Position numbers and translations under genes: made by a program | Part shown: positions 1 to 64,000 of the stretch, piece by piece | How the letters are laid out: every line of letters begins with the position of its first letter | Numbering within the stretch: the first letter of the stretch is position 1 | Assembly: GCA_020632155.1 (NCBI GenBank) | Contig: JACKGE010000001.1 | Coordinates: 92,011-156,010 of the forward strand | Reading direction: 5' to 3' | Source of the DNA: Candidatus Nomurabacteria bacterium | Lineage (GTDB): Bacteria > Patescibacteriota > Minisyncoccia > Phycocordibacterales > UBA918 | Length of the DNA stretch: 64,000 nucleotides | Notes under the pieces: model-generated | Told to the model about the DNA's origin: nothing | Database searches by the model: none | What the model saw: only the letters and a program-made list of their open reading frames with translations

Positions 1-387
1 AAAAACGACTTTAAAGTATTCCGTTCATCTGCCGGCCTTGGACTGCGTACGCTTCGTGACTTCAAAAAAGGTGACGAGGTCATTGAATATATTGGTGAAA
101 AGATAACCAGCGATGAGGCCAATCAACGTGGCGGTAAATATCTTTTTGAACTCAATGACGACTACACCATTGATGGCACTACTCGCAAGAATCTAGCTCG
201 GTACATCAATCACTCCTGTAGGCCTAACTGTGAAGCTGAACTTGATGAAGATGAGCTGCGTGTATTTATAAAAGCTCGCCGCGCCATCAAAGCTGGTGAG
301 GAGCTTACGTATGATTACGGGAAAGAATACGTGAACGATTATATAAAGCCTTACGGGTGTCGCTGCGCTAAATGTACCCCTAAGTAA
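1..387 (+). CDS. SET-domain protein (lysine methyltransferase-like), 5' partial
   Basis: Frame-1 translation ...NLARYINHSCRPNCEAE...GEELTYDYGKEY...CRCAKCTPK* shows SET NHSC and ELxYDY motifs plus a Cys-rich post-SET; stop at 385-387; absent from ORF track because it is 5'-truncated. Confidence 0.6.
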   Translation, partial: KNDFKVFRSSAGLGLRTLRDFKKGDEVIEYIGEKITSDEANQRGGKYLFELNDDYTIDGTTRKNLARYINHSCRPNCEAELDEDELRVFIKARRAIKAGEELTYDYGKEYVNDYIKPYGCRCAKCTPK

Positions 388-414
388 AAGCTGGTCGAAT
401 TGACCAGCTTTTAC
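387..414. terminator. bidirectional hairpin terminator between convergent SET gene and ackA
   Basis: AAAAGCTGGTC-GAAT-TGACCAGCTTTT perfect inverted repeat with A/T runs; overlaps ackA stop. Confidence 0.6.
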
Positions 415-1592
415 TTAAGAAATGATTGTGTCACACGGTCCATCTCTCCCAGCTCATCAGTGGTCATGACGGCCAACTGTACACGACTGTCTGCGTGTTC
501 CAGTCGTCCGTCAGTATTAACCGTTTCTTGGTTACGGTGGCGGTCGACCTCAATACCAAGCGGTTTAAGCGGCTCAAGGAGCGCAAAACGAAGCATCGGA
601 TTACGGACAGCTGCGGTTGCAGTAAGTACCAGTGCATCAAGCCCACCGAGAGCAGCGATAAGTGAACCGATGGTTTTCTTGAATTGATGGGTAAACATAG
701 CAAACGCCAGTTCCCCATCAGCGTCATGGGCAGCTACTTTATCAAGGAGCGAACGCATATCAGATACGCCAGCAACACCGGTAAAGCCACACTGGTGGTT
801 GAGGTAGTCGTGGAGTTCCGCTACTGACAGTTGCTTTGATTCCATCAGGCCAAGCAGTAGCGCCGCATCGAGGTCGCCCCCACGGCCACTCATCATAAGG
901 CCACTAGCGGGAGCAAACCCCATCGTTGTATCGAAACTGCGGCCGTCTCTAAGCGCCGTCATACTAATGCCTCCACCCAAATGACAGACAATCGTGCGAG
1001 CTGGCACCGCACTAAACACCTCTGGCAAGCGCCGCGCGATCGACGCCATGGAGAGGCCATGATAGCCAAACTTATGGAGGTCGTACGTATCAGCATCAGC
1101 CTGCGGTAGGCTATAGCGCCAAACAAATTCCGGCCGCGAAGTATGGAACGCGCTGTCCGACACCGCCACTATACGAGCCTGCGGCAGTGCTTCTGTTACC
1201 TGTGAAATGGCGGTCAGTGTTGGGGGTATATGCAATGGCGCCAGTGATTCACGTGCTGACAAAGCAGCTAGGAAAGCCTCGGTCACCTCTTGGTGTTTAG
1301 TAAACTCCGTACCCGGTGCAACAACTCGCACTCCCACAGCATCAATTGCAGACACGTCAGCAATATCACTGCGAGACTGCAGTGTGGTAAGGGTAAATGC
1401 TAACGCATTATCATACGCATCGAGTGTTATGGGACTACAGACCAGCTCCTCTGTCTCTGTACTTACACACATTTCGTGCCCTGCAGGTGTTACTTCAAGA
1501 CGCACGGACGCCCGCAGAATACCGTCGGCAAACAGCGAGAACTTCTTCGAGGTGCTCCCTGTATTCACTATGAGCGTGGTTGCCATACCCAA
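411..1592 (-). CDS. ackA: acetate kinase
   Basis: 393 aa; VNTGSTSKKFSLF N-terminus, HLGGGIS and other acetate/propionate kinase motifs. Confidence 0.85.
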   Translation of the reverse strand: MGMATTLIVNTGSTSKKFSLFADGILRASVRLEVTPAGHEMCVSTETEELVCSPITLDAYDNALAFTLTTLQSRSDIADVSAIDAVGVRVVAPGTEFTKHQEVTEAFLAALSARESLAPLHIPPTLTAISQVTEALPQARIVAVSDSAFHTSRPEFVWRYSLPQADADTYDLHKFGYHGLSMASIARRLPEVFSAVPARTIVCHLGGGISMTALRDGRSFDTTMGFAPASGLMMSGRGGDLDAALLLGLMESKQLSVAELHDYLNHQCGFTGVAGVSDMRSLLDKVAAHDADGELAFAMFTHQFKKTIGSLIAALGGLDALVLTATAAVRNPMLRFALLEPLKPLGIEVDRHRNQETVNTDGRLEHADSRVQLAVMTTDELGEMDRVTQSFLK

Positions 1593-3964
1593 CTGCTTAT
1601 GTCCTCTGGGTCGTCACCATTATCAATGACGTACGTACGATGCTCGACCAGTTTTTGTTCGTATTTTTTGATGAGTTCGTCTTTCTCTTTAACCTTGATA
1701 ACACCCTGTGTCTCAGCTGCCGCAAACGCTTCCATAGCCAAGTTATACCGGTCAGTCTTGTTGCGTACCATCATGTCAAACGGAGTGGTGGTCGAACCAT
1801 GCTCCTCATAGCCATGCACCTTGATGCGTGATGTATCCTCACCGTAATCAAAGAGTACCTGCTTGATGGTCTGCGGGTAGCCGTGGAAGTTTATAAGAAC
1901 CGGCTTGTCTTTAGTGAAGTAGTAGTCAAAGTCATGACGCAGGACGCGGCAGGTAGTGTGTCCAATGCCGAGTGCAGAAAGAGAGGTGACGTTCACAAAT
2001 CGCAGGCGCATCGCCGGCAGTTCACTATGAACGATGTTGATAGCGGCTAGTGTCTCTTTGGTGAGATAGTCACCTACCGCCGCAAAGACCATGTGTGGGT
2101 CCTCGTCACTAGCGAACTTCCAGATATTCACCCCTTCCGCAAGGTCCTCCTTGGCTTCTTCCAATGTACGCCAGCACGGCAACGGCCGTTTGCCACACAC
2201 CATAACGTTGATCTCTTGCTTAGAGGCAAGCATCTGATCCATGACCACGAGAGCTGTATTGGCATCAGCTGGGAAGTACACATTGGTGAAGCAGCCTTGT
2301 CGCTGCAGAACGCCGTCGATAAAGCCGGGGTTCTGGTGGGAAAAGCCGTTATGTTCCTGACGCCAACCAGAAGAAGTAAGGATGTAGTTGAGCGAAGCAA
2401 TATCGCCGCGCCACGGCACATCACGCGCAATGGCTAAGAACTTAGCGTACTGGTCAGCCATACTGGCAACGATTTGCACAAACGCTTCGTACGACGGGAA
2501 GATAGCGTGGCGGCCAGTGAGGACATACCCCTGCATAAGCCCCTGCAAACTATGCTCGGAGAGCATCTCTAGCACCCGACCGTCATGTGAGAGGTCTTTA
2601 TCCCACTCCTTATGTGGCCACATGAACGTGCGAGTCGTGGCCTCAAAGACCGCACCAAGTTTATTGGAGTAGGTTTCATCCGGTGACATGATTCGGAAGT
2701 TACGCTGCCGTTCATTAGCAACAATGACATCACGCAAAAATGTACCGATTTTTTCCATACTACTGACTTCCCCACAGTGCGGATCAGAAAGGTCACACAC
2801 TGACGGTTCTCCGTACGATTCGAGCTTCGGTAGGGTAAGCGGTTTGTACACCTTCTCCCCACCCATGGTATGTGGGTTGTCTCCCATGCGTCGTTCCGGC
2901 TTTGGTATCAGTGATTCAATCTCAAGATCAAAAAGCTCACCGTTCCATAACGCGGTAAAGTCATACGACCGTAACCACTCTTCAAGGAGACGGAGTTCCT
3001 CCTCATCGTGCGCAGCACCATCAGCAATTACTTGGTGTGAGTAGTGATTGTCTTCAATGCGCTTGCCTTTAATTTCCTTGATTGAATGCCAGCCTTTGGG
3101 TGTACGAAGAATAATCATTGGCCAGCAGGGACGTTCTACGGTCTTACCAGAACGAGCAGCCTGCTGAGTAAAGCGAATAGACTCAATGGCAGCGTCAAGC
3201 GTGTCAATCATTTGTTGATGTACGTCATCAGCCACGTACGCGTCAACAATGTGCGGTTCGTAACCGTACCCCTTAAAGAGATGGGTTAGTTCTTCGTCAC
3301 TCATACGACCAAAGAAAGTCGGGCCGGATATCTTGTAGCCGTTGAGGTGAAGAATTGGGAGCACTGCCCCGTTGTGCTCCGGATCAAGCAGCTTATTAAG
3401 ATGCCACGCCGTTGCAGTCGGACCGGTCTCTGCCTCACCGTCTCCTACTAAACAAGCCGCGATGAGGTCAGGATTATCGAGGACCGCTCCATAGGCAGTC
3501 GAGAGTGAGTACCCGAGCTCGCCGCCTTCGAGGATAACCCCCGGAGCTTCAGGGTTGGAGTGGCTCGGAAAGCCGTAGGGCCAGCTGAACTCTTTGGTCA
3601 TGGTCTCCAAGCCCGCGGTGCTTCGCGGTATTTCTTCGTAATATTTAGAAAGTGTACCCTCAATAAACAAGTTTGCTTGTACTGCCGGAAAACCGTGCCC
3701 GGGGCCAAGCAGAAACATCATATTGAGGTCGTGCTCAATGATGGCGCGATTTAAGTGTGCGTAGGTGAAATTGATACCCGGACAGGTTCCCCAGTGACCA
3801 AGTAGACGGCTTTTGATATCTGCTGGCTTTAAATCCTTCTCCAATAGATAGTTGCCTCGTAAATAAATTTGAATGGCAGCGATGTAATCCGCGGCACGAA
3901 TGTACTTAGAAAGTGCTTGTTTCATAGGAGTATTGTAACGCACTGTATCAGCGCATGTGCTCAC
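1568..3964 (-). CDS. xfp: xylulose-5-phosphate/fructose-6-phosphate phosphoketolase
   Basis: 798-aa ORF with GHWGTCPG hallmark and TPP-binding GDGE motif; alternative start at MKQALSKY (3925); forms operon with ackA. Confidence 0.9.
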   Translation of the reverse strand: MSTCADTVRYNTPMKQALSKYIRAADYIAAIQIYLRGNYLLEKDLKPADIKSRLLGHWGTCPGINFTYAHLNRAIIEHDLNMMFLLGPGHGFPAVQANLFIEGTLSKYYEEIPRSTAGLETMTKEFSWPYGFPSHSNPEAPGVILEGGELGYSLSTAYGAVLDNPDLIAACLVGDGEAETGPTATAWHLNKLLDPEHNGAVLPILHLNGYKISGPTFFGRMSDEELTHLFKGYGYEPHIVDAYVADDVHQQMIDTLDAAIESIRFTQQAARSGKTVERPCWPMIILRTPKGWHSIKEIKGKRIEDNHYSHQVIADGAAHDEEELRLLEEWLRSYDFTALWNGELFDLEIESLIPKPERRMGDNPHTMGGEKVYKPLTLPKLESYGEPSVCDLSDPHCGEVSSMEKIGTFLRDVIVANERQRNFRIMSPDETYSNKLGAVFEATTRTFMWPHKEWDKDLSHDGRVLEMLSEHSLQGLMQGYVLTGRHAIFPSYEAFVQIVASMADQYAKFLAIARDVPWRGDIASLNYILTSSGWRQEHNGFSHQNPGFIDGVLQRQGCFTNVYFPADANTALVVMDQMLASKQEINVMVCGKRPLPCWRTLEEAKEDLAEGVNIWKFASDEDPHMVFAAVGDYLTKETLAAINIVHSELPAMRLRFVNVTSLSALGIGHTTCRVLRHDFDYYFTKDKPVLINFHGYPQTIKQVLFDYGEDTSRIKVHGYEEHGSTTTPFDMMVRNKTDRYNLAMEAFAAAETQGVIKVKEKDELIKKYEQKLVEHRTYVIDNGDDPEDISSWVWQPRS

Positions 3965-3998
3965 ATGCGTGTACAGACGTGCGTGACCTTGCGTCTAG

Positions 3999-4628
3999 TT
4001 AGATTTCAGTAGCGGAATCAGTGTCAGGTGATGACTCGGTGTTCGCTGTGTCGTTAGCAGCCGTGTCAGTGTCATTGGTATTAGTATTTTCGTCAGCAAC
4101 CTCTCCTTCCGTAGCAACCTCTTCATTATTGTTAGTGTCATCCTCTTCTGAGATTGCGTCATCACTACTAGTAGCAGTTATGGTGGCTTCTTCTGGTTGC
4201 GGCGCTGGCGACGGAGTGGTTCCTTTACCTTTGCCACGGAGTCCACCATTTACTGGCGCAGCATCGTTGCCGGCAGGAACTGAGACTGTCTGCACATTTA
4301 CTGGCTCCTCACCTTGCGCTGCGGCTTTAGTATTTCGTTCTTCTACAACCGTAGCCACATTTATCTCTCCTTTATCTGTTACACCAAGTACCACACCCGT
4401 ACCGGCGATTAACAACACGATAATAAATACCGCTACCAATAACCGAGGAAACGGTCGTTTTGTGGTTGCGGTTGATGCGGCAGCCGTAGTTGGGGCTTTA
4501 CGCCGCGCCGTTGTCTTAGCGACGGCGGCTCGCTTAGTGGTACTAGAAGTTCGCGTGCGGGTGACACGTTTACGTGGAGTTTTTTTTGCAACCGGTGCAG
4601 TCTCACTCGTTTTGGAAGTACGAGGCAT
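3999..4628 (-). CDS. hypothetical membrane-anchored low-complexity protein (K/R-rich N-term, one TM, acidic Thr/Asp/Asn-rich C-term)
   Basis: ORF 3999..4769 begins with GTG; first ATG gives MPRTSKTSE...; fully overlapped by a plus-strand low-complexity ORF so strand assignment is uncertain. Confidence 0.4.
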   Translation of the reverse strand: MPRTSKTSETAPVAKKTPRKRVTRTRTSSTTKRAAVAKTTARRKAPTTAAASTATTKRPFPRLLVAVFIIVLLIAGTGVVLGVTDKGEINVATVVEERNTKAAAQGEEPVNVQTVSVPAGNDAAPVNGGLRGKGKGTTPSPAPQPEEATITATSSDDAISEEDDTNNNEEVATEGEVADENTNTNDTDTAANDTANTESSPDTDSATEI

Positions 4629-4798
4629 GATGAGTTTCAGTATACCATTTTCGTTTCGAGCCAAAATAGACAAGCTGTGTACCACGCGAATATCAGAACT
4701 GACTTCACTTTTATGGTACCTGTGGTATATTCTACCGAACCAGTACAACTGCGTATGAAATGTACACACAACACATCTTAATCAACTAAGCCCATCCT

Positions 4799-5473
4799 AT
4801 TCTGAGAAAACCAAACTTCAAGTTAAGCAAAGACCACATCCGTATTAACAGCGCTATTAGAGCGAAGGAACTGCGTGTGATTGGTGCCAAAGGTGAAAAC
4901 CTTGGTGTCATCACTGTAGACGAAGCGCTTAAAGCAGCTGATAAAGCAAACTTGGACCTAATTGAGATATCACCAAAAGCAAAACCGCCAGTGGCCAAGA
5001 TCATGGACTTCGGTCAGTTTCAATATGAAAAGAAACGTAAAGCCAGCGCAGTTAAAGCCAAGTCACATGTCACCGAGACTAAGAGTGTGCAGGTAAAGAT
5101 CGGTACCGGTGAACACGACCAGCAGCTTAAAGCGAAGCGTATCGCAGAATGGCTGTCGGAGGGTCATCGCGTCAAAGTCGACCTCTTTCTCTGGGGCCGT
5201 TATAAATACATGGAGCCTGAGTTTCTCAAAGAACGACTGGAGCGGTTCCTTAAAATTGTCCCTGTCGAGTACAAAGTAGCTGATGAGATAAAGAAAAGTC
5301 CCAAAGGTTTTACCACCACTCTCGAGCGCGCCGGCAAAGCTAAATACGAACAAGGCAAAGTTATTGAAGAGACCAAGACACCAAAACCAGCCAAAGCGGA
5401 AAAGGCTACTGAGAATGAGGCCAAATCAAAAAAGAAGTCTCTCGACGAACTCCTTGAAGGCGGGATGATATAG
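4799..5473 (+). CDS. infC: translation initiation factor IF-3, probable non-AUG (AUU) start
   Basis: ORF track starts at GTG 4877 (MIGAKGENLGV...), but in-frame upstream sequence ILEKPNFKLSKDHIRINSAIRAKELRVIGAKGENLG matches the IF-3 N-domain; first in-frame codon after stop 4787-4789 that can initiate is ATT 4799 (also ATC 4838, ATT 4844). Confidence 0.8.
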   Translation: MLRKPNFKLSKDHIRINSAIRAKELRVIGAKGENLGVITVDEALKAADKANLDLIEISPKAKPPVAKIMDFGQFQYEKKRKASAVKAKSHVTETKSVQVKIGTGEHDQQLKAKRIAEWLSEGHRVKVDLFLWGRYKYMEPEFLKERLERFLKIVPVEYKVADEIKKSPKGFTTTLERAGKAKYEQGKVIEETKTPKPAKAEKATENEAKSKKKSLDELLEGGMI

Positions 5474-5566
5474 CTACGTACGGACTGGACTTTGCCAGCG
5501 AAATACGGTATATTTTGCCCACTTTGCCTCTTCTCAGGCAGATACCCCGAAGCAATATTTCAGAGT

Positions 5567-5758
5567 ATGAAGACAAATAAAAGTTACACCAAAAGAATAA
5601 AAGTGACCAAAAATGGCAAGCTGATAGCCCGCAAACCGGGGCAGAACCACTTTAACGCCCGCCAGACCGGTCAGCAACGCCTACGTCGCAAGCGAACACA
5701 GGGCCTCACCCTTAGCAAGCGCGTTACCCGTCGCTTTCTCCCTAAATCAGGTGCTTAA
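5567..5758 (+). CDS. rpmI: 50S ribosomal protein L35
   Basis: MKTNKSYTKRIKVTKNGKLIARKPGQNHFNARQTGQQRLRRKR...; internal Met of ORF 5492..5758. Confidence 0.85.
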   Translation: MKTNKSYTKRIKVTKNGKLIARKPGQNHFNARQTGQQRLRRKRTQGLTLSKRVTRRFLPKSGA

Positions 5759-5783
5759 TTATCAAACCACTAACTAACGAACT

Positions 5784-6128
5784 ATGGCCCGAGTAAAAGG
5801 AGGTTTGATGGCCCAGAAGCGCCGCCGCAATATTCTTGAGCAGGTAAAGGGATACCGCTTTGACCGCTCAAAGAAGAAGCGTGCCGCTCGTGAAGCTATC
5901 AACCACGCAGGAACCTACGCCTTTGCCCACCGCAAAGACAAGAAAAATGATTTCCGTCGTCTATGGATTGCTCGTATCAACGCTGCCCTGCAGCCACTTG
6001 AGATGAAGTACAGCCGCTTTATCAAGCAGCTCAAAGACAAAGAGATTATCATTGACCGCAAGATCCTCGCCACTATCGCTAAGGATCGACCCGACGCATT
6101 TCAAAGAATCGTTGAGAAGGTAAAATAG
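5784..6128 (+). CDS. rplT: 50S ribosomal protein L20
   Basis: MARVKGG...FRRLWIARINAA...IDRKILA; canonical infC-rpmI-rplT order. Confidence 0.92.
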   Translation: MARVKGGLMAQKRRRNILEQVKGYRFDRSKKKRAAREAINHAGTYAFAHRKDKKNDFRRLWIARINAALQPLEMKYSRFIKQLKDKEIIIDRKILATIAKDRPDAFQRIVEKVK

Positions 6129-6137
6129 GTGATAAAT

Positions 6138-6177
6138 GACAAAAAGCTCGAAGTAGATTTACTTCGAGCTTTTTGCT
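6138..6177. terminator. hairpin terminator after rplT (bidirectional-looking)
   Basis: AAAAAGCTCGAAGTA-GATT-TACTTCGAGCTTTTTGCTTTC. Confidence 0.7.
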
Positions 6178-6200
6178 TTCATGCAACATGCACAAGACTA

Positions 6201-6473
6201 CTAACCAGAAACTAGACCAGCTTCATTCAAGGCACGAATGATATATACCGGTACTTCATCAGCCATGGCAGAGCCGCTACCTGAACTAATAGCGGTAGCG
6301 ACACGTTCAAGAGGAAGATCATTTCCTGTTTCAGGGTCGTGTATTGTTTCCTCACCTGTGATAGCTCTGTATCCCTTGAACATTGCAGCCACTTCCTCTA
6401 ATGTTTTTGCATGTTTTATAACTTCAACAAGTCTACTTTGTGGAGTAGGGATACTTTCTGGTGCTCCTTCCAT
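6201..6473 (-). CDS. hypothetical small protein (90 aa), AT-rich codon usage, possibly leaderless
   Basis: Complete ORF; TATAAA 6 nt upstream of ATG and no SD; composition differs from neighbours. Confidence 0.4.
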   Translation of the reverse strand: MEGAPESIPTPQSRLVEVIKHAKTLEEVAAMFKGYRAITGEETIHDPETGNDLPLERVATAISSGSGSAMADEVPVYIIRALNEAGLVSG

Positions 6474-6527
6474 ATAAATTTATACTATTACTTCCAATAT
6501 GTGCATTCTACATTACCTTTTCTATAA

Positions 6528-7886
6528 TTAAAATTCTATCTCTACCTCCTCATTAAGTGAGGGTGCCACCGCATTCACTCCCAAGTAATCACGCAGGCGT
6601 TGCACCAAAAAGAGTGACGAGTGCTCCTCTCCCATGGTGACAAATATTTGTTTGGCCCTATCGCCACCTTTAGCAACAAAGTCCGTCAGCTGCTCTCGGT
6701 CTGCATGTCCAGAGTAGCCACGAATACGGGCAATTTCAGCGCGAACGCGTACGTCAGCATTATCAATGCGCACCTTCTTAGCACCGTCTTGGAGGAGTCG
6801 TCCAAGACTTCCAACTGACTGATATCCGACCAAGAGCAAAGTTGTGTTCTTATCCTCAAGATACCGTTTCTCGTGCATTAAGATACGACCGCCATGGCTC
6901 ATGCCGCTACCGGCAATAATAATTTTGGCGCCTTTCACTTTGGCAATGTCCTGTGAGTCTTTGACTGTGCGGGTGAACTCGAGCTTTGGAAACTCAAAAA
7001 TATCATCGCCAGCTTTAATTTGCTCCTGTATGTGTGTACTCAGATACTCCGAGTAGGTACGATAGAGCTCTGTGACGGCAATGGCCAACGGTGAATCAAG
7101 GAAGGTTGGAATTGGTGCAATAGCACCAGACTCAACGAGGTCATTGATCTCAAGGAGCATGCCCTGAGTACGCTCAAGTGAAAAAGCCGGAATAATGAGC
7201 GTGCCACCGCGACGTTGCGCCGCTTCAATATGATGCTTCAGGAGCATAGTGCGTTCCTTCACCTCTTCGTGCGAGCGATCGCCGTAGACGCTTTCCATCA
7301 CCATGTAGTCATAGCCCTGCGGCACATCAGGTGCGTCCAAGAGCGGTTGCGGCACATTACCAATGTCACCGGTAAAGACGAGCTGTTTGCCACCGCGGCT
7401 AAGGGTAATAGAGGCGGAGCCAAGAATATGGCCGACATTTTTGAACACAGCGGTAACACCGTCAGGTAGTTCCAGATTCTGGTGATAGGACACAGTCTTC
7501 CAGAGTGCTAACGCGGCGTCGATATCCCCTTCTTCGTATAAGCGGTCGATGCCAAAGCGCTCCTCCTCGTAGAGCATGACCTTATATGCGTCTTTTAGCA
7601 TCACGGCAGCGAGCGCCTTGGTTGGTTCGGTTGAGTAGATAGCACCGCGAAAGCCATCGCGTACTAGCTTGGGAATTCTCCCAATATGATCTGCGTGAGC
7701 ATGAGTCACAAGAAGAATATCTGCGTCAGCTGGATTGTACGGGAACGGATCAGCATTTGCAGCCATGGCAAATCGATCCCCCTGAATAAGACCGCAGTCT
7801 ACTAAGATAGCGGTCTCTCCAGTATCAAGCATGAAGTTCGCTCCCGTCACACTGCCAACACCGCCGTAGAATCCAAGAGTACTCAT
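6528..7886 (-). CDS. beta-CASP family MBL-fold ribonuclease (RNase J/CPSF-like)
   Basis: 452 aa; HAHADH metallo-beta-lactamase motif and beta-CASP region. Confidence 0.75.
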   Translation of the reverse strand: MSTLGFYGGVGSVTGANFMLDTGETAILVDCGLIQGDRFAMAANADPFPYNPADADILLVTHAHADHIGRIPKLVRDGFRGAIYSTEPTKALAAVMLKDAYKVMLYEEERFGIDRLYEEGDIDAALALWKTVSYHQNLELPDGVTAVFKNVGHILGSASITLSRGGKQLVFTGDIGNVPQPLLDAPDVPQGYDYMVMESVYGDRSHEEVKERTMLLKHHIEAAQRRGGTLIIPAFSLERTQGMLLEINDLVESGAIAPIPTFLDSPLAIAVTELYRTYSEYLSTHIQEQIKAGDDIFEFPKLEFTRTVKDSQDIAKVKGAKIIIAGSGMSHGGRILMHEKRYLEDKNTTLLLVGYQSVGSLGRLLQDGAKKVRIDNADVRVRAEIARIRGYSGHADREQLTDFVAKGGDRAKQIFVTMGEEHSSLFLVQRLRDYLGVNAVAPSLNEEVEIEF

Positions 7887-8299
7887 AGAGAAAATGTATT
7901 AATGCGCGTAGCAACCGCGTGACCGACAAAGCCGCCGAGTAAACCGACCGTCAGATCTCCAAGCGTATCAAACAGGTAGTTGTTAGCAAATGCGATGGCG
8001 AGTGAAAATTCAAACACCTCCCACAAAAGCGCGACTATAAAAACAAAGATGATGGCGGCTTTCAGTGACAACAACACACGTGGCACCGGCAACCGTAGTT
8101 CGCGCAGGGCAAAGGGAGACAGCGCTACCACAGCGCCGCCAATAAAGTGCATTGGGATATCAAGCCACGGGAATCGCCAATACAAGTAGAGTTCCAAAGA
8201 CACGTAATGTAGCGCCGCAAATACGGATATGGTGATGAGAAAAATGGTCAAATTCAGCCTCGACATGAACCCCATAAGTGTATCATAGGCACCTATCAA
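7883..8299 (-). CDS. hypothetical integral membrane protein
   Basis: 138 aa, about 4 TM segments; 4-nt overlap (ATGA) with downstream MBL gene. Confidence 0.5.
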   Translation of the reverse strand: MIGAYDTLMGFMSRLNLTIFLITISVFAALHYVSLELYLYWRFPWLDIPMHFIGGAVVALSPFALRELRLPVPRVLLSLKAAIIFVFIVALLWEVFEFSLAIAFANNYLFDTLGDLTVGLLGGFVGHAVATRINTFSL

Positions 8300-8315
8300 G
8301 AGCGGCAGGTATGAA

Positions 8316-8340
8316 AAAACCGCTTTCTAAAGCGGGTCTT
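8316..8340 (-). terminator. minus-strand hairpin+T-run (AAGACCCGCTTT-AG-AAAGCGGTTTTTTCAT) 15 nt upstream of membrane-protein gene; attenuator or sRNA terminator
   Basis: stem CCGCTTT/AAAGCGG followed by U6 on minus strand. Confidence 0.5.
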
Positions 8341-8581
8341 TCATGGGAACCACAGACGCATGCTCCTGCCTTAAACAGGTGGGCACCCTTTCCGATTCGT
8401 ATCTGAAATCTTAGCAAGCCAAGTTCTCATCACTCCTCGCGATTGCAGGCAGCCCTGAGCAAAAAATTAACCGGAACATACGTGATGTGGTTCCTTGAGT
8501 ATTATAGCAAACAGTATAGTGAGGAACACAAAATCACCTGTATGACTAAATGAAGGAGTGGGCCAAATGCGCGGCGGACAA

Positions 8582-8629
8582 GAGAAAAGCCGCGAGTCGT
8601 ACCTAGATGTACGGTGAGCGGCTTTTCTC
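8582..8629. terminator. 12-bp stem hairpin downstream of ndk (GAGAAAAGCCGC...GCGGCTTTTCTC) carrying GAGTCGTA-N-TACGGTGAG motif in its loop
   Basis: perfect 12-bp inverted repeat; part of repeated motif family. Confidence 0.55.
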
Positions 8630-8663
8630 GTAGTCCAACAAAGCAGTTGGTGTGCTATTTCAT

Positions 8664-9269
8664 TTAGTCCTTGGTACCATCGAAATTGACGTCATACATA
8701 ATCCGCTCCTGCGCAGTCACGTATTTAAGAACCTCAGCTGGGGTGAACCAAAGTGGTATCTCACGCTGCGCTTCGTCAACAGACTCAGACTGATGAACGA
8801 GGTTACGTACGCCGCGGTTCTCAAGGGTCGCGTGCGCGTACGAGTCAACGGTGTAGTCACCACGGATAGTACCGACGTCAGACGTAGATGGCTCAGTGGT
8901 GCCAACAATCTTAGAAACAACCGCCACAGCCTGATTACCTTCCATGACCATCGCCACCAGTGGTGCGGCCATCATGTACTTTACGAGGTTGCGTACAATA
9001 TCCTTGCCGTACTCAATTGCCTCTTTCTCAACCGGAATAGTATGTGCCTCCATGTCTTTGACGATACCCTCACCTTTGCGCTGGTACCACTCATCATCCT
9101 TGTTGTAGTGAGCAAGTAACTGCTCCTCGGTTGCATAGACCATTTTCATGGCCACAATTTTAAGGCCAGTCTGCTCAAAACGCTTTATAAGCTCCCCAAC
9201 GAGTGAGCGCTGGACTGTATCTGGCTTGAGGAGAACAAGGGATTGTTCTTGGTGTGGTAATCGCGACAT
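8664..9269 (-). CDS. ndk: nucleoside diphosphate kinase (long 201-aa form)
   Basis: LVLLKPDTVQRSLVGELIKRFE...; NDK fold with insertion/C-terminal extension. Confidence 0.85.
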   Translation of the reverse strand: MSRLPHQEQSLVLLKPDTVQRSLVGELIKRFEQTGLKIVAMKMVYATEEQLLAHYNKDDEWYQRKGEGIVKDMEAHTIPVEKEAIEYGKDIVRNLVKYMMAAPLVAMVMEGNQAVAVVSKIVGTTEPSTSDVGTIRGDYTVDSYAHATLENRGVRNLVHQSESVDEAQREIPLWFTPAEVLKYVTAQERIMYDVNFDGTKD

Positions 9270-9335
9270 AGATTGACTTAATGTTTAATCGGTAGTTATT
9301 AGTCTTTAATGCGCTGTGAGTATAACGTATATTCG

Positions 9336-9364
9336 AAAAAAAGAAAGGGCGCAATTGCGCCCTT
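9336..9364 (-). terminator. rho-independent terminator downstream of map
   Basis: minus strand AAGGGCGCAATTGCGCCCTT followed by TCTTTTTTTCG. Confidence 0.6.
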
Positions 9365-9457
9365 GGCGTCCTCCTTATTTCGCCAGGATATTAAGCCTTT
9401 TGACACCGGGGTCTTGGGAGGACTTACTTAGTATAACAAACAAAATAAGAAAACAAA

Positions 9458-10240
9458 CTACTTTTTACTTCCTTGAGTCAACACCTCAGGACCTTTAGCA
9501 GTTATCAAAACGGTGTGCTCCATATGAGCAGCCAGCCCTCCATCAGCAGAAAGGACCGTGTACCCGTCACTCTCATCAAAGATCACGTCTTTGCTGCCAG
9601 CAATTATCATCGGTTCAATGGCAATGACCATACCTGATTCGAGCTCTGGACTATCACCTTTCATAACAAAATTTGGCACAGTTGGCTCTTCATGGACGTT
9701 ATAACCAACGCCGTGTCCGCAGAGTGCCTCAACAATGCCATACTCTTTAGGAACCATCGCCTCAATGGCGGCGCCGATGGCCTTAACGCGCGCACCCGCC
9801 GTAGCTGCCTTTATTCCTGCCTTAAGAGCGGCAGCAGTGATATCAATCAGTGCCTGCGCTTCATGGCTGAGGGTACCGCAGCCAACGGTGCGGGCGGAGT
9901 CGACAACCATGCCTTCAAACCCAATAACAAGGTCGATACTAACCACATCGCCATCCGCAAATGTGATTGGATGTTCGTTAGGAATACCATGTACCACGAC
10001 ATCATTTACAGACACACAAGTAGCAGCGGGATACGGACGCGGCGCAAACTGGGGCCTATAGCCAAGAATCATCGGCTCAACACCATATTCCTCAATGAGT
10101 TCCATAGCGCGATCATCAACGTCAAGTGAGGTGTTGCCCGGTACTACCTCCTTTTCGAGCTCATCTAAAATACGGCCGAGTATCTGCCCGCCCTTGCGCA
10201 ATTTCTTGATATCTTCTTCGGTTTTAAGTGTAATTGCCAT
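9458..10240 (-). CDS. map: type I methionine aminopeptidase
   Basis: 260 aa; MAITLKTEEDIKKLRKGGQILGRIL... and metal-binding D/D/H/E/E residues. Confidence 0.9.
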   Translation of the reverse strand: MAITLKTEEDIKKLRKGGQILGRILDELEKEVVPGNTSLDVDDRAMELIEEYGVEPMILGYRPQFAPRPYPAATCVSVNDVVVHGIPNEHPITFADGDVVSIDLVIGFEGMVVDSARTVGCGTLSHEAQALIDITAAALKAGIKAATAGARVKAIGAAIEAMVPKEYGIVEALCGHGVGYNVHEEPTVPNFVMKGDSPELESGMVIAIEPMIIAGSKDVIFDESDGYTVLSADGGLAAHMEHTVLITAKGPEVLTQGSKK

Positions 10241-10273
10241 AGTGTCTATGTATCATAGATGATACATAAAAAA

Positions 10274-10870
10274 TCAAGTGAGATTTAGTGCTTTGAGAAT
10301 CTGATTGTGCACCCCTTCAATCGTATCAGTGCCGTTTATATCGTGCACGTTGGTGTTTGAACGATTGCGGTAGTACTCGATGACCGGCAGTGTTTCTTGT
10401 CGATACCACGTGAGGCGAGCCTCAATTGATTCTGGTGTGTCATCATGACGCGCTCTGCCTTCCATACGCGCTCGCACCACCTCCTCAGGAGTGTCGAGGT
10501 TGATGATATCAACCGGCTGGCGGTGATAGAACGCGAGTGCACTTTCGAGTACATGGGCTTCAGCCACTACGCGCGGAAACCCATCAATGAGGAGGTGGCA
10601 GTCAGTGTCGACGTGCTCACGCATGGCGTCACCCCAGAGCGTCGTGGAGAGAAAAAGTGGTTGGAGTACACCGGTATTGAGAGTTTCTTGTATCTTTTCT
10701 TCCGTGAAGCCTTCCCCCTTAGCGGCAAGCGCGCGGAAACGGCGTCCAGTCTGAATATCTACTACCTGCCGTGTTGGATCCTTCGCGCTCAGCACTGCAT
10801 CGAGTTTGTCTATCTGTGTGCCCTTACCGCTTCCCTGCGGCCCGATGAAGATAACTGTTTTAGGTGTCAT
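10274..10870 (-). CDS. adk: adenylate kinase
   Basis: IFIGPQGSGKGTQ P-loop, 198 aa. Confidence 0.9.
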   Translation of the reverse strand: MTPKTVIFIGPQGSGKGTQIDKLDAVLSAKDPTRQVVDIQTGRRFRALAAKGEGFTEEKIQETLNTGVLQPLFLSTTLWGDAMREHVDTDCHLLIDGFPRVVAEAHVLESALAFYHRQPVDIINLDTPEEVVRARMEGRARHDDTPESIEARLTWYRQETLPVIEYYRNRSNTNVHDINGTDTIEGVHNQILKALNLT

Positions 10871-11477
10871 TGTGCTGTGTGCTTAAAGTATTAAAAATGT
10901 TGGTAACTATCTCTGCCATCTCTTGATTGGCTGATTCTAACCTGCCTTCTGTATTGTCGATGATAAAGTCGGCGTAGGGTTTTGACTTTACTTCCTCTAC
11001 ATAGCGCTGATGGCGAAGCTCTAGATGTTCTGGAGAGATAGGAGCGCGCGCTAGCGCTCGAGCTTTAAGCTCTTCCCAACTACCAGCTTCAATAAAAATG
11101 AGGGTGCGGTGCTCGTCGGGAACAATGGCTTGTAACTGTTGTACCCCTTGCAGCTCAATTTCAGTGATAAGTACTTCCCCTGCTTCGAGCCGATCGACGA
11201 TCTCAGACCTAAGGGTACCGTAGCGATGACCACTAAAGACAGCCCACTCAAGAAACTCTCCATTCATTACTTTCTTATCGAACTCCTCTTCAGTAATGAA
11301 GTAGTATTCTTTGCCGTTAGTTTCTCCGGGGCGCATAGCGCGCGTGGTGCAAGAGACAGAATAACGAAGCTCTGGGAATTTTTCCGTCAAAAAGCGGACG
11401 ATGCTGCCCTTGCCACTGCCGGTTGGCCCCATGATCAAGATAAGATGTCCAGTGATCTTGTCGGTATCCATGACCAC
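10860..11477 (-). CDS. gmk: guanylate kinase
   Basis: GPTGSGKGS...SCTTRAMRPGETNGKEYYF. Confidence 0.85.
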   Translation of the reverse strand: MVMDTDKITGHLILIMGPTGSGKGSIVRFLTEKFPELRYSVSCTTRAMRPGETNGKEYYFITEEEFDKKVMNGEFLEWAVFSGHRYGTLRSEIVDRLEAGEVLITEIELQGVQQLQAIVPDEHRTLIFIEAGSWEELKARALARAPISPEHLELRHQRYVEEVKSKPYADFIIDNTEGRLESANQEMAEIVTNIFNTLSTQHNDT

Positions 11478-11535
11478 CTAGAGTACCAGCTTTTACCCCA
11501 CATGCAACAAAATATCGTTGTGTTATGCTACTCTC

Positions 11536-12156
11536 ATGCATCGGCCACACATCATTACCCTCTCTGGAAAGCCCGGCAGTGGCAAATCATCCACGTCAGA
11601 CAAGTTGGCTGAACTTCTTGGCTATACACGGTATTCTTCGGGTGATTTGGTACGCAAAGTGGCAAAGCAACATCACCTGACGCTGGAGGAGTTCAACGAA
11701 CGCGCCAAGACCGACCACACACTGGATGATAAAGTGGACGAGGAGCTGCGTAAACTGCGTGATGAGAAAGACGTCGTCATCGATTCACGCCTCGGCTTCT
11801 ACTGGATACCGGAGTCGTTCAAGGTGTATCTTGAACTCGATATTGACCTCGCTTCCGCTCGTATATTTCGCGATAGTGCAATTACTCAGAGCCGCATCGA
11901 CAGTGGCGAGACCGGCAGTATGCAGGAAGTGGTACGCGAGGTAAAAGAACGTTACGAGAATGAACGCGAACGTTTCAGGGCACTATACGGTGTCGATCCA
12001 TATAATCCGCAGCGCTTTGATCTCATTATTGATACCTCACGGCAAAATCCGCAAAGTGTAGCGCTCACCATATTTGATAACTATAAGCAGTGGCTAAAGC
12101 GTGACGAGTGGGAGCAGGTCCGTGTTGATGTGCCGGTCGGGTACTCCTTACAGTAA
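11536..12156 (+). CDS. cmk: (d)CMP kinase-like P-loop nucleoside monophosphate kinase
   Basis: MHRPHIITLSGKPGSGKSST...; archaeal/short-type cytidylate kinase-like; internal start of ORF 11518. Confidence 0.6.
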   Translation: MHRPHIITLSGKPGSGKSSTSDKLAELLGYTRYSSGDLVRKVAKQHHLTLEEFNERAKTDHTLDDKVDEELRKLRDEKDVVIDSRLGFYWIPESFKVYLELDIDLASARIFRDSAITQSRIDSGETGSMQEVVREVKERYENERERFRALYGVDPYNPQRFDLIIDTSRQNPQSVALTIFDNYKQWLKRDEWEQVRVDVPVGYSLQ

Positions 12157-12213
12157 CAATTTTTACAAATTTTGCTGACCCCAAAGCACAGAAACTATTT
12201 TGGATACGCGGCG

Positions 12214-12266
12214 GACAAGAAAAAAGACCCAAGTGGGACAGAGTAGTCCAAGGGTCTTTTTTCTTA
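12214..12266. terminator. bidirectional terminator between convergent cmk and secY
   Basis: AAAAAAGACCC-loop-GGGTCTTTTTTCTT; preceded by CGCGGCGGACAAGA motif shared with 8571-8583. Confidence 0.65.
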
Positions 12267-12414
12267 GCCTAACGAAATAGACTAGTTTCTGGGTGAGGAT
12301 TTTTCTTAGAGAGCGACGTCACGCACCGAAGTGAAACGTTGAGTCGTAGATAGACCTACGGTGAGACGTTGAACAAGGGAGTGTCTAGCTCTCTAGGAAA
12401 AAGACCGGCCAGAA

Positions 12415-13686
12415 TTAGTACTCGCGCATCGAAACCTGCGCATCAAGTCGTCGAATCAAATCCAAGATCACATTAACGACGATAAGAAGGGCGGTACCAC
12501 CAATGGCAAGCGCGGTAATACCAGTTGCCTGCTGCATACCAAACGGCAAGACAGCAATGAGCGCAAGGAAGGTAGCGCCAATAAGGGTGAGCCGCGTAAT
12601 GACATTACCTAGGTAGAGTGCCGTCTGCCCACCCGGACGAATACCCGGGATAAAGGCACCGTTACGCTGCAAGTTCTTAGCGATAGAATCTGGATCGAAG
12701 GTCACCGCGGTATAGAAGAAGGTGAAGAGGAATACGAGCACGAAGTAGACCGAGCCGTATGCCACCACATTATTTGAGAACTGCTGCACCGCAGCCAGTG
12801 CTCCATCGATACCGTTTATGTTGAAGCTGGCAAGAATGTTGAGAATCATTTGCGGAAACAACAAAATTGAGAGCGCAAAGATAATCGGGATCACACCAGC
12901 TTGGTTAAGACGAAGTGGCAGGTAACTCTGGGTTCCACCATACGTTTTACCACCACGACTCTGCTTTGCGTACGTTATTGGAACAGCACGCTCAGCCTCA
13001 GTCACGATGACAACCGCATAGATGACAGCCAGTGCCACGAGCGCGAACCCAACATAGAGTGGCAGCTGCGCGGCATTAAAGCCGAAGGCCAACTGACTTA
13101 CTGTTGCGGGGAGACCCGCTACGATACCAGCAAAGATAATGATGGATACACCATTACCGATACCGTACTCCGTTACGAGTTCACCAATCCACATCAGCAA
13201 CATAGAGCCGCCAACGATCAAGATGACGTTTGTCAGGAAGGCAAACGTTGAAAGACCAACGAGTACACCCTGACTTTGCAAGAGTGAGAGAAATCCGAAA
13301 GCTTGTAGTACAGCCAGTGGCAACGTTAGCATACGCGAATACTGCGTAAACTTAGCGCGACCAGCTTCCCCTTCCTCAGTGTAAAGGCTCTTCATTTTTG
13401 GCGACATCACGGTCATAAGCTGCATAATGATGGACGCCGTAATGAACGGACCTACTCCGAGCATCACAATCGAGAGGTTGGCAAGGCCACCTCCTGAGAA
13501 GATGTTGAGAAGACCGAGGAACTGGTTGTTCTGGAAGAACTGCTGCAGCACCGCGTGGTCAACACCCGGAATTGGGATTGCTGCCAAGGCGCGGAAGACG
13601 AAGAGTGCTCCGATGACAAACAGAACGCGATTGCGAATGGCTGGTTCGGTGAAGATGACTTTGAGTTTGTGAATGAATGTCTTCAT
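12415..13686 (-). CDS. secY: preprotein translocase subunit SecY
   Basis: 423 aa, 10 TM, canonical SecY N-terminus. Confidence 0.92.
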   Translation of the reverse strand: MKTFIHKLKVIFTEPAIRNRVLFVIGALFVFRALAAIPIPGVDHAVLQQFFQNNQFLGLLNIFSGGGLANLSIVMLGVGPFITASIIMQLMTVMSPKMKSLYTEEGEAGRAKFTQYSRMLTLPLAVLQAFGFLSLLQSQGVLVGLSTFAFLTNVILIVGGSMLLMWIGELVTEYGIGNGVSIIIFAGIVAGLPATVSQLAFGFNAAQLPLYVGFALVALAVIYAVVIVTEAERAVPITYAKQSRGGKTYGGTQSYLPLRLNQAGVIPIIFALSILLFPQMILNILASFNINGIDGALAAVQQFSNNVVAYGSVYFVLVFLFTFFYTAVTFDPDSIAKNLQRNGAFIPGIRPGGQTALYLGNVITRLTLIGATFLALIAVLPFGMQQATGITALAIGGTALLIVVNVILDLIRRLDAQVSMREY

Positions 13687-13791
13687 AGTTTAGTTTGTAG
13701 GTGTTAGGTAGTAGGTCATAGGTGCTCACGCTACGTACAGTGTACAGCAGTCGAGTGACAAAACTATAACCTAAAACCGTCGACCTGTACC
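13687..13791. repeat. palindromic heptamer-repeat element copy C4 (TAGGTN x4 ... TATAACCTAAAACC) in secY leader
   Basis: GTAGGTG TTAGGTA GTAGGTC ATAGGTG on plus strand = ACCUA heptamers immediately 5' of secY AUG on mRNA. Confidence 0.6.
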
Positions 13792-14241
13792 TTAGTTTAC
13801 CGTTCCGCCAGCTTTTTCAATCTTTTCTTTGGCGGCCTTTGATACCTCACAGCCAGTGACCGTAAGCTTTTTGCTTACTTCTCCGGTTCCGAGAATTTTA
13901 ACGAGGGGTGCCTTTTTGCGACGGGCATTGATAACACCCGCTGTCACAAGTGCCTTTGGACTAACCTCAGCACCAGCTTCAAAGGTACTCTCGAGCACAC
14001 TAAGGTTCACGGGCACCGGACGTACACGTTCCGCGTTAACGGTTGCGGCACGATTAACACCATGACCACGAAGCTTTGGCAGCTTCTTAATGGTCTCACG
14101 CATCTGTGGCACCGTACTGTTACCAGCACGAGCCTTTTGACCTTTATGACCACGACCTGATGTTTTACCACGCTTTCCACCACGACCAATACGCTTGGCG
14201 GTCTTTCGACTGGTGGATGGCTTTAATTCATGTAGCTGCAT
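13792..14241 (-). CDS. rplO: 50S ribosomal protein L15
   Basis: MQLHELKPSTSRKTAKRIGRGGKRGKTSGRGHKGQKAR. Confidence 0.9.
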   Translation of the reverse strand: MQLHELKPSTSRKTAKRIGRGGKRGKTSGRGHKGQKARAGNSTVPQMRETIKKLPKLRGHGVNRAATVNAERVRPVPVNLSVLESTFEAGAEVSPKALVTAGVINARRKKAPLVKILGTGEVSKKLTVTGCEVSKAAKEKIEKAGGTVN

Positions 14242-14243
14242 AC

Positions 14244-14882
14244 TTATGATTTAAGAAGCTTGAGTGCCTCGACAGCAGCACGTGCGTTGTTAAGTTTATT
14301 CTTGCTGCGTGAAAGCAATTTTGCAGTGACGTCTTTAACGCCAGCAAGTTCAAGGACGGTACGAACTGATGAACCAGCCACGAGACCGCGACCTGGAGCC
14401 GGTAAGATCATTACCTCACTTGAGGCGTACTTTATCGCAACATCATGTGGGATGTGATGGTCCTTATCCATAGTGACGGTAATCATGTTCTTCTTGGCGT
14501 CACGAATGGCTTTTTCAATAGCAAGCTGGGTGTCACCGGCTTTGCCGATACCAACACCAACCTTTCCTTTCTTGTCTCCGATCACCATAGATACGGAGAA
14601 ACTGAAGCGGCGTCCACCAGCCATCACACGCGTAACGCGACGAATACTGATGATTTTTTGATCGAATTCCGGACGAGCACGCTCGTCACGACGACCGCCA
14701 CGGCGTGGGCGGCGAGGGTTACGGCGCTTTTCGCCATCACCACCTCGGCGACCGCGACCACGGGGAGCTCCTTCTGCAGACGTAGCATCTGCAGCAGGTG
14801 CATCGGGCGAAGTCTTGGGCGCTTCTTTTTCTGATACTGGTGTATCAGTTGTAGCTTCCTGCTGTTTATTTTCTTCTGACAT
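14244..14882 (-). CDS. rpsE: 30S ribosomal protein S5 (R/G-rich N-terminal extension)
   Basis: ...IISIRRVTRVMAGGRRFSFSVSMVIGDKKGKVGVGIGKAGD... Confidence 0.9.
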   Translation of the reverse strand: MSEENKQQEATTDTPVSEKEAPKTSPDAPAADATSAEGAPRGRGRRGGDGEKRRNPRRPRRGGRRDERARPEFDQKIISIRRVTRVMAGGRRFSFSVSMVIGDKKGKVGVGIGKAGDTQLAIEKAIRDAKKNMITVTMDKDHHIPHDVAIKYASSEVMILPAPGRGLVAGSSVRTVLELAGVKDVTAKLLSRSKNKLNNARAAVEALKLLKS

Positions 14883-14926
14883 GTTGTTTGTCTTGAGTGC
14901 ATATACGCACTCGGCTTGTAATCTGC

Positions 14927-15277
14927 TTAGAACTCCAATCCACCAGCACGCGCAGCATCTGCAAGCGCGGCGATATTGCCTTGATAGCGATATCCACCAC
15001 GGTCAAACACGACGGCTTTGATGCCAGCGGTGCTTGCAAGCTTGGCAATCTCAGTACCGAGCGCAGTAGCGCGCTCAGCAGTGGTAGCACCTTTTAGCTT
15101 ACGTGAATCTGCGGCGGCAATAGTTGTACCAGTCTCATCATTGATGAGCTGTACATAGAGAGCGACATTACTCTTAAAGACAGCAAGGCGTGGCTTTGTG
15201 GCTGTGCCAATCACACGCGCACGAATACGATTTCGGCGGGCGCTACGGCGAGCTGTCTTAGCTTGTGTTTTCTTCAT
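14927..15277 (-). CDS. rplR: 50S ribosomal protein L18
   Basis: 116 aa, basic N-terminus, L18 core. Confidence 0.9.
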   Translation of the reverse strand: MKKTQAKTARRSARRNRIRARVIGTATKPRLAVFKSNVALYVQLINDETGTTIAAADSRKLKGATTAERATALGTEIAKLASTAGIKAVVFDRGGYRYQGNIAALADAARAGGLEF

Positions 15278-15280
15278 ACG

Positions 15281-15814
15281 TTAGACGGCCTTCTTACCTT
15301 GCTTACGAATAATGTACTCTCCTTGGTATCGGATACCCTTGCCCTTGTATGGCTCAGGCTTCTTGACCTTACGGACATTGGCTGCAAACTGACCGACCAC
15401 TTCTTTATCAGCTGCAGTAAGAGTGATAACGTTCTTTTCTACCGTAGCAGCAACCCCCTCAGGAAGTTCCATTTCTACTGGGTGAGAAAAGCCCATACTC
15501 AGAACGAGTGTGTTACCTCGCAGTTCAGCGCGGTATCCAACTCCCTCAATTTCAAGTACTTTGGTGAAACCCTCGGTAACTCCCGTCACCATGTTGCGCA
15601 CGTGGGCAGCAAAGGTGCCCCAAAGCGCGCGAGCTTCATCAGTTTCGGCAGCTGGTGCTACCGATACTACTCCATTATCAATTGTGATGTTCACGTCTTT
15701 GTGAACAGTGCGAGTCAAAGTCCCTTTTGGGCCTTTGACAGTAAGTACGCTATCAGCGAGCGTTGCCTCAACTCCGTTTGGGAGCGCTACGGGCTGTTTT
15801 CCAAGTCGACTCAT
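15281..15814 (-). CDS. rplF: 50S ribosomal protein L6
   Basis: MSRLGKQPVALPNGVEATLADSVLTVKGPKG. Confidence 0.92.
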   Translation of the reverse strand: MSRLGKQPVALPNGVEATLADSVLTVKGPKGTLTRTVHKDVNITIDNGVVSVAPAAETDEARALWGTFAAHVRNMVTGVTEGFTKVLEIEGVGYRAELRGNTLVLSMGFSHPVEMELPEGVAATVEKNVITLTAADKEVVGQFAANVRKVKKPEPYKGKGIRYQGEYIIRKQGKKAV

Positions 15815-15817
15815 AGG

Positions 15818-16213
15818 CTACCAAATAATAAAGAGCTGTTCACCACCAACATTCTTCTGCCGTGCTTCCTCACCGGTGAGGATACCAGCTGGTGTTGAAA
15901 GGATAACGTGCCCTTTACCAAATTTAACGGGATAAATCTCTGCGACCTTACTATAGAGGCGTCGTCCTGGCTTACTGACACGCTTTACACCGCTGATGTG
16001 ATGCGCGCCGCCAGAGCTATATTTAAGGGTGACTTCAAGGGTCTTCTTTGCCCCTTTGCCTGCTTCTGCAACCTCGCCTACATAACCCGCCTCTTTGAGT
16101 TTGTTTGCGATGTGCAGCTTAAGCTTTGAAAAAGGCACAGATACGGTCGCTTTTTTGACCATACCAGCATTCTTGAGCTGTACGATGAAATCACCAACTG
16201 TGTCGTTTACCAT
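15818..16213 (-). CDS. rpsH: 30S ribosomal protein S8
   Basis: [21 protein letters not shown]... Confidence 0.92.
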
Positions 16214-16392
16214 GATGATTTCTTAATACCTGGGATGTGACCCTCGTTAGCAAGCTCACGGAAGCAGATACGACAGATATCAAAATCTCGCATGTATCCA
16301 TGCTTTCGTCCGCAAAGCTTACAACGGCGGACCACCCGACACTTGTACTTTGGTTCGCGCTCCGCGCGAACCTTAATCGATGTTCGTGCCAT
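16207..16392 (-). CDS. rpsN: 30S ribosomal protein S14 type Z (zinc-binding)
   Basis: 61 aa, CxxC...CxxC. Confidence 0.9.
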
Positions 16393-16628
16393 TAGGTTTA
16401 ATGGTTAGCACTTCGTACATAACACACAAAACGAACTGTCGTTCGCTACGGTGAGATATTGCTATGACGTTGTGCAGTGGAGCAGTATCACCTAGATGTA
16501 GTGACTGACTCCGCTGATAATCCGGCTCGCAGCCTCTGGCTGCTCGCCTTCACAAAAGTGGCTCCCATCTACTCCCAAGCCGCTTTTATGGTGCGCCTAC
16601 TATACGTGAAAATAAGGAAATAGCAAGA

Positions 16629-17108
16629 CTATTCCTGATTTAGTTCTGATCGGAGCTCCATCCATATTTGGCCAAGCCAATTTTGACCTTGCCAGTCTGC
16701 ACCTCGCCCCCAACAACTGTCTTTAGGTGAATCTTCAATCAATTTGGCATTTTCAGTTTGCCGCAGTGTCTTCTCAATGTATGGATGCTGTGAGATCTTT
16801 GCGCGACAAATATCTTTCATGACGACTCTCTTTTCGTCTTCCCAAGATGGACGTAATTTATTCTGATACTTTATAGCCAATTTAAGTGCGTCATGGGCTG
16901 AAGTAGCAGACGCTATCTCTTCAACAATACTTACATCATCGAAACCGGCGGCTTGAAATGCGTGCTCAGATGTCTGCCACAAACGTTCTTGCCACATTAC
17001 TGAAAAAGCAGCAAAGTTGGAAAAACAGTATCCGAACTCTCCTCCGTAGAACAAAACGGGGTCTGTAATCTTCTCTGAGTATGTATTTTCAGAATTGTTT
17101 ACGAACAT
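16629..17108 (-). CDS. NADAR (YbiA-like, DUF1768) domain protein
   Basis: FYGGEFGYCFSNFAAFSVMWQERLWQTSEHAFQAAGF matches the NADAR/YbiA signature. Confidence 0.7.
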   Translation of the reverse strand: MFVNNSENTYSEKITDPVLFYGGEFGYCFSNFAAFSVMWQERLWQTSEHAFQAAGFDDVSIVEEIASATSAHDALKLAIKYQNKLRPSWEDEKRVVMKDICRAKISQHPYIEKTLRQTENAKLIEDSPKDSCWGRGADWQGQNWLGQIWMELRSELNQE

Positions 17109-17133
17109 ACACTATTTTTAGCACATTATTAAA

Positions 17134-17165
17134 AACCGGCCGAGGATCACTCCCCAGCCGGTTCT
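17134..17165 (-). terminator. hairpin terminator overlapping the 3' end of ORF 17147..17824
   Basis: minus strand AACCGGCTGGGGAGTGATCCTCGGCCGGTTTTTAATAAT. Confidence 0.5.
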
Positions 17166-17824
17166 GATATGACTGCCTTCCACAGCCGCTCAAGCTCGCG
17201 CCCGATTCGCAGCCGCCACGATATTTGAAGCCGTAAGAGGTACCGATATACTCCATGAAGCCGACCATACACCCATGAGTAGACATACTTGGGCACACGC
17301 TGGAGTACCGGCGGTACTAGTTTCTGGAGACCCAAAAACGCAACCGATCGGAACAAGAAATGCTGCGTGGACCGTAGCCCATACAACACATATGGTCGCA
17401 CCAAAGGCCAGAAACCAATGATAACGATCACAAAATGACCGAAGTAATGGTGCACGACCACAAACAGTGACACGCTGAAGGTGAGCGACAGAAGTATTCT
17501 AAATGGTGTTGAAACCAGAATATTCAGCCGTGTCTTCAATAGCAGCCAGAATGCGCGGCCGTACTGGCCCACCTGCTTGGATAGGGCGTCTACTCGTTTC
17601 CGTACCCAGCGCGGCGCCAACGGGCGCAAGAACCACAACATTAGGTACTGCGGCGCTGATATCAGCACAAAGCGACGAGTCAGTACCAATATCCACGCTA
17701 CAACCGAGTCGTACGTTACCTCCCTCAAGACCCATTCAATTTGGCGAACCAGTGTGTCCCGAGGCATAGCCTCGGGCGCAAAATATGCCCCCAGCCCAAA
17801 GAGGAGGAACAGCAATTTTCGCAT
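17147..17824 (-). CDS. hypothetical polytopic membrane protein (W/R/L-rich)
   Basis: 225-aa ORF inserted between rplE and rpsN; multiple overlapping alternative-frame ORFs make coding status uncertain. Confidence 0.4.
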   Translation of the reverse strand: MRKLLFLLFGLGAYFAPEAMPRDTLVRQIEWVLREVTYDSVVAWILVLTRRFVLISAPQYLMLWFLRPLAPRWVRKRVDALSKQVGQYGRAFWLLLKTRLNILVSTPFRILLSLTFSVSLFVVVHHYFGHFVIVIIGFWPLVRPYVLYGLRSTQHFLFRSVAFLGLQKLVPPVLQRVPKYVYSWVYGRLHGVYRYLLRLQISWRLRIGRELERLWKAVISEPAGE

Positions 17825-17947
17825 TAACTCCTCCTATGCCTGGATGCGAAGAACGTTCGGCGAAACAATACAATATTTCCTCGAAAAATCAACAAAAAAC
17901 ACTCCTAAGGGAGTGTTTTTTGTTTTCTGGAAGTCGAAAGTAGAGAA

Positions 17948-18502
17948 CTAAGCAGTTTCTTCTACTTTTTGAAACGGTAAACCAATGTGCCTTAGCAGTG
18001 CCTCGGCTTCTTCCTTAGTCTTGGCGGTGGTCACAATAGTAATCGCCAATGAGAATACGTCACGAATGTCTTCGTCAGCAGTCTCTGGGAAGATAGTGTG
18101 CTCCTTGATGCCAATGGTGATATTACCCATTTCATCAATTGCTGTTGCCTTAATACCGCGGAAGTCGCGAGTCTGTGGCAATGCAATGTGAATGAGCTTA
18201 TCAAGGAAGTGCTGCATGCGCTCGCCGCGCAGCGTCACCTGATAGCCAATGATGTCACCTTCGCGTAGCTTAAACGACGCGATGGACTTCTTGGCTGGAC
18301 GCGGTGATGGCTTTTGGCCAGTGATAGTCGCCAAACGCTCAACAATGAGTGCAATGCGATTCTTGTCGTCAATACGGCCAGTACCGGTTGAAACAACCAC
18401 CTTTTCAATACGCGGTGCCTGCATGACGTTTGCGTACGAGAATGTCTCTTTGAGTGCATCAAAGGCAGTCTGTACTTTGGTTTTGATGTTTGAAGTTGCC
18501 AT
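17948..18502 (-). CDS. rplE: 50S ribosomal protein L5
   Basis: 184 aa L5. Confidence 0.92.
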   Translation of the reverse strand: MATSNIKTKVQTAFDALKETFSYANVMQAPRIEKVVVSTGTGRIDDKNRIALIVERLATITGQKPSPRPAKKSIASFKLREGDIIGYQVTLRGERMQHFLDKLIHIALPQTRDFRGIKATAIDEMGNITIGIKEHTIFPETADEDIRDVFSLAITIVTTAKTKEEAEALLRHIGLPFQKVEETA

Positions 18503-18524
18503 AGTATCTATGCATTACCCGCTA

Positions 18525-18836
18525 TTAAATGGTCTTGCCGGTCTTACGAGAAATGCGGACCTTTTTGGCCTCAGCACCCTCACCTTCAGTCTTGTATCCA
18601 ACACGGACCGGCTTCTTGCCTTCTAAGAGAGCGACATTTGATACGTGAATCGCACCACTCTTTTCGATAATCTGTCCTTGTGAACGTGTACGGCGATTCT
18701 TCTGATGATGAGTCTGCACGTTTACACCTTCAACAATGACTTGTTCGGTTGTTGGCATTGAGACAATAACCTCACCGGTCTTGCCTTTATCTTTACCAGA
18801 GAGGACGATCACGGTGTCTCCTTTTTTGATCTTCAT
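18525..18836 (-). CDS. rplX: 50S ribosomal protein L24
   Basis: MKIKKGDTVIVLSGKDKGKTGEV (KOW). Confidence 0.92.
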   Translation of the reverse strand: MKIKKGDTVIVLSGKDKGKTGEVIVSMPTTEQVIVEGVNVQTHHQKNRRTRSQGQIIEKSGAIHVSNVALLEGKKPVRVGYKTEGEGAEAKKVRISRKTGKTI

Positions 18837-18861
18837 ATATATGTTGATTTAATGAGGGACA

Positions 18862-19233
18862 CTACACCACCTCAGGGGCGAGTGACACGATCTTCTGATA
18901 ACCTGCGTCCGCAATCTCACGCGGAATCGGACCAAAGACACGGTTAGCCTTTGGTTCCTTCTTTTCTTTGTCGACGAGCACAACAGCGTTGTCATCAAAG
19001 CTCACGTATGAACCGTCAGCTCGACGAAACGGCTTGCGCTGGCGCACAACGACGCCGTAGACAACGTCCTTTTTCTTCGTTTGCTTGCGTGGCTCAGCGG
19101 TCTGTACAGATAGCACAACCATTTCACCAAGCTCAGCATAACGCTTCTTTGAGCCTCCAAGTACCTTGAAGACGCGGCCGATCTTACCGCCAGAGTTGTC
19201 TGTGATCTTTACGATTGTCTGTGGTTGGATCAT
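18862..19233 (-). CDS. rplN: 50S ribosomal protein L14
   Basis: MIQPQTIVKITDNSGGK... Confidence 0.93.
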   Translation of the reverse strand: MIQPQTIVKITDNSGGKIGRVFKVLGGSKKRYAELGEMVVLSVQTAEPRKQTKKKDVVYGVVVRQRKPFRRADGSYVSFDDNAVVLVDKEKKEPKANRVFGPIPREIADAGYQKIVSLAPEVV

Positions 19234-19236
19234 ACG

Positions 19237-19509
19237 CTATGCATTAGTTACGAGCTCAAAACGCTTACGCTTCGAGAGTGGACGGGTCTCTTTGATTTCG
19301 ACCTTGCTGCCGACAGCAGCGGTATTACCCTTATCGTGCACCAGATACTTCTTAGTGCGACGGAGGAACTTCTTGTACTTTGGATGCTTGACGTAACGCT
19401 CTACCGCAACGGTACAGGTGTCCTGCATCTTAGAAGCCACGACGATTCCGCGGAGTACGCGGCCGCCAGACTTCTCAGTTGTAGTCTCTTTTTCTGTTGC
19501 CATATGCAT
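19237..19509 (-). CDS. rpsQ: 30S ribosomal protein S17
   Basis: 90 aa S17. Confidence 0.9.
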   Translation of the reverse strand: MHMATEKETTTEKSGGRVLRGIVVASKMQDTCTVAVERYVKHPKYKKFLRRTKKYLVHDKGNTAAVGSKVEIKETRPLSKRKRFELVTNA

Positions 19510-19716
19510 CTAGTTAGTCTCTGCCTTAGGAGCTTCCTTACCACGAGCGGTAAGTTCTGTTAGTGCGCGAGCGATCTCGTGACGAGCTGCGCGAACCGCA
19601 CGCACATCACGAGATGCGTGGTTGAAACGCGCGCTGCGCATTTCTTCTCGACGCTCAGTAACAAGCTCTTGTAACTCTTTGTCGCTCAGTTTGCGAATGT
19701 CTGCCATTGTTTTCAT
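19510..19716 (-). CDS. rpmC: 50S ribosomal protein L29
   Basis: MKTMADIRKLSDKELQELVTERREEMRSARF...; start moved to internal Met (ORF begins 19770). Confidence 0.85.
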   Translation of the reverse strand: MKTMADIRKLSDKELQELVTERREEMRSARFNHASRDVRAVRAARHEIARALTELTARGKEAPKAETN

Positions 19717-19814
19717 AATATTTCGTATTTCGCTAGTTCGCTCTTCGTTTTTCGAAGGTGCCCGAGGCACTCTCGAAGTGCTAAAAGCGAGGGACGAAGT
19801 GCGAGAAACTTGGG

Positions 19815-20249
19815 CTACGCCCTAGTTTCTTCACGAGTTACAAAACGGCCTTTAAGAGGAAGTTTGGCGGCTGCTTTGCGCATTGCCTCACGTGCCACCT
19901 CTTCAGAGACACCGTCTACTTCGAATAATACTCGACCGGGTGCTACTTCAAATACAAAGTGGTCTGGGTCACCCTTACCCTTACCCATACCTACCTCAGC
20001 TGGCTTTTTAGTAATCGGCTTATCAGGGAAGATACGAATCCATATCTTACCGGTCTTACCAAGCGTACGTGAGATAACACGACGTGCCGCCTCAATCTGA
20101 TTTGATTTAACGCGAGCCGGTGAGGTGGCCTTAAGGCCGTACGAGCCGAACGCAACAGTGACGCCGCGAGTCTCAGGACGCTGAAGCGCCTCCTCACTCT
20201 TACGACCAATCTGCCACTTTCGGTGTTTTACTTTCTTCGGAAACAACAT
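19815..20249 (-). CDS. rplP: 50S ribosomal protein L16
   Basis: MLFPKKVKHRKWQIGRK... Confidence 0.93.
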   Translation of the reverse strand: MLFPKKVKHRKWQIGRKSEEALQRPETRGVTVAFGSYGLKATSPARVKSNQIEAARRVISRTLGKTGKIWIRIFPDKPITKKPAEVGMGKGKGDPDHFVFEVAPGRVLFEVDGVSEEVAREAMRKAAAKLPLKGRFVTREETRA

Positions 20250-20254
20250 ACGCG

Positions 20255-20974
20255 TTAGTTACGAGGGGTGCGACGAGGACGCGCGGCTGGCTTTTCAGCC
20301 TCACCACTGGCGCGACGATCTGCAAAGACGTCACCACGGTAGATCCACACCTTGATACCAATGGCACCGTACGGAAGTACTGCAGTTACGCGCGCAAAAT
20401 CAATGTCTGCACGTAGGGTTTGTAGTGGGATTCGACCTTTCTTGAGCTCTTCGCGACGAGCCATATCAGCTCCGCCAAGACGTCCGGATACAATGATACG
20501 AACACCTTGTACGTCACGATTAGCCATTACCTTCTCAACGGTCTGCTTAAGCACGCGACGAAATGGCATGCGCTTTTCTAGACCTTCCGCTACCATCTGG
20601 CCGACGATAGTGGCGCTCGTTTCTGGTGAGCGAACCTCTTCAATATCGATCTTAAGCTCTGGCTTCTCCTCAAGTTTGAGGGTACGCAAGAGCATATCGA
20701 CATCCTTCTTTAGTTTAGTAGCTCCTTCGCCGCTACGACCAATGACCAACCCTGGGCGGGCGGTCTTGATGAGGATACGAAGGGCTTTTTCATCACGCTC
20801 GATCTCTACCGTGTCGACTGACATACCTTTAAGGCGCTTTGCCAGCAACTTACGGATAGCAGCATCGGTGCGTAGATATTCACGAAAACGCTTTTGGTCA
20901 GCTGCGAACCAGCGGCTACGCCAGTCGCGGTTGATTCCAATGCGTTGTACGTATGGATGTGCTACGTGTGTCAT
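20255..20974 (-). CDS. rpsC: 30S ribosomal protein S3
   Basis: 239 aa, KH domain plus C-terminal basic tail. Confidence 0.93.
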   Translation of the reverse strand: MTHVAHPYVQRIGINRDWRSRWFAADQKRFREYLRTDAAIRKLLAKRLKGMSVDTVEIERDEKALRILIKTARPGLVIGRSGEGATKLKKDVDMLLRTLKLEEKPELKIDIEEVRSPETSATIVGQMVAEGLEKRMPFRRVLKQTVEKVMANRDVQGVRIIVSGRLGGADMARREELKKGRIPLQTLRADIDFARVTAVLPYGAIGIKVWIYRGDVFADRRASGEAEKPAARPRRTPRN

Positions 20975-21059
20975 AATTTAGGTTATAGGTTATAGGTTAT
21001 AGGGAAATCGTATTCGACAATTTCTGACACCTGAAACCTGACACCTGTTAACTTAGGCT
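20975..21059. repeat. palindromic heptamer-repeat element copy C1 in rplV-rpsC intercistronic space
   Basis: plus strand TAGGTTA TAGGTTA TAGGTTA TAGGG - hairpin GAAATCG..ATTTC - TGACACC TGAAACC TGACACC TG. Confidence 0.65.
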
Positions 21060-21377
21060 TTAGCCTAGTTCGACAGTGATGTGACTGTTTCGACGATTAA
21101 TTGGGGACGCGCTACCGCGGGCACGAGGCATAAAGCGCTTATAGGTTGCGCCCTTGTCTACAGTGACCTTTTTGATGGTAAGGTGGTCGACATTCTTGCC
21201 AGATTGAGCCGCGTTGGCTGCTGCTGACGAAATGACCTTAGCAAACGGACCAGCCGCACGCTTATCGACAAACTGCAAGGTGGCCAACGCCTCCTTTACT
21301 TTCTTGCCGCGTACGAGGTCTGCAATGAGACGAACCTTACGAGGTGACTGGCGGTAATTCTTAAGTACTGCTTTCAT
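21060..21377 (-). CDS. rplV: 50S ribosomal protein L22
   Basis: MKAVLKNYRQSPRKVRLIADLVRGKKV. Confidence 0.9.
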   Translation of the reverse strand: MKAVLKNYRQSPRKVRLIADLVRGKKVKEALATLQFVDKRAAGPFAKVISSAAANAAQSGKNVDHLTIKKVTVDKGATYKRFMPRARGSASPINRRNSHITVELG

Positions 21378-21467
21378 GATTTTAGGTTATAGGTTGTAGG
21401 TTATAGGTTGTAGAGAAATCGTCTTTGAAGATTTCTGAAACCTGAAACCTGTCACCTGCAAACTTCG
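21378..21467. repeat. palindromic heptamer-repeat element copy C2 in rpsS-rplV intercistronic space
   Basis: TAGGTTA TAGGTTG TAGGTTA TAGGTTG TAG - hairpin AGAAATCGTCTTTGAAGATTTCT - GAAACCT GAAACCT GTCACCTG. Confidence 0.65.
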
Positions 21468-21794
21468 TTAGGCGGCCTTAGCTGCTTTAGCTGCTGCTAT
21501 TTCAGCCTCCTTCTTCTTCTGGTCAAGCTCCTTCTGCATCTTACCGCCGTGGCGATAGAACTTCTTGGTTGGGGCAAATTCTCCGAGACGATGACCTACC
21601 ATTTCTTCTGTACACTGGACTGAGAGGTGCTCTCGGCCATTGTGTACGCCAAAAGTAAAGCCAACCATCTCCGGTGAGATGACCGCATCACGTGACCATG
21701 TTTTGATCACTCCTGCCTCGGCCGGCTTCTTGCCGTCGATTTTCTTTAGCAGGCGCTCATCTACGAATGGGCCTTTATATACTGATCGTGACAT
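21468..21794 (-). CDS. rpsS: 30S ribosomal protein S19
   Basis: [19 protein letters not shown]...; Lys/Ala-rich C-terminal tail. Confidence 0.92.
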
Positions 21795-21934
21795 AGATTG
21801 TAGTAACGAATAAACGACTCAAAAAGAGCCTTGTATCGCAGTGCGATTAACGGTCACACAACGACATCATCTTGTTCTTTTTTGTGCGTACCGCTGCTGC
21901 CAGGCTTTAGTACACCGAGGTTTGGAACGGCCGT

Positions 21935-21963
21935 ATACTACGGGAAACTAAGGGGATTGTCAA
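21935..21963 (-). promoter_or_regulatory. putative sigma70-like promoter for rpsS block (TTGACA-17-TAGTAT on minus strand)
   Basis: needed because a terminator follows rplB; sequence-only prediction. Confidence 0.4.
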
Positions 21964-22029
21964 TGTTCTTGCTGAAACGCGCCGGACATGTTTTATTGGT
22001 TATAGAGAACATGTTCTAGGGAGGCTTCA

Positions 22030-22467
22030 ATGAAGGAACATACGCTCCGTCGAATCACTGTGGCCGTGTTTTTTGCACCTTTTTTGGTGAGTTGTCAGTA
22101 TTGCTACGAACTACAGACAGAGATGGCCCCGCAAATGATAGCGGGTAAACCATGGACACCTGCAATGCAAGCTTTTTGGTTTAGGTACACCCAAACCAAC
22201 AGCGTGATGATGGTGTCATTGGCATTATTGATTGTTCTACATTTCTGGAAGTCAGGATCAAGGTCTCGAGCCGCAGATCTGGTGAGATATCTGTACTTCG
22301 GTCTACTTGAAGGACTTACTATTGCCGTTGCGACATACACCTACGGAATCAGTGTGGTATTCACCACGACAACCGCAGAGTGGTTTTCCTACTTTTTGGT
22401 GAGCTGGGGCCTTTATATTGGCCATTTGCAGAGCCACGAACTTTCTCGACTTCTACCCAAAAACTAA
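22030..22467 (+). CDS. hypothetical membrane protein (145 aa), opposite strand, inserted between rplB and rpsS
   Basis: SD GGGAGG 6 nt before ATG; about 4 TM. Confidence 0.55.
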   Translation: MKEHTLRRITVAVFFAPFLVSCQYCYELQTEMAPQMIAGKPWTPAMQAFWFRYTQTNSVMMVSLALLIVLHFWKSGSRSRAADLVRYLYFGLLEGLTIAVATYTYGISVVFTTTTAEWFSYFLVSWGLYIGHLQSHELSRLLPKN

Positions 22468-22480
22468 GGAGGCGAATAGC

Positions 22481-22675
22481 ATGTGTGATCTTGTTCATTC
22501 CATGCATATCAAGGCTTGCGGTGGCGAATATGACGGGAAACACCCCATCGCCGAGCTCAAGAAAAAAGCAAAAAGAGGCGACGCCAACGCAAAAAGCGCA
22601 CTGCTCCTAAGGGCGCAGCTCGGCACATCTGATTCGCATGAGGCGGCAAAAGCAGTGCAAGAACTCGGCCTCTGA
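22481..22675 (+). CDS. hypothetical small protein (64 aa)
   Basis: AAGGAGG-8nt-ATG (MCDLVHSMHIKACGG...); internal start of ORF 22418. Confidence 0.45.
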   Translation: MCDLVHSMHIKACGGEYDGKHPIAELKKKAKRGDANAKSALLLRAQLGTSDSHEAAKAVQELGL

Positions 22676-22725
22676 AGACAAGGGGTTGAAAAAACTAATA
22701 GACTCGGCGAGGAATCGCCGGGTTT

Positions 22726-22764
22726 TCTGTTACCTAGACAAAAGCCGCGCCCTATGGGCGCGGC
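22726..22764 (+). terminator. 18-bp perfect hairpin (TAGACAAAAGCCGCGCCC-TAT-GGGCGCGGCTTTTGTCTA)
   Basis: perfect inverted repeat after small + strand gene. Confidence 0.55.
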
Positions 22765-22796
22765 TTTTGTCTAGGCATAGTGATACGCTTACTAAT

Positions 22797-22833
22797 AATC
22801 AAAAAACCTGCGCAAGGCGCAGGTTTTTTGATT
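22797..22833. terminator. bidirectional terminator abutting the rplB stop codon (AATCAAAAAACCTGCGC-AAG-GCGCAGGTTTTTTGATT)
   Basis: 17-bp stem with A6/T6 flanks; would terminate rplC-rplB transcription before rpsS. Confidence 0.65.
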
Positions 22834-23695
22834 ATTTCTTCCTGTTCTGCATGAGCTTGCCGGGTTTGCGGCGAGACACGATGAACTTGTTTGAGTACTT
22901 CTTTGGTTTACGGGTCTTTTGACCTTTACCAGTCGGACGACCTTGTGCGGTGCGTGAACGCTTGTGACCACGAGGACTGCGTCCCTCACCACCTCCATGT
23001 GGGTGATCAACTGCGTTCTTGGCGCTACCACGTGTCTTCGGGCGAAGACCCATATGGCGAGCACGTCCCGCCTTACCGATGTTTACCAAACGGTGTTCCT
23101 CATTTGAGGCTTCACCAACTGTTGCCCAGCAAGTCGAGAGGATACGGCGCACCTCCGATGATGGGAGTTTGAGCTGCGTGTACCCACCGTCATGAGCTAC
23201 CACCTCGGCGTAGTTACCGGCGCTACGCGCAATGCGAGCTCCAGCACCCGGCTTTAGTTCAATAGCGTAGACAAAGGTACCTGCTGGTAGTTTACCAAGT
23301 GGCAAACGATTACCAAGCTTAGCCTTTGCTTTCTCCGAAACGGTGAAGGTATCACCTACCTTCATACGCTGTGGTGCTACGATGTAGCGACGCTCACCGT
23401 CTTTGTAGAGTACAAGGGCGATAAACGCGCTACGGTAGGGATCGTATTCGACAGATTCTACCTTCGCTGGAATATCCTTCTTATCGAACTTGAAGTCGAT
23501 CTCACGATACTTGCGCTTGTTGCCAGCACCACGATACCACGTAGTGGTACGACCTTGACTGTTACGACCACCGGTTGAACTCTTACCCTTTACAAGGGCC
23601 TTGTGTGGCTGGTTCTTAGAGCCTGAGAGTTTCTCTTTGTATGAGACAACGGTCATGCCACGACGACCAGCTGATGTTGGTTTGTATTTTTTCAT
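22832..23695 (-). CDS. rplB: 50S ribosomal protein L2
   Basis: 287 aa; ...GGGEGRSPRGHKRS... Confidence 0.93.
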   Translation of the reverse strand: MKKYKPTSAGRRGMTVVSYKEKLSGSKNQPHKALVKGKSSTGGRNSQGRTTTWYRGAGNKRKYREIDFKFDKKDIPAKVESVEYDPYRSAFIALVLYKDGERRYIVAPQRMKVGDTFTVSEKAKAKLGNRLPLGKLPAGTFVYAIELKPGAGARIARSAGNYAEVVAHDGGYTQLKLPSSEVRRILSTCWATVGEASNEEHRLVNIGKAGRARHMGLRPKTRGSAKNAVDHPHGGGEGRSPRGHKRSRTAQGRPTGKGQKTRKPKKYSNKFIVSRRKPGKLMQNRKK

Positions 23696-23699
23696 ATAC

Positions 23700-24071
23700 C
23701 TAGACCAGATTTATTGAGTCGCCGTCTTTAAGATAGACGTACGCTTTCTTAAGACCTTTCTCTGATACAGTTCGACCCTTACTGCGAGATTGATATGAAC
23801 GTGGTGCTTTATTGACGATGTTCACCTTCACCGGCGTCACTCCAAAGAGGGCTTTGACTGCATCACGTACATCGTACTTGGTAGCATCGCGTCGCACTAC
23901 AAACGTGTAGACGTTCTGCTCTCCTTTCTGAACCGCTTTTTCGGTGAGACGTGGCTTCTGGATGACCGACTCAAGGTTACGGTCAGTCACAAGCGCTTTC
24001 TTGTGTGACGTTACCTTTGGCGCTGCATCCTTGCTCTCTTGGGTTTTCGTTTTTCGACTAAAGAGTGCCAT
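23700..24071 (-). CDS. rplW: 50S ribosomal protein L23 (N-terminal extension)
   Basis: L23 core ...YTFVVRRDATKYDVRDAVKALFGVTPVKVNIVN... Confidence 0.88.
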   Translation of the reverse strand: MALFSRKTKTQESKDAAPKVTSHKKALVTDRNLESVIQKPRLTEKAVQKGEQNVYTFVVRRDATKYDVRDAVKALFGVTPVKVNIVNKAPRSYQSRSKGRTVSEKGLKKAYVYLKDGDSINLV

Positions 24072-24098
24072 GATTTCTAATTAATTTAACAATTAGCC

Positions 24099-24761
24099 TT
24101 ACGCTACCCGCTTTTCGAGTGCTTCAATAGTAGCGCTTGGTTCTGCCACGAGGACATATTTGTATGTCAGAAGATCAACTGAATTGATGTCCTTGACTTG
24201 CGCAACGAGGAAATTCCCGAAATTACGGAAGCTTTTCTCTGTCGCTTCATTGCGGGTAGGAAGGACAATAAGCGCAGTATTTTTACGCTTGGTTGCAAGG
24301 TCTTCCTTACCAGCACCACCAGCAATGGCTTTGATAATGTTCTTAGCCTCTGCTGCCTTTGGAGACTCGATAGCAAGAGAGTCAACAAATACGACTTCAC
24401 CGTCTGAGAGCTTCTTAGATAGAGTGCTCGCAAACGCCTTGGCGCGTACTTTTTTGTTTATCTTCTTGCTGTAGTCTTTATCACTACGTGGGCCGTGAGC
24501 GACACCACCACCGGTCCAAATTGGACTTCGGCGTGAGCCGTGACGAGCGCGACCAGTACCCTTCTGCCGCCATGGCTTTTTACCACCACCAGAAACCTCA
24601 CTGCGGTCCTTGGTATGAGCAGCGCTGGTACGAGCGTTGGACTGCATAGAGACCACTACCTCGTGAACGAGGTCAGGATTCCATGCGACACCAAACACTG
24701 ACTCAGGCAAAGCAACTTTGCCAGCTTCTTTTCCTTCTTTATTGAAGATCTTGGTTTCCAT
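24099..24761 (-). CDS. rplD: 50S ribosomal protein L4
   Basis: ...GGGKKPWRQKGTGRARHGSRRSPIWTGGGVAHGP... Confidence 0.92.
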   Translation of the reverse strand: METKIFNKEGKEAGKVALPESVFGVAWNPDLVHEVVVSMQSNARTSAAHTKDRSEVSGGGKKPWRQKGTGRARHGSRRSPIWTGGGVAHGPRSDKDYSKKINKKVRAKAFASTLSKKLSDGEVVFVDSLAIESPKAAEAKNIIKAIAGGAGKEDLATKRKNTALIVLPTRNEATEKSFRNFGNFLVAQVKDINSVDLLTYKYVLVAEPSATIEALEKRVA

Positions 24762-24764
24762 ACG

Positions 24765-25385
24765 CTAGACGCTACGAACTTCTACTAATGTCCCTCGTCG
24801 ACCTGGGATTGCTCCCTTAATGAGGATGATATTTTGGTCTGGATTCACCTGCAGAACCTTAAGGTTCTTAACCGTGATACGGTCGCCACCCATGCGGCCA
24901 GCCATGCGGAGGCCTTTGATGACGCGACCAAAACCGGTTGAACCGATTGAACCCGGTTCACGGTGCGAGTGCTTCTGTCCGTGTGAGGCGCGACCACCGG
25001 CAAAACCGTGACGCTTAACCACACCCTGAAAGCCCTTACCTTTGGAAATAGCTGAAACCGCTACGACATCGCCAACCGCAAAGATAGACGCATCGATAGC
25101 CTGTCCCTCACTAAATCCATCAAGTGATTCCGCTTGTCCTTGGCGAACACGGAATTCTTTGACGAAACGCTTGGCGCCACCTTGGTGACCGAGCTCAGCC
25201 TTAGAAAGGCGGTGCTCTTTTTGCTCACCGGCAGCAACCTGAACGGCCTCATAACCGTCCTTCTCAGCCGTCTTAAGAGCGGTGACCACAAGTGGGTCCA
25301 CTTTAAGCACTGTTGCTGGAGAGGCGGTGCCGGTCTCATCGAAGACCTGCGTCATGCCGTCCTTGGTTCCTAAAATAAATTTCAT
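24765..25385 (-). CDS. rplC: 50S ribosomal protein L3
   Basis: 206 aa L3. Confidence 0.92.
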   Translation of the reverse strand: MKFILGTKDGMTQVFDETGTASPATVLKVDPLVVTALKTAEKDGYEAVQVAAGEQKEHRLSKAELGHQGGAKRFVKEFRVRQGQAESLDGFSEGQAIDASIFAVGDVVAVSAISKGKGFQGVVKRHGFAGGRASHGQKHSHREPGSIGSTGFGRVIKGLRMAGRMGGDRITVKNLKVLQVNPDQNIILIKGAIPGRRGTLVEVRSV

Positions 25386-25594
25386 TTACTTTGGACTATC
25401 CTAATAAATTCTTATTAAGACCCAAACAAAATCGCACTTGGCAAGTCGCGAGCACAGCTCACGCATTACCAAGCGCGATTTTGTGCCCATTGGTTCTCAG
25501 GAATGCAGGCACTCCCTCACCGAACATAGGTCTTTAATAAGCTGGTGGTAGTATACGGATTTTGGACAAATTAGCAAGTTGCGCACCAATGTGA

Positions 25595-25624
25595 TTGACA
25601 AAAGCCTCATTGGAGCGGTATGGT
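25595..25624 (+). promoter_or_regulatory. putative promoter TTGACA-18-TATGGT driving the small peptide ORF
   Basis: sequence-only. Confidence 0.35.
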
Positions 25625-25634
25625 ACGAAGTAGG

Positions 25635-25691
25635 AGGGGTCAGCATGCGGACAGACCTTCTCTTGATCCTCGTGATCTTTTTGTACATATT
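25635..25691 (+). CDS. 18-aa hydrophobic peptide MRTDLLLILVIFLYIFRA (type I toxin-like, Ibs/Sib style) between rpsJ and rplC
   Basis: AGGAGGGG SD 6 nt upstream of ATG, own promoter, downstream terminator; too short for ORF track. Confidence 0.3.
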
Positions 25692-25842
25692 CCGCGCATA
25701 AGGAAGCTGCGATGAAAAGCAGGAATTGTGAAAGGATTTTGACAACCTTCGGATTCCTCCTCAACTATCGCAACCCTCATTGGTAGGACTACGAAGCCTG
25801 CCAAAGACCGCTAGGCCGGATAGCCTGTGAGATAAAGAAGCT

Positions 25843-25889
25843 CTGCGATGTAACCACCAACGTGTCACGTCGCAGGGCTTTTCTTTTTG
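25843..25889 (+). terminator. plus-strand hairpin + T-run (CTGCGATG...CGTCGCAG GGCTTTTCTTTTTG)
   Basis: 8-bp stem with G.T wobble, T-rich tail. Confidence 0.5.
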
Positions 25890-25895
25890 AAAATA

Positions 25896-25935
25896 AACCA
25901 AAACCCCGCGGCTGAAGCCGCGGGGTTTTGGTTTT
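25896..25935. terminator. bidirectional GC-rich terminator (AAACCCCGCGGC-TGAA-GCCGCGGGGTTTTGGTTTT) downstream of rpsJ
   Basis: 9-bp GC stem with A/T runs both sides; separates rpsJ from rplC. Confidence 0.65.
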
Positions 25936-26076
25936 GGCAACTAAGTTGAACTATTCTGAGGAAAAATGGATGAGATGCAAGGCACCGGAGGAAAATAATG
26001 TGAGTGCGGCTACTAGCCGAGCGAACATTATTTTACCGATCGGTAACAAAGCAGGTCGCCATTTTTACCAGAATAA

Positions 26077-26433
26077 CTACATCATCTTGACGTCAATAGA
26101 CACCCCAGATGGCAGAGAGAGGTTGGTCAGTGCTTCCACGACCTTTCCGCTCGGGTTCATGATGTCGATGACACGCTTATGCATGCGCATCTCAAACTGT
26201 TCTCGCGCATCCTTATGAACGAAGGTCGAGCGATTTACCGTGTACTTTTTGATCTCAGTTGGAAGCGGAATCGGACCAACAACCTTGGCGTCAAAACGCA
26301 AGGCGGTGTCGATGATCTGCTTTACACTGGTATCGAGGATCTTGTGTTCATAAGCACGAACACGAATACGGAGTTTTTGAATCTCTCCAGCAGGCGCCTT
26401 GGCGCTGCTTTTTGTTGTTTTAGTAGTTGCCAT
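26077..26433 (-). CDS. rpsJ: 30S ribosomal protein S10 (N-terminal extension)
   Basis: ...IRVRAYEHKILDTSVKQIIDTALRFDAKVVGPIPLPT... Confidence 0.9.
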   Translation of the reverse strand: MATTKTTKSSAKAPAGEIQKLRIRVRAYEHKILDTSVKQIIDTALRFDAKVVGPIPLPTEIKKYTVNRSTFVHKDAREQFEMRMHKRVIDIMNPSGKVVEALTNLSLPSGVSIDVKMM

Positions 26434-26538
26434 ATTTTAAGGTTTTAGTTTATAGGTTTAAGGTTTCAGTGTTTGGTGTAAGAAACGCCAAAGCATTTCT
26501 GCAACCATCAAACCTTATCCCTGTCCTTTACATTGTTG
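26434..26538. repeat. heptamer-repeat element copy C3 (diverged) in tuf-rpsJ intergenic leader
   Basis: AAGGTTT TAGTTTA TAGGTTT AAGGTTT CAGTGTT - hairpin AGAAACGCCAAAGCATTTCT. Confidence 0.55.
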
Positions 26539-27729
26539 CTAGGCAACAATTTTAGTTACCACACCGGCACCAACAGTCTTACCACCCTCACGGATAGCAA
26601 AGCTCTGCTGTTCCTCAAGTGCTACTGGAGCTACAAGCTTAACCTTAAAGGTCGCAGTATCACCAGGCATAACCATCTCAACACCATCAGCGAGGCTTAC
26701 CTCACCGGTAACGTCAGTGGTACGAATGTAGAACTGTGGCTTGTAACCGGTAAAGAATGGAGTGTGACGACCACCTTCGTCTTTCGCGAGGACGTATACC
26801 TCAGCTTCAAACTCAGTGTGTGGGGTCACGCTGCCAGGAGCAGAAATGACTTGACCACGGTGAACGTCTTCCTTCTTTGTACCACGGAGCAAGATACCAG
26901 CGTTGTCACCAGCCTGAGCTGAATCAAGTGACTTGTTGAACATTTCAACACCGGTAACAGTGGTCTTAGTAGTGTCTTTGATACCAACGATCTCACACTC
27001 ATCACCAACCTTGACTTGACCGCGTTCTACACGACCGGTTACTACCGTACCGCGACCTTCAATTGAGAAGATGTCCTCGATTGGCATCAAGAATGGCTTG
27101 TCGAGTTCACGAACTGGCATTGGGAAGTATGAATCCATCGCATCAACGAGCTCGAGCACCTTAGCACCCCAGTCTCCATTTGGCTCCTCAAGAGCCTTAA
27201 GACCTGAACCCTTGATGATCGGAGCATCAGCACCTTCATAACCATTGGCAGTAAGGAGTTCACGAAGTTCCTCCTCAACCAACATGATCATGTCCTCATC
27301 GTCGACCATGTCGCACTTGTTAAGGAATACGATGATCTTTGGCACACCCACCTGCTTTGCAAGGAGTACGTGCTCACGAGTCTGAGGCATAGCACCATCA
27401 GTAGCTGCTACTACGAGCACAGCGCCGTCCATCTGGGCAGCACCAGTGATCATGTTCTTGATGTAGTCAGCGTGCCCTGGAGCGTCAATATGAGCGTAGT
27501 GACGATTTGGTGTCCAGTACTCTGAGTGAGAAAGAGAAATAGTAATACCTCGCGCCTTCTCTTCTGGCGCTTTGTCGATGTCCTCAACAGCCTTTACGTT
27601 AGCGCCGTAGTCGCCGCCTTTGGCATTGAGAACCTGAAGGATAGCAGCAGTGAGCGTAGTCTTACCATGGTCTACGTGACCAATGGTACCTACGTTCATG
27701 TGCGGCTTTGAACGATCAAAATCTGACAT
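26539..27729 (-). CDS. tuf: elongation factor Tu
   Basis: [30 protein letters not shown]...; start at internal Met of ORF 26539..27762. Confidence 0.95.
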
Positions 27730-28030
27730 AAACTTTAAGTTAATGTAAGTAATAATCCGCACACAGCTGCTTTTTTAATGCATAAAAAAGCCGTGCACGT
27801 GCACTCAGGGAGAGTGGCGCGAGAACGACACACTCTCTTTGGGCACACATACGTGTGAAAGAGCATTGATATTTACTCCCACACAGCAAAATAGCTGTTA
27901 GCGGTGGCGGTATGGTACATGAGCCGCCTTAAGATTGCAAGTGTGTTTCGTACGCCGCTTGTTGTTTGACAGCTTCCGTTTCTCTGGTACTTTAAATCAC
28001 AATTTGGCACCAAACTTAAGGAGGTTAGCC

Positions 28031-28627
28031 ATGTTCTTCAGATTGCTTCAGGCAGTTTTGTCTGCTCTTCTGTTCAGCACTGCTGCAAGCTATGCTGCGC
28101 AAAAGCAGTTGGCTATCGGCGGGCCCACGTCGCAGCCAATTGGTCACTATGGATTCTGTCAGCGCCTGCCGGCAGAGTGCCGGTCGAATGCGAAAGATTA
28201 CAGGCTGGTCTTGACGCGGGGAATGCTGCTACAAATAAGCGGAATCAACCGGCGCGTAAACGAGTCAGTCCGTCCTCGCAACGACATCGATGTCTACGGA
28301 CGCGATGAGTGGTGGGCTTTGCCGAGCGATGTCGGTGACTGCGAGGACTACGCGCTGCTCAAGCGGCAACTATTGCACCAAGCCGGCATACCGCTATCTA
28401 GCCTTCTAATTGGCGTAGTGCGACAGAAAAATGGCGATGGTCACGCAGTGCTGGTCGTTCGAACAACCAGAGGCAACTTGGTCCTCGATAACCTGACGGA
28501 CAAAATTCGCCCATGGGATGAGGTTCCTTACCGTTGGCTCAAGGTCCAAGCGCCAGAACACAGCGGCAAGTGGCGCACCGTGAATCTCGTTGATCTTGAC
28601 CCAGCCACCGCCTCACTGTCGGAGTAA
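28031..28627 (+). CDS. secreted transglutaminase-like cysteine protease (BTLCP/LapG-like, COG3672)
   Basis: AAGGAGG SD; signal peptide MFFRLLQAVLSALLFSTAASYA; YGRDEWWALPSDVGDCEDYALLKRQLL...DGHAVLVVRTTRGNLVLDN matches the BTLCP Cys-His-Asp core; higher GC than flanks. Confidence 0.7.
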   Translation: MFFRLLQAVLSALLFSTAASYAAQKQLAIGGPTSQPIGHYGFCQRLPAECRSNAKDYRLVLTRGMLLQISGINRRVNESVRPRNDIDVYGRDEWWALPSDVGDCEDYALLKRQLLHQAGIPLSSLLIGVVRQKNGDGHAVLVVRTTRGNLVLDNLTDKIRPWDEVPYRWLKVQAPEHSGKWRTVNLVDLDPATASLSE

Positions 28628-28742
28628 TCAGACGCGGAGGCTCTGAACCATCAGGTTCGGGGCCTTATTAATTCACACGTCTCTACAGTTATCGCTAGCA
28701 AAAAACGGTATCCTATAGACAGAAGCAACGAGGGGAGACCTA

Positions 28743-29150
28743 ATGCTCAGTTTCGACGCCTTGGAACGAGCATTTGAATCTGCTCGTGTTCAATCAAATA
28801 AATACAATGGCCGCACAGCCAACGAAAAGGGGCAACGCGCCGAAGTGCGCTGCCTCAATGCAGTCAAGGAAGTCATCGCTGACTGCCCGTGGGCGTACAG
28901 TGCCCGTCTTGCCAGTCAAAAGGAGGACTCATCCGGCATCGACATCGTGATTGACTCCGTTCTTGGGAAGCTCTATCTTCAAGTAAAGAGTTCCCGGTAC
29001 GGCGCATTTCGATACCGGCGTAAGCGGCGGCGAGCTGAAGCTCTGATAATCATCGTCTTTGAGAATATGCACGATGAAAAGCTCAAGCGAAAGGTGCACA
29101 ATGCCCTATATGTCTTACGCAGACGAGTTCTACAACTGCGGCACAACTAG
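28743..29150 (+). CDS. hypothetical protein (135 aa), possible PD-(D/E)xK-like motif (GIDIVID...LQVK)
   Basis: complete ORF in same higher-GC islet. Confidence 0.45.
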   Translation: MLSFDALERAFESARVQSNKYNGRTANEKGQRAEVRCLNAVKEVIADCPWAYSARLASQKEDSSGIDIVIDSVLGKLYLQVKSSRYGAFRYRRKRRRAEALIIIVFENMHDEKLKRKVHNALYVLRRRVLQLRHN

Positions 29151-29152
29151 CA

Positions 29153-29177
29153 AACCGGCGCTCCCGCGCCGGTTTTG
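29153..29177 (+). terminator. hairpin terminator AACCGGCGC-TCCC-GCGCCGGTTTTG
   Basis: 9-bp GC stem + T-run. Confidence 0.6.
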
Positions 29178-29356
29178 TGATTACTGTTCGATATCTTCAT
29201 CGAACATTCCAAGACAGACAAAGTGTGCTCCCTCACGAAACAGTCCTCGGCGCTGGTGTTTGCTATCGTGAGTTTCCCTGCTCCAGCGGCGCACCAACGC
29301 CTGAAGCGAGATGAGGTCCGTTCTGTATCCATTAACAATGTGCCACGGAATTATGT

Positions 29357-29400
29357 AAAACGCAAAACTACATTACAAGTGTAATGTAGTTTTGCGTTTT
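29357..29400. terminator. perfect 20-bp hairpin AAAACGCAAAACTACATTAC-AAGT-GTAATGTAGTTTTGCGTTTT (bidirectional)
   Basis: perfect palindrome with A4/T4 flanks. Confidence 0.55.
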
Positions 29401-29464
29401 ACTACTTAAGTCCGACTTAGTAGCTTATTCCGCCTTCTTCTTACAGAAGCTGTTCAGGTTGTAT

Positions 29465-29500
29465 GACAGAACCCTGCAAGCAAGCTTGCAGGGTTCTGTC
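29465..29500 (-). terminator. perfect 16-bp hairpin GACAGAACCCTGCAAG-CAAG-CTTGCAGGGTTCTGTC downstream of fusA
   Basis: perfect palindrome 24 nt after fusA stop. Confidence 0.55.
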
Positions 29501-29523
29501 GACAACCTCTTGCAGAATGACAC

Positions 29524-31683
<2,160 letters not shown>

Positions 31684-31825
31684 AAATAATATTTGGTTGC
31701 TTAGTTGCTTAGTAACGTGTGTCAGTTGATAAACCCTCCCTATTTGTGCACTTGGGTCGGCACCTTCGGCGCCGACCCACTCCCGCGCAAACGAAATAGA
31801 AATAGCCCGAAGGCTAGACGGCAGT

Positions 31826-31854
31826 ACTATACGGTATATATGCACGATTAGCAA
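31826..31854 (-). promoter_or_regulatory. putative fusA-specific promoter TTGCTA-17-TATAGT followed by about 140-nt structured leader
   Basis: sequence-only; leader contains UUCG-loop hairpin and 8-bp GC hairpin. Confidence 0.45.
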
Positions 31855-31933
31855 CCGTAAATGAATCTTTTTAACCCCGTTCTAAGAAACATACGTCAGC
31901 TTAACACGTACTAGTTGACATCCTAATTAAAGT

Positions 31934-32557
31934 ATGGTAATACACTGCCACTTACAAATTATGAGAACATCGCTTATGCATTACGTCGAGGCCTATATCT
32001 CCCTCCTTATGGAGGTTGTAGATGATATCGTGGCTGCTTTTGAGTCTGAGACCACCCGCGGTTTTATGATTGCAGCTCTGGTACTTATACCAATCTTTGG
32101 TTCGATGTTCTTTTTTGCGGTTCTCGTTAATGCAGCAGAGTATCTGGCTCCAGCGCCAACGGTCAATATTGAAGCGGCGCAACGCACTGACAATACTATC
32201 GATATACTCCTTAGTGATAATACTGGGCCAATAAACGCTGCTGAGGTAGAGCTCCAGTTTGATCCCTCATATATATATGTATCTGACCTCACTATTGCTC
32301 CGGAGCTATGTGAAGAACGTTTTGTCATCACCAAGGTCATCGATAACGAGATAGGACGTATCTTCTACCAGTGCGGCACTGTCACTCCTTTTACCGGCAC
32401 AAGTACGGTACTAGCTACCCTAGAGGTAACACCACTTGCACTTGGCACCTCTACGCTCTCATTTGCTACCAGTAGCACTAACATACTCGCCCACGACGGT
32501 TACGGCAGTAATGTTACCAAACAGCGGCTAGATGGCTTGTACGCATTCGGCAGCTAA
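31934..32557 (+). CDS. membrane-anchored protein with cohesin-like beta-sandwich domain
   Basis: TM segment MIAALVLIPIFGSMFFFAVLV then ...VELQFDPSYIYVSDLTIAP...TVLATLEVTPLALGTSTLSF... ; start uncertain. Confidence 0.4.
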   Translation: MVIHCHLQIMRTSLMHYVEAYISLLMEVVDDIVAAFESETTRGFMIAALVLIPIFGSMFFFAVLVNAAEYLAPAPTVNIEAAQRTDNTIDILLSDNTGPINAAEVELQFDPSYIYVSDLTIAPELCEERFVITKVIDNEIGRIFYQCGTVTPFTGTSTVLATLEVTPLALGTSTLSFATSSTNILAHDGYGSNVTKQRLDGLYAFGS

Positions 32558-32614
32558 TTTCTGAAAGAATGCGGTATGATACGCGTATGGACCTCTAACC
32601 ATACGCGTTTTCAT

Positions 32615-34672
32615 ATGAACAAAGATTTTGATGTAGTTGTCATTGGTGCCGGCTCCGGTGGTCTTACCGCCGCGATCGGTTTTGCCAAAGTGGGCAAACG
32701 CGTACTTCTTATTGAACGCGAACATATGGGCGGTGAGTGTACGAACTCCGGCTGCGTACCGAGTAAAGCCCTACTCCATTTTGCCAAAGAGCACTACGCC
32801 GGAAACCCGAAGTACGCCAAGCTGGGTGAGGCACTTCCCTACGTGCGCTCCAAGATAGAAGCTATCCGCGCCGAGGAAAGCGTAGACGAGCTTGAGAAAC
32901 ACGGTATTGCTACCGTTATGGGTGAAGCAAAATTTACTGCTCCTTGTGTCGTTGAGGTAAATGGGACTGCGTATCGTTTCAAAAAGGCCGTTATTGCAAC
33001 TGGTTCATCGCCACGCACAACAGAGATTGCTGGACTCAATACAGAAGATCTTCTCACCAACCAAACTATATTTGGGCTTACGGAATTACCAAAACGACTT
33101 CTTATCATCGGCAGTGGTCCTATTGGCCTAGAGATGGCCAATGCCTTTGCCCTCCTTGGAACTAAGGTCACCATTGCAACCATCGATACTACCCTCGCAC
33201 GCCTCGAAGAACCGGCGGTAGCTAAGTTGCTACAAGAACGTTTCAAGGAACTCGATATCGCCGTCATTTTGCGTGCATTTATCAATGAAGTACGCGGTCG
33301 CGAGGCGGTGATTGATATCAAAGACGGTGAGACGATAATCGGACAGGAAACAGCCGCGTTTGACAAAGTGCTTGTCGCCATTGGACGAGTACCCAATCTC
33401 CCTCAAGGACTCGAAGCGGCTGGTATTCAGTTTAACCAGCACGGTATCGAGGTTGATAGCCAGCACCGCACCAGCAATCGACATGTCTATGCAGTTGGTG
33501 ATGTAGCGCAACGTCTTAAGTTCACTCATACTGCCAACGACGTAGCGCGGCAGGTGGTCACCCACGTAGTAAGTCGCGGACTTCTGCGCTTTGATAGTGA
33601 CAAAGCGGTGCCGAAAGTAACCTACACCGAACCGGAAATGGCTCAGGTTGGACTATCGTACGCAGCAGCAGTGGAAAAATATTCAGAGGCGGAAGTGATG
33701 CGTATTGAGGTACCGTATGAAGATAGCGACCGCGCCAAGACTGACAACAATACAACGGGTGTAGTTATTGTAAGCGTGCGACGCCTTAGTGGTACCGTAC
33801 TCGGAGCTAGTATTGCCGGCCAGCACGCCGGTGAGCTCATTAGTATCTTTACACTGGCTATCGATCAAAAGTTATCACTCTGGCGCCTTCGCCGACTGAT
33901 TTTTGCCTACCCCACCTATGGCCTCCTGATAAAGAAGGCAGCGGATGTATTTTTTGCCGAGCAGCTGAGGAACCTCAAGGCTGATTTTCTCTTCCTGCTT
34001 AAAAAACACGCTCCCAAACTTATCGCTCTTACATTCTGGCTTGCACTCATTTACACCTTCCAGCACTATCGTATTTCACACCACCTTACCTACCGCGACA
34101 TGCTATTGTCGCTCTATGAGTTCTTCACCATGTCGATGTGGGGGCCACTTATCTATATTGTGCTCTACGCCTTGCGACCACTCATCCTCTTTCCAGCCAC
34201 CCTCCTGACCGCGCTTTCCGGTGCACTCTTTGGACTCTGGTGGGGCATTCTCTACACCGTAATTGGAGAAAACATGTCAGCGAACTTAGCCTACAGTATT
34301 GGTCGCTTCTTTGGTAAGGACCTTCGCCTTGAGGACACCTTTATGGGCCATTGGGTTGAGTGGCTACGAGCACGCCCGTTTGAGTCGGTACTATTTATGC
34401 GTCTCTTTTACGTACCATTTGACCTTGCCAACTATGGCTCTGGGGTACTTAAGGTATCGTGGCCTAGTTATGCTCTGGCAACGTTTGTCGGTATCATCCC
34501 CGGACTTACCACCTTTGTGGCGCTTGGCGCTGCCGTTGACGTCATGGAGCTACGGATGGAAGGACTTAGTTTCAACGCCTTTGATCCACGGTATCTGGCA
34601 CTTTCGGTAAGTCTGTTCGTGACCTCGGTGGTACTGTCGCGATATCTAAAACGCTGGAAAGCGACACAATAA
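32615..34672 (+). CDS. fusion: FAD-dependent pyridine nucleotide-disulfide oxidoreductase (mercuric reductase/dihydrolipoamide dehydrogenase-like) + C-terminal DedA/TVP38-TMEM64 membrane domain
   Basis: DVVVIGAGSGG, redox-active GGECTNSGCVPSK, NAD-binding GxGxxG; C-terminal ~230 aa polytopic DedA-like segment. Confidence 0.75.
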   Translation: MNKDFDVVVIGAGSGGLTAAIGFAKVGKRVLLIEREHMGGECTNSGCVPSKALLHFAKEHYAGNPKYAKLGEALPYVRSKIEAIRAEESVDELEKHGIATVMGEAKFTAPCVVEVNGTAYRFKKAVIATGSSPRTTEIAGLNTEDLLTNQTIFGLTELPKRLLIIGSGPIGLEMANAFALLGTKVTIATIDTTLARLEEPAVAKLLQERFKELDIAVILRAFINEVRGREAVIDIKDGETIIGQETAAFDKVLVAIGRVPNLPQGLEAAGIQFNQHGIEVDSQHRTSNRHVYAVGDVAQRLKFTHTANDVARQVVTHVVSRGLLRFDSDKAVPKVTYTEPEMAQVGLSYAAAVEKYSEAEVMRIEVPYEDSDRAKTDNNTTGVVIVSVRRLSGTVLGASIAGQHAGELISIFTLAIDQKLSLWRLRRLIFAYPTYGLLIKKAADVFFAEQLRNLKADFLFLLKKHAPKLIALTFWLALIYTFQHYRISHHLTYRDMLLSLYEFFTMSMWGPLIYIVLYALRPLILFPATLLTALSGALFGLWWGILYTVIGENMSANLAYSIGRFFGKDLRLEDTFMGHWVEWLRARPFESVLFMRLFYVPFDLANYGSGVLKVSWPSYALATFVGIIPGLTTFVALGAAVDVMELRMEGLSFNAFDPRYLALSVSLFVTSVVLSRYLKRWKATQ

Positions 34673-34702
34673 AAAAGTCCGAGCACTGCTCGGACTTTTT
34701 TA
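34671..34702. terminator. bidirectional terminator AAAAAAGTCCGAGC-ACT-GCTCGGACTTTTTT
   Basis: perfect 9-bp stem, A6/T6 flanks. Confidence 0.7.
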
Positions 34703-34913
34703 TAGTAGTGTCAGCCTTATTTCTTTTTAGCGGCCTTCTTCACTGCCTTCTTGGCAACTTTTTTCTTTTTGTCCATGATCGTTTGCATAGCTAGTAATGC
34801 ATGATCACCTGTAGTGTGGGGAAGTTACTCCTTGGCCCAAGGGCGCTTCATGTACCAAAATTATACAAGCAAGTTTCAAACTCCAGATACAAGCAGGTGT
34901 GAATACCACAACC

Positions 34914-35897
34914 CTACTTCAACATATCTGCTTTGGTAGCAGAATCGAATACCCCAGTTTCTGTAAGGTCATTCTCTGTTTGGTATTCACGCAGGGCAGC
35001 GGTAGTAATAGAGCCATAGTACCCAGTGGCACCTGCGGCTTGTAGCTGTGCGTGTGCTGGTCCATCACTACGCAGTAGTAAGTACGTTTGAAGGAGTGAA
35101 ACGGCGGTACCTTGATCACCAACAGTAAGTCCCGTTGGAAGCGCTGTCGGGATGCTGTCAATAAGTTTGTTCAGCGTCTCTAGGAGCTTGGCTTCAGTCA
35201 CCACGCCGGCGTCCTCAAGTGCCTCGGTGAATTCATCCGGCAGATCGTAACCGGCCTGCAGCGCTGCTTTAAAGTCAGCAGGGAAGTTCTCAACGAGGAG
35301 TTCTGTGTACGTATCTTTATCATCAACTCCGTCAAGAATGCCTTCGAGGAAAGATACTTTTTCTTTTAAGGTAAACGTGTCTGTCAAACGAGGATAGGGA
35401 TCAAGCGCCTCTCCATCTCTAATTTCAAAGTGCAAATGGTAGGCAATGCCTTTGGCGTTACCAGTATCTCCAACCGTACCGATGAAGTCGCCTACATCAA
35501 GAACGTCTCCCTCATCCAACTCTTCATTAATGGCATCAAGGTGCATGTAGACAAATTGTTCACCCCCCGGATTGGCAGTGCGGACATAGAGACCGGAACT
35601 TACACCGTCGCCGATTCGCAGTACCACTGCCTCTGTCGGTGAGACAATTGGTGTGCCTTGTGGTGCGACAAGGTCTTGGCCTTCATGTGTACGTGTACCA
35701 TCACCACGTGGATCACCAAAATCTGGTGTCACCGTATCGATATCGACTCCAAATAACACTGGTACAGGAAGGTCCTCAACAATATCATCGTCAAGTCTCT
35801 CGACCTTACTGCTATATGAATTGTAGCTACTGCGGGCTTCAGCCACCGGAACAGCTGTAATGAAGACGAGGCTGGCCAAGAATAAAGCTCTATACAT
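34914..35897 (-). CDS. secreted M23 family metallopeptidase with C-terminal peptidoglycan-binding domain
   Basis: signal peptide; HEGQDLVAPQGTPIV...GDTGNAKGIAYHLHFEIR; PG_binding_1-like C-terminus. Confidence 0.8.
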   Translation of the reverse strand: MYRALFLASLVFITAVPVAEARSSYNSYSSKVERLDDDIVEDLPVPVLFGVDIDTVTPDFGDPRGDGTRTHEGQDLVAPQGTPIVSPTEAVVLRIGDGVSSGLYVRTANPGGEQFVYMHLDAINEELDEGDVLDVGDFIGTVGDTGNAKGIAYHLHFEIRDGEALDPYPRLTDTFTLKEKVSFLEGILDGVDDKDTYTELLVENFPADFKAALQAGYDLPDEFTEALEDAGVVTEAKLLETLNKLIDSIPTALPTGLTVGDQGTAVSLLQTYLLLRSDGPAHAQLQAAGATGYYGSITTAALREYQTENDLTETGVFDSATKADMLK

Positions 35898-35984
35898 AGG
35901 CACAAACAAAATTACATGTATTACTTACTAGTGTTGACGAGTTGGCCTCGCCCTCCTTACCTTTACAATTTATTGTATTGCTAC

Positions 35985-36045
35985 TCTAGTGTAAACGACT
36001 TTTTTCCAAAACTACGGCCGTTTATCTGTAGCTCGAGAATATGCT
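35985..36045 (-). pseudogene. orphan duplicate of the 3' end of the AlkC-like gene (encodes ...HILELQINGRSFGKKSFTLE*)
   Basis: about 85% identical to 36512..36580 (…HVLELQINGRSFGKKIFLLK*). Confidence 0.5.
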
Positions 36046-36134
36046 TCCTATAGTACCTAGCGCTTTTAATAACTTTACTTATAGCCTCAGTAGTGTTGTC
36101 ATGACTCTTAAAACGCTAGGAGGCAGAGTAATAG

Positions 36135-36162
36135 AAAACCTCCGGCTGAAGCAAGAGGTTTT
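36135..36162. terminator. hairpin AAAACCTC-loop-GAGGTTTT
   Basis: 8-bp stem with A/T flanks. Confidence 0.45.
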
Positions 36163-36185
36163 GGGTATAAAAGTCCCGAAATAAA

Positions 36186-36422
36186 CTAACGACCAATCGG
36201 ATCGATGGCTTCTCTTGGAAAATACTCGTTCGGATGGTTCTCAAGCGTGTAACCATAACCAGGGTGCTCACTCAATACTATAGTTTCTTCCCCAGTGGAT
36301 TTAATACGCACCATACGACCAGCCGGAATCGGTAGTGGTTGAATGGGGTTACCCTTACGGTGCCAGCTTATCTGACTTCTTTTATCCAAGGTGCGGCGAT
36401 GCTTTTCACGGATTGACGGCAT
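36186..36422 (-). CDS. hypothetical small protein (78 aa)
   Basis: SD GGGAG upstream of ATG. Confidence 0.5.
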   Translation of the reverse strand: MPSIREKHRRTLDKRSQISWHRKGNPIQPLPIPAGRMVRIKSTGEETIVLSEHPGYGYTLENHPNEYFPREAIDPIGR

Positions 36423-36511
36423 GGTTGCTCTCCCTTTCCTGCTACGAGCGTAGCATAAACGTGATTTGATTGAAATACTAGTTTTTATCTAACCTAAAAA
36501 CCATCACATTT

Positions 36512-37654
36512 TTACTTTAGTAAAAAAATTTTTTTTCCAAAACTGCGACCGTTTATCTGTAGTTCAAGAACATGTTTTCCAGGGTATAGCGTGCGAGTAC
36601 TCATAAGCCTGAGAGTATGATTCTTCTCAAGGTGCACGGATTCATTTGGTCTCAGTACCAACTTGCTGAGTTTATAGGTTTTTGGCGCCAGTTTGCCGCT
36701 AGCCTTATTAAAATGAATGATGTAATCGGCCATGACATTTTGTTCTTTGTGACTGGTCGAAGTGAGTGTAAACGAAAATGGAACTGACTCACCCACCCGA
36801 ATGCTCTTACTCCCAAGCGTAAAAGCAGATACCCTGAGATGACCAGTATCAAACCCAATCAGTCGAAGCGCGTCGCTGTCTCCTGCGCGCACCAAGCTAC
36901 GCAGTGCATGGTTGGTGAGGTACGAGAGCTCCCGCGCACTTTGTCGTTTTTCTTTATTCCATTTGCGTAGGAGCCTAAGGGCCAGTGACTTATCTACCTT
37001 AGTGACATCATTAAGATGATTAGCAACTGAGCGCACCACGTACCGCGTTCGGTCAGCATGTAATCTGTCCAGTATCGGTGCTAGTTTTTTTGGTGGCACG
37101 GTAATTTTCTTTGCCCACGGTAGATTCGGGCGCGTACCTTCACTTGCAAGCCTGCGGACATGATAGTTTGTATCTTTTGACCATTTCTCTACCGCCTCCA
37201 GTGTCTCTTTAGGAAAAGCGTTTAAAAAATCGCGAAGCGCTCCCTCAGCTGAGAAGCGTTTGGTAAGTTCACGCAATGCTGCCAGCGAACGCGCAACATG
37301 TTTTTCGGTACACCCGTAGGTGGCAACAAAGTACGAATACGGGGCGTAAATAAAGTCACCAAAGTCATTATCAGTTTTGCCTTCATCAAGTACTGGTGGC
37401 TGCGCAGCAAGAATAATGGGGAGTGCATCAGAATATGCACTTGGTAAAAACTCTCGCAACCGGTCGCGAATACCCCGAACCCGTTCCATGAGTTCTTGCT
37501 CGGGAAAATCCTTGAGAACTGCCTTTATAAAGGCTTTGGTAGCAAACTCGGGATAGACCGCTTCAATTTCTTTAGCCAACTGTTCTACCTTGCGCCGATT
37601 AAAGAGTTCGTCCTTAAGTGAAAATTGCTTTTCAGTCTGACGGTGTTTTTTCAT
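36512..37654 (-). CDS. DNA alkylation repair protein, AlkC/AlkD-like HEAT-like-repeat glycosylase with C-terminal Ig-like domain
   Basis: 380 aa; HVRRLASEGTRPNLPWAKK helical-repeat region; beta-rich C-terminal about 100 aa. Confidence 0.55.
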   Translation of the reverse strand: MKKHRQTEKQFSLKDELFNRRKVEQLAKEIEAVYPEFATKAFIKAVLKDFPEQELMERVRGIRDRLREFLPSAYSDALPIILAAQPPVLDEGKTDNDFGDFIYAPYSYFVATYGCTEKHVARSLAALRELTKRFSAEGALRDFLNAFPKETLEAVEKWSKDTNYHVRRLASEGTRPNLPWAKKITVPPKKLAPILDRLHADRTRYVVRSVANHLNDVTKVDKSLALRLLRKWNKEKRQSARELSYLTNHALRSLVRAGDSDALRLIGFDTGHLRVSAFTLGSKSIRVGESVPFSFTLTSTSHKEQNVMADYIIHFNKASGKLAPKTYKLSKLVLRPNESVHLEKNHTLRLMSTRTLYPGKHVLELQINGRSFGKKIFLLK

Positions 37655-37754
37655 GCGTGGCTACTATTGTCTAGTGTTCGTGAAATAATGCAAGACCACA
37701 AAAACAAAAACCCTCCGGTCTGACCGGTGGGTTTTGTGTTAGACGCTCCGCTTT

Positions 37755-38171
37755 TTAGCCCCAATTGCCGAGGATATACCCAAACAGCATGAAGATGACA
37801 AACTGGTAGCCAGCCTGAACAACAAAGCGAAGCCAGCGCATTTTGCTCGATTCAGCTGTCCAGATGGCGCTGCCAGCCAAGGTCGGCATGACCATACCGA
37901 GCCAGAGCCAAAACGCCACCTCAACCCCCGATACGATATCCCAACCTTTGATAAAGTGGGCGAGAACGTACAGTTGGAGCAGTAGCACCGCGGCCTGAAG
38001 CAGGTAGTCTTTCCACATGCGCTTTTGCATGGCTTCTTTCTCTGTCTCACTTAGACTATCAGCGCCAATAATCCGCATCCACAAACGACCAAACAGAGCG
38101 CCGTACCAAATGGCTCCTACAACCATCGCCAATACGGCACAAATAATGATAGGAAGGTAATGTATTTCCAT
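37755..38171 (-). CDS. DUF1761-like small membrane protein
   Basis: start at internal Met MEIHYLPIIICAVLAMVVGAIWYG... Confidence 0.5.
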   Translation of the reverse strand: MEIHYLPIIICAVLAMVVGAIWYGALFGRLWMRIIGADSLSETEKEAMQKRMWKDYLLQAAVLLLQLYVLAHFIKGWDIVSGVEVAFWLWLGMVMPTLAGSAIWTAESSKMRWLRFVVQAGYQFVIFMLFGYILGNWG

Positions 38172-38172
38172 A

Positions 38173-38811
38173 TTACTGAACTTGTAGGTCGTAACCACCA
38201 TTAAATTGTGCGCCCATATTTTGCATCATGGTCTCCATATCCATGAAGTCAATATCAGCCGGTGGCACAAATTTACCTTGATCAACGCTCCAGATCTTGC
38301 AGTCATACCGCACGTCTTGATCTGGTGTCATTTGCCGTGCCGGCACACTGTCACCTCCAGCTGGAGTTGCTTCGTAGGTGCTGTCATCTGTCTTCATTTT
38401 TAGTGCAAAGGTTCCTTCTGCGGACTCTGACCACGTATACGAGTATTCACCATCTTGTATCATGTGCGATTCCATGACCGTGCCAGCCTGTTCCATCTCA
38501 AAGTCACCGCGCAAACGCTCGCCTGAGATATAAACCGTGCCGGCTACTGCACCGCCTGTCTCGTCGGCAACAGAGGAGAACTCACAGGTAAGATTTTTAC
38601 CGAGACCCATTAAGCTCATAAACGAGCCGAAACCTGATAGAGGTACATTGTCTTTAGTGTCAGCAGTTTGTTGACTGGCAGATGATTCAGCTTCCATACT
38701 GTCAGCGTCAGTACTCGGAGCAGACGCTGGTGCGGCCGGCCGCAGCCAGATGTAGCCTACAAGACCTACTACAATCACGCCCACAAGAAGGGCGGTTAGT
38801 TTAGTATTCAT
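38173..38811 (-). CDS. hypothetical N-terminally anchored secreted protein
   Basis: TM MNTKLTALLVGVIVVGLVGYIWL then Ala/Pro/Ser linker and globular domain. Confidence 0.55.
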   Translation of the reverse strand: MNTKLTALLVGVIVVGLVGYIWLRPAAPASAPSTDADSMEAESSASQQTADTKDNVPLSGFGSFMSLMGLGKNLTCEFSSVADETGGAVAGTVYISGERLRGDFEMEQAGTVMESHMIQDGEYSYTWSESAEGTFALKMKTDDSTYEATPAGGDSVPARQMTPDQDVRYDCKIWSVDQGKFVPPADIDFMDMETMMQNMGAQFNGGYDLQVQ

Positions 38812-38895
38812 AACCCTAGATCACTATGTATAATAAGTTCATTATACTCCCTTCCGTTTATGAGACCAGATGACGGACCGTGAGACGACGAAAAT

Positions 38896-39924
38896 ATGAA
38901 GTTCTGCATTACTATTCTCCTTTGTTTTCTAATAACATCAGTTGCCTATGGCGCGAGCGATAACGCCGGTTTTGTGGAAGGTCTGTGGTTTTCAAATGAA
39001 GTAATCATTGTCGGTGAGCCGGTGCGTATCTACGTAGCTGTTCGCAACAATACCGGCAGTGACCTCTCCGGTACGGTGGAATTTTTTGTGAACGATAAAC
39101 CTATTAGTAAAAACGAGGTTGGGGCGCTCACCGGACGCATTATCGAGACATGGGCCGACTGGACACCAACCGCTGGTACCAGTACCGTTCGCGCCGTACT
39201 CTCCGGTACACAGCTAGAGCCAGTTGGTAGCTCCTCACAACCAATCACGCTCTCCCTCACTGAATCGACGCGCACTATCTTTGCTGATATCGATACCGAC
39301 AACGATGGTATTCCAAATCAAACCGACACCGATGACGATGGTGACGGAGTGAGTGATAGCGATGAACTTGAAAACGGCACTGACCCACTTACCTACGACG
39401 AACCCGAGACAGCGACTGCAGCCAACGAAGACGAAAATGAAGTCGCTAAGACCAACACACTCACCCAAAACACATCGGGAGGTGATAGGCCAGAAGGCTT
39501 AGAGCAGTACCTAAGTGACAATCGTGCTCACAGCGCTTTTGCCGGCGTTACCGAGGTTATTAATACCACCAAGAAACAACTCGATGAGTATCGCAGTGAG
39601 CGAAGCGCCGCCTTAGAGCAGACTAATACTGAAAATGACGTAGGTGAACAAACAACTGCCACCAATACCCTTGCCAGTGAGGGTTTTGGCGCTGGTGGTT
39701 TTGGAACCATCACCCGTAGCACAACAAGTGACGCAGGTGAGAACAGTTTCTTTGCTGGACTCTTGTCACTGATCTCACACCTCTTTCATACCCTTGTCAC
39801 CTTTATACTCTTTGTTATCTCAACCATCCTTGGCCACCCCGCCTTGGTACAAGTTGGACTACTTCTCCTGATTCTCTTCACCACCTATCGCCTCGCCAAA
39901 AAGTTCGGCTCACGGAAGCAATAA
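38896..39924 (+). CDS. cell-surface protein: signal peptide, beta-sandwich domain, Ca-binding DxDxDG repeats, acidic linker, C-terminal TM anchor
   Basis: DTDNDGIPNQTDTDDDGDGVSDSDE repeats; C-terminal hydrophobic helix + KKFGSRKQ. Confidence 0.6.
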   Translation: MKFCITILLCFLITSVAYGASDNAGFVEGLWFSNEVIIVGEPVRIYVAVRNNTGSDLSGTVEFFVNDKPISKNEVGALTGRIIETWADWTPTAGTSTVRAVLSGTQLEPVGSSSQPITLSLTESTRTIFADIDTDNDGIPNQTDTDDDGDGVSDSDELENGTDPLTYDEPETATAANEDENEVAKTNTLTQNTSGGDRPEGLEQYLSDNRAHSAFAGVTEVINTTKKQLDEYRSERSAALEQTNTENDVGEQTTATNTLASEGFGAGGFGTITRSTTSDAGENSFFAGLLSLISHLFHTLVTFILFVISTILGHPALVQVGLLLLILFTTYRLAKKFGSRKQ

Positions 39925-39969
39925 AATAACTAGTGTTGCATTGAAAACCAATCCCAGTATCATACCGAT

Positions 39970-40542
39970 ATGCTATTTGGAATTGCGGGACCAACTGCCA
40001 GCGGCAAGACAACCGTGACTGATGTCCTTACTGGTGAGTACGGCGCTGCCTATATGCGCTACTCCTTGATTCTCTCCGATATCGCTACCGAGCGTGGTCT
40101 TGATCCAACCGACAAAGCAACGCTTCAAGACCTCTACGTTACCCTGCGCGAAACGCGCGGCGAAGACTGGCTGGCTAAAGAGGTACTGCAGCGAGCGCGA
40201 AACATCGACTCACAGAACATCGTCATCGAAGGCAACCGTCGTAAGGTCGACCTTGAAACCTTGAAGGCGGTGGCGAGTACGCGGGGTGAACAGCTCCTAC
40301 TCATATTTATAGATGCCTCACCAGAGACTCGCTTCGTTCGCTACAACTCTCGCCTTCTGAAACAAGGTAAACCGCGAATTGACTGGGAGGCCTTTTTGAA
40401 ATTAGAGCAGAATCCTGCCGAAGATGAGGTGCCCTTCCTGCGTGACTTTGCGAAACAACATGGGGTGTACATTGATACTGACGAATACGGTATTGAGGAA
40501 GTACAGAATCTACTGAGACAAAAAGTTGAGAAAATTTGTTGA
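39970..40542 (+). CDS. P-loop nucleoside/nucleotide kinase-like protein (dephospho-CoA kinase/adenylate kinase superfamily)
   Basis: GIAGPTASGKTTV Walker A at N-terminus; about 190 aa. Confidence 0.5.
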   Translation: MLFGIAGPTASGKTTVTDVLTGEYGAAYMRYSLILSDIATERGLDPTDKATLQDLYVTLRETRGEDWLAKEVLQRARNIDSQNIVIEGNRRKVDLETLKAVASTRGEQLLLIFIDASPETRFVRYNSRLLKQGKPRIDWEAFLKLEQNPAEDEVPFLRDFAKQHGVYIDTDEYGIEEVQNLLRQKVEKIC

Positions 40543-40618
40543 TTTTCAGACGCAGTTGCAAAAATGACTAAGTAGGAGTAAAAAGGACTATCGTCCAAAC
40601 TATTGAGAGGAAGATGCG

Positions 40619-41035
40619 ATGAGATATTTATCCGTTCTTGTGGTCGCCGGCGTAGCGTTCATCTCTAATTCTCCGAGTTTTGCGCAGGAACCAAACCAAT
40701 CGAAAGCACCGCAATTTGGCGAGTATGGGTATCGTCACCGTGACCTACACGAGCGGGGAACCATCCAGCAGCTGATGGATGTGACAGGCAAAAGCTGCTG
40801 TGATGGAGGCGATGGCGGAGAGTGCCGAGTCACGGACATCATCTGGGCCAATGGGGCGACTTTCTTCAATCACAACGGTCTTCTCTGTCCCTTCTCAATC
40901 CCAGTCAACTCGGTTAATCTCCCGCTTGGCGCCCGAGCCGTGGTTTGCGCGTCAAAAGAGCTCCATCAGGACGAGGACGGTCCTAAGGGCTGTCCGGTCG
41001 GCATCTACTGCGCCGGAGCAAGCGGCGGTTCATGA
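40619..41035 (+). CDS. secreted Cys-rich small protein (8 Cys)
   Basis: signal peptide MRYLSVLVVAGVAFISNSPSFA; higher GC. Confidence 0.55.
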   Translation: MRYLSVLVVAGVAFISNSPSFAQEPNQSKAPQFGEYGYRHRDLHERGTIQQLMDVTGKSCCDGGDGGECRVTDIIWANGATFFNHNGLLCPFSIPVNSVNLPLGARAVVCASKELHQDEDGPKGCPVGIYCAGASGGS

Positions 41036-41042
41036 AACAATA

Positions 41043-41078
41043 GGCCCCAGCGCGCGTCGTGCGCCGGGGTTTTCTTTT
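41043..41078 (+). terminator. GC hairpin + T-run (CCCCAGCGCGC-GTCG-TGCGCCGGGGTTTTCTTTTG)
   Basis: stem with one mismatch, T-rich tail. Confidence 0.55.
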
Positions 41079-41120
41079 GTCTCAAAATAAATGAGTCCAG
41101 TATTTAGAGAATATGACTCA

Positions 41121-41395
41121 AAATTAAAACGGCAGATTTACTGCCGCCGGACATGTCCTAGGTGATTAAGCTGGGTTACTGGACCGACACCCAGACCGCA
41201 CTTCCGTGACGCAGGCGACCAGCGCCTGGAGGCCCTGAAACGCGTGGTGCTCAGACTAGCTGTAAGTGGCCAATCTTCACAAAAATTCTGATTGTTAGGT
41301 GGTTCTCTTGCGAGAACGCTTCGTCGGTCCAGCAGTGCGCAGCTTAGCACTTACTGGAATAGTAGCGTGTATGAGAAAAAGCGCAAGAGTCGTAT
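41121..41395 (-). ncRNA. candidate RT-associated structured non-coding RNA (3' of RT, same strand)
   Basis: bounded by hairpin straddling RT stop and hairpin+U-run terminator (41130-41146); 10-bp inverted repeat CTGGACCGAC/GTCGGTCCAG, GCAA-loop hairpin GTTCTCGCAAGAGAAC, palindrome GGACATGTCC; no convincing ORF. Confidence 0.3.
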
Positions 41396-42133
41396 TCACT
41401 CCCGCGCTTTTTTATTCAACCGGCGCACCTGTTTTCGCCAAGCCCGGATGGACCATCTCTGGTCAGCATCGTACCCAGAGCTGTACAGCTTTTGCATGGT
41501 CTTCGTTTTTGGATCGATGCGCGTGCCGCGTATTTCGTACCCTAAAACCTCAAGCGGCTCTTCCAAGGTATTGACCCGTTTGGTCTTGCTGTCGTTAAGC
41601 ACGAAACCATATCGTCCAACAACCCTTCTTACGCTCGGACCTACACGCTTACCAATACGCTTGTCCGAAGAAAGCAGTACGTCATCCACATATCGCGTGC
41701 AGTGCAGACCCGCTGCTTCACAGTACTGTCCGAGCTCAAAGTCTAAGCCGCCAAAGCGGCAATAGATCTCAAACAGATACGGTGACGCAGGCGCACCTTG
41801 GATCAAGCCACCTTCACCCTGTTCGTGGAAGAAGTGGTCACGCGGCTCCAGCAACCTGAGGTCAATCCCAAGGCCATCTACAACTGCATGGAGTCGTTCG
41901 TACGTAACATAGTCGAACGCACTTTTGAGGTCAGTCTTGAAATAGTAGTGGTGTCCTCGCCGTGTGTGTCCGATAATGTCCAGGCCTGGGTCGTGATATT
42001 CGATAGGGCCGGCGTCTTTCAGGAACAGCGTGTGTACATCTCGAACGGCAGTGTTTGGACTGTACGCAACTCTACCGCCATCTAACGTTAATCTTTTAAA
42101 CCCCGGAGGGGTCAGATGCCTAATTTTGGCCAT
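41396..42133 (-). CDS. compact reverse transcriptase (RVT_1 only, 245 aa)
   Basis: RT motifs FKTDLKSAFDYV, QGAPASPYLFEIY, RYVDDVLL (YxDD), LNDSKTK, LGYEI; SD GGGAG-7-ATG. Confidence 0.8.
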   Translation of the reverse strand: MAKIRHLTPPGFKRLTLDGGRVAYSPNTAVRDVHTLFLKDAGPIEYHDPGLDIIGHTRRGHHYYFKTDLKSAFDYVTYERLHAVVDGLGIDLRLLEPRDHFFHEQGEGGLIQGAPASPYLFEIYCRFGGLDFELGQYCEAAGLHCTRYVDDVLLSSDKRIGKRVGPSVRRVVGRYGFVLNDSKTKRVNTLEEPLEVLGYEIRGTRIDPKTKTMQKLYSSGYDADQRWSIRAWRKQVRRLNKKARE

Positions 42134-42233
42134 TCCCTTTCTCCCAGAGTTTGGAACTAATTTAGCCTACTATACTAATTTATTAATCCTTTACAAGTAA
42201 CGAAGCGGTAACGCGCCGAGGTTTTCTTTTTTG

Positions 42234-42503
42234 CTATCGTCTGCGGTATAGATGAGCGAGAAAAATAAGAATGGACAGAGGAATGATACTTAGTGCCATG
42301 GTAAACAAAAGTTGAGGTTGTTTATGCAAGTAAGCATTCAAAAAAATATTAACTTGCAGGAACAACGATCCCCACAACATTAACAACGATACTGCGTTAG
42401 CCTCTTTGAGCTTTATAATACGAATGATCTGTGGCAGGAAAATAGCTGGTGTGATGAAACTGGCAAACACTACAACCCAATCTGAAAGTGAGATTATGTC
42501 CAT
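42234..42503 (-). CDS. small 2-3 TM membrane protein (89 aa) immediately upstream of RT
   Basis: hydrophobic helices, C-terminal RRR. Confidence 0.5.
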   Translation of the reverse strand: MDIISLSDWVVVFASFITPAIFLPQIIRIIKLKEANAVSLLMLWGSLFLQVNIFLNAYLHKQPQLLFTMALSIIPLSILIFLAHLYRRR

Positions 42504-42573
42504 ACAATCATTTTATCAGGTTCTTTTATAGTTCATCGGAATAATCCTCGGCAACTTGTCTACAGTAGCTGAC

Positions 42574-43452
42574 CTACAAACCTTTGAGGCTCAATAACAA
42601 AATTCCTGTAGTTACGATAATAAGTCCAAGGGTATTTTTGAATGTAACTTTTTCTTTTAGGAAAGTTACTCCTAAAATAAATACAAAAATAGGAGTTACC
42701 GCAGTGAGAGGAGAAGCTACTGACGCCGGAAGTATTTCAAATGCTAGCCAAAGCATCAACACTGCTAATGTGCTAAGTAAACCTGAAAGAAAGGCATATT
42801 TATGTTCAGCAAAGCGAGAGAAAAATGTTTTTAATTGACGCAGACTTTGTTTTTGCATCCTCAGGAATACGATCCCAACAGGTACTTCCGCTATAGCTAG
42901 AGCAATGAGAAATGTTCCTGCAGATGTCTGGTCAATTATGTGTTTTCCTGCAACATCAGAAATTGAGACAGCAACCGCAGCCACTAATGGCCACACAATG
43001 AGGTGAAATTGCCAGTGTGCAATCCTATCTTTTACCCACTCACGTTTTGACGGAGAACTTACTATAAGAACTCCAACGACAACCAACCCGAGCGCAATCC
43101 ATGCCCAAAATAAAAGTCTTTCTTGCAAAAATAAATATGCAAAAAATATTGTAAATATTGGGTATGTAGAAAAAAGTACACCTGTAATGATGGTGTCACC
43201 ACGAGCAGTAGCGAAGAATACGAAAGCTTCTGACAAGATAGCGCTCAGTATGGCAATCGGTAGCACATATAGAACATCGCTCCATACTCCATTGGTAAAC
43301 ATTGCAAAAGGTATCCATATCAGGACACCTGTTAAAGCATTCATCATGAAAGCCATGCTTTCAGAAAAATCTTGTAGACTGCGTCGCATAAAAATATACG
43401 ACAATGCCTGAAGCAATGCTGTTAGTAGACCAAAAATGATACCAATCGACAT
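42574..43452 (-). CDS. EamA/DMT family transporter
   Basis: 292 aa, 10 TM, duplicated EamA halves. Confidence 0.8.
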   Translation of the reverse strand: MSIGIIFGLLTALLQALSYIFMRRSLQDFSESMAFMMNALTGVLIWIPFAMFTNGVWSDVLYVLPIAILSAILSEAFVFFATARGDTIITGVLFSTYPIFTIFFAYLFLQERLLFWAWIALGLVVVGVLIVSSPSKREWVKDRIAHWQFHLIVWPLVAAVAVSISDVAGKHIIDQTSAGTFLIALAIAEVPVGIVFLRMQKQSLRQLKTFFSRFAEHKYAFLSGLLSTLAVLMLWLAFEILPASVASPLTAVTPIFVFILGVTFLKEKVTFKNTLGLIIVTTGILLLSLKGL

Positions 43453-43518
43453 GTTTCATAGTATAACAAACTTGCTATTTCAGATAATCTGAATGACAAC
43501 TACTAGAACAGTGATCAT

Positions 43519-43560
43519 ACAAAACAAAACTGCTCCCAATTGGGAGCAGTTTTGTTTTTT
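43519..43560. terminator. bidirectional terminator AAAACAAAACTGCTCCC-AATT-GGGAGCAGTTTTGTTTT downstream of rpsG
   Basis: perfect 17-bp stem. Confidence 0.7.
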
Positions 43561-43680
43561 GAGAAATTTCAGAATTGGATGCTGCGCGAGGCGCTAGCGA
43601 AAAATTATTCGAGTGGGGCAAGTGCCCAGTGAGAATAATTTTTCGCGCGGCAACAAAGCGCCGCGCCGATTCTGGGATTT

Positions 43681-44154
43681 CTACCAGGCGAAGTGGGCAA
43701 AGGCCCTGTTAGCCTCAGCCATCTTATGCGTATCCTCCTTCTTCTTCACGGCATCACCTTCGTTCTTAGCAGCAAGCATAAGCTCGTTTGCTAGTGCTTT
43801 ATGCATTGGGATGCCCTTTTGCTTGCGGGCAGCAGCAATGATCCAGCGCAGGGCCAAAGCAGTGCGGCGCTCTGGACGCACCTCACGCGGCACCTGATAG
43901 TTGGCGCCACCGACGCGACGGCTACGCACCTCCATCATTGGACCGGCGTTTTGGAGCGCCGTGTTGAATATCTCAACCGGCTCACCCCCGCCCTCCTTGG
44001 CGTTCTTAATGATATCGAAAGCAGCATACACGATCTTGCGTGCTGTCTCCTTTTGACCACGAAGCATGATGTAGTTGATAAGGCGCTCAACAGCAACCTC
44101 ACCGAACTTGATGTCAGGCGTGACTATGGGTCGTTTTTTTATTGGTCGTCTCAT
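43681..44154 (-). CDS. rpsG: 30S ribosomal protein S7
   Basis: MRRPIKKRPIVTPDIKFGEVAVERLINYIMLRGQK... Confidence 0.93.
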   Translation of the reverse strand: MRRPIKKRPIVTPDIKFGEVAVERLINYIMLRGQKETARKIVYAAFDIIKNAKEGGGEPVEIFNTALQNAGPMMEVRSRRVGGANYQVPREVRPERRTALALRWIIAAARKQKGIPMHKALANELMLAAKNEGDAVKKKEDTHKMAEANRAFAHFAW

Positions 44155-44399
44155 GACTTTAGTTATTAGTTATGAGCGAAAAAATGAGAAGTATGACACA
44201 TCATATTTTCATTCTTCGCATAATGGTCACTCTTTCGAGTACCAATCGGTATCTGTAGCGAATATAAACTATTAAGTTACTCGTTTTAAATCAGGTGGAA
44301 ATTGTTTTGTAGCGCGGCGCACAAGGAATGTGGCGCGAGCTTTATTTGGCAATAAAGTGAGTGTCACATTACCGCCGTGCAACAAAGCTACAGAACGAT

Positions 44400-44813
44400 T
44401 TACTCTGATTTAGGGCGCTTAGCGCCGTAGCGACTACGTCCCCGACGTCGCGCATCTACACCCGCTGAGTCGTACTTACCTCGTACGACGGTGTAGTTGA
44501 CACCGATGTCTTTAACACGACCGCCACGTACCAATACCACAGAGTGCTCCTGCAAGTTGTGTCCCTCACCAGGGATGTAGGCAGTGATCTCCTGACCGTT
44601 AGTAAGACGAACACGGGCGATCTTTCGAATCGCAGAGTTCGGCTTACGCGGCGTCTTGGTGGTCACACGCGTACAGACCCCACGCTTGAATGGTGAGTTG
44701 TAGCTGTTTGGACGGTTCTTGATCTTGTCAAAACCCGACTGCAGAGCAGCTGTTTTGGTCTTGGTCGCAGTGTCGCGACGCTTACGCTTGGTTAATTGAT
44801 TGATTGTTGCCAT
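44400..44813 (-). CDS. rpsL: 30S ribosomal protein S12
   Basis: [13 protein letters not shown]...[48 protein letters not shown]; internal Met of ORF starting 44858. Confidence 0.95.
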
Positions 44814-44858
44814 AAATAGCCCGCCTACTCTACTACATACAGCCATTTTTGCAACCAA

Positions 44859-45048
44859 AACAAAAGCCCGGCAAGACGCGGGCAGTAAGGACGGGAGGAT
44901 GGCGGGGGCACGCCATCCTCCCTATTTCGCTCACCAGCCGACTGGACGCTGTTGAGCGGGTGGAGACGCGACCTTCGAGGGAAGGGCGGTTTCAAGGCTA
45001 CGCCTCCTATCACGGCTGGGTCGGCCGAGATTCACTAACACAAACCTA
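44859..45048 (-). promoter_or_regulatory. structured rpsL 5' leader: 12-bp GC hairpin (GGGAGGATGGCG/CGCCATCCTCCC) followed by terminator-like hairpin + U-run about 40 nt before AUG
   Basis: GCCCG-CGTCTTG-CCGGGC + TTTTGTTTTGG also serves as terminator for the M50 protease gene. Confidence 0.4.
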
Positions 45049-45687
45049 CTATAATCCGCGAAGACCTGTCAAGAGCTCAAAGACCGAGAATACCAACTGC
45101 GAGAATGGCGCCCAGAAGAGGTGGATGAAGATAAAAATAAAGGCAAAGGTGACAAAAAGACCGTACCGCTCAACCCACATGGTAAGTTCACGATACTTCT
45201 GGGCAGCACCAAACGGTAGCAAAGCGACAATGATTTTTGAGCCATCAAGCGGCGGAATCGGGATGAGGTTAAAAAAGGCCAAGAGGATATTGATATACAC
45301 AATGTAGGTAGCAATATCAAAAAAGGCTGCTGGTAGGCCGAGCGGCACCGCAAACCGTATCATCATTCCAAAAATAAAGGCGATTAGTAAATTTACCGCT
45401 GGGCCGGCAGCAGCCACCTTAGCCTCACCGTACTTTTGATCAGAGAGATTGTACGGGTTATACGGGACCGGCTTAGCCCAACCAAAGAGAATGCCGGCGC
45501 TTGAGACAAACAACAAGAGTGGGATGATGACCGAACCAAGCGGATCGATATGGACAAGTGGGTTAGCCGACAAGCGACCTTGGAGGCGCGCCGTCGGGTC
45601 GCCAAGCCAGTTGGCCATATATCCATGGGCCATTTCATGCAGAACAATTGATAGTATGAGGGCAGTGAGTATAAACAGTGATTCCAT
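45049..45687 (-). CDS. site-2 protease family (M50) membrane metalloprotease
   Basis: HEMAHGYMA HExxH in TM helix, 212 aa polytopic. Confidence 0.75.
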   Translation of the reverse strand: MESLFILTALILSIVLHEMAHGYMANWLGDPTARLQGRLSANPLVHIDPLGSVIIPLLLFVSSAGILFGWAKPVPYNPYNLSDQKYGEAKVAAAGPAVNLLIAFIFGMMIRFAVPLGLPAAFFDIATYIVYINILLAFFNLIPIPPLDGSKIIVALLPFGAAQKYRELTMWVERYGLFVTFAFIFIFIHLFWAPFSQLVFSVFELLTGLRGL

Positions 45688-45763
45688 AGCCCTCCATGGT
45701 ACGCGGCTTTGCTTGCATATTCAAGGCTTTGTGGTAGGATGTCGCCACTAAATATCTATTGAT

Positions 45764-46006
45764 ATGGCAAAGCAATGTGACATCACCGGCAAAAAGACCC
45801 AGATTGGGGGCCGCTACTCTAACCGCACGCGTGCGACGCAGTTTAACCCGTGTGGCAAGACTCGCCGCCAGCCAAACCTGCAGAAGCGACGTATCTATGT
45901 ACCAGAACTTGGCAAGCACGTGATTGTGAACGTTTCTACTAAAGGCCTTCGCACTATCGCCAAGAACGGTGCCTACAAAACCCTCAAGGCAGCCAAGCTT
46001 ATCTAA
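45764..46006 (+). CDS. rpmB: 50S ribosomal protein L28
   Basis: MAKQCDITGKKTQIGGRYSNRTRATQFNPCGKTRRQPNLQKRRIYVPELGK. Confidence 0.88.
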   Translation: MAKQCDITGKKTQIGGRYSNRTRATQFNPCGKTRRQPNLQKRRIYVPELGKHVIVNVSTKGLRTIAKNGAYKTLKAAKLI

Positions 46007-46017
46007 GCTAGGTAGAC

Positions 46018-46052
46018 ACAAAAAGGCCAGTGCGTAGCGCTGGCCTTTTTGT
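46018..46052. terminator. terminator after rpmB (AAAAAGGCCAG-TGCGTAGCG-CTGGCCTTTTT)
   Basis: 6-9-bp stem, A5/T5 flanks. Confidence 0.65.
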
Positions 46053-46087
46053 GTATTCTTGTTTTGCCAGTGAATTACACGCAAACG

Positions 46088-46131
46088 CAGACCTATTAAT
46101 ACTGCGATTAATCGCAGTATTAATAGGTCTG
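46088..46131. repeat. perfect 44-bp palindrome CAGACCTATTAATACTGCGATTAATCGCAGTATTAATAGGTCTG
   Basis: self-reverse-complementary over all 44 nt; between rpmB and comEC C-terminal gene. Confidence 0.8.
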
Positions 46132-46132
46132 A

Positions 46133-47029
46133 TTATTCTAACTGGAGTGTAGTGCCATCACTCACAAAAATAATAGTCCCTTCCTCAGCTGTACTTAGTA
46201 CTTGCACCCGCTTATTAAAGAGTAGATCGGTCACTTCCATATGTGGGTGTCCATAAGAATTATCTTTGCCGGCTGAGATGATAGCGTACGTTGGCATGAC
46301 CTCATCAAGGAATAATTCCGAGGTCGAGGTGCGTGAACCATGGTGACCGACCTTAAGTACATCACTCTTAAGGTGTTCCCCTTCTGTTAAAACCAAATAC
46401 TCCTCGATACTTTTGGGAGAGTCTCCGGTAAGTAAAAATGATGTTTCACCGTAAGTAAGCTGCGCTACAATCGAGGCGGTATTACTTTCCGCCTCTGACA
46501 TATCACGGTCTGGAAAAAGTATCTCCACTGATGCGCCACCGCCAAGGTCAATTACCTGCCCGCGGCGAGCGTAGGTGACCTTGCTCCCCTCAGCTGCTAT
46601 TGCCTCGCTGACCGTCTGCCAGACCGGTGTATCACTCTCGTTTTCGGTGCGGATAACCGCGCTCACGTCGTACTGCTTGAACACCTCCGGAAAGCCGCCA
46701 ACATGGTCGGCGTCCGGATGTGTTAACAGTGCGTAGTCAAGTGCTCTATCTTTGCGATCCATAACGGCCGAAAGTTCGCGCAGTACTTGGCTATCGCGAC
46801 CACTATCAATGAGCATCTGTCCACCAGCCGGCGACTGGATAAAAATTGAATCTCCCTGTCCCACGTCTAAGAACGCCACACACAGTTGCTCACTGGGGCA
46901 ACGCGGAGCACTCACTACTTGCCCCAATAAGGTATCCGGATCGAGTCCAAGCTCCGGTAGCCAAACCGTAAGTAATCCCACCAGAAGCGCCCCTATAACA
47001 GCCAAGCGTTTTTGCACGAGTGCGTCCAT
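46133..47029 (-). CDS. ComEC C-terminal metallo-beta-lactamase domain protein (separate gene, N-terminal anchor)
   Basis: DVGQGDSIFIQSP...LLTHPDADHVGG...VGHHGSRTSTS...YGHPH. Confidence 0.75.
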   Translation of the reverse strand: MDALVQKRLAVIGALLVGLLTVWLPELGLDPDTLLGQVVSAPRCPSEQLCVAFLDVGQGDSIFIQSPAGGQMLIDSGRDSQVLRELSAVMDRKDRALDYALLTHPDADHVGGFPEVFKQYDVSAVIRTENESDTPVWQTVSEAIAAEGSKVTYARRGQVIDLGGGASVEILFPDRDMSEAESNTASIVAQLTYGETSFLLTGDSPKSIEEYLVLTEGEHLKSDVLKVGHHGSRTSTSELFLDEVMPTYAIISAGKDNSYGHPHMEVTDLLFNKRVQVLSTAEEGTIIFVSDGTTLQLE

Positions 47030-47082
47030 ACTTTCGTTTCATGATACAATCCGAAGACCTTATTGGCTAACCGACAGTAACT

Positions 47083-47643
47083 ATGCAATACGAAGCAAAG
47101 ACCTTTACCATTCCGGCACTTGATGGCATTTCCCAGCAGTCAATTGATGAGCATCTCAAGCTATACGCCGGTTATGTTAAACACGTAAACCACATTCGCG
47201 AAGAACTGAAAGACGTAAACGATCCCTATGCGCGCTCAGAGATGCAGCGCCGTCTTGGGTTTGAGTTTGGTGGTATGAAAAACCATGAGTACTACTTCGC
47301 GCAGTTTGAAGGGGGCGCAACAGCGGTGCCTGATGGTGATTTTAAAAGTATGGTCGAGGCAGAGTGGAGCTCAATGGAAGCATTTGTTGAGCACATGAAA
47401 GAGGTAGCAGCAACCCGAGGCGTCGGTTGGGCCATGTGTTACATCGACCGCGCTGAGAAAAAACTGGTCACCGCCTGGATCGATGAACAACACCTTGGCC
47501 AATTAGCCGACCTCGATATCGTTCTCGGTATCGACATGTGGGAGCACTCATACATGCTTGATTACCCGCCAAGTGAGAAGAAGGCCTACATTGACGCAGT
47601 CTTCAAAAACCTGAACTGGGAAGTGGTAGCGAACCGCGTCTAA
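47083..47643 (+). CDS. sodA: Fe/Mn superoxide dismutase
   Basis: 186 aa; DMWEHSYM and metal ligands. Confidence 0.92.
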   Translation: MQYEAKTFTIPALDGISQQSIDEHLKLYAGYVKHVNHIREELKDVNDPYARSEMQRRLGFEFGGMKNHEYYFAQFEGGATAVPDGDFKSMVEAEWSSMEAFVEHMKEVAATRGVGWAMCYIDRAEKKLVTAWIDEQHLGQLADLDIVLGIDMWEHSYMLDYPPSEKKAYIDAVFKNLNWEVVANRV

Positions 47644-47661
47644 GCCTAAGAAAATAATATG

Positions 47662-47692
47662 AGCCCGCCGGAATGCTGTGCCGGCGGGCTTT
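47662..47692 (+). terminator. hairpin AGCCCGCCGG-AATGCTGTG-CCGGCGGGCT after sodA
   Basis: 10-bp GC stem, weak T tail. Confidence 0.5.
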
Positions 47693-47700
47693 GTAGCAAA

Positions 47701-47793
47701 TCATCGGAGCAAAATGATCATAGCCAGTACGATCAACATGACACCAATAGCGATTGCGCGACACACTGGTCGCGAAGAAAGGATTATGTCCAT
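47701..47793 (-). CDS. 30-aa hydrophobic peptide MDIILSSRPVCRAIAIGVMLIVLAMIILLR
   Basis: GGGAGG SD 5 nt before ATG; single TM; too short for ORF track. Confidence 0.3.
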   Translation of the reverse strand: MDIILSSRPVCRAIAIGVMLIVLAMIILLR

Positions 47794-47875
47794 TCTTTCC
47801 TCCCTACGTTTGTATAAATTGTACCGTGCCCTGCTACTCATTCAGCAATACACCAGCAAATAAAATAGTGTCAAC

Positions 47876-49438
47876 TTAGCGAAAAAATATGGGTGTTGCA
47901 GCCAGTGTTTCCGATTGCGGTACACTGGTCTTTGTTTCACTCTGCGCCTCGACCTCTTCAATTGTCCAATAAGCTAACGGATCAAGCGAAGTGCGTTCCA
48001 GTTTGTACCACGCCAGCGCTACCAGCAGATACCCGAGAGGTACCAATACAAACGGAAAAGCTGGTACCACAAAGGCGGCAAAGGATAAGCTGCCAAAATA
48101 CTGAGCCGCCGTGATGATGTACCAGAGCGACAGTTGCGCTGCCAAGCCAAGTACAGCAGCAGCGCTCGGAAACACAAGACCAACAAGCCCCGTACTAAAG
48201 GTGAGTAGCATCGAGAGTGGTACCATCGGCAGCACCAACACATTAACCAAGACCGCCAAGACCGAAAACTGTCCGATCTGGTAGAGCAGCAGTGGTGACA
48301 CGGCAATTTGCGCCGCAATCGTTGCGGTGAGAAAACCGCGCGCACCAAACCAACGTGGTACGGCGCTCAGCCGCTTTTCAATAGCGGGAGCCAAAAGAAT
48401 CAGGCCAAGGGTTGCTAAGAACGAGAGCTGGAAGCCAATATCATAAACTAGCAAGTACGGTTGCCACAACAGCATAAGCACGCCGGCTAGAAAGAGTGCC
48501 CTTGTTACTAGGTACACACGGCCGGTTGCCTGCGCAAGGAGTAAGAGACCGGCCATCAAACTAGCGCGCAGGACAGTAGCGGAAAGTCCTACGATGATAG
48601 CAAAGGCAGCGATAGCAACAAGACCAAATACAACTCTACCGCGCAGTGGCAAAAAGAATGAAAACAAAAACATGATAAACGTCACCACCAACATGACGTT
48701 GTAGCCCGACAGCACCACAATATGAATAATGCCGGTACGGCGAAACATCTCTTCAAGTTCGTCACCGAGCGCCCGCTTCTCGCCGAGGAGTAGCCCTAAT
48801 CCAAGCGCCGCTTCGGGAGCGGGGATGTACCGCTCAATTGAATCCGATAAAAGGTTTTTTACATCATAGAGTCGCGCAATTGATAGCACATTGTCAGTAG
48901 TCGATAGAATTTTCACGTCAGCAAAAGACAGAACCTGAGTGACGCCCCGCGCTTTAAGATAGCCCGCGTAATCAAAGACACGACCAAACTCAGTCTCGAA
49001 GGCTTCCGGCTGTTCTAATTGGCCGGTAGCCGACACACGGTCGCCATAGTGGTACTGCTCGTACGGTTCGGTACGTACCAGTACCAGCGCAGACTCCGTT
49101 TTGACGTAGAGCTGTGTCATGCTCTCGCGTTCGTCCGGTTCACGTGCGACTGTTCCTTCTATGGTGACGGCTCTGCCGCTTTGTGCCTCTAGGGCTGGGG
49201 TACGTAAGTGCTCTGCTTCTGCGTCCGTGCGCAAAAGGCCAATAACGGCACCGAACAAGAAAACCGTTACCAGCAAGAGACTCTGTTCCCGCGAGCGCCG
49301 ATAGACCAGTGCCGCAATAAGAGCCAGCAAAGCCACATATAAGATGGTCGGTAAGCTAACTGGCCAGAGGGTGTAGGTTCCAATACCACAAACAAAACCA
49401 CCAATCGCTGCGTACAGTACTACTGGAGAATGCCTCAT
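47876..49438 (-). CDS. comEC: ComEC/Rec2 competence channel protein (DUF4131 + Competence domain; lacks MBL domain)
   Basis: ...RRTGIIHIVVLSGYNVMLVVTF... polytopic. Confidence 0.8.
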   Translation of the reverse strand: MRHSPVVLYAAIGGFVCGIGTYTLWPVSLPTILYVALLALIAALVYRRSREQSLLLVTVFLFGAVIGLLRTDAEAEHLRTPALEAQSGRAVTIEGTVAREPDERESMTQLYVKTESALVLVRTEPYEQYHYGDRVSATGQLEQPEAFETEFGRVFDYAGYLKARGVTQVLSFADVKILSTTDNVLSIARLYDVKNLLSDSIERYIPAPEAALGLGLLLGEKRALGDELEEMFRRTGIIHIVVLSGYNVMLVVTFIMFLFSFFLPLRGRVVFGLVAIAAFAIIVGLSATVLRASLMAGLLLLAQATGRVYLVTRALFLAGVLMLLWQPYLLVYDIGFQLSFLATLGLILLAPAIEKRLSAVPRWFGARGFLTATIAAQIAVSPLLLYQIGQFSVLAVLVNVLVLPMVPLSMLLTFSTGLVGLVFPSAAAVLGLAAQLSLWYIITAAQYFGSLSFAAFVVPAFPFVLVPLGYLLVALAWYKLERTSLDPLAYWTIEEVEAQSETKTSVPQSETLAATPIFFR

Positions 49439-49820
49439 TAAAAAATTGTAACAAAAATACCGCCTGTAAAAGGCGGCTTGTTCGGGGCCGGCGCGTTAGC
49501 GCCGGCCCGACGTTTCAGTGTATTCGACGTGCCACACCCCACTGGCGCTGACGTGCATACTCGATAGCTGCCGGATCACCTGCCAAAACGCGACGAGCAA
49601 TCTCGGTACGGATGGCACATTTGTCTTTTTTCATCTGCACCACCAAATGGCAACAATGATCAGGCGCCGCGCCGATCTCAACATCGAGACTCAGGTGGCG
49701 CGCGGCCAATGTAGCCGTGTTTTGTTCGTCGACGGACAATGCGTTTCTCCCTCTTTTGTCCAGCCACCAATGGCTAGACTTCAACGGACAAGCCTACCGC
49801 TAGGATTAGAAAAAAGCAAG

Positions 49821-50240
49821 TTACGCGTTATCCATCGCTTCATTAGCCAAACGATCGGCTTCTTTATTTTGCTCGCGGCGCACATGGGTAAGCGTCAAGT
49901 TTGGAAAGTTTGCTACCCGTAAATTATGTATCTCGATAAACAGTGGTACGAGCCCTGGTTCTTTTATCTGGTATTCACCATTTAGTTGTTTTTTTACCAG
50001 TTCACTATCCATGCGCAGTTCAAAAGCCATCTCTTTGGTCTTTTTACCGAAGTGGCTTTTAAGAGTTGAAAGGGCTGTGGCCACGGCTAGGTACTCAGCA
50101 AAATTGTTAGTGGCGTTACCAATGAATTCCGATACTTCTTTGATGACGTCACCTTGCTCATTCACAATCTGAATACCGACACCAGCTGGTCCGGGGTTTC
50201 CACGCGCACCTCCGTCTGTATACGCAATAATTTTTTCCAT
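49821..50240 (-). CDS. rnhA: ribonuclease HI
   Basis: MEKIIAYTDGGARGNPGPAG...NNFAEYLAV...; ORF begins with TTG one codon earlier, ATG at 50238-50240. Confidence 0.9.
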   Translation of the reverse strand: MEKIIAYTDGGARGNPGPAGVGIQIVNEQGDVIKEVSEFIGNATNNFAEYLAVATALSTLKSHFGKKTKEMAFELRMDSELVKKQLNGEYQIKEPGLVPLFIEIHNLRVANFPNLTLTHVRREQNKEADRLANEAMDNA

Positions 50241-50258
50241 CAACTCAATAATAACACA

Positions 50259-50294
50259 CCCCTATATACTCCAGTTAACTGGAGTATATAGGGG
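50259..50294. repeat. perfect 36-bp palindrome CCCCTATATACTCCAGTTAACTGGAGTATATAGGGG (copy 1 of duplicated core)
   Basis: abuts stop of YerC-like gene and lies 18 nt upstream of rnhA ATG. Confidence 0.8.
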
Positions 50295-50696
50295 TTACTT
50301 TAGTGCCCGCTTCCATCGTCCTTTACCCATTGGCGGCATACCTCCCTGCAAAACAGTTTCAAGTGTCTTGAGAAATGCCTCACGATCAAATTTCTTTGAA
50401 CTGACCAATTTCAGTATTGCCGCAAAGTGTCCTTCATCGTATTTGAGAGCATAGTCACTGGCAGTTGTCTCACTCAACTTGAGTGTTTGCGATATTCTAT
50501 ATCGGGAATAACCTTTATCTAACATTACGATGGTCGCCAACCGTTTCATGTACATTACTCGTTCCGACTCAGTAAATAATTCATTAAAAAGTTCTCCAGC
50601 TGTTTTGCTGTTACAAACCGCAAAGAGATCAGTGAGTTGCTTTTGCAGTTGTTGTATGTGAGCTGACTTGAGTTCTTGTTTTGAAACGTTGGTCAT
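50295..50696 (-). CDS. TrpR-like YerC/YecD family DNA-binding protein
   Basis: ...ERVMYMKRLATIVMLDKGYSRYRISQTLKLSETTASDYALKY... resembles the YerC HTH. Confidence 0.6.
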   Translation of the reverse strand: MTNVSKQELKSAHIQQLQKQLTDLFAVCNSKTAGELFNELFTESERVMYMKRLATIVMLDKGYSRYRISQTLKLSETTASDYALKYDEGHFAAILKLVSSKKFDREAFLKTLETVLQGGMPPMGKGRWKRALK

Positions 50697-50722
50697 AATA
50701 CTCCAGTTAACTGGAGTATTAT
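50695..50722. repeat. perfect 28-bp palindrome ATAATACTCCAGTTAACTGGAGTATTAT (copy 2), overlapping ATG and SD of YerC-like gene
   Basis: shares 22-bp core ATACTCCAGTTAACTGGAGTAT with 50259-50294. Confidence 0.8.
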
Positions 50723-50734
50723 AGCATGTTGTTG

Positions 50735-52429
50735 TTAGAGATTCCGCAGGACATCAACGATACGCAGGCGCACCTGATGCCGATTCATGAAGTACGACTC
50801 TTCAACATGCGCGAGAATAGTAATCGGCTCACCTACTTTTGGCTGGTATGAGAATGCATTAGGGGTTTTAAAGAAGGCGATGGCTTCCAGTCGATCACGC
50901 AGGCGCGGCAGAACGAGTTTGACGTGTTCTTTAGTCTTACCAAACATAGCCACTTCTGCAGGCACAACATCCACAAAAGCAAACAGTGGTTTCTCGTTAC
51001 CAACCCCAAACGGTGCGAGCTCTTTAAGGGTAGTGAGCAGTTCGGGACCAATTGCATCAAGTGAAAGTGCTGCATCGACTACAACCTCTTCATCATACTG
51101 CGCCTCATTACCAAGTTCAGCAAAGGCAGCATTCAGTCTCTGCGGCAACGAAAACAGTTGCTCCTCATGTACCGAAAAGCCACCCGACATGTGGTGTCCG
51201 CCATGTTCAATAAATGAATCCCCGACTGTGTCCATGAGCGTGATGACACTGGTTTTGCCTTCGCTCCGGCACGAACCTTTAATGACACCATTACCATCGC
51301 GGCCCCAGAGAAAAACTGGTCGGCCAAACTCACCAGCAAGACTGCTGGCACTGAGGCCAACGAGTGACGGTCGCCACGCGGGATTACCAAGGACAATGAC
51401 TGACGGCAACTCACTCATACCGTCAACACGCTTTTTAAGTTCCTTGGTCATCGCCGCTACTAAGCCTTTGCGCTCACTATTGAGTCGCTCAAGATGTTCG
51501 ACACGACCACCGGCTTCAGTCTCATCGTTTGTAGCCAGCATACGGAAGGCATCTTCGGGGTCATCCATGCGCGAAGCGGCGTTGATGCGCGGTCCCAAGG
51601 TAAAACCGACATCGTCTTCAGTGAGGCGGCGCTGATCAAGTCGATTCTTGCGAAGTAACTGATGAAGTCCGGGGCGACGCGATTTCCGTAGCACCTCAAG
51701 ACCGTAACGCGCGAACACGCGGTTCTCTCCCACGAGTGGCACCATATCCGCTACTGTTGCTACACCTACCATGTCGAGCCACCACTTCTCGAAACCGGAG
51801 GTGAGCTTAAACTCACCGCGCTCAAGGAGCGCCTCAATGAGCTTATAAACCACACCTGCACCACACAGCTCCTTGAACGGATACGTATCCCCTATTTTTG
51901 GATTTACCACAGCTACCGCAGGCGGTAGCTCTTCTTTTGGTTCGTGGTGATCGGTAATAATGACATCGATACCAAACTCGCTCGCACGGGCCACTGCTTC
52001 TATATCTGAAGTGCCGCAATCTATAGTAATGATGAGTTTGGTACCGGACGCAGCTAGTTTTTCGACAGCTTCAGTACTGAGACCAAACCCTTCATAGTGA
52101 CGGTGCGGGATGTAGTTATCAAAGTTGGTGAACAAAATGGCCTGAAAGAAATCGTGTAGCACCACAGCCCCAGGGATACCGTCACAGTCATAATCGGAAA
52201 ATATAGTTATTTTTTCTCCGTCCTTAATCGCTTGCAGTATGCGCGCCGTGGCCAGCTCCATGTTATGTAGGAGAAATGGGTCATGGCGATCAGTGTCGTA
52301 ATTGGGTGATAAAAAACGCTGCTGCTCGGCAGGAGTGGTGTGGCCACGGTGGTGGAGGAGTTTTTTCTTAAGGTCACTCGTATCAGGTAGCTCGTCGGCC
52401 AGTCGGTACTGAGGCATATTGAGATACAT
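50735..52429 (-). CDS. recJ: single-stranded-DNA-specific exonuclease RecJ
   Basis: 564 aa; DHH (DYDCDG...ITDHH) and DHHA1 domains. Confidence 0.9.
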   Translation of the reverse strand: MYLNMPQYRLADELPDTSDLKKKLLHHRGHTTPAEQQRFLSPNYDTDRHDPFLLHNMELATARILQAIKDGEKITIFSDYDCDGIPGAVVLHDFFQAILFTNFDNYIPHRHYEGFGLSTEAVEKLAASGTKLIITIDCGTSDIEAVARASEFGIDVIITDHHEPKEELPPAVAVVNPKIGDTYPFKELCGAGVVYKLIEALLERGEFKLTSGFEKWWLDMVGVATVADMVPLVGENRVFARYGLEVLRKSRRPGLHQLLRKNRLDQRRLTEDDVGFTLGPRINAASRMDDPEDAFRMLATNDETEAGGRVEHLERLNSERKGLVAAMTKELKKRVDGMSELPSVIVLGNPAWRPSLVGLSASSLAGEFGRPVFLWGRDGNGVIKGSCRSEGKTSVITLMDTVGDSFIEHGGHHMSGGFSVHEEQLFSLPQRLNAAFAELGNEAQYDEEVVVDAALSLDAIGPELLTTLKELAPFGVGNEKPLFAFVDVVPAEVAMFGKTKEHVKLVLPRLRDRLEAIAFFKTPNAFSYQPKVGEPITILAHVEESYFMNRHQVRLRIVDVLRNL

Positions 52430-52459
52430 GATATCATGGAGTTTCAGTAACCTTCCGAT

Positions 52460-52870
52460 ATGTCAAAATCAATCTTTACGCAAATCATTAATCGCGATAT
52501 TCCGGCCCATTTTGTCTATGAAGACGAACACTGTGTGGCTATTTTGGATAAATTCCCTACCGTACAAGGCCAGACGCTGGTCATTCCCAAAGAAGAGATC
52601 GACTACGCCTTCGATCTTGATGACGACACATACATTCATCTATTTAAAACCGCAAAGCTCATTGCTAAGGCACTCGATAAGGCCATGGGGGCCAAGCGCA
52701 CCTGTCTTGCTGTTGAAGGTTTTGACGTCCCACATGTCCATATAAAAATTTACCCGATGCAGAGCACGGATAAAGGCCTTGGTGACTTCCTCACTATGGG
52801 TGAAGAAGCTAGTGACGAAGAGTTGGCGCTTATTGCGACCCAAATACAAGCAGCCCTAGGTGAAAACTAG
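52460..52870 (+). CDS. HIT family hydrolase
   Basis: histidine triad DVPHVHIKIY. Confidence 0.85.
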   Translation: MSKSIFTQIINRDIPAHFVYEDEHCVAILDKFPTVQGQTLVIPKEEIDYAFDLDDDTYIHLFKTAKLIAKALDKAMGAKRTCLAVEGFDVPHVHIKIYPMQSTDKGLGDFLTMGEEASDEELALIATQIQAALGEN

Positions 52871-54009
52871 TTGCTGCGAGCGAGTACTGCCTCGATAGCC
52901 GGCAAGGTACCGGTCTCGAGAAAGGTAAGCATAGCGCCACCGGCAGTCGACATAAAACTAAAGTGCTCCTCGATACCAAGTCCCTCCACGGCAGCAATAG
53001 TGTCGCCGCCGCCAATAATGGAATAGGCACCTGAAGCAGCAATGGCGCGTGCCAATGCTTCGGTTTGCTCAGCAAAGCCGTGTTCAAAATTCCCTAACGG
53101 ACCATTCCATAAAATGGTTCTGGCACTCGAAATTACCGGTAACAGGTCTTCAATACTTTGCGGACCAGCATCGAGAATAGATTCTCCTTCTGTTACTTCA
53201 GTAGCGGCTACCGTACGTCTCCCTTGTGGCCCATCGACCACCACATCAGCTGGAACGACGATGTTCTCTTTAGTGAGAATAGCTTCACTACGAAGGTCAA
53301 TATCTGACACAAGTGAGGTTCCCACGTTGTAACCACGCGCTTTGTAGACATCGTTAGCAAGCGCCCCACCGATAAGCACGGTGTCGTACTGCTTTGCATA
53401 CTTAGCTACCAACGGAAGCTTGGTCTCAAATTTAGCTCCGCCGAGAATGAACAGTGCTGGATGCTGTGGCTCCATGGCTTTGCTCAGCTCCTCGTATTCA
53501 TGCAAAAAATTAAAACCAAAATAGCTGGGAAGGAATTGTGGTATGCCTGTGAGCGACGCGTGCGAGCGGTGAGAGGCAGCGAACGCATCATTTACATACA
53601 GGTCAGCCACTGACGCTAGTTCCTTTGCCAAACTATCGTCACCAGCCTTTTCGCGAGGGTCTTGCCGCACGTTTTCAAGGAGGAGCACCTCACCTTCTTG
53701 TAATGAATGAACCGCCGCTTGAACCGCTTCGCCAGTTACTGACGGACACCATTTTGCTCCTACTGCTCGCTCCAGTTCAACATGGACCGGCTGCAGGGTT
53801 TCTTCCGGCTCACGACCAATATGTCCAATAACCACCACCTTCGCTCCCTGCTCGCGAAGATAGTTGATAGTAAGGAGCGCTCGTTTGATACGAAATGCGT
53901 TGGTGACTGTGCCACCCTTGACCGGTACATTAAGTGACGCCCGTAGCAATACTGTTTTGCCCGAAAGCGCAGCGACATCTCTGATACTAGGAAGGGTTGT
54001 TTTTGACAT
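52867..54009 (-). CDS. pgk: phosphoglycerate kinase
   Basis: canonical PGK; start at second Met (ORF to 54021). Confidence 0.92.
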   Translation of the reverse strand: MSKTTLPSIRDVAALSGKTVLLRASLNVPVKGGTVTNAFRIKRALLTINYLREQGAKVVVIGHIGREPEETLQPVHVELERAVGAKWCPSVTGEAVQAAVHSLQEGEVLLLENVRQDPREKAGDDSLAKELASVADLYVNDAFAASHRSHASLTGIPQFLPSYFGFNFLHEYEELSKAMEPQHPALFILGGAKFETKLPLVAKYAKQYDTVLIGGALANDVYKARGYNVGTSLVSDIDLRSEAILTKENIVVPADVVVDGPQGRRTVAATEVTEGESILDAGPQSIEDLLPVISSARTILWNGPLGNFEHGFAEQTEALARAIAASGAYSIIGGGDTIAAVEGLGIEEHFSFMSTAGGAMLTFLETGTLPAIEAVLARSN

Positions 54010-54778
54010 ATCGCTCCCCAATCTTAACTATCTCAGTGAAATCTTTAGCTTTGAGACTAGCGCCACCAATCAAGAAACCGTCGACTTCGCCTTCCTGTAG
54101 TAGTGCTTCGGCATTTTGTGGTTTAACTGATCCTCCATATAGAATCCGTACTTTTTTAAGGGCACTGCGACCAAAACGGTCCATAAGAATCTTCTGTATA
54201 AAAAGGCGCATTTCGTGTGCATCCTCTGGTGTAGCAGTCTCGCCAGTACCGATCGCCCAAACTGGCTCGTAGGCAATAGTGAGGTACTTAAGCCACATTG
54301 GCTTCACGTCACGAAGAGCCGCGCGAAGCTGCGCCTCGACAACACCAAAGTAATTACCGTGCGCATCACGATGGGTCTCGCCAACACAAACTACAGCTAC
54401 CGCCTTACCCTTAAGGACCGTTTGTACATTCTTATATATCTCAAGGTCAGTCTCACCGGCTGCGCGTCGCTCCGAATGACCAATGATAATGTGACTAACA
54501 CCAACACTCTCGAGCATTGAAAGCGACACCTCACCAGTATGCGGTCCGGACTTTTCCGAGTGCACGTCTTGGGCGCCGAGGAGAATGCGCTGACTTGGCG
54601 TAATACGTTCCATTTCTGGTAAATACACCGTTGGAGGAGCTACCACCACCTCAACCTCTGACTTATGACGACCAATACCCTTGCGGATATCAAGCATTAA
54701 TTCCTTGGCACTGCCAATGGTTGGCGGGTTCATTTTCCAATTACCCATCACGAGGAGTTTTGGTGCTGTGTTACTCAT
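53987..54778 (-). CDS. tpiA: triosephosphate isomerase
   Basis: MSNTAPKLLVMGNWKMNPP...; catalytic residues present. Confidence 0.92.
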   Translation of the reverse strand: MSNTAPKLLVMGNWKMNPPTIGSAKELMLDIRKGIGRHKSEVEVVVAPPTVYLPEMERITPSQRILLGAQDVHSEKSGPHTGEVSLSMLESVGVSHIIIGHSERRAAGETDLEIYKNVQTVLKGKAVAVVCVGETHRDAHGNYFGVVEAQLRAALRDVKPMWLKYLTIAYEPVWAIGTGETATPEDAHEMRLFIQKILMDRFGRSALKKVRILYGGSVKPQNAEALLQEGEVDGFLIGGASLKAKDFTEIVKIGERYVKNNPS

Positions 54779-54817
54779 GCCACTATTGTAGCATTCTTAT
54801 ATTGCAGAGACGCCACG

Positions 54818-56230
54818 TCATTCTTCTCGCCAATCAATGAATTTATAGTCGTCTGAGGTGCGCGGGGCAAGTGGAGGCGGATTATCTACGAGCTCACGAT
54901 CGTATGAGTTGTAACGGGTGTTAAAGCCAGAGATAAAAGTGCTGCCACTACTCCATTTTGTGCCCACTCGTCCATTAGAAACTACTGTGCCGTTCATGGT
55001 GAGCGAATTTCGAGTTACGTATGAGTCGTGCATATTAAGAACATCCTGACTGCCACTGGTAGTGTAATGGTTACGACCGAATCTACCATTTTGGGCTACA
55101 AAAATTCCGTTCAGTTCCATATTGTTTGGTACTACAAGACCAACCAACACATCTTCCTCTGCAACGGCCAGTAGGCCCGAGTCTTCGTTGGTGTAGGTAA
55201 TATCTCCATTGAGGATAATACTGTGGTCAACACCGTATGTATCGGTGTCAGCAGCGGCAAGTGATACCTTCATTGGCACATCACCGTCAAGCCATACTTT
55301 GTCTTCCACAAAGATAAGTGGGCACTCAGCATTTAAAGTATACGTGGCGTACGGATCATCGTCTTGAATCACGTTCCGCTCAGTCTGCCAACCATCCTCT
55401 GTGGTGTATCCCCAATAGTTATACGTCTGGTCTACATCACGAACTGTTACAGTGCCATCACTATTAAACGTGATGTGATAGCCGTACACACCCGACGGAG
55501 GAATATAAATACCATTACCATTCTCGGCTCGGTCGCGCATCTGCGCTAAGTCAACCGTGAGGCCCGTAAAGTTTATTGGTGTTGAGGGGAAGGACCAAAG
55601 CGCACTATTAGGGCCAGCCCCAAAGACTCCGTCAACGGTCTGGTTATAGCCGCAACCAAAGGAACTGGTACAAGTCCAAGTTTCCTGACCGCTTGATACA
55701 GTTGAGTTGTTAGTACCATCCATGCGCACACCACCATTAGAGTGGTACGGGCCAATAATGGTCCGATCAGCACCAGCCCAGACATTGGAATTGATGATAT
55801 ACGCGTACTCCGCCACTGTCGGACGAGCATACCTCCCGTAGACCGTGCGCTTAGTATCTGGGTCATCATTGGTGTAACCAGTTGAGTAAATATCGATATT
55901 GGAAACCACCCCGCAGTAGGTAGTACTTGAAACTTCAAGAGAAAACTGTCCAGTGACACCGGACTCGGAATCTTCGTAGTCAACAACATACGGACCGGCG
56001 GTACTGGTTCCGTGCGTAGTATCGTCGGGATTATGTGCCAAATACCACTTATAGTAGTTAAGTCCCGCCTCAGCGATAGCCAGTGCCCGCTCCTGCTCCA
56101 GCTTCTCGTCTTGAATATTTGACTGCGTGACGACAAAACCCATGAAACTAGCGACAATAACAAAAAAAATGGAGCCGAAGACCAACACGAGTACAAGCAG
56201 TGAACCAGATTGTGATAGACGAGACATCAT
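54818..56230 (-). CDS. PilX-like type IV pilus minor pilin / tip-associated protein (470 aa)
   Basis: N-terminal hydrophobic helix without Glu+5; last gene of pilus operon. Confidence 0.5.
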   Translation of the reverse strand: MMSRLSQSGSLLVLVLVFGSIFFVIVASFMGFVVTQSNIQDEKLEQERALAIAEAGLNYYKWYLAHNPDDTTHGTSTAGPYVVDYEDSESGVTGQFSLEVSSTTYCGVVSNIDIYSTGYTNDDPDTKRTVYGRYARPTVAEYAYIINSNVWAGADRTIIGPYHSNGGVRMDGTNNSTVSSGQETWTCTSSFGCGYNQTVDGVFGAGPNSALWSFPSTPINFTGLTVDLAQMRDRAENGNGIYIPPSGVYGYHITFNSDGTVTVRDVDQTYNYWGYTTEDGWQTERNVIQDDDPYATYTLNAECPLIFVEDKVWLDGDVPMKVSLAAADTDTYGVDHSIILNGDITYTNEDSGLLAVAEEDVLVGLVVPNNMELNGIFVAQNGRFGRNHYTTSGSQDVLNMHDSYVTRNSLTMNGTVVSNGRVGTKWSSGSTFISGFNTRYNSYDRELVDNPPPLAPRTSDDYKFIDWREE

Positions 56231-56865
56231 AGATTGTCTTTTACGTTACGCAACGCCGCACTGGAACGAAGCATGTACTGACCAGGGTCACGGATAGGAT
56301 CAATATTGATGATGAGCTGGGCTGTGATATAGCGCACATCAATGAGACCCGTACTGGAAGCTACTTCGTTACCATCAGCATCATAGTACATAAAAGTAGA
56401 GGTGCTCTGCAGATTGTTTTGCACATAGTACGAGAGTGTGTACGTCTCGTCTGGAGTTGAGAGGTTATAGACTGGGGGACTGCCGGTGGCATTGTAGACC
56501 TCTTTGGTGAAGGTAGTGGAATCACTGTACGAATACTCTACGTATTCAACACTTTGGTCACGGTCAATATCACTATAAAAACCAACGCGGTCACTATCCA
56601 TAACCACCAGCGGGAAGCTACCGTCATCAGCAAAGGTCATTTCGCGGATATCGCGAATGAGACCTTGGATACCAAGACGCGCGTTTTGGACTTGGTATGC
56701 CTGCGCAAACGTATAGGCGTTGTACTGGTACATACTATGAATAGCATTGGTGACCACGAGAGACAAAATAGTAAACACCGCGATGTACACAATCGCCTCT
56801 ACCAAGCTGAGTCCGGAATGATTTGTATGTTGTTTTGCAAAAGATCGAACCATATACAAGTGCAC
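56227..56865 (-). CDS. type IV pilin-like pseudopilin
   Basis: prepilin motif HSG|LSLVEAIVYIAVFTIL (Gly-1, Glu+5). Confidence 0.65.
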   Translation of the reverse strand: MHLYMVRSFAKQHTNHSGLSLVEAIVYIAVFTILSLVVTNAIHSMYQYNAYTFAQAYQVQNARLGIQGLIRDIREMTFADDGSFPLVVMDSDRVGFYSDIDRDQSVEYVEYSYSDSTTFTKEVYNATGSPPVYNLSTPDETYTLSYYVQNNLQSTSTFMYYDADGNEVASSTGLIDVRYITAQLIINIDPIRDPGQYMLRSSAALRNVKDNL

Positions 56866-58619
56866 TACAAACTGAGTGACACACTGAGACTACTAGTGGC
56901 ACTGACATGTACGTCGCTTACGACTTCACTAGTGTAACCCGGACTACTGACAGTTAATGTGTAGTCGTCTTCCACGTAAAGACCGCCAGCAAAGTAGGTC
57001 TGTCCGCACAGGCTCGTACTCTGTGTATCATCAACGCCAGTATTTTGTAGCCGCACAGTGGCGTTTGCGATCGGATCATTCGACGGATCAACTACTGTCA
57101 CATGAATGTGCGCCGCCACTGCGGAATCAAGGGTAAGTACTACTGTCTCGTCAGTATTAGGACTGAGGGCTACTGGCACAATTGGACACGCTTCAATGAT
57201 GTCATACGCTCCGGTACCCAATTCGATGTCATACGAATCAAACTCAATATCATTGAGCGCGTACTCACCGCTACCATTAGTACTACCGCTAAACACATTC
57301 TTGTAGACCGGCTGGGCCATGGCATCTGTGCCAATGGTCTTGGCTCCCGTTACGCTAATCGGTACACCAGTGATAGGGCTTTGGGTCTCAGTGTAGACGA
57401 TCTCCCAATCGGCCAGATACGGGGTCTCATCAGTGTCAGTGGTACTGAGTGTCGCGATAAGCGCAAGTGTGCCGTATGTCGCCACGTCAAGTGACTGCAG
57501 GTCGATACTTCCAGAAAAACCAGTGCTGTTGCCCGGCAGATCTCCGTCCGGTATGAGCTCAAGTGTGCCGGCATTGTCATACAGCACCGATACCGTTACC
57601 GTGGTCGACGTGGCTGTGGTAGCAGTGAAGTTCACCGCGTACCAGCTGTCGATAGTGCTTGGACTCGTTGTGGCACTTGTTACCGTACCGGAACCATAGT
57701 ACACACCGCCATTATCCATAATCTCGATCGCTCCCGCACTTCGAGTAGTGCTGCTATAGTCTGCGACCAAGGAATCGTCACTGAAGCTGTCCGCAAAGCT
57801 ACCGGTCGTTGGTAAACCGAGGGCCAAAATAGTCAGGTCACTAAGCTCATCTATTTGAAAGTTCATGGTCGAGACGGCGCTCTCGACCACTGCTACCGGC
57901 GGCGTGGTCGGATTCGGATTAGTGGTTGTGGCCACATACGTGCCATCAGTTGAATACCCGCTGCTGGTAACCGTAATTTCGTAGTTCGCGGCTGCTGGTG
58001 CACCGGCCAAATACGCAACGCCGTCGGCATTGGTATAGCGAGTAGTACTAATGGTGGTGGTAGTGGTGTCGTTATAGAAATACACTTCAGCACCTGATAC
58101 CGGCAATACGTTAGCATCAAACACGTTCACTTTGATGGTACCGCCGCCATCGGTAGTCTCAATTCCGACCGGAACAATATTGCTGACCAGCGACACTGAC
58201 TCGGTGCCGTCCCTACCCTGCCAACTGATCTCAACTTTGACTCGTTTGTAATCAGCCAAGATAGCATTCTCATCACTACCACCAAAACCATCAGCTTCAT
58301 CATCAACATACTCAATCAACACTCGCTGAGCGTAGGTGATGTTGTTAAGGGTGGTGGTGCTGTTTGGTTCGATCGCGCCGCTTGGAACACCACTTACCGT
58401 ACCCACATCGTTGTATGGTAGTGAACGAATGTATTCAAGCTCTTCCACTGCAAGTGCCGTCGCCCCCGCTTTGGCCTTACTGGTACCGATGAGTTCTAGC
58501 ATGTACTGCACGCTGACGAACAACGTACCAAACACCAATGTGATGACGGCGGACGCCACAATGAGCTCAATGAGTGAGAGGCCTCTTTGTTGCATCCGTA
58601 CTCGCATATGCATGATCAA
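56865..58619 (-). CDS. large type IV pilin-like protein (584 aa)
   Basis: prepilin motif QRG|LSLIELIVASAVITLVFG; Thr/Ser-rich beta domain. Confidence 0.6.
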   Translation of the reverse strand: MIMHMRVRMQQRGLSLIELIVASAVITLVFGTLFVSVQYMLELIGTSKAKAGATALAVEELEYIRSLPYNDVGTVSGVPSGAIEPNSTTTLNNITYAQRVLIEYVDDEADGFGGSDENAILADYKRVKVEISWQGRDGTESVSLVSNIVPVGIETTDGGGTIKVNVFDANVLPVSGAEVYFYNDTTTTTISTTRYTNADGVAYLAGAPAAANYEITVTSSGYSTDGTYVATTTNPNPTTPPVAVVESAVSTMNFQIDELSDLTILALGLPTTGSFADSFSDDSLVADYSSTTRSAGAIEIMDNGGVYYGSGTVTSATTSPSTIDSWYAVNFTATTATSTTVTVSVLYDNAGTLELIPDGDLPGNSTGFSGSIDLQSLDVATYGTLALIATLSTTDTDETPYLADWEIVYTETQSPITGVPISVTGAKTIGTDAMAQPVYKNVFSGSTNGSGEYALNDIEFDSYDIELGTGAYDIIEACPIVPVALSPNTDETVVLTLDSAVAAHIHVTVVDPSNDPIANATVRLQNTGVDDTQSTSLCGQTYFAGGLYVEDDYTLTVSSPGYTSEVVSDVHVSATSSLSVSLSL

Positions 58620-59842
58620 CCAATGCTGTCACTTAGTGAATAGATCGGGGCGATCATTGCGAGCGCAAAGAACCCAACTGTGCCACCGATCACAACCATA
58701 AGGAGTGGTTCGATGATGGTGGAGAGGTCCTTGGTCTTTTGTTCGACCTCGTTCTCGTAGAACGTAGCGAGTTGCTCGAGCATAGTCGATATCTGTCCCG
58801 TCTCTTCACCCACCATGATCATTTCACCCACAAAGACCGGATAGAGGTTCTCATGCGCCACAAATACCTCGGAGAGTGCGGTTCCTTTTTCCACCCGCTT
58901 CGCCGCTTCAGCAATAATAGGTTTGTAGTACACGTTCTGGACCACGTCCTCGGTTATGTTAAGGGCGCGAATAACATCAACACCGGAGCTAAGAAGTGAA
59001 GAAAGTGTACGTGACGTCCGAGCAGCGTTGGTCTCTTTGACCATAGTACCAATGACCGGCAAGCGGATGATAAGCCAGTGGAAAATGAGTTTGCCGATTC
59101 GGGTACGAAGTGAATATAAAAACGCAACCACGCCACAAACCATTCCCAGTAATACTACGATGGTGTGAGCGACCATAAAATCACTAATGGCAATGAGCAC
59201 CTTGGTCATGGTCGGCAGGTCAACCTCCAATTTCTTGAATGTTCCCGTGATCGACGGCATGACATAGATCATCATCAATACACCAATAATGGCCATGATG
59301 GTAAGAACGATCGCTGGGTATATCATTGCACCCTTGATCTTCTTTTTGAGGCTCGATGAACGTTCCATTTGGATCGAGAGGGTCTTTAGGGTATCAGCGA
59401 GCGAACCACTTTCTTCACCGGCCCTAACCATAGCAACGTAGAGGTCGTCAAAAATACTTTCGTGGTGGGCAATGGCTTCATTGAACTGTTCTCCTTTTTG
59501 AATGCGTTCACGAACGTCAGCGATAACACGGCGCAAACGTGCGTTACTACTTTGCCTCTCAATGACCGAAAGCGCCCGTGAGACCGGAAGGCCAGCTACG
59601 AGCATCGCGCCAAGGTTACGGGTCATTAAGACCATGTCGTCGGTCTTGATACGACTGGTGTAGTACTCGATGGTCTCAGCCTTGAAGATCTTACCAAGTG
59701 AAAAACGCTTCTTCTCTTTGATACTGTCAACCGTGTGACCGGCCTGACGGGCAATGTCATAGACCGCGTAGCGATCAGCCGCCTCTACTATCTCGGTTAC
59801 CTCGGCGCCGTCTGTATCTTTACCGGTGTACGTGAATTGCAT
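58616..59842 (-). CDS. pilC: type IV pilus assembly platform protein PilC (GspF family)
   Basis: 408 aa, two T2SSF repeats, 3 TM. Confidence 0.88.
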   Translation of the reverse strand: MQFTYTGKDTDGAEVTEIVEAADRYAVYDIARQAGHTVDSIKEKKRFSLGKIFKAETIEYYTSRIKTDDMVLMTRNLGAMLVAGLPVSRALSVIERQSSNARLRRVIADVRERIQKGEQFNEAIAHHESIFDDLYVAMVRAGEESGSLADTLKTLSIQMERSSSLKKKIKGAMIYPAIVLTIMAIIGVLMMIYVMPSITGTFKKLEVDLPTMTKVLIAISDFMVAHTIVVLLGMVCGVVAFLYSLRTRIGKLIFHWLIIRLPVIGTMVKETNAARTSRTLSSLLSSGVDVIRALNITEDVVQNVYYKPIIAEAAKRVEKGTALSEVFVAHENLYPVFVGEMIMVGEETGQISTMLEQLATFYENEVEQKTKDLSTIIEPLLMVVIGGTVGFFALAMIAPIYSLSDSIG

Positions 59843-59847
59843 ATGTA

Positions 59848-61593
59848 TTATTCGTTAATGACACGAAGGACCTCTTCAATAGACGTCACTCCTTGGGCGG
59901 CCTTGTAAATACCGTCTTCTAACATCGTAAGCATGCCTTCTTTTTTGGCGAGAGCCTCCACATCGTCTGACGTGCCGTCGTTCATCATTGACTCCTTGAT
60001 AGTAGGAGAGATGGTCAAGACCTCATGGATGCCGATCCGTCCTTTGTATGCACTATCATCGTCCATGTTCTTTGGTCTGAAAAAGGGGACGTTGCTCCAC
60101 GTCGCATCTTTCTTGACCACACCTTCGTCTTTAAGTACTGAGAGGACCTTATCGAGATCAACCTGCTTACCAAGCTCAGCTTTCTCGCTGGCAGAAAGCG
60201 TGTAACTCTCCTTAGCTTCACCCAAGCGACGAACGAGACGTTGGCCGACCGCAACACGCAGCGTCGAAGCCAGCAAGAAGGTCTCGACCCCCATATCAAC
60301 GAGGCGTGCCACAGTACCGGAAGCGGAGTTAGTGTGGACAGTAGCTAATACGAGGTGGCCGGTAAGCGCGGCGTTGATAGCGAGACTCGCTGTCTCTTGG
60401 TCACGAATCTCACCGACCATGATGATGTCTGGGTCCTGACGCATAAGCGAACGAAGGCCCGAAGCAAAGGTAAAACCAATCTCCGGTTTTACCTGCGTCT
60501 GATTGATACGCGGCATCTGGTACTCAATCGGATCTTCGATAGTAGAAATATTGACCTCAGGAGTATTAAGAAGGTCCAGAATGGTGTAGAGGGTGGTGGT
60601 CTTACCTGAGCCCGTCGGACCGGTTACGAGAATAATACCGGTAGTCTGCTTCATGGCGCTATGTACCCGCTCAAGCGAAGTACCGTGAAAGCCCATTCCT
60701 TCAAGGTTGAAACCGGAACGATTCTCGCGCAAGAGACGCATCACTACCTTCTCACCGAAGTAGATCGGTAGGGTTGAGACACGGAACGACACCTTCTGGC
60801 CATCCATCTCCATTTTAAAGCGACCGTCCTGCGGCAAACGTTTTTCGTCGAGCTTCAGGTTTGAGAGTACCTTAAGGCGCGCCACGATGGTTCCCGACGC
60901 GTGTTTTGGTAGCGTCATCGCGTCATGCAAAATACCGTCGATGCGGTACCGCACCACTACCTCTTTTTCCATTGGTTCAATATGAATGTCAGACGCACCC
61001 TGAATAATGGCGTGACGCAAAAGGGTGTCGACAATACGGACTACCGGCAGATCTTCAGCTAGTTTTTTAAGGTCCGCCTCGGACATTTCTTTGCCTTCTT
61101 CCTCAATCACTTTAAGCGCCGAGGACTCCTTCATGATGATGTCACCAAACTCGTCTTTAAGGGTCTTCTGGTACTGCAAGAGCGCGGTACGCATTGAATC
61201 GGTGTCCGTCAGGCGTGGCAGTATCTTAAGACCCACCTTTTTCTTTACAAAATCGATAGCTGGGAGGTCAGCTGTGTCGAGCATGGCTACCTCTAGCGTG
61301 CCCTCTTGTTTGCGAAAGGCAATAATGTTGTGATTACGGGCCACCGGTTCAGGAATGAGGGAGAGGATCTCAAAATCTATCTTCTGGTCTTTAAGGGAGA
61401 CAAATGGAATGCCGAGTACGTACGATTCAATTCGCCGTAGATCGTCTTCGGTCATAAACCCGCCAGCAATAAGCGCCTCAGCGAGGGTGCGCTCCTCATC
61501 TTTCGAAATTTTTTCGGCCGCAGTAAGGTCCTTCTTCGGTACCAACCCCGCGTCTACCACAAACCGTTTCAATTGTGCATCTTGTATTCGCAC
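59848..61593 (-). CDS. pilB: type IV pilus assembly ATPase PilB (GspE family)
   Basis: T2SSE_N + Walker A VTGPTGSGKTTTLY, Asp box, His box. Confidence 0.92.
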   Translation of the reverse strand: MRIQDAQLKRFVVDAGLVPKKDLTAAEKISKDEERTLAEALIAGGFMTEDDLRRIESYVLGIPFVSLKDQKIDFEILSLIPEPVARNHNIIAFRKQEGTLEVAMLDTADLPAIDFVKKKVGLKILPRLTDTDSMRTALLQYQKTLKDEFGDIIMKESSALKVIEEEGKEMSEADLKKLAEDLPVVRIVDTLLRHAIIQGASDIHIEPMEKEVVVRYRIDGILHDAMTLPKHASGTIVARLKVLSNLKLDEKRLPQDGRFKMEMDGQKVSFRVSTLPIYFGEKVVMRLLRENRSGFNLEGMGFHGTSLERVHSAMKQTTGIILVTGPTGSGKTTTLYTILDLLNTPEVNISTIEDPIEYQMPRINQTQVKPEIGFTFASGLRSLMRQDPDIIMVGEIRDQETASLAINAALTGHLVLATVHTNSASGTVARLVDMGVETFLLASTLRVAVGQRLVRRLGEAKESYTLSASEKAELGKQVDLDKVLSVLKDEGVVKKDATWSNVPFFRPKNMDDDSAYKGRIGIHEVLTISPTIKESMMNDGTSDDVEALAKKEGMLTMLEDGIYKAAQGVTSIEEVLRVINE

Positions 61594-61682
61594 AGTAGTA
61601 AAAAATTCCCAACGAGCTAAAGACCGCTCTTTGTAGTAATTGTAGCATTACTGTTGCTGCTAGTTTACGTTGGTTGCTCACA

Positions 61683-61717
61683 GAAAAAGAAAAAGGTCGA
61701 GGCTTTCGCGCTCGACC
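61683..61717 (-). terminator. terminator downstream of SleB-like gene (GGTCGAG-CGCGAAAGC-CTCGACC + T-run on minus strand)
   Basis: 7-bp stem, U-rich tail. Confidence 0.55.
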
Positions 61718-61810
61718 CTAGTCCCGATCTCACAAATGTGAATTTTGGGAAACTCCGCCGCGGACTTTCCAAAACTCACCGAATGAACTGTTTGATAGAG
61801 GGACATTCGG

Positions 61811-62470
61811 TTACGACACGTGGTCGCAATAGAAAATATGTGCTCCAACCTTTGCTTCTCGGTTCAACGTTGCGAACCAAGCCAAAGCCTTTTTGTTGGT
61901 GGTATAGTCGGCGCGGTAGCTGTGAGCACAAGTGCTCACCTCCGCACCGGCGGCGCGGTCGGCCAGAGCTTTATCAGCCACCGACAGCACCTGTTGCCAG
62001 TCCTTTATGTTTTTGATGTGATTCGGTTTCCCGTCACACATAAAGGAAAACTGGCACCGATTGAGTCGTTCTTCGCCTTGGCGAATCACTCCCTCAACCG
62101 TATTCGGCCAGCGTTTGTCAGTGACGCGGTTGAGGATAACTTCCGCCACCTTACGCTGACCTTCGTAGCTTTCGCCACGCGCCTCGAAGTAGATACCGAG
62201 GGCCAACCAGTAACGGTCGGACTCCTGCTCTACCCCGCTGCGGTCAATCGAACCGGTTGTGACCGGATCAACGGTGATGAAGCTGAGCGTACCCAGATCG
62301 GGAAACACCACTTCCTCAGCTGCGGGACGCGGTGTCGGCACCGGCACACTGGCCGCTACCGGAGCAGCTCGCTCCGGCCACAGGCCGAAGAACGAACCGG
62401 CGGCAACCAGCAGAGCTCCCGCTACAACCGCATTACAAAAAAAACTCAGTCCCCAGATACGCATTGCCAA
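61811..62470 (-). CDS. SleB/CwlJ-like cell wall hydrolase (Hydrolase_2) with signal anchor
   Basis: ...LALGIYFEARGESYEGQRKVAEVILNRV...CQFSFMCDG...; GC-rich. Confidence 0.7.
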   Translation of the reverse strand: MAMRIWGLSFFCNAVVAGALLVAAGSFFGLWPERAAPVAASVPVPTPRPAAEEVVFPDLGTLSFITVDPVTTGSIDRSGVEQESDRYWLALGIYFEARGESYEGQRKVAEVILNRVTDKRWPNTVEGVIRQGEERLNRCQFSFMCDGKPNHIKNIKDWQQVLSVADKALADRAAGAEVSTCAHSYRADYTTNKKALAWFATLNREAKVGAHIFYCDHVS

Positions 62471-62756
62471 TACTCCTTTACTTGCTTGGCATTACAGTTA
62501 CAGTTTGGACTCTCCCCTGTCCATTTACCATAATAGCATATTTTAAGTAAAAGTCAATATATTTTCTCTATAAAATGGCTCTAAATAAGGATTTAATTTA
62601 TTAAAATGACTATAAATGGCCCTTTGACACTTACTTTCCTGTACGGTACTATGTCCGTACTGACTGATAACGCTCGGCCTTTTGGCCGGGCGTTATCTGT
62701 TCAGCATTAACAACTAAAGACGTATACGTCTCACATATATTAAGTACATATATTTT

Positions 62757-64000
62757 ATGTTTGATCTAAAAGTAATAAATTCCGTACTGGGGGAACTCGA
62801 GGAGGAGCGTGGTATTCCCCGCGCGCGCATGATCGATGCTATTGAACAAGCGCTCGCTACAGCCTATAAAAAAGAATTTGGAAAGCGCGGACAAATTGTC
62901 CGAGCGCATTTTGATGAAGCAACTGGCACCACCATCTTTGAACAAGTGAAGATCGTCCTTGATGAGTCAATGATCAAAGAGGAGGATGAGCTAGAGGAAG
63001 GTGAAGAAGCGCCAGAAAGTGCCGAGGAGATGTCAGAAGGAGATGATAAGAAGGTTCGTTTTGATGAGGAGAAGCATATGATGATCGATAGTGCCCGCCT
63101 CATTAAAAAGGATGTACAGTCGGGCGAGGAACTGGTTTTCCCGCTTGAACCAAAAGATGACTTCGGTCGCATCGCCGCCCAGACCGCCAAACAGGTCATT
63201 ATCCAAAAGATCCGCGAAGCGGAAAAAGATGCTGCCCTTGAAGAGTTTGGACAAAAGGAAGGTGACATTGTTATGGGTCACGTGCAGCGTTTTGAACGCG
63301 GCAACCTCTACGTCGACCTTGGTCGCGTTACCGGCGCTATTCCGTATGAGGAGCAAATTCCTGGGGAACGATTTCGCCCCGGAGAGCGTATCCGCGCTAT
63401 CTTGCTCCATGTTGATGAGACCGCGCGCGGCATCTACTTACGCCTCTCACGTTCACACCCAGACTTCTTAGAGGCGCTCTTTACCATTGAAGCACCGGAA
63501 CTACAAAACGGTAGCGTAGAAGTAAAGGCCATTGCCCGCGAAGCTGGTAGCCGAAGCAAGATCGCGGTCTTTGCTAACGAAGAGCACCTTGATCCTGTTG
63601 GTTCACTCGTCGGTCAACGTGGTGTACGTGTATCGACGGTGATGAGTGAACTTGGTGGCGAGAAAATAGACATCATTGAATGGTCCGAAGACCCAGCTGA
63701 ATTCATTGAAGACGCTCTCTCACCAGCTCAAGTACTTGAGGTACGCATTGAATCGCAGCCGAACGAAGAGGAGGGTGAACGTGGTCACGCAGTGGTTGAA
63801 GTGGCGCCTGACCAGCAGTCCCTGGCTATTGGTCGCGGCGGTCAGAACGTACGCCTCGCTGCGAAGCTGACTGGCTGGAAGATAGATATTGTTTCCGCTA
63901 AGGGCGAAGAGCTAGCTGAAGCTGAGGGTGACGAGGTCATGGTTGCACCAGAAAGCACCGAAGGTGCTGATGTTGCTACTATTGAAGAAGAATCTGCCAC
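62757..64000 (+). CDS. nusA: transcription termination/antitermination factor NusA (3' partial, runs off window end)
   Basis: ATG 62757; MFDLKVINSVLGELEEERGIPRARMIDAIEQALATAYKK..., S1 domain GDIVMGHVQRFERGNLYVDLG, KH domains; no stop before window end so absent from ORF track. Confidence 0.9.
   Translation, partial: MFDLKVINSVLGELEEERGIPRARMIDAIEQALATAYKKEFGKRGQIVRAHFDEATGTTIFEQVKIVLDESMIKEEDELEEGEEAPESAEEMSEGDDKKVRFDEEKHMMIDSARLIKKDVQSGEELVFPLEPKDDFGRIAAQTAKQVIIQKIREAEKDAALEEFGQKEGDIVMGHVQRFERGNLYVDLGRVTGAIPYEEQIPGERFRPGERIRAILLHVDETARGIYLRLSRSHPDFLEALFTIEAPELQNGSVEVKAIAREAGSRSKIAVFANEEHLDPVGSLVGQRGVRVSTVMSELGGEKIDIIEWSEDPAEFIEDALSPAQVLEVRIESQPNEEEGERGHAVVEVAPDQQSLAIGRGGQNVRLAAKLTGWKIDIVSAKGEELAEAEGDEVMVAPESTEGADVATIEEESA

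Follow-up and report, generated by a model that had tools for sequence, protein, structure and literature searches.

The S10-spc cluster is a textbook case of deeply conserved gene order, and its 16 syntenic genes provide the standard markers for placing uncultured bacteria in phylogenies. In the Nomura model of the E. coli str, S10, spc, and alpha operons, ribosomal protein (r-protein) genes are grouped into units that each have their own promoter and terminator, and each unit carries an mRNA site for one of its own proteins, often a mimic of the rRNA site. Both features recur, as predictions, in the locus analysed here, a 64,000-nt stretch of Candidatus Nomurabacteria DNA (the window), but the units are cut differently. 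The E. coli boundary between the S10 and spc operons, rpsQ/rplN, is fused here (3 nt), and the cuts fall instead at rpsJ/rplC, rplB/rpsS, and rplE/rpsN; also unlike E. coli, rpsL-rpsG lies 11.8 kb from fusA, which forms a unit by itself, and tuf shares its unit with rpsJ. In Archaea and cyanobacteria, S10 is linked to EF-Tu in a str-type operon ending in tuf-rpsJ, and the window likewise has a tuf-rpsJ unit that is apart from rplC onward; to our knowledge, the rplB/rpsS and rplE/rpsN cuts and the leaders described below are not part of the archaeal or cyanobacterial arrangement. Known inter-operon spacers of the ribosomal cluster also hold small unrelated gene sets whose content varies by lineage, but the permissive spacers seen here occupy sites that fall within operons in Gammaproteobacteria and Bacilli, and they are kept clade-wide while their content turns over.

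In cluster order, the units of the window are rpsL-rpsG, fusA, tuf-rpsJ, rplC-rplD-rplW-rplB, rpsS to rplE, and rpsN to secY. We compared operon breakpoints across related genomes, as the earlier note had proposed, using the best 80 loci from a genome-collection scan. The same three junctions, rpsJ/rplC, rplB/rpsS, and rplE/rpsN, are open in dozens of genomes (up to 59 related Paceibacteria with 63-83% identical RplB; gaps of 0.1-6.9 kb). Among these 80 loci, the rplB/rpsS gap exceeds 250 nt in 57 of 59 genomes (range 12-6883 nt), the rpsJ/rplC gap spans 220-6439 nt (59 genomes), and the rplE/rpsN gap spans 103-4003 nt (37 genomes), while the remaining cluster junctions in relatives are mostly below 50 nt and occasionally reach 343 nt; the E. 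coli spacings at the three positions are 16, 32, and 14 nt, respectively. The rplB/rpsS break is not universal, since two relatives (L061 and L068) keep rplB and rpsS adjacent. The rplE/rpsN break is an extra one, absent from the list of breaks in the earlier note. Fragmentation of the r-protein operon, first described from the window, is real, though it is neither particular to the window nor recent but old and clade-wide. Drawing on sequence anatomy, positional conservation, covariation, and motif specificity, all of them directly observed, we consider it likely that the str/S10/spc supercluster of Paceibacteria was anciently re-partitioned into autonomous, separately autoregulated transcription units, with gene turnover tolerated in the spacers between them.

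One such boundary is at the end of rplB (L2; 22832..23695, minus strand; Pfam Ribosomal_L2_N/C, E 2e-47), the last gene of the rplC-rplD-rplW-rplB block. A predicted bidirectional intrinsic terminator (22794..22836) overlaps its TAA; it had been described as a 17-bp stem abutting the stop codon at 22797..22833, and while the hairpin is indeed present, the stem is a perfect 20 bp that takes in the TAA, with fully complementary arms (22794-22813 and 22817-22836; 100%) carrying an A-tract and a T-tract, a 3-nt loop, and a fold of -28.3 kcal/mol (z -7.1, 0/200 shuffles as stable). Between rplB and rpsS lie the two plus-strand genes with Shine-Dalgarno sequences (SDs) that were reported at the outset: orf145 (22030..22467; GGGAGG SD), a putative membrane ORFan with hydrophobic segments, and orf64 (22481..22675; AAGGAGG SD), a small cargo protein annotated by NCBI as hypothetical protein H6783_00700. 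The orf145 frame is the best of six, with a codon score of -0.09 against 0.37 +/- 0.14 in core genes, and its product has no homolog but itself (99%) among 5.8e9 proteins; orf64 has one further homolog (73% identity) and weak homologs at the rplB/rpsS gap of the relatives L001 and L003. The pair is followed on the plus strand by a second perfect hairpin, a predicted terminator (22733..22775, -42 kcal/mol, z -9.8) whose inverted repeat is 20 bp rather than the 18 bp first given; orf145 and orf64 converge on rplB.

Conservation of the hairpins had been named beforehand as a test on which the fragmentation would stand or fall, and their positions are conserved downstream of fusA, rpsJ, rplB, and rplE alone among the genes of the cluster. 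Among the best 80 loci, strong terminator hairpins follow exactly these four genes in 62-83% of genomes (76% for fusA), compared with 0-5% for other r-protein genes. Median folds for the 80 nt around these stop codons are -28 to -34 kcal/mol (z -4.2 to -7.1), and those for the 16 other genes tested are -9 to -16 kcal/mol with z about 0. The sequences have the form of intrinsic terminators, with a GC-rich stem-loop and then a U tract, 3' of the stop codon, and every window hairpin beats 200 of 200 shuffles (z -5.0 to -9.8). In 67 of 76 relatives an equivalent of the rplB hairpin is found no more than 150 nt from the rplB stop codon, its median start being +1 nt relative to the stop, and its A-tract/stem/T-tract architecture is recurrent; 20% of relatives have a three-way junction that surrounds the rplB stop.

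An alternative is that the cluster has largely remained a single long operon, in which the hairpins would be leaky terminators or would serve as RNase-protective 3' structures, the leaders would be internal operators, and the promoters would be auxiliary. The rplB hairpin overlaps the stop codon, and a terminating ribosome could block its folding; with a ribosome on the stop, hairpins of this kind may terminate poorly, possibly with substantial read-through. Cargo in many relatives lies on the same strand as the ribosomal genes, which is compatible with read-through as well. We nevertheless regard a surviving long operon as unlikely, given that the terminators have the full A-tract/U-tract architecture, that the gaps reach 6.9 kb, that strong -35/-10 elements are conserved at block starts, and that blocks are separated, in the window and in many relatives, by convergent opposite-strand cargo that has a terminator of its own. 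Separate units remain our preferred reading, and the sequences at which those units would restart are considered below.

Upstream of rpsS (S19; 21468..21794, minus strand; Pfam Ribosomal_S19, E 7e-32), the first gene of the rpsS-rplE block, lies the predicted block promoter TTGACA-17-TAGTAT (21935..21963, minus strand; 10/12 consensus matches) from which rpsS had been proposed to restart. The motif is present as described, and a TTGAC(A/T)-17-TACTAT element is kept upstream of rpsS in relatives, consistent with a promoter as predicted from sequence. Matches of at least 10/12 occur upstream of rpsS in 41% of relatives, compared with 2.9% of random windows, and the corresponding range for rpsS and rpsN together is 41-47%; these elements have the -35 and -10 hexamers, 16-18 nt spacer, and conserved position of sigma-70-type promoters.

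The rpsS leader (21795..21934, minus strand) is a conserved, covarying RNA structure. Its 5' part has the motif GUUCCAAACCUC and then two hairpins, the first with CCUGGCAG in its loop and the second (21834-21866 in the window) with an invariant CCGUUA loop, and its 3' end has a weak hairpin and then UUUAUUCGUU adjoining an AUG without an SD. Compensatory changes are seen in all 17 pairs of the alignment, and 0 of 500 shuffles reach the observed value in any of five measures, with the caveat that these shuffle controls, here and below, correct only partly for kinship among the sequences. Model R1, built for this leader, has 24 matches, one per genome and exclusively upstream of rpsS. The window itself has a reduced version that the model does not recover at E=1 and that as a whole is no stabler than shuffles (z -0.2). 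E. coli 23S carries CCUGGCAG at 32, CCGUUA at 96, and CCAAUGGCAC at 2703, in a check of the leaders for rRNA mimicry; the surroundings of CCGUUA in E. coli 23S are not known to be conserved in other bacteria, and a metagenome scan with the weak pattern GGATGCCYTGG-N35-65-GCCGTTAC recovered no 23S sequence, its matches being fortuitous ones in coding DNA. No locus compared contains an rRNA gene. Rfam 5S gave no match to the rpsS or rplC leaders.

The rpsJ/rplC junction is built in the same way. A GC hairpin at 25896..25935 and about 700 bp had been placed between the two genes, and both hold: the predicted terminator of the tuf-rpsJ block (25893..25935, minus strand; -35.3 kcal/mol, z -6.7) lies 140 nt after the rpsJ stop, and the gap is 691 bp. 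Ahead of rplC are a predicted promoter, TTGCTA-16-TATACT (25577..25550), and a structured leader (together 25386..25577, minus strand; fold -66.7 kcal/mol, z -7.0) in which AAGACCUAUGUUCG, stem P1, GAACCAAUGGGCAC, a long stem, P2, whose tail is U-rich, and GGGUCUU follow one another, and which contains the invariant loop CCAAUGGGCA. The anchor motif of this leader is found upstream of rplC in 71 of the best 80 loci, and all 30 occurrences of an exact 12-mer from it in 1.32 Mb are upstream of rplC. Covariation in P2 is 0.347 compared with 0.174 in shuffles (0/500). Most rplC and rpsS leaders end in attenuator-like hairpins just upstream of the AUG. We did not retain as a gene a possible 76-aa ORF of the same gap (25534-25764, TTG start), whose codon score is poor and which overlaps with both the promoter and the leader of rplC. 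The arrangement recalls the E. coli S10 leader, which acts in L4-mediated attenuation and translational control, in that a structured leader with a terminator-like hairpin precedes the L3-L4-L23-L2 genes; unlike the E. coli leader, which lies ahead of rpsJ, this one lies upstream of rplC and reads AAGACCUAYGU...GACCAAUGGGCA...P2. Candidate r-leaders described as L4-Archaeoglobi and L2-Alphaproteobacteria (Eckert and Weinberg 2020, PMC7247131) show that leaders can occupy internal positions of the S10 cluster.

The third open junction is rplE/rpsN. Here the predicted terminator of the rpsS-rplE block (17891..17924, minus strand; -20 kcal/mol, z -5.0) is followed by minus-strand cargo (16629..17824), namely orf225 (17147-17824) and a NADAR-domain protein (16629-17108; Pfam NADAR, E 7e-29) with an ortholog of 73% identity at the rplE/rpsN gap of L001, and then by the predicted rpsN promoter and leader (16393..16626, minus strand; promoter TTGCTA-16-TATAGT at 16626..16599). 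The leader contains a mimic of the S8 site (16473-16528, minus strand; 60.7 bits and E 1e-12 with model R2) whose core, AAGUCAG...CUGAUACUG, matches E. coli 16S positions 595-601 and 637-645 (helix 21, the S8 site) exactly and is flanked by a lower and an upper helix, as in the E. coli spc operator. Model R2 has 22 matches, one per genome and all upstream of rpsN, and covariation in the leader is 0.478 compared with 0.224 in shuffles. Both the rplE terminator and a promoter precede the S8-type motif, which is 22-185 nt upstream of rpsN, and rpsH, which encodes S8, is the second gene of the rpsN block. Conserved, covarying 5' UTR structure of the kind that defines r-leaders is found in the rpsS, rpsN, and rplC leaders, and a clear resemblance to the rRNA site of an operon-encoded protein is seen for the rpsN leader only.

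In E. coli the S8 mRNA site, which also resembles the S8 rRNA site, is a target internal to the spc operon, located where rplE begins (PMC3616713), a precedent for the internal operators that a persisting long operon would call for. That operator overlaps the rplE start within its operon, whereas here the site is in the 5' UTR of rpsN on a separate predicted transcript, and unlike the E. coli operator it is followed in some genomes by a hairpin with a U run (16430-16447, minus strand, in the rpsN leader of the window), which suggests attenuation and not only translational repression. As a mimic of the S8 site in this position, the rpsN leader is direct sequence-level evidence of relocated autoregulation. 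It has no match in Rfam; more broadly, no Rfam 15 family, including the known leaders (S10_leader, L10, L13, L19, L20, L21, S15, S4, and others), matches the window or 7 relatives at the gathering score, and at E<=10 the region 16200-26500 returns solely generic terminator look-alikes such as Thr_leader.

The str part of the cluster is likewise divided. As had been suggested, fusA appears to have its own promoter and leader (31686..31854, minus strand), the promoter being predicted as TTGCTA-17-TATAGT (31854..31826) and the leader as a structured RNA of about 140 nt; the true start codon is at 31685 and not at the ORF start, 31854, and Pfam GTP_EFTU begins at ORF residue 66. A predicted terminator (29456..29508, minus strand; -44.4 kcal/mol, z -6.4) follows fusA, and the 1.76-kb gap to tuf holds plus-strand cargo (27935..29150): a BTLCP cysteine peptidase (27935-28627; Pfam Peptidase_C93, E 7e-58), with a homolog at the fusA/tuf gap of L003, and orf135 (28743-29150). 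This gap had been read as a 1.7-kb foreign islet; its size and content stand, but it belongs to an old, clade-wide architecture and is not a recent foreign islet. Termination of rpsL-rpsG and a distance of about 12 kb from fusA are both borne out, by a predicted terminator hairpin (43519..43560, minus strand; -28 kcal/mol, z -7.7) and the rpsG-to-fusA distance given above, and a promoter is likely upstream of rpsL.

The cargo raises the question of whether foreign or mobile DNA was recently inserted, genome by genome, into an otherwise intact operon, bringing the hairpins and promoters with it. Codon usage of the cargo ORFs is atypical (-0.18 to 0.05, compared with 0.37 in core genes), orf145 is an ORFan, and cargo content varies between genomes: 307 of 427 gap ORFs from the best 80 loci are singletons, and the NADAR protein, the BTLCP peptidase, and orf64 are common only to the window and its nearest relatives. 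The insertions are on the opposite strand in the rplB/rpsS gap of the window, as first described, but cargo in relatives lies on both strands. Many cargo proteins in relatives are secreted or cell-surface proteins, and orf145, orf64, orf225, and orf135 have no convincing match in Pfam, NCBIfam, or PADLOC. Against recent insertion, breakpoints, terminators, promoters, and leaders are conserved at 63-83% RplB identity, and the leaders belong to r-protein genes rather than to cargo. Nor do the gaps resemble mobile elements: the gap ORFs tested carry no integrase or transposase Pfam domain, a tRNA scan of the window found none, and short repeats are at chance level, with no flanking direct repeats. 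Recent insertion thus seems very improbable. Chimeric joins inside the ribosomal cluster, produced during assembly or binning of these MAG-derived sequences, are more improbable still and deserve almost no weight, as orf145 is found in the identical context on 7 independent metagenome contigs from different samples and assemblers, and the junction pattern recurs across dozens of genomes from independent assemblies, including CP060229.1, which is labelled a chromosome.

Taken together, conserved hairpins, the rpsS promoter, covarying leaders, and the S8 mimic support the original proposal of separately terminated and re-initiated blocks with rewired stoichiometric control, although actual termination, promoter use, protein binding, and regulation are matters that we infer. 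In the arrangement we propose for Paceibacteria, each unit would end in a canonical A-tract/GC-stem/U-tract intrinsic terminator, the one at rplB beginning at the stop codon, and the units whose upstream regions we examined (fusA, rplC, rpsS, and rpsN, with a likely promoter for rpsL) would start from a sigma-70-type promoter followed by 100-200 nt of structured 5' leader. The leaders probably supply separate autogenous feedback to each unit. S8, made from the second gene of the rpsN unit, would bind the helix-21 mimic in the rpsN leader; binding would repress translation in genomes whose site adjoins the AUG and would favor attenuation in those where a U-run hairpin follows, as in the window. 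For the rplC and rpsS leaders the ligand is presumably also encoded in the block itself, with L3 or L4 as possible candidates for the former and L24, L22, L29, or another protein for the latter. DNA between a terminator and the next promoter would be selectively free, and lineage-specific cargo could be gained and lost there. A bolder version of this scheme is conceivable, and we offer it tentatively: this patescibacterial clade may have rebuilt stoichiometric control of r-proteins from scratch, using at least three sub-operons with rRNA-mimic attenuator leaders bound by the primary rRNA-binding protein of each block (S8 for rpsN, L3/L4 for rplC, an L24-, L22-, or L29-type protein for rpsS), while the conserved spacers beside these highly expressed units would be long-lived landing pads for fast-evolving accessory genes and the overlap with the rplB stop, or the three-way junction, would couple termination to ribosome occupancy.

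In conclusion, a clade in which the ribosomal cluster is cut at non-canonical junctions, each piece with a predicted terminator, promoter, and leader, suggests that r-protein co-regulation can be re-engineered by evolution. Three candidate ribosomal leaders absent from Rfam 15 are described here, one of which has an obvious candidate ligand, S8. Conserved, insertion-tolerant spacers within "marker" clusters are also relevant to the binning and marker-scaffold heuristics applied to Candidate Phyla Radiation (CPR) genomes.

Pfam scans of the window assigned the str, S10 and spc ribosomal genes to the minus strand, where rpsL (44400-44813) and rpsG (43681-44154) are separated by 11.8 kb of unrelated genes from fusA (29524-31685), tuf (26539-27729) and rpsJ (26077-26433), and, past a 691-bp gap, come rplC-rplD-rplW-rplB (25385 down to 22832), rpsS through rplE (21794 down to 17948) and rpsN through secY (16392 down to 12415). 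Non-ribosomal ORFs, here called cargo, lie in the gaps: orf135 and a BTLCP peptidase gene between fusA and tuf and orf64 and orf145 between rplB and rpsS, all on the plus strand, and orf225 and a NADAR gene between rplE and rpsN. An earlier note had described the superoperon as cut into separately terminated blocks, with about 12 kb between rpsG and fusA and about 700 bp between rpsJ and rplC; both intervals hold, the other elements it named were found as well, and the rplE|rpsN break is an addition to its list. Beyond secY, infA-rpmJ-rpsM-rpsK-rpsD-rpoA-rplQ do not come next, Pfam scans found no alpha-operon genes in the window, and 8664-12156 carries a nucleotide-kinase run (a plus-strand cytidylate-kinase-like gene, then gmk, adk, map and ndk). 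The rpsL-rpsG intergenic region (44155-44399) is 245 nt long, against 96 nt in E. coli, AT-rich and hairpin-prone, and could conceivably hold an S7-type operator. Inside the 12-kb stretch, a 245-aa minus-strand reverse-transcriptase ORF (41396-42133) matched Pfam RVT_1 (E 4e-14), with RT_III-A as top PADLOC match (E 3.5e-17) and a weak NCBIfam match to the retron St85 enzyme; at this length it falls below a typical retron or group II reverse transcriptase, and the adjoining 1 kb is low in GC (0.40 at 42001-43000).

The breakpoints recur across relatives. Window RplB is at most 83% identical, among the matches listed, to MAGs labelled Paceibacterota, Kaiserbacteria or Nomurabacteria; together with the orf64 record given below, this places the bacterium in the Patescibacteria (Candidate Phyla Radiation, CPR). 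When each cluster gene was placed by tblastn in the 80 best related loci, centred on rplB, rpsJ|rplC was open in 59/59 genomes (220-6439 nt) and rplB|rpsS in 57 of the 59 having both genes (261-6883 nt), while rplE|rpsN spanned 103-4003 nt in 37 genomes. Spacers at rplC-rplD, rplD-rplW, rplW-rplB, rpsS-rplV, rplV-rpsC, rpsC-rplP, rplX-rplE and rpsN-rpsH were mostly below 50 nt. All three open junctions are, in contrast, tight in E. coli (rplB|rpsS 16, rpsJ|rplC 32 and rplE|rpsN 14 nt), and the literature searches turned up no account of CPR bacteria with operons laid out in this way. The two rplB|rpsS exceptions, relatives L061 and L068 (12 and 120 nt), have wider rplW-rplB (245 and 200 nt), rplV-rpsC (113 and 96 nt) and rpsC-rplP (125 nt) spacers, which suggests that the cluster is partitioned differently in this lineage.

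The TAA stop of rplB lies within a perfect 20-bp hairpin (arms 22794-22813 / 22817-22836, 3-nt loop) that folds at -28.3 kcal/mol (z against shuffled sequences -7.1); a second perfect 20-bp hairpin (22733-22775), 3' of orf64 on the plus strand, folds at -42 kcal/mol (z -9.8). The terminator at rplB and the hairpin beside two SD-bearing plus-strand genes are present as the earlier note had it, with stems of 20 bp rather than 17 and 18 bp. Hairpins after rpsJ (25893-25935) and rpsG (43519-43560), both also in the note, and after rplE (17891-17924) and fusA (29456-29508) have z-scores of -5.0 to -7.7, and 0/200 shuffles fold equally well. With 80 nt around each stop codon folded in all genomes, strong hairpins were limited to, and conserved at, the fusA, rpsJ, rplB and rplE stops (medians -33, -31, -34 and -28 kcal/mol; z -5.0, -4.7, -7.1 and -4.2): 62-83% of genomes fell below -25 kcal/mol there, versus 0-5% after 11 other ribosomal-protein genes and tuf, 15% after rplO and 19% after secY. 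A lack of hairpin conservation, which the earlier note named as grounds for refuting its reading, is thus not what the relatives show. These hairpins share the classical A-tract/GC-stem/T-tract terminator design, with sequences that vary from genome to genome; the rplB one starts at a median of +1 nt, typically at the stop codon, and the other three 15-19 nt downstream. In 15/76 relatives (L001, L013, L015, L021, L022, L029, L031, L034, L036, L041, L050, L051, L056, L073 and L077; about locus 10840-10930, rplB ending near 10846), the last 10-13 nt of rplB plus the stop codon are exactly inverted again 30-71 nt downstream. This stem, which covaries with the codons of the C-terminus and forms a multi-helix junction around one or, mostly, two hairpins, has a rate of 1% among shuffles and of 0-3% at other genes, and was not found in the window.

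Downstream of the breaks, each block begins with a conserved predicted promoter and a structured leader. The predicted rpsS promoter, TTGACA-17-TAGTAT, matches at 21963..21935, and relatives conserve TTGAC(A/T)-17-TACTAT upstream of rpsS, with a match of at least 10/12 in 41% of genomes versus 2.9% of random windows. The rpsS leader opens with GUUCCAAACCUC and continues into a hairpin whose loop is CCUGGCAG and then a three-tier helix capped by an invariant CCGUUA loop, and in most genomes ends in a hairpin and U run directly before an SD-less AUG. Aligned structure-blind with MAFFT, 27 sequences show compensatory changes at 17/17 RNAalifold pairs; 81% of cells are paired, and covariation is 0.518, above the 0.261 of shuffles (0/500) and the 0.17-0.29 of slid controls. 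A covariance model made from these aligned sequences gave 24 significant matches in 1.32 Mb, one per genome and all on the operon strand just 5' of rpsS; the shortened window version (hairpin 21834-21866) was not recovered by it. Seven loci (L005, L009, L047, L048, L050, L054 and L057) have an additional or alternative module, GTTCCAGGAATTYGCCC...GGGCAAATTCGGAAC then ATAGTCGTTACACTCCTTT, between the main leader and the AUG.

Best conserved of the three leaders is that of rplC (promoter TTGCTA-16-TATACT at 25577..25550, down to 25386, minus strand), which in the window folds at -66.7 kcal/mol (z -7.0). Allowing up to 2 mismatches, 71/80 loci have CCAATGGGCA 5' of rplC, all 30 occurrences of the exact 12-mer GACCAATGGGCA are upstream of rplC, and the long stem P2 covaries (94.6% paired; score 0.347 vs 0.174, 0/500). 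The rpsN leader (promoter 16626..16599, minus strand) has its motif at 16473-16528, around the core AGUCAC...GUGAUACUG; in L001 and L010 this core is AAGUCAG...CUGAUACUG, the exact sequence of E. coli 16S at positions 595-601 and 637-645, which form the S8-binding core of helix 21. The spc mRNA target of S8 in E. coli, which overlaps the start of rplE, is similar to the site in rRNA (PMC3616713). Helices flanking the rpsN-leader core covary, and its model gave 22 matches, one per genome and all 5' of rpsN (window copy 60.7 bits). Between motif and AUG there are 22-38 nt in some genomes and 70-185 nt in others, the window among them; in the window (16447-16430) and L001 the motif is followed by a hairpin and U run.

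At gathering score, no Rfam 15 family matched any of the three leaders or any other part of the window or of 7 relatives, and a published ribosomal-leader survey has no Patescibacteria entry for these genes (PMC7247131). In a check of the rpsS and rplC leaders for rRNA mimicry, E. coli 23S was found to include CCUGGCAG, CCGUUA and CCAAUGGCAC; a metagenome scan for 23S sequences, with a search pattern that was too weak, gave chance matches only. Short tandem A/C-rich repeats lie directly 5' of SD-less AUGs in the window, where CAACCTATAACCTA is doubled before rplV (rpsS-rplV spacer, 21378-21467) and ACTAAGCA before the fusA AUG (~31686-31730), and in relatives, with CCCTAAA-type repeats upstream of rpsN in L007, L010 and L018; they may be an alternative translation-initiation signal. 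Cargo ORFs, by contrast, have the canonical GGAGG.

Cargo is diverse: ORFs of 50 aa or more number 427 in the gaps at the three junctions, lie on both strands and form 337 clusters, 307 of them singletons. Recurrent members include secreted paralogs with a TSP1-like domain, ~490-aa proteins with a PG_binding_1 domain and acidic repeats, DUF3298 proteins, a PhoH-PIN protein and, in the rplB|rpsS gap of 21 genomes, a ~105-aa protein on the strand opposite rpsS (e.g. L035 13007-13324, minus) that weakly matches DUF2103 (predicted metal-binding), had no match in an NCBIfam search and is absent from the window. The window has its NADAR gene in common with L001 and its BTLCP peptidase with L003, both at the matching junction. 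Its orf145 (22030-22467) and orf64 (22481-22675), 13 nt apart on the plus strand, each have a strong SD motif and score best in the annotated frame, though cargo codon usage scores far below that of core genes. Among 5.8 billion proteins orf145 found only itself; orf64, an NCBI hypothetical protein of "Candidatus Nomurabacteria bacterium", has one homolog (73% identity), besides weak ones that the two nearest relatives carry in the corresponding gap. Direct repeats ACATGTTTTA / ACATGTTCTA and a palindrome GAACATGTTC (21986-22024, plus strand), just 5' of the orf145 SD in the divergent-promoter region common to orf145 and rpsS, could be an operator. No tRNA, integrase or flanking repeats were found in the gaps. 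The breaks are best read as an old, clade-wide architecture rather than as recent foreign insertions, which corrects the earlier note's reading of the fusA|tuf gap, with its two plus-strand genes, as a foreign islet. Small gene sets are known to invade inter-operon spacers of the ribosomal cluster (PMC8046335), and the cargo resembles this pattern and the E. coli tufA..rpsJ spacer; here, however, it occupies boundaries that are intra-operonic elsewhere.

Were the hairpins leaky, the cluster could largely still be one operon with internal operators. We disfavour this main rival, against which stand convergent cargo on the opposite strand, multi-kb gaps and the conservation of strong promoters. 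The comparative evidence supports the earlier note's reading of separately terminated blocks with rewired control. With a terminator on one side of a junction and a promoter plus its leader on the other, the DNA between would need no transcription through it, and genes could be inserted and lost freely there. Ribosomal-protein operons under autogenous leaders are already known; to these the units would add non-canonical boundaries and three candidate leaders outside Rfam. In the most economical model, the clade ancestor would have split the cluster into autonomous units, with the rplC and rpsS units placed under their own leaders with terminator-like 3' hairpins and with S8 probably acting at the 5' end of the rpsN...secY unit, where it would occlude translation in some lineages and cause attenuation in others; feedback control would have been re-partitioned among the units.

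Follow-up and report, generated by a model that had tools for sequence, protein, structure and literature searches.

A small gene in the rpsJ-rplC gap

Judged by its sequence, the plus-strand segment from 25595 to 25889 of the window (the whole 64-kb stretch of DNA that was analysed) is a self-contained small gene, found in a narrow clade of Paceibacteria (CPR). We give about an even chance to the interpretation that this unit produces a small, structured mRNA that encodes a fast-evolving micro-protein and may double as a dual-function sRNA. The 18-aa hydrophobic frame near its 5' end, which the first-pass annotation had compared to type I membrane toxins, is probably a by-product of the RNA fold and not a functional product. 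In the pathway that can be envisioned, transcription would run from TTGACA-18-TATGGT, with a start near 25631, to the terminator at 25836-25889 and generate an RNA of ~260 nt. The first ~70 nt of this RNA would fold as two interleaved helices, A and B, which would tie up AGGAGGGG and the AUG of the 18-aa frame. A second SD-like tract and AUG (25700-25714) would then be the more accessible start, opening the frame at 25712-25786, and the 5' fold may set the stability of the RNA and/or which start codon is open to ribosomes.

The gap that contains the unit, between rpsJ (26077-26433) and rplC (24765-25385), is 691 nt long. Both of these genes are on the minus strand, so that the 18-aa frame is antisense to the operon and divergent from rplC; the earlier placement of the frame between the two genes was thus right as to the gap, but the frame lies on the strand opposite to that of the operon. 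The second, bidirectional terminator that had been described next to the unit is also present, as a GC-rich hairpin at ~25895-25935 formed by an inverted repeat (95% over 40 nt), with the putative role of rpsJ terminator on the minus strand. Counterparts of this hairpin were found downstream of rpsJ in four of the relatives discussed below, L179, L175, L177 and L182.

The promoter-like sequence, TTGACA-N18-TATGGT at 25595-25624, is placed back-to-back with the promoter of rplC and agrees with the consensus at 10 of 12 positions, its two boxes (25595-25600 and 25619-25624) being separated by an 18-nt spacer. In the gap, 3 promoter-like sites were counted, compared to 0.6 +/- 0.7 in shuffled sequences. 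If the transcript starts 7 nt past the -10 box, as we infer, it would extend over ~260 nt (25631-25889), and this RNA has an MFE of -86.5 kcal/mol, with z = -3.2 relative to shuffles; the homologous transcripts of L169 and L167 fold with z-scores of -2.6 and -4.4, respectively. The predicted 3' end is an intrinsic terminator (25836-25889), in which a long hairpin (25836-25882) leads into the T-run UUUUCUUUUU (25880-25888). A simple terminator scanner overlooked this hairpin because of its internal loop, but the MFE fold shows it. Both the promoter-like sequence and a hairpin with T-run, the latter given as 25843-25889, had been noticed in the first-pass annotation, and both are there.

Close relatives were gathered via their rplC homologs, and the layout of the unit turned out to be common to seven lineages: the window and six relatives, L169, L167, L179, L175, L177 and L182, with rplC identities of 74-79%. 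In the shared layout, a promoter placed back-to-back with that of rplC is followed by a transcribed region of ~215-300 nt and a terminator on the same strand. In six lineages the promoter has the form TTGCAA, TTGCCA or TTGCTA, followed after 17-18 nt by TATGGT, TATGTT or TAAGAT, at a distance of 210-231 nt from the rplC ATG, and in L182 the TATGGT box is kept and the -35 is weak. The terminators of the six relatives are again a same-strand hairpin and T-run, with sequences differing from that of the window. The scanner independently recovers the promoter of the window and that of L177, as well as same-strand terminators in L169 and L175. Not only are the promoter and terminator proposed for the window found, but the position and strand of the promoter, the same-strand terminator and the overall layout also recur in six other lineages, which bears out the idea of a gene with its own promoter and terminator.

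The closest relative, L165 (86% rplC identity), lacks the unit, as do L176, L178 and L183, which implies that the unit is dispensable. When the whole gap was compared at the DNA level with 80 species-representative and 80 metagenome loci, only the rplC leader was conserved at such distance, and DNA profile searches miss more distant carriers of the unit since the sequence is too diverged. The best other match of a covariance model built from four lineages was the held-out L177, at the correct position. The first-pass annotation had also suggested looking for paralogous copies; within the 64-kb window, no second copy of the unit was detected by blastn, nhmmer or the covariance model.

None of the Rfam families, 6S, SRP, tmRNA, RNase P, riboswitches and ribosomal-protein leaders among them, attained its gathering score in the window or the six loci, and a permissive Rfam scan of 25000-26500 gave only terminator hairpins. 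A search for tRNA/tmRNA likewise gave no genuine match. In a literature search and the Rfam scans, we came across no small RNA, small protein or type I toxin system described for this location in CPR/Patescibacteria. A clade-conserved structured RNA unit in the near-universal rpsJ-rplC junction would offer a well-defined case in which RNA-level regulation can be tested in ultra-small bacteria.

Predicted interleaved helices at the 5' end

In the predicted fold, helix A is formed by the 5' arm UAGGAGGGG (25631-25639), which holds the supposed SD of the 18-aa frame, and the CU-rich 3' arm CUUCUCUUG (25657-25665), which is the source of the Leu codons of that frame. Helix B is formed by UGCGGA (25646-25651), which overlaps the AUG of the 18-aa frame, and UCCGCG (25691-25696). 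Since helix B interleaves with helix A, the predicted topology is that of a pseudoknot or of alternative folds, two cases that helix enumeration does not separate. The G-U pairs in helix A mean that it can form on the plus-strand RNA only, and the functional strand is thus the plus strand.

Equivalents of helix A are present in 7/7 lineages, with differing sequences, and start within nt 1-4 of the predicted transcript. The equivalents of helix B are GCGGA/UCCGC in the window and L175, CGAGCA/UGCUCG in L169 and L179, CGGGC/GCCCG in L167, UGACAGGCU/AGCCUGUCA in L177 and CGCGGG/CCCGUG in L182. In a per-sequence helix enumeration with shuffles, done with a custom script, helices A and B ranked top at equivalent positions in all seven lineages, with shuffle frequencies of 0.096, 0.018, 0.029, 0, 0.036, 0.002 and 0.014 for what are seven related, non-independent sequences. 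This enumeration, along with the covariance model from four lineages, was used in place of column pair counts on a MAFFT alignment of the seven 5' domains, which were dropped because the helices of L175, L177 and L182 are out of register in that alignment.

The second start and its 24-codon frame

Just 3' of helix B, a second SD-like tract, AAGGAAG-N5-AUG (25700-25714), opens the 24-codon frame MKSRNCERILTTFGFLLNYRNPHW (25712-25786), our candidate for a translated product. The predicted unpaired probabilities of this second SD and AUG in the window are 0.53 and 0.69, compared to an average of 0.39 for the RNA. The SD-like tract and AUG are kept in 7/7 lineages. In six of them the tract ahead of the AUG is purine-rich and located at transcript position 63-87, and the start context is AUGARA; L182 has GGAGAG and AUGUGC instead. 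The frames found at the corresponding position are 26-31 codons long in five lineages, and that of L175 has 9.

Comparing the frames of L177 and L182, the identities at the three codon positions are 0.73/0.62/0.38 (Fisher p = 0.014), i.e. the third position is the least conserved, and the indels, of 6 and 3 nt, are in frame. A like trend is seen between L169 and L167 (0.67/0.70/0.52, p = 0.11), where there is a 2-nt indel near the end. No codon-like substitution pattern was seen in the window-L175 pair. At the level of the peptides, the second-ORF product of the window had no match in relatives, and leave-one-out profiles and frame-specific alignments failed to reveal similarity beyond the closest pairs, with L169-L167 as the only pair to give a frame-0 excess. 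More generally, no protein-level conservation was found for gap ORFs on either strand, including the minus-strand TTG ORFs. A candidate micro-protein motif, GG..TF.Y..PD, was rejected after leave-one-out HMMs and frame-specific Smith-Waterman alignments gave it no support beyond the closest pairs, and the length of the open frame was discarded as a coding test, as frame +2 is likewise open over long stretches. Directly after the stop codon of the second ORF is the motif GACUACGAAG (25787-25796); L169, L167 and L179 share with the window an N-CUACGA-N-G in this place. In the alignment fold, the CGAAG of this motif can pair with CUUCG at 25747-25751, inside the second ORF.

It could also be argued that the unit is a non-coding, structured sRNA of ~260 nt, with its function in the RNA and with the short frames, including the second, being incidental, and we regard this as possible rather than likely. 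The features that are best kept are indeed those of the RNA, namely the promoter, helices A and B and the terminator, and the transcripts fold with z-scores between -2.6 and -4.4, while the peptides are not conserved between sub-groups and L175 retains the architecture with only its 9-codon frame. Moreover, in the L169-L167 pair the 5' UTR (79% identity) is more conserved than the second ORF, which favours a function at the RNA level. On the other hand, an incidental frame would not lead one to expect an AUG with an SD-like tract that stays in place across all seven lineages, nor the third-position bias and in-frame indels of L177-L182, and as an sRNA the unit matches no known RNA family and has complementarity to the rplC leader at chance level only.

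The structured small mRNA that we prefer would have parallels among the dual-function sRNAs that encode small proteins, such as SgrS/SgrT, RNAIII/hld and SR1/SR1P. Like them, the unit is a structured RNA in the range of ~200-500 nt with its own promoter and terminator, and the peptide of its short ORF changes faster in evolution than the architecture of the RNA, but it has no homology to them. An unlikely elaboration would be that the unit is a novel type of small regulatory gene in CPR, a pseudoknot-gated micro-protein mRNA or dual-function sRNA that is co-regulated with ribosomal-protein synthesis, as its back-to-back position with the rplC promoter would suggest, or else that it is the first type I-like, timP-style toxin module to be described in CPR.

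Two improbable readings: a timP-like toxin or a remnant

The timP (RyfA) RNA of enterobacteria was first annotated as non-coding and contains a short ORF for TimP, a small inner-membrane toxin; a pseudoknot or alternative folds in its 5' UTR decide ribosome access, and the antitoxin TimR is a separate sRNA (PMC11228461, PMC13000454). A similar arrangement can be hypothesized here, in which the second ORF would be the toxin, gated by the 5' pseudoknot or switch, with the antitoxin RNA encoded elsewhere, but we consider this quite improbable. The resemblance to timP (PMC11228461, PMC13000454) consists of a stand-alone RNA of a few hundred nt (~260-300 nt) with a small ORF, the 5'-UTR pseudoknot or alternative folds, predicted here in 7/7 lineages, and a narrow phylogenetic range. 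The patchy distribution of the unit and its fast-evolving peptide also speak for this reading. However, the ORF at the conserved position is not hydrophobic. The second-ORF peptides have GRAVY values of -0.63 to +0.18 and a longest strictly hydrophobic run of 1-5 residues, and thus are not membrane-like. Nor was a counterpart of TimR found, and promoter scans of the window, L169, L175 and L177 yielded no antitoxin candidate; there was no sequence match, and in the window and six loci RyfA and the other Rfam toxin/antitoxin families remained below the gathering score. Finally, a simple anti-SD switch was no better than shuffled controls.

A second comparison is with tisB, in whose processed mRNA a 5' element brings 30S subunits to a sequestered RBS located ~100 nt further downstream (PMC7708055). 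The unit is similar to tisB (PMC7708055) in having a 5'-proximal structured element, with a predicted pseudoknot, upstream of a short ORF. It differs in that a switch between its CU-rich arm and the second SD failed the control: a three-element switch, with the 3' arm of helix A pairing with either the 5' end or the second SD, did no better than shuffled controls.

We also see little merit in the idea that the unit is a non-functional remnant, i.e. that the gap is a hot spot for recombination or insertion and the unit is decaying cargo, kept by descent only. The rpsJ-rplC junction does carry unrelated cargo in different relatives, in the form of 210-aa, 263-aa, 364+234-aa, 379-aa or 2041-aa ORFs, or of membrane-protein genes, and a Pfam search assigned no family to the inserted ORFs beside the locus. 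The closest relative is without the unit, and numerous metagenome contigs end inside the gap. Nevertheless, despite strong sequence divergence, the unit has kept its helices, its start context, the position of its promoter and its terminator, with compensating changes, and this argues for selection and not for recent common descent.

The 18-aa frame

The 18-aa hydrophobic ORF, MRTDLLLILVIFLYIFRA, exists as described, but it is located at 25645-25701 (codons 25645-25698, stop codon 25699-25701), 10 nt further downstream than the original 25635-25691, and the spacing between its SD-like tract AGGAGGGG (25632-25639) and the ATG is 5 nt instead of 6. That the peptide acts as an Ibs/ShoB/Ldr-like type I membrane toxin, with an overlapping antisense sRNA as its antitoxin, now seems hardly credible. 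In the window, the frame does have the appearance of such a toxin: it is short, has a GRAVY of 1.75 and an uncharged run of 12 residues, and follows a strong SD-like tract. The tract and the AUG are mostly paired, with predicted unpaired probabilities of 0.19 and 0.11, in the way that both are sequestered in type I toxin mRNAs (PMC11228461, PMC7708055), and the unit is located in a variable region of the chromosome. These are the features shared, in the window only, with Ibs/Sib, ShoB/OhsC and Ldr/Rdl, i.e. a very hydrophobic ORF with a strong SD-like tract buried in structure. However, a GRAVY as high or higher is found in 4 of the 340 ATG-ORFs of 15-40 aa in the window, so that hydrophobicity alone is not beyond chance.

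Unlike the ORFs of those systems, the frame is not conserved. Five relatives (L169, L167, L179, L177 and L182) lack its ATG, the sixth, L175, has the ATG with no SD and a 41-codon, non-hydrophobic frame, and tblastn gave no match for the peptide in relatives. A lack of conservation in related genomes is what the first-pass annotation had itself named as an outcome that would speak against the toxin. What has been conserved is the SD tract in its role as one arm of a helix, also in lineages with no ORF behind it. As for the antisense RNA, the minus-strand TTG ORFs reported at 25497-25764 are present (25497-25745 and 25534-25764), but a consensus scan, which weak or atypical promoters could escape, showed no opposing-strand promoter-like site inside the unit in the window, L169, L175 and L177. 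The Rfam toxin/antitoxin families gave no match; the hit to ohsC has 19.8 bits, compared to a threshold of 50, and is confined to the terminator hairpin. No tandem or dispersed copies were found in the 64 kb. The proposal of a type I toxin with an antisense antitoxin is therefore not supported.

The hydrophobic residues of the frame arise because it is encoded by the CU/U-rich strand of the fold, and since the helices would tie up AGGAGGGG and the AUG, the frame is most likely a by-product of that strand. The pairing of a purine-rich with a CU-rich arm can thus by itself give rise to what looks like a strong SD and a hydrophobic mini-ORF behind it, which calls for caution with type I toxin predictions made from sequence alone.

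The neighbouring rplC promoter and leader

Two minus-strand elements lie next to the unit and outside of it. The first is the promoter of the rplC operon, TTGCTA-N16-TATACT (25550-25577), which in the form TTGC.A-N16/17-TATACT is nearly invariant across 14 aligned lineages. The second is a conserved, structured 5' leader of rplC (25386-25543), with the invariant blocks AAAGACCUAYGU and ACCAAUGGGCAC and a long hairpin in which pairs covary (UA:6/CG:6/AU:1 and CG:9/AU:2/GC:1/UA:1). A profile of the leader, whose part in the window is 25389-25582, matches ~18 lineages, each time just upstream of rplC, and the leader has no match in Rfam. It is a separate conserved structured element, distinct from the plus-strand unit. 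The first-pass annotation had allowed that the region might belong to a structured rplC leader only, but this is not the case: the unit, with the 18-aa ORF at 25645-25701, begins beyond the conserved rplC promoter, on its upstream side, and is read from the other strand, and the G-U pairs of the helices require plus-strand RNA. Pairing of the unit RNA with the divergent rplC leader, in a TimR-like manner, was considered as well and rejected, with z from -1.4 to +1.1, which is chance level.

The S10 leader of E. coli is an autoregulatory ribosomal-protein leader that is bound by L4. At the present locus, only the neighbouring minus-strand element at 25386-25543 resembles it, as a structured and conserved 5' leader that immediately precedes rplC-rplD; the region of the 18-aa ORF differs from ribosomal-protein leaders in its position upstream of the rplC promoter and its opposite strand, and the rplC leader itself differs in that it matches no Rfam family. 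The leader is a candidate ribosomal-protein autoregulatory element, through which one could test how the L3-L4-L23-L2 genes are regulated in this clade.

A conserved, probable transcription unit in the rpsJ-rplC gap

The window genome belongs to the class Paceibacteria of the Patescibacteria (CPR), and at species level its rplC is matched best, at 60-66% identity, by MAGs carrying the labels Paceibacteria, Nomurabacteria and Kaiserbacteria. Since tuf (26539-27762), rpsJ (26077-26433) and rplC (24765-25385, then rplD, rplW and rplB) are encoded on the minus strand, the 18-aa ORF that the first-pass annotation proposed as a type I toxin lies antisense to the operon, in the gap of 691 nt that separates rpsJ from rplC. 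This gap is shorter than 130 nt in most bacteria of the comparison set, and in many Paceibacteria it spans 0.3-1.5 kb with unrelated ORFs, or rpsJ is not found within 3 kb. The described promoter-like sequence TTGACA-18-TATGGT was located at 25595-25624 (10 of 12 positions agree with the consensus, and three promoter-like sites fall in the gap vs 0.6 expected), the hairpin and T-run terminator at 25836-25889, where it is seen in the MFE fold, and the bidirectional GC hairpin at ~25895-25935 (95% inverted repeat). The ORF itself, MRTDLLLILVIFLYIFRA, is present at 25645-25701, 10 nt further downstream than annotated, and its SD-like sequence AGGAGGGG (25632-25639) stands 5 nt, not 6, from the ATG. 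Coordinate slip aside, the observation is real.

Closer relatives were found via rplC homologs at 74-86% identity and then their contigs, all of them metagenome contigs. Same-strain contigs have an identical gap. Among species representatives, conservation is limited to window ~25390-25590, which in every case immediately precedes rplC. One layout opposite the rplC strand is common to six more lineages (the rplC loci L169, L167/168, L179-181, L175, L177 and L182). It begins with a promoter that stands back-to-back with that of rplC and reads TTGCAA/TTGCCA/TTGCTA-N17-18-TATGGT/TATGTT/TAAGAT in the window and five relatives, 210-231 nt from the rplC ATG; in L182 the TATGGT box is retained but the -35 is weak. 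The promoter is followed by some 215-300 nt, closed by a same-strand hairpin and T-run whose hairpin sequence is different in every lineage, and next comes the bidirectional rpsJ terminator. For L177 the promoter, and for L169 and L175 the terminators, were called independently by a promoter/terminator scanner. DNA profile searches reached no carriers beyond the closest ones, L169 and L167, and the best held-out match of a covariance model was L177, weakly, which argues for a layout that has persisted through wide sequence divergence. L165 (86% rplC identity), L176, L178 and L183 lack the unit and have other cargo in its place (in L183 including divergently transcribed membrane-protein genes), and the unit is also missing from more distant relatives that retain the rplC leader. 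No Rfam family matches it in the window or the six relatives, and the 64-kb window holds no second copy. The conservation supports the notion of a gap with its own promoter-to-terminator unit (25595-25889, predicted transcript 25631-25889), and we consider it very probable that this plus-strand unit is under selection and transcribed independently.

The predicted 5' helices and the second start

When helices were enumerated in the 5' region of each lineage with our own script, the two strongest fell at equivalent positions in 7/7 lineages, few and related as these are. Helix A (25631-25639 with 25657-25665) begins at one of the first four nucleotides of the predicted transcript, whose start is inferred, and joins a purine-rich 5' end to a CU-rich stretch: UAGGAGGGG/CUUCUCUUG in the window, and GAGGGG/CUCCUU, GAGGGG/CCUCUU, UAGAAAGC/GCUUUCUA, GAGUC/GACUC, GGAGAGGC/GCUUCUCU and CGGGUCCU/AGGGCUCG in relatives. 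Several of its pairs are G-U, so that it forms on the plus-strand RNA only. Helix B (25646-25651 with 25691-25696), whose 5' arm falls between the arms of helix A, is represented by UGCGGA/UCCGCG, UCGAGCA/UGCUCGG, CGGGC/GCCCG, GCGGA/UCCGC, UGACAGGCU/AGCCUGUCA and CGCGGG/CCCGUG. The observed combined helix score was reached by 9.6%, 1.8%, 2.9%, 0%, 3.6%, 0.2% and 1.4% of dinucleotide shuffles in the seven lineages. The order A5'-B5'-A3'-B3' corresponds to an H-type pseudoknot or to mutually exclusive folds, and the helix statistics fit both.

Directly 3' of helix B, an SD-like tract rich in purines and then an AUG occur in every lineage (7/7), the start reading AUGARA in six lineages, at position 63-87 from the inferred transcription start, and AUGUGC in L182. 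In the window this second start is AAGGAAG-N5-AUG (25700-25714, plus strand), with its SD and AUG predicted unpaired at 0.53 and 0.69 vs an RNA average of 0.39, and opens the ORF MKSRNCERILTTFGFLLNYRNPHW (25712-25786, plus strand). Its counterparts run to 27, 28, 31, 26 and 29 codons; that of L175, a 3.8x-coverage contig, has 9. Given a selected unit, there would be roughly an even chance of a structured small mRNA translated from this second start. The coding evidence is mixed. Between L177 and L182 the second ORF is the best-conserved portion of the unit, with identities of 0.73/0.62/0.38 at codon positions 1/2/3 (one-sided Fisher p = 0.014) and indels of 6 and 3 nt; between L169 and L167 the values are 0.67/0.70/0.52 (p = 0.11), and the 5' region, at 79% identity, is conserved above the ORF. 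Leave-one-out profiles, even when each unit was searched in its own frames only, did not recognise the second ORF across sub-groups or in the window, a shared peptide motif seen by eye failed the same tests, and frame openness was uninformative as a coding test. A purely non-coding RNA, again given a selected unit, is a possible though less likely reading.

After the stop of the second ORF, a motif (G/A)(A/C)CUACGA (25787-25796) resembles the invariant GACCUAYGU block of the rplC leader (25525-25536, minus strand), most closely in L179 (GACCUACGAUGU vs GACCUAUGUUCG); the likeness may be fortuitous or may mark a protein-binding site common to both.

The type I toxin reading and other mechanisms

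The peptide of the 18-aa ORF is, as described, hydrophobic, and very much so (GRAVY 1.75), although 4 of 340 short ATG-ORFs in the window are at least as hydrophobic. Conservation in related genomes, whose absence had been named beforehand as refuting, was not found: the ATG is replaced or absent in 5/6 relatives (GCATGCGG becoming GAAT-CGAG or GCATACGG where replaced), L175 retains it with no SD and a 41-codon non-hydrophobic frame, and at the protein level none of the gap ORFs, plus or minus strand, is matched in relatives. The codons for Leu, Ile and Phe in the 18-aa ORF are what one frame of a CU/U-rich arm and loop yields, and in L169 'LLLIL' can be read from the equivalent stretch without any start codon. 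In the window the SD of this ORF is arm A5' and its AUG overlaps arm B5', with predicted unpaired probabilities of 0.19 and 0.11. The suggested antisense antitoxin has no opposing promoter inside the unit (window, L169, L175 and L177 scanned), and no paralogous copies occur within the 64-kb window. Thus the 18-aa type I toxin interpretation is not supported, and the likeness to Ibs/ShoB/Ldr fails on ORF conservation.

In architecture, the nearest known counterparts of the unit are structured mRNAs of type I toxins, for example timP/RyfA, initially annotated as non-coding, where initiation is controlled by a 5'-UTR pseudoknot or structural switch (PMC11228461, PMC13000454), and it also resembles tisB, whose mRNA has a 5' pseudoknot (PMC7708055). 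Membership fails on defining points: the ORF at the conserved position lacks a membrane-like character (GRAVY -0.63 to +0.18), the loci scanned yielded no antitoxin RNA, and homology is absent. A dual-function or purely non-coding sRNA would fit the unit equally well. A simple anti-SD/anti-anti-SD switch is unsupported, since arm A3' pairs with the second SD no better than with shuffled versions, and complementarity of the unit RNA to the divergent rplC leader was not in excess.

The rplC leader and variability of the gap

The rplC promoter (TTGC.A-N16/17-TATACT, within 25386-25577, minus strand) and the structured 5' leader of ~160 nt (25386-25543, minus strand) show strong conservation across about 18 Paceibacteria lineages, and in every case they immediately precede rplC. 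Within the leader, the blocks AAAGACCUAYGU and ACCAAUGGGCAC are invariant and a long hairpin contains covarying pairs; no Rfam family matches it, and it is a candidate ribosomal-protein autoregulatory leader. The rplC operon in this clade is cut off from rpsJ by a terminator; the near-universal rpsJ-rplC junction is thereby split, a bidirectional terminator serving rpsJ and a separate promoter serving rplC.

The gap (25386-26076) is a variable region, and its cargo is unrelated between relatives (L004, L005, L165, L176, L178, L183), with ORFs of 210, 263, 364+234, 379 or 2041 aa, or divergent membrane-protein genes. Many independent metagenome contigs (L163, starting at window 25819; L164, at 25751; L167/L168, L170-L174 and L180/L181) break in or beside it, several of them within palindromes, which points to variability between strains or to repeats that break assemblies. 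One AT-rich perfect palindrome, AATCACTGTATTAATCCATGGATTAATACAGTGATT, is identical in L169 and L179, where it lies between the unit and rpsJ terminators; that of L167 at the corresponding place differs (TACGCAATTAATTTCGAAATTAATTGCGTA), and a 43-nt imperfect inverted repeat lies directly downstream of rpsJ in the window (25992-26034). Insertions of ~75 nt in the rplC promoter region of L182 (~2700-2790, flanked by inverted repeats CCCAACCC...GGGTTGGG) and of ~140 nt separating leader from rplC start in L183 (~2840-2970) look like small mobile or hairpin elements. The rpsJ N-terminus (26383-26433) has a ~17-residue extension, MATTKTTKSSAKAPAGE..., outside the tblastn matches in relatives. No tRNA genes or Rfam families at gathering score were found anywhere in the 64-kb window. 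The same operon is interrupted a second time between rplB and rpsS (21795-22831) by opposite-strand ORFs of 145 aa (22030-22467, plus strand, membrane-like) and 64 aa (22481-22675, plus strand), neither with a Pfam family, and relatives also have small opposite-strand ORFs at this junction. Directly upstream of tuf (27935-28627, plus strand) lies a BTLCP-type transglutaminase-like cysteine peptidase gene (Pfam PF06035, E = 7e-58) in a stretch with G+C of ~0.55-0.58, above its surroundings.

Follow-up and report, generated by a model that had tools for sequence, protein, structure and literature searches.

Tandem heptamers close to start codons have been reported since 1990 (STRR) and 2015 (TAACTGA), and they have no accepted function. 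TAACTGA direct repeats occur in marine Beggiatoaceae and in some Cyanobacteria and Bacteroidetes (MacGregor 2015, PMC4679880). STRR, the Nostoc heptamers, and the long simple sequence repeats (LSSRs) of prokaryotes have been proposed to arise by slippage and are suspected of regulatory effects on translation (bioRxiv 10.1101/2022.06.06.494920; Mrazek 2007 via PMC4679880). Among prokaryotic long simple repeats, heptamers are described as the most frequent, with polymerase slippage named as their source (Mrazek 2007, as cited in PMC4679880).

Here we analyze a 64,000-nt stretch of DNA (the window) from an uncultured, tiny-genome CPR/Paceibacteria bacterium, together with 80 related Paceibacteria loci. 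As with TAACTGA, tandem 7-nt units end a few nucleotides before the starts of genes that mostly lack a Shine-Dalgarno (SD) sequence, copies lie within ribosomal-protein operons (L3, S4, S1, and fusA for TAACTGA), and the units contain stop codons, with translational roles proposed (PMC4679880). The TAACTGA unit itself resembles the UAACUAA arrays of the window. The ACCUA repeats described below are best read as one arm of fast-evolving hairpins that fill the spacer between two genes, and not as a fixed new ribosome-binding signal.

Results

Period-7 leaders precede translation genes in the window

The first-pass annotation of the window had reported that ribosomal and translation-factor genes carry ACCUA or ACUAA heptamer leaders instead of SD sequences. 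The leaders quoted for rpsJ (26434-26468), rpsC, rplV, secY, rpsN, rpsG, fusA, infC, and rplT were all found in place on the minus-strand mRNA, and the gene identities were confirmed by Pfam. These leaders are not random, being both enriched and periodic before the translation genes of the window. ACCTA or ACTAA occurs within −35..−1 of 11/27 translation genes as compared with 3/42 others (Fisher p=0.0014). When the lag-7 match was scored on the last 35 nt of each intergenic region, it reached at least 0.5 in 7 of 10 translation-gene regions and in none of the 19 others, which were co-directional or divergent regions. Tandem Repeats Finder reported period 7 at 20979-21003, 21383-21413, 26436-26466, and 44159-44173. 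The arrays are not assembly artefacts, because three independent assemblies of the window species carry identical intergenic regions, with no copy-number variation of the arrays among them.

A scan of the window against Rfam at gathering thresholds gave 0 hits, neither a known r-protein leader nor rRNA, and there are no tRNAs in the window. The perfect palindromes of the window were rejected as a source of the heptamer elements; they are bidirectional terminator-like hairpins and unrelated.

The earlier observation is thus partly confirmed, with three corrections that concern the SD contrast, overlooked arrays, and weak ACUAA cases. The overlooked arrays are complementary (C)AGGU-N3 arrays at 21024-21047 and 21435-21463 and a fifth heptamer element, before rpmC (19717-19814), built of UUCG/CGAA units. 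For each of rpsJ, rplV, rpsC, secY, and rpmC, a complementary 7-nt array lies directly 3′ of the upstream stop codon, and the paired arrays are predicted to form a bulged hairpin across the whole spacer (RNAfold z −1.8 to −3.5).

All five of these elements are on the minus strand. The tuf-rpsJ element (26434..26538; rpsJ AUG at 26433) has the 5′ arm AAAGGAC-AGGGAUA-AGGUUUG-AUGGUUG (about 26529-26502), an apical hairpin CAGAAAUGC..GCGUUUCU (about 26501-26480), and a 3′ arm of ACCUU, ACCUA, and ACUAA heptamers (26479-26434) that ends 2-5 nt from the rpsJ AUG. It folds at −26.7 kcal/mol (RNAfold, z −3.2), and its Tandem Repeats Finder period-7 tract is the one at 26436-26466. The rpsS-rplV element (21378..21467; rplV AUG at 21377) consists of the 5′ array CAGGUGA-CAGGUUU-CAGGUUU-CAG (21458-21435), the apical hairpin AAAUCUUC..GACGAUUUC (21434-21415), and the 3′ array CUACAAC-CUAUAAC-CUACAAC-CUAUAAC-CUAAAAUC (21414-21378); its RNAfold z is −3.5, and it is identical in the independent assemblies L212 and L213. 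Its paralogue, the rplV-rpsC element (20975..21059; rpsC AUG at 20974), has the 5′ array CAGGUGU-CAGGUUU-CAGGUGU-CAG (21047-21024), the apical hairpin AAAUUGUCG..CGAUUUC (21023-21004), and the 3′ array (CCUAUAA)x3-CCUAAAUU (21003-20975), with an RNAfold z of −2.55 and identity in L207, L212, and L213. The rplV, rpsC, and rpsJ elements have arms and apical hairpin in common.

The rplP-rpmC element (19717..19814; rpmC AUG at 19716) is built differently, with a 5′ arm of (C/U)UUCG-type heptamers (19808-19772), an apical hairpin at 19771-19757, and the 3′ arm CGAAAAA-CGAAGAG-CGAACUAG-CGAAAUA-CGAAAUAUU (19756-19717; RNAfold z −2.9, lag-7 match 0.50). Because this element uses CGAA units, the unit sequence is not fixed even inside the window genome. 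The rplO-secY element (13687..13791; secY AUG at 13686) has the 5′ arm GGUACAGGUCGACGGUUUUAGGUUAUAG (13791-13759), a central region at 13758-13725, and the 3′ arm CACCUAUG-ACCUACU-ACCUAAC-ACCUACA-AACUAAACU (13724-13687). It folds at −29.9 kcal/mol (RNAfold, z −1.8), and an orthologous element with changed arms is present in L081.

The remaining leaders are shorter. The ACUAA leaders claimed for rpsG, rplT, and fusA are present, but each has only about two units and stands alone, which makes them weaker evidence than the ACCUA arrays. Before rpsG, the short solo array (UAACUAA)x2 (44155..44174, minus strand) adjoins the AUG (44154); the rpsL-rpsG spacer in which it occupies the 3′-terminal position is structured and 245 nt long. 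The fusA leader UUACUAAGCAACUAAGCAACCAAAUAUUAUUU (31683..31714, minus strand) contains two 8-nt units (period 8, 31696-31713), with no SD at a functional spacing and no complementary arm. The 25-nt rpmI-rplT spacer CAAACCACUAACUAACGAACU (5763..5783, plus strand) contains a short ACUAA-type solo array. The rpsN leader CUAACCAUUAAACCUA (16393..16410, minus strand) lies at the 3′ end of a 236-nt promoter-bearing spacer and shows weak period 7 (0.50).

Translation genes lack SD sequences with or without arrays

The reported absence of SD sequences before the translation genes of the window was borne out, as an SD-like motif precedes only 1 of the 27 (a weak AGGA before rplC). The companion statement that non-translation genes have textbook SDs is true for 9/42 of them, but most genes of the window have no SD. 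Across 81 loci (the 80 Paceibacteria loci plus the window), an SD-like motif was present at 4-5% of 1307 r-protein-cluster starts, and the SD-less starts are mostly without repeats. The G content of positions −12..−1 at r-protein-cluster starts is 5-10%, with A enriched and G depleted at −12..−2. At 881 r-protein-cluster starts, the spacer is shorter than 40 nt and therefore too short for a hairpin element; about 5% of these starts have an SD-like motif, and a few of the short spacers do contain solo arrays. The arrays are therefore not needed for SD-less initiation. In the literature, we found no description of SD-less, A-rich/G-poor r-protein initiation regions for Paceibacteria.

Paired arrays span long spacers across Paceibacteria loci

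The architecture recurs over the 80 Paceibacteria loci, with unit sequences that vary from genome to genome and from spacer to spacer. Among repeat periods not divisible by 3, period 7 dominates (130 arrays, compared with 6 of period 5), and the arms often show periods of 8 and 9 as well. Placement is tight: for 61/95 period-7 arrays, the distance from the array end to the next r-protein-cluster AUG is 0-30 nt (mostly 0-10), and 16/95 begin 0-12 nt after a stop codon. Arrays in spacers shorter than 60 nt are mostly unpaired (18/20), whereas in spacers of at least 60 nt, 24/32 are paired to a complementary upstream array.

Compensatory change was sought in the 10-copy L024 family and was seen at 0/32 pairs, the copies being too similar to be informative. 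Arm pairing was therefore judged by a duplex test of own versus foreign arms. In 39% of 125 spacers of 60-160 nt, as compared with 2.4% expected, the 5′ half paired better with its own 3′ half than with any of the 40 foreign ones. The same spacers have a median MFE z of −3.7, with 61% below −3, and contain 21 bridging pairs as compared with 11 in shuffles. In 58% of the spacers, as compared with 23% of shuffles, the hairpin is based no more than 10 nt from the stop and no more than 15 nt from the AUG. The median gap between the stop and the first bridging pair is 5 nt, and that between the last pair and the AUG is 9 nt. The unpaired flanks have a median sum of 15.5 nt, and the native short-spacer median is 8 nt.

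The content of the arms is also biased. AUG-proximal units contain a stop triplet in 46/60 cases (expected 30.7, P<5e-5) and a start triplet in 4/60 (expected 9.8, P=0.006). G content shows only a weak polarity from arm to arm (53:32, p=0.03), so a G-poor 3′ arm is no strict rule. Many 5′ arms, though not all families, have UAG or CAG at 7-nt intervals. The elements contain neither promoter nor terminator signatures. We considered TATAAC units as −10 boxes for leaderless mRNAs and rejected this, as the elements have no promoter-like hits and no −10 composition signature, and there are families without TATAAC. A scheme in which AGGU provides stand-by SD sites and ACCU mimics anti-SD was rejected as a general explanation, since other families have cores such as UAGC/GCUA, UUCG/CGAA, and CGUU/AACG.

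Unit sequence and occupancy vary between relatives

The units seen across genomes and within one genome include ACCUAUA, CGAAAxx, GCUAAxx, ACCCUAA, CGCUAAC, AGCUAUC, GAAAAUU, and others, with at least 3 distinct units in the window and dozens across loci. Because units differ between genomes and spacers, one rRNA segment or one sequence-specific reader cannot fit all of the arrays.

Occupancy varies as well. ACCUA does not behave as a conserved signal kept in relatives, because relatives with 92-94% identical S3 lack the elements at the corresponding sites; at the rplV-rpsC site, they have a 48-51 nt solo ACUAA array instead. The rpsS-rplV spacer is 18 nt in L208 and 90 nt in the window, and the L081 rplW-rplB element looks as if a small hairpin present in L208 had gained ~95 nt by insertion or expansion. 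Elements precede different genes in different genomes, and they form copy families: L024 has 10 near-identical copies with 79% column identity, all co-oriented and all in r-protein spacers, and L086 has 6 element copies. Neither a conserved structure at one gene across relatives nor a match to an Rfam r-protein leader was found.

Sampled sequence of two genomes has arrays only in translation operons

The tie between the repeats and the translation apparatus seen in the window (7/10 versus 0/19 spacers) is matched in a second genome, the complete genome containing L086, which has 6 arrays in its r-protein region (L086) and none in 21.7 kb elsewhere (L216). The control sequence behind this operon specificity comes from two genomes and amounts to only about 40 kb plus 22 kb. 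ACCUA arrays also precede rplO in a distant relative (L024) and rpmJ, rpsM, and rpsK in a CPR-like contig (L122).

A metagenome scan for CCTANNACCTANNACCTANNACCTA gave arrays from many unrelated organisms among the matches listed. Paired AGGU/ACCU arrays are widespread among these matches, with ACCUA arrays in organisms of GC 30-71% and in varied contexts, including a HIP1-bearing cyanobacterial-looking contig (L099) with ACCUA-type arrays. Among the matches listed, paired arrays also stand before non-translation genes (dnaE and a glycosyltransferase) in other organisms, and the AGGU array is 5′ of the ACCU array in 13:0 cases.

Discussion

A possible role in translational coupling

With a probability that we put at roughly 0.4, the ACCUA/ACUAA leaders are the start-proximal parts of lineage-specific, slippage-built intercistronic repeats in SD-less operons, and these repeats preserve translational coupling. 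In most relatives, r-protein genes sit 1-20 nt behind the preceding gene, and this spacing together with the absence of SDs suggests that their translation probably depends on a ribosome that has just terminated upstream. Such dependence could operate by termination-reinitiation or by scanning coupling. The efficiency of coupling drops steeply with stop-start distance (PMC12548453), and RNA structure can mediate coupling (PMC12548453; PMC10666635).

We infer that the ~7-nt tandem units were generated by replication slippage. The units take two forms, either a short solo array that makes up an entire 25-55 nt spacer or, in 60-160 nt spacers, two complementary arrays that surround a small apical hairpin and are predicted to fold into a long bulged hairpin. 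This predicted hairpin runs from ~5 nt after the upstream stop to ~9 nt before the downstream AUG. From this geometry alone we infer the coupling role: the hairpin would fold the extra ~100 nt away and leave an effective stop-to-start path of about 15 nt, and a terminating ribosome might abut or melt the first units of the 5′ arm and in this way reach the AUG or expose the AUG region. The unit sequence would be free to drift as long as complementarity between the arms is kept, G remains rare and A frequent over the last ~10 nt, no false starts arise, and stops remain in all frames.

Some observations weigh against coupling. Solo arrays leave unstructured stop-start distances of 25-55 nt, so the hairpin is not always needed. 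In synthetic operons, structure just downstream of the stop correlates negatively with coupling, according to work cited in PMC12548453. The variable presence in relatives with 92-94% S3 identity and the near-identical copies within genomes are also the signature of a proliferating selfish element.

Other readings of the arrays

This signature is the starting point for the reading that the arrays are selfish or neutral repeat DNA, in the form of slippage-prone heptamer microsatellites or MITE/REP-like palindromes that proliferate without function and are tolerated in these spacers since they are harmless when folded as hairpins and lacking start codons. We consider it a real possibility, if an unlikely one. 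It would account for the genome-specific families of near-identical copies (10 in L024, 6 in L086), for sites occupied in one close relative and not in another (the 18-nt L208 and 90-nt window rpsS-rplV spacers), for the apparent ~95-nt insertion or expansion at L081 rplW-rplB in a hairpin kept in L208, and for ACCUA arrays in very diverse organisms (GC 30-71%) and contexts among the matches listed; heptamer LSSRs are, moreover, known as common and slippage-derived. Tolerated junk would, however, be expected to show the opposite of the distribution observed, which centers on essential and highly expressed operons, with no elements in about 60 kb of other sequence from two genomes. Nor does this reading fit the tight placement of the hairpin base (about 5 nt separate it from the stop, about 9 nt from the AUG), the stop-triplet enrichment and start-triplet depletion beyond what composition gives, the lack of copy-number variation among same-species assemblies, or the asymmetric order in which AGGU is always 5′ of ACCU (13:0 among the matches listed).

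If the translation-operon restriction instead marks a regulon, the 7-nt units could be bound one after another by an RNA-binding protein, acting as an oligomer or cooperatively, by which ribosomal-operon translation is controlled. Candidates would be S1, a HutP/TRAP-like reader of fixed-spacing triplets, or a cold-shock protein, which covers about 6-7 nt per monomer. The strict 7-nt register, the position at start codons, and the frequent UAG or CAG every 7 nt in 5′ arms speak for such a platform; UAG-N4 spacing is typical of HutP sites, and the spacing in the 5′ arms resembles it. S1, Csp, and CsrA have already been proposed for the TAACTGA repeats (PMC4679880). A sequence-specific protein would nevertheless keep its motif, and the unit is not conserved even in the window (ACCUAUA versus CGAAAxx); arm periods of 8 and 9 are also common, and arrays in long spacers are paired to each other rather than exposed. 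We therefore find this reading improbable, and we rate slightly lower still the proposal that the hairpins are RNase III/Y/J entry sites or 3′-end stabilizers that divide ribosomal transcripts into segments with tuned half-lives, possibly with very short leaders. Intercistronic stem-loops are known from chloroplast and some bacterial operons, and the long imperfect helices here lie exactly between cistrons, with RNase Y encoded in L216 and a beta-CASP/RNase J-like enzyme in the window (6528-7886). Yet internal loops every 4-5 bp would make these helices poor RNase III substrates, solo arrays have no helix, and the stop/start triplet bias of the 3′ arm would be left unexplained. The first-pass annotation had proposed a dedicated initiation or autoregulatory signal and named pairing with a non-canonical rRNA segment as one option; in this form, the repeats would be a linear signal that replaces the SD in ribosome recruitment. 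The enrichment before the window's translation genes agrees with this model, as do the prominence of CUAAC, CUAAU, and ACUAA as the most enriched 5-mers in the r-protein spacers of the clade (5-9 fold) and the ACCUA arrays before rplO (L024) and rpmJ, rpsM, and rpsK (L122). We regard it as very improbable, because the motif shows no preferred distance from the AUG, other genomes and spacers have unrelated units, most SD-less r-protein genes have no array, and the long-spacer array is paired to its upstream arm. What survives of the dedicated signal is the tie to translation operons, the start adjacency, the SD-less sites, and the triplet biases, but there is no fixed sequence.

Implications

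Any explanation of these repeats must accommodate three constraints. The arrays are often complementary pairs whose folding takes up the entire spacer; the unit sequence can vary freely, but placement, stop-rich and start-poor content, and the G-poor last 10 nt cannot; and in the genomes sampled, the arrays are confined to SD-less translation operons. SD-less r-protein genes across a large block of Paceibacteria matter in their own right for gene calling and for our picture of translation initiation in the CPR.

The coupling reading can be taken one step further, to a structure-defined, sequence-free module in which register-flexible heptamer-array hairpins juxtapose stop and AUG and allow SD-free re-initiation across ~100-nt spacers. 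This stronger form seems doubtful to us. If it were true, it would be a bacterial counterpart of termination-dependent ribosome shunting, as in the CaMV 35S leader, where ribosomes shunt over a hairpin, and it could explain the start-proximal heptamers of other SD-poor phyla (Beggiatoaceae, Cyanobacteria, Bacteroidetes). Coupling or shunting of this kind would be a new bacterial way to hold equimolar expression across long spacers.

Comparison with known systems

Close functional parallels are the cases of structure-mediated coupling, such as E. coli rpmI-rplT and phage f1 VII-IX, in which the upstream ORF also ends a few nucleotides before or inside a start-adjoining hairpin and initiation at the downstream genes is intrinsically weak (PMC12548453). 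Each of these bacterial cases involves one conserved structure, by which an RBS with an SD is masked. In contrast, the Paceibacteria elements have no SD, an unpaired AUG, and periodic, repeat-built, labile helices, and here the coupling itself is a proposed role. The clade-wide SD-less r-protein genes, with a minority of other genes that keep strong SDs, recall the A-rich/G-poor, SD-independent initiation of Bacteroidetes and Cyanobacteria, to which the repeat hairpins add an extra layer.

As repeats, the elements share with REP/BIME/MITE-like families that they are multi-copy, genome-specific, hairpin-forming, and intergenic, with variable occupancy between relatives. They differ in that tandem heptamers, rather than unique inverted repeats, make up their arms, that they have one orientation relative to genes, and that they occur only in translation operons in the sequence sampled. 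The cyanobacterial STRR and Nostoc heptamers are likewise intergenic tandem heptamers near starts or promoters (bioRxiv 10.1101/2022.06.06.494920). STRR, Nostoc heptamers, and LSSRs belong to other taxa and have other units, and paired arrays that bridge stop and start in ribosomal operons are not described in the portions of that literature covered here.

TAACTGA, finally, is one fixed heptamer that occurs genome-wide without a clear gene-class pattern, with related heptamers rarely repeated, and its repeats are predicted to lack secondary structure, only a single inverted pair being present in 170 sets (PMC4679880). Unlike TAACTGA, the Paceibacteria elements have variable units and complementary pairs that give spacer-spanning hairpins, and in two genomes they are found in translation operons only. 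The Paceibacteria arrays extend the known start-proximal heptamer repeats by a paired form that folds the spacer.

Leader repeats in the window

The first-pass annotation had held that ribosomal-protein and translation-factor genes in the window are preceded by ACCUA or ACUAA heptamer repeats instead of Shine-Dalgarno (SD) sequences, whereas other genes have textbook SDs. All of the leaders it quoted occur in the window sequence as written, and TRF finds period-7 arrays immediately 5′ of the start codons of rpsC, rplV, rpsJ, and rpsG. The association with translation genes was borne out: of 27 translation genes, 11 have ACCTA or ACTAA at −35 to −1, against 3 of the 42 others (p = 0.0014), and a lag-7 match (the period-7 score) of at least 0.5 over the final 35 nt is seen in 7 of 10 spacers before translation genes and in none of 19 other spacers. 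An SD-like motif precedes only 1 of the 27 translation genes, but the contrast was exaggerated because only 9 of the 42 non-translation genes have one, these nine including the reverse transcriptase and several small ORFs of no assigned function. The ACUAA cases at rpsG, rplT, and fusA are short solo arrays of ∼2 units. Because three independent assemblies of this species agree exactly in the spacers, the repeats are real and not hypervariable at strain level.

Strong GGAGG-type SDs with proper spacing occur on a minority of genes (starts at 17824, 22030, 28743, 36422, 40619, 42133, and 45687), namely several small ORFs of no assigned function, the RVT_1 reverse transcriptase, and an M50 peptidase. 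Their presence implies that the organism probably has a functional canonical anti-SD although its core genes do not use it.

The window has a GC content of 49% and contains a minus-strand S10-spc ribosomal-protein cluster, tuf, fusA, rpsL-rpsG, and infC-rpmI-rplT, as well as genes for a type IV pilus and phosphoketolase/acetate kinase and many small genes of no assigned function. Judging by S3 homologues and 80 related genome loci, the organism falls among Candidatus Paceibacterota, near Kaiserbacteria, a CPR lineage. L30 is not present between rpsE and rplO. The str operon is scattered as rpsL-rpsG (43681-44813), fusA (29524-31682), and tuf-rpsJ (26077-27729), pieces 12-14 kb apart with unrelated genes intervening. 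The S10-spc cluster is itself broken up, here and in the related loci, by non-ribosomal genes. In the window, rplE and rpsN are separated by a 225-aa ORF of no assigned function and a NADAR-domain gene (16629-17824), a 145-aa ORF on the opposite strand lies between rplB and rpsS (22030-22467), and a ∼690-nt gap separates rpsJ from rplC (25386-26076). Most Paceibacteria loci have large gaps at these three junctions, and the genes inserted there differ; L086, a relative with a complete genome, has a two-component system, for example.

Complementary arrays and predicted hairpins

In each strong case, a second heptamer array, overlooked in the first pass, directly follows the stop codon of the upstream gene. 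The core of this array is complementary to the AUG-side array (for example, CAGGUGU-CAGGUUU-CAGGUGU opposite CCUAUAA-CCUAUAA-CCUAUAA), and a small apical hairpin, AGAAAU...AUUUCU, lies between the two. In the RNAfold prediction, the arrays pair along a long helix made up of 4-5 bp segments with 2×2 or 3×3 loops between them (z −1.8 to −3.5). The ACCUA leader thus makes up the 3′ arm of a predicted intercistronic hairpin. A fifth element, before rpmC (19717-19814), has a like architecture built from other units (UUCG-type opposite CGAAAxx), so the unit sequence is not fixed even inside this genome.

Pairing and geometry were tested on 125 ribosomal-protein-cluster spacers of 60-160 nt. In 39% of spacers (expected 2.4%), the duplex between the two halves of the same spacer is better than each of those that its 5′ half forms with 40 foreign 3′ halves, and in 62% (expected 7%) it ranks among the top three. 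Folding energies against dinucleotide shuffles have a median MFE z of −3.7, with 61% below −3, and bridging pairs number 21 versus 11 in shuffles. Median distances from the outermost bridging pair are 5 nt to the stop and 9 nt to the AUG; values of at most 10 and 15 nt, respectively, occur together in 58% of spacers versus 23% of shuffles. The summed unpaired flanks have a median of 15.5 nt, versus 8 nt for 881 native short spacers. Below 60 nt, 18/20 arrays are unpaired (solo), whereas at 60 nt or more 24/32 are paired. Compensatory change is unscorable within a family because the copies are too similar to each other.

No promoter-like or terminator-like signatures were found inside the elements, and there is no Rfam leader in the window, where Rfam and ARAGORN scans gave no matches. 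Promoter-like matches and bidirectional terminator-like palindromes are located in the large gaps by which the cluster is broken into several transcription units. Perfect palindromes of 17-24 bp, arranged as A-tract/GC-stem/T-tract, occur in the larger gaps (22733-22836, 25895-25934, 29355-29402, 29465-29500, 34666-34706, 43521-43558, and 46088-46131), including those at the rplB-inserted gene, at rpsJ-rplC, and downstream of fusA; these palindromes resemble bidirectional intrinsic terminators and bear no relation to the heptamer hairpins. The 245-nt rpsL-rpsG spacer (44155-44399) is strongly structured (−68.7 kcal/mol, z −4.7) with no Rfam match and is a candidate S7-type autoregulatory region. 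Two further palindromes (50258-50295 and 50695-50722) have the common core ACTCCAGTT/AACTGGAGT just upstream of two neighbouring genes, one RNase H-like and one Trp-repressor-like, and may be a repeated operator.

Recurrence in relatives and metagenomes

Across 80 Paceibacteria loci plus the window (81 sequences, 1.12 Mb), period 7 far outnumbers every other repeat period not divisible by three (130 arrays versus 6 of period 5). Period-7 arrays of 2.9 or more copies number 95. Of these, 61 end 0-30 nt, and in most cases 0-10 nt, 5′ of a ribosomal-protein-cluster AUG and 16 start 0-12 nt past a stop codon; the remainder are mostly 5′ arms or lie upstream of unidentified ORFs. At least one AUG-adjacent array is found in 17 of the 81 sequences, and five loci (L061, L024, L054, L031, and L003) have an element in almost every ribosomal-protein spacer. 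Arm units vary widely (AGAGGGU/ACCCUAA, AGCGUUU/CGCUAAC, UAGCU/AGCUA, GAAAAUU/AAUUUUC, and, with an apical hairpin of its own, UUAGC-N2/GCUAA-N2 in L086), which argues strongly against a single rRNA-complementary or protein-specific motif. Copies inside one genome are near-identical, as are the ten in L024. That locus has a second, distinct repeated intercistronic element, ACCCAGCACCUU...AAGGUGCUGGGU, before rplP, rplN, and rpsH (L024:8706-8858, 9979-10165, and 13730-13907).

Relatives whose S3 is 92-94% identical differ in which sites are occupied. Between rpsS and rplV, one such relative (L208) has 18 nt, another (L081) 104 nt, and the window 90 nt. Between rplV and rpsC, both relatives have a solo ACUAA array of 48-51 nt where the window has an 85-nt ACCUA hairpin. 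The rplW-rplB spacer of L081 (6201-6351) equals that of L208 (2377-2469) plus ∼95 nt of (UAGGUNN)x7/(NNACCUU) hairpin, located in the loop of a small hairpin already present, apparently a snapshot of an element arising or being inserted.

Elements are limited to translation operons in the window. The complete 1.08-Mb L086 genome has six GCUAA arrays in its 20-kb ribosomal-protein region and zero in its 21.7-kb pilB region, despite many comparable spacers there, and all ten L024 copies are in ribosomal-protein spacers in the same orientation. In the pilB region, a weak period-7 signal (0.54) is seen in just one non-ribosomal spacer, the one before the gene for trigger factor, a ribosome-associated chaperone (L216:5609-5690).

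A metagenome scan with four ACCUA units gave, among the matches listed, arrays from organisms of 30-71% GC. Some lie upstream of dnaE or a glycosyltransferase gene, and in one CPR-like alpha-operon contig they precede rpmJ, rpsM, and rpsK. Very long arrays, up to 165 nt, and a contig with a cyanobacterial HIP1 site (L099) are also among the matches. An inverted AGGU array lies within 120 nt upstream of 13/88 listed arrays and downstream of none (background 1.4%), so paired heptamer arrays are widespread and their order is non-random. Hairpin stability alone does not explain why AGGU is always 5′ of ACCU when paired (13:0 among the matches listed).

Translation context

SD-like motifs are present at just 4-5% of 1307 ribosomal-protein-cluster starts, so SD-less initiation is the rule for these genes clade-wide; at −12 to −1, G is 5-10%, A is enriched, and U is preferred at −1. 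Most of these genes have spacers of 1-20 nt with zero repeats, and thus the repeats are not the SD substitute that had been proposed. The most enriched spacer 5-mers are CUAAC, CUAAU, and ACUAA, and no k-mer in the spacers has a positional peak. A stop triplet is present in 46/60 AUG-proximal units (expected 30.7, P<5e-5), which with the 7-nt period gives stops in all three frames, while ATG, GTG, or TTG is present in only 4/60 (expected 9.8, P=0.006); both biases exceed composition.

Discussion

The best-supported reading, with function inferred from geometry and sequence bias only, is that the elements are repeat-built intercistronic spacers. Heptamer slippage is their probable origin, and they would persist in SD-less, presumably translationally coupled operons because they meet local translation constraints. 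Long elements would fold as a hairpin that brings stop and start codons again within ∼15 nt, a geometry that would allow either termination-reinitiation/scanning or unmasking by the terminating ribosome. Both coupling models are reviewed in PMC12548453, and PMC10666635 gives a short distance as a requirement for coupling.

The main rival is that these are proliferating repeats that are merely tolerated, as the genome-specific families and variable occupancy would suggest; restriction to operons, precise placement, and the triplet biases all weaken it. A role as a protein platform or in RNA processing is possible.

Our literature search found nothing on such repeats in CPR bacteria. The nearest precedent comes from Beggiatoaceae, Cyanobacteria, and Bacteroidetes, whose TAACTGA heptamer repeats have no assigned function and, like the present elements, are start-proximal, SD-less, and also found within ribosomal-protein operons (PMC4679880). 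Related precedents are the Nostoc/STRR heptamers (bioRxiv 10.1101/2022.06.06.494920) and the general excess of heptamer LSSRs (Mrazek 2007, as cited in PMC4679880). Start-proximal heptamers without an explained function were therefore known already; unlike these precedents, the present elements vary in unit sequence, are predicted to pair into complementary hairpins, and appear to be restricted to translation operons.
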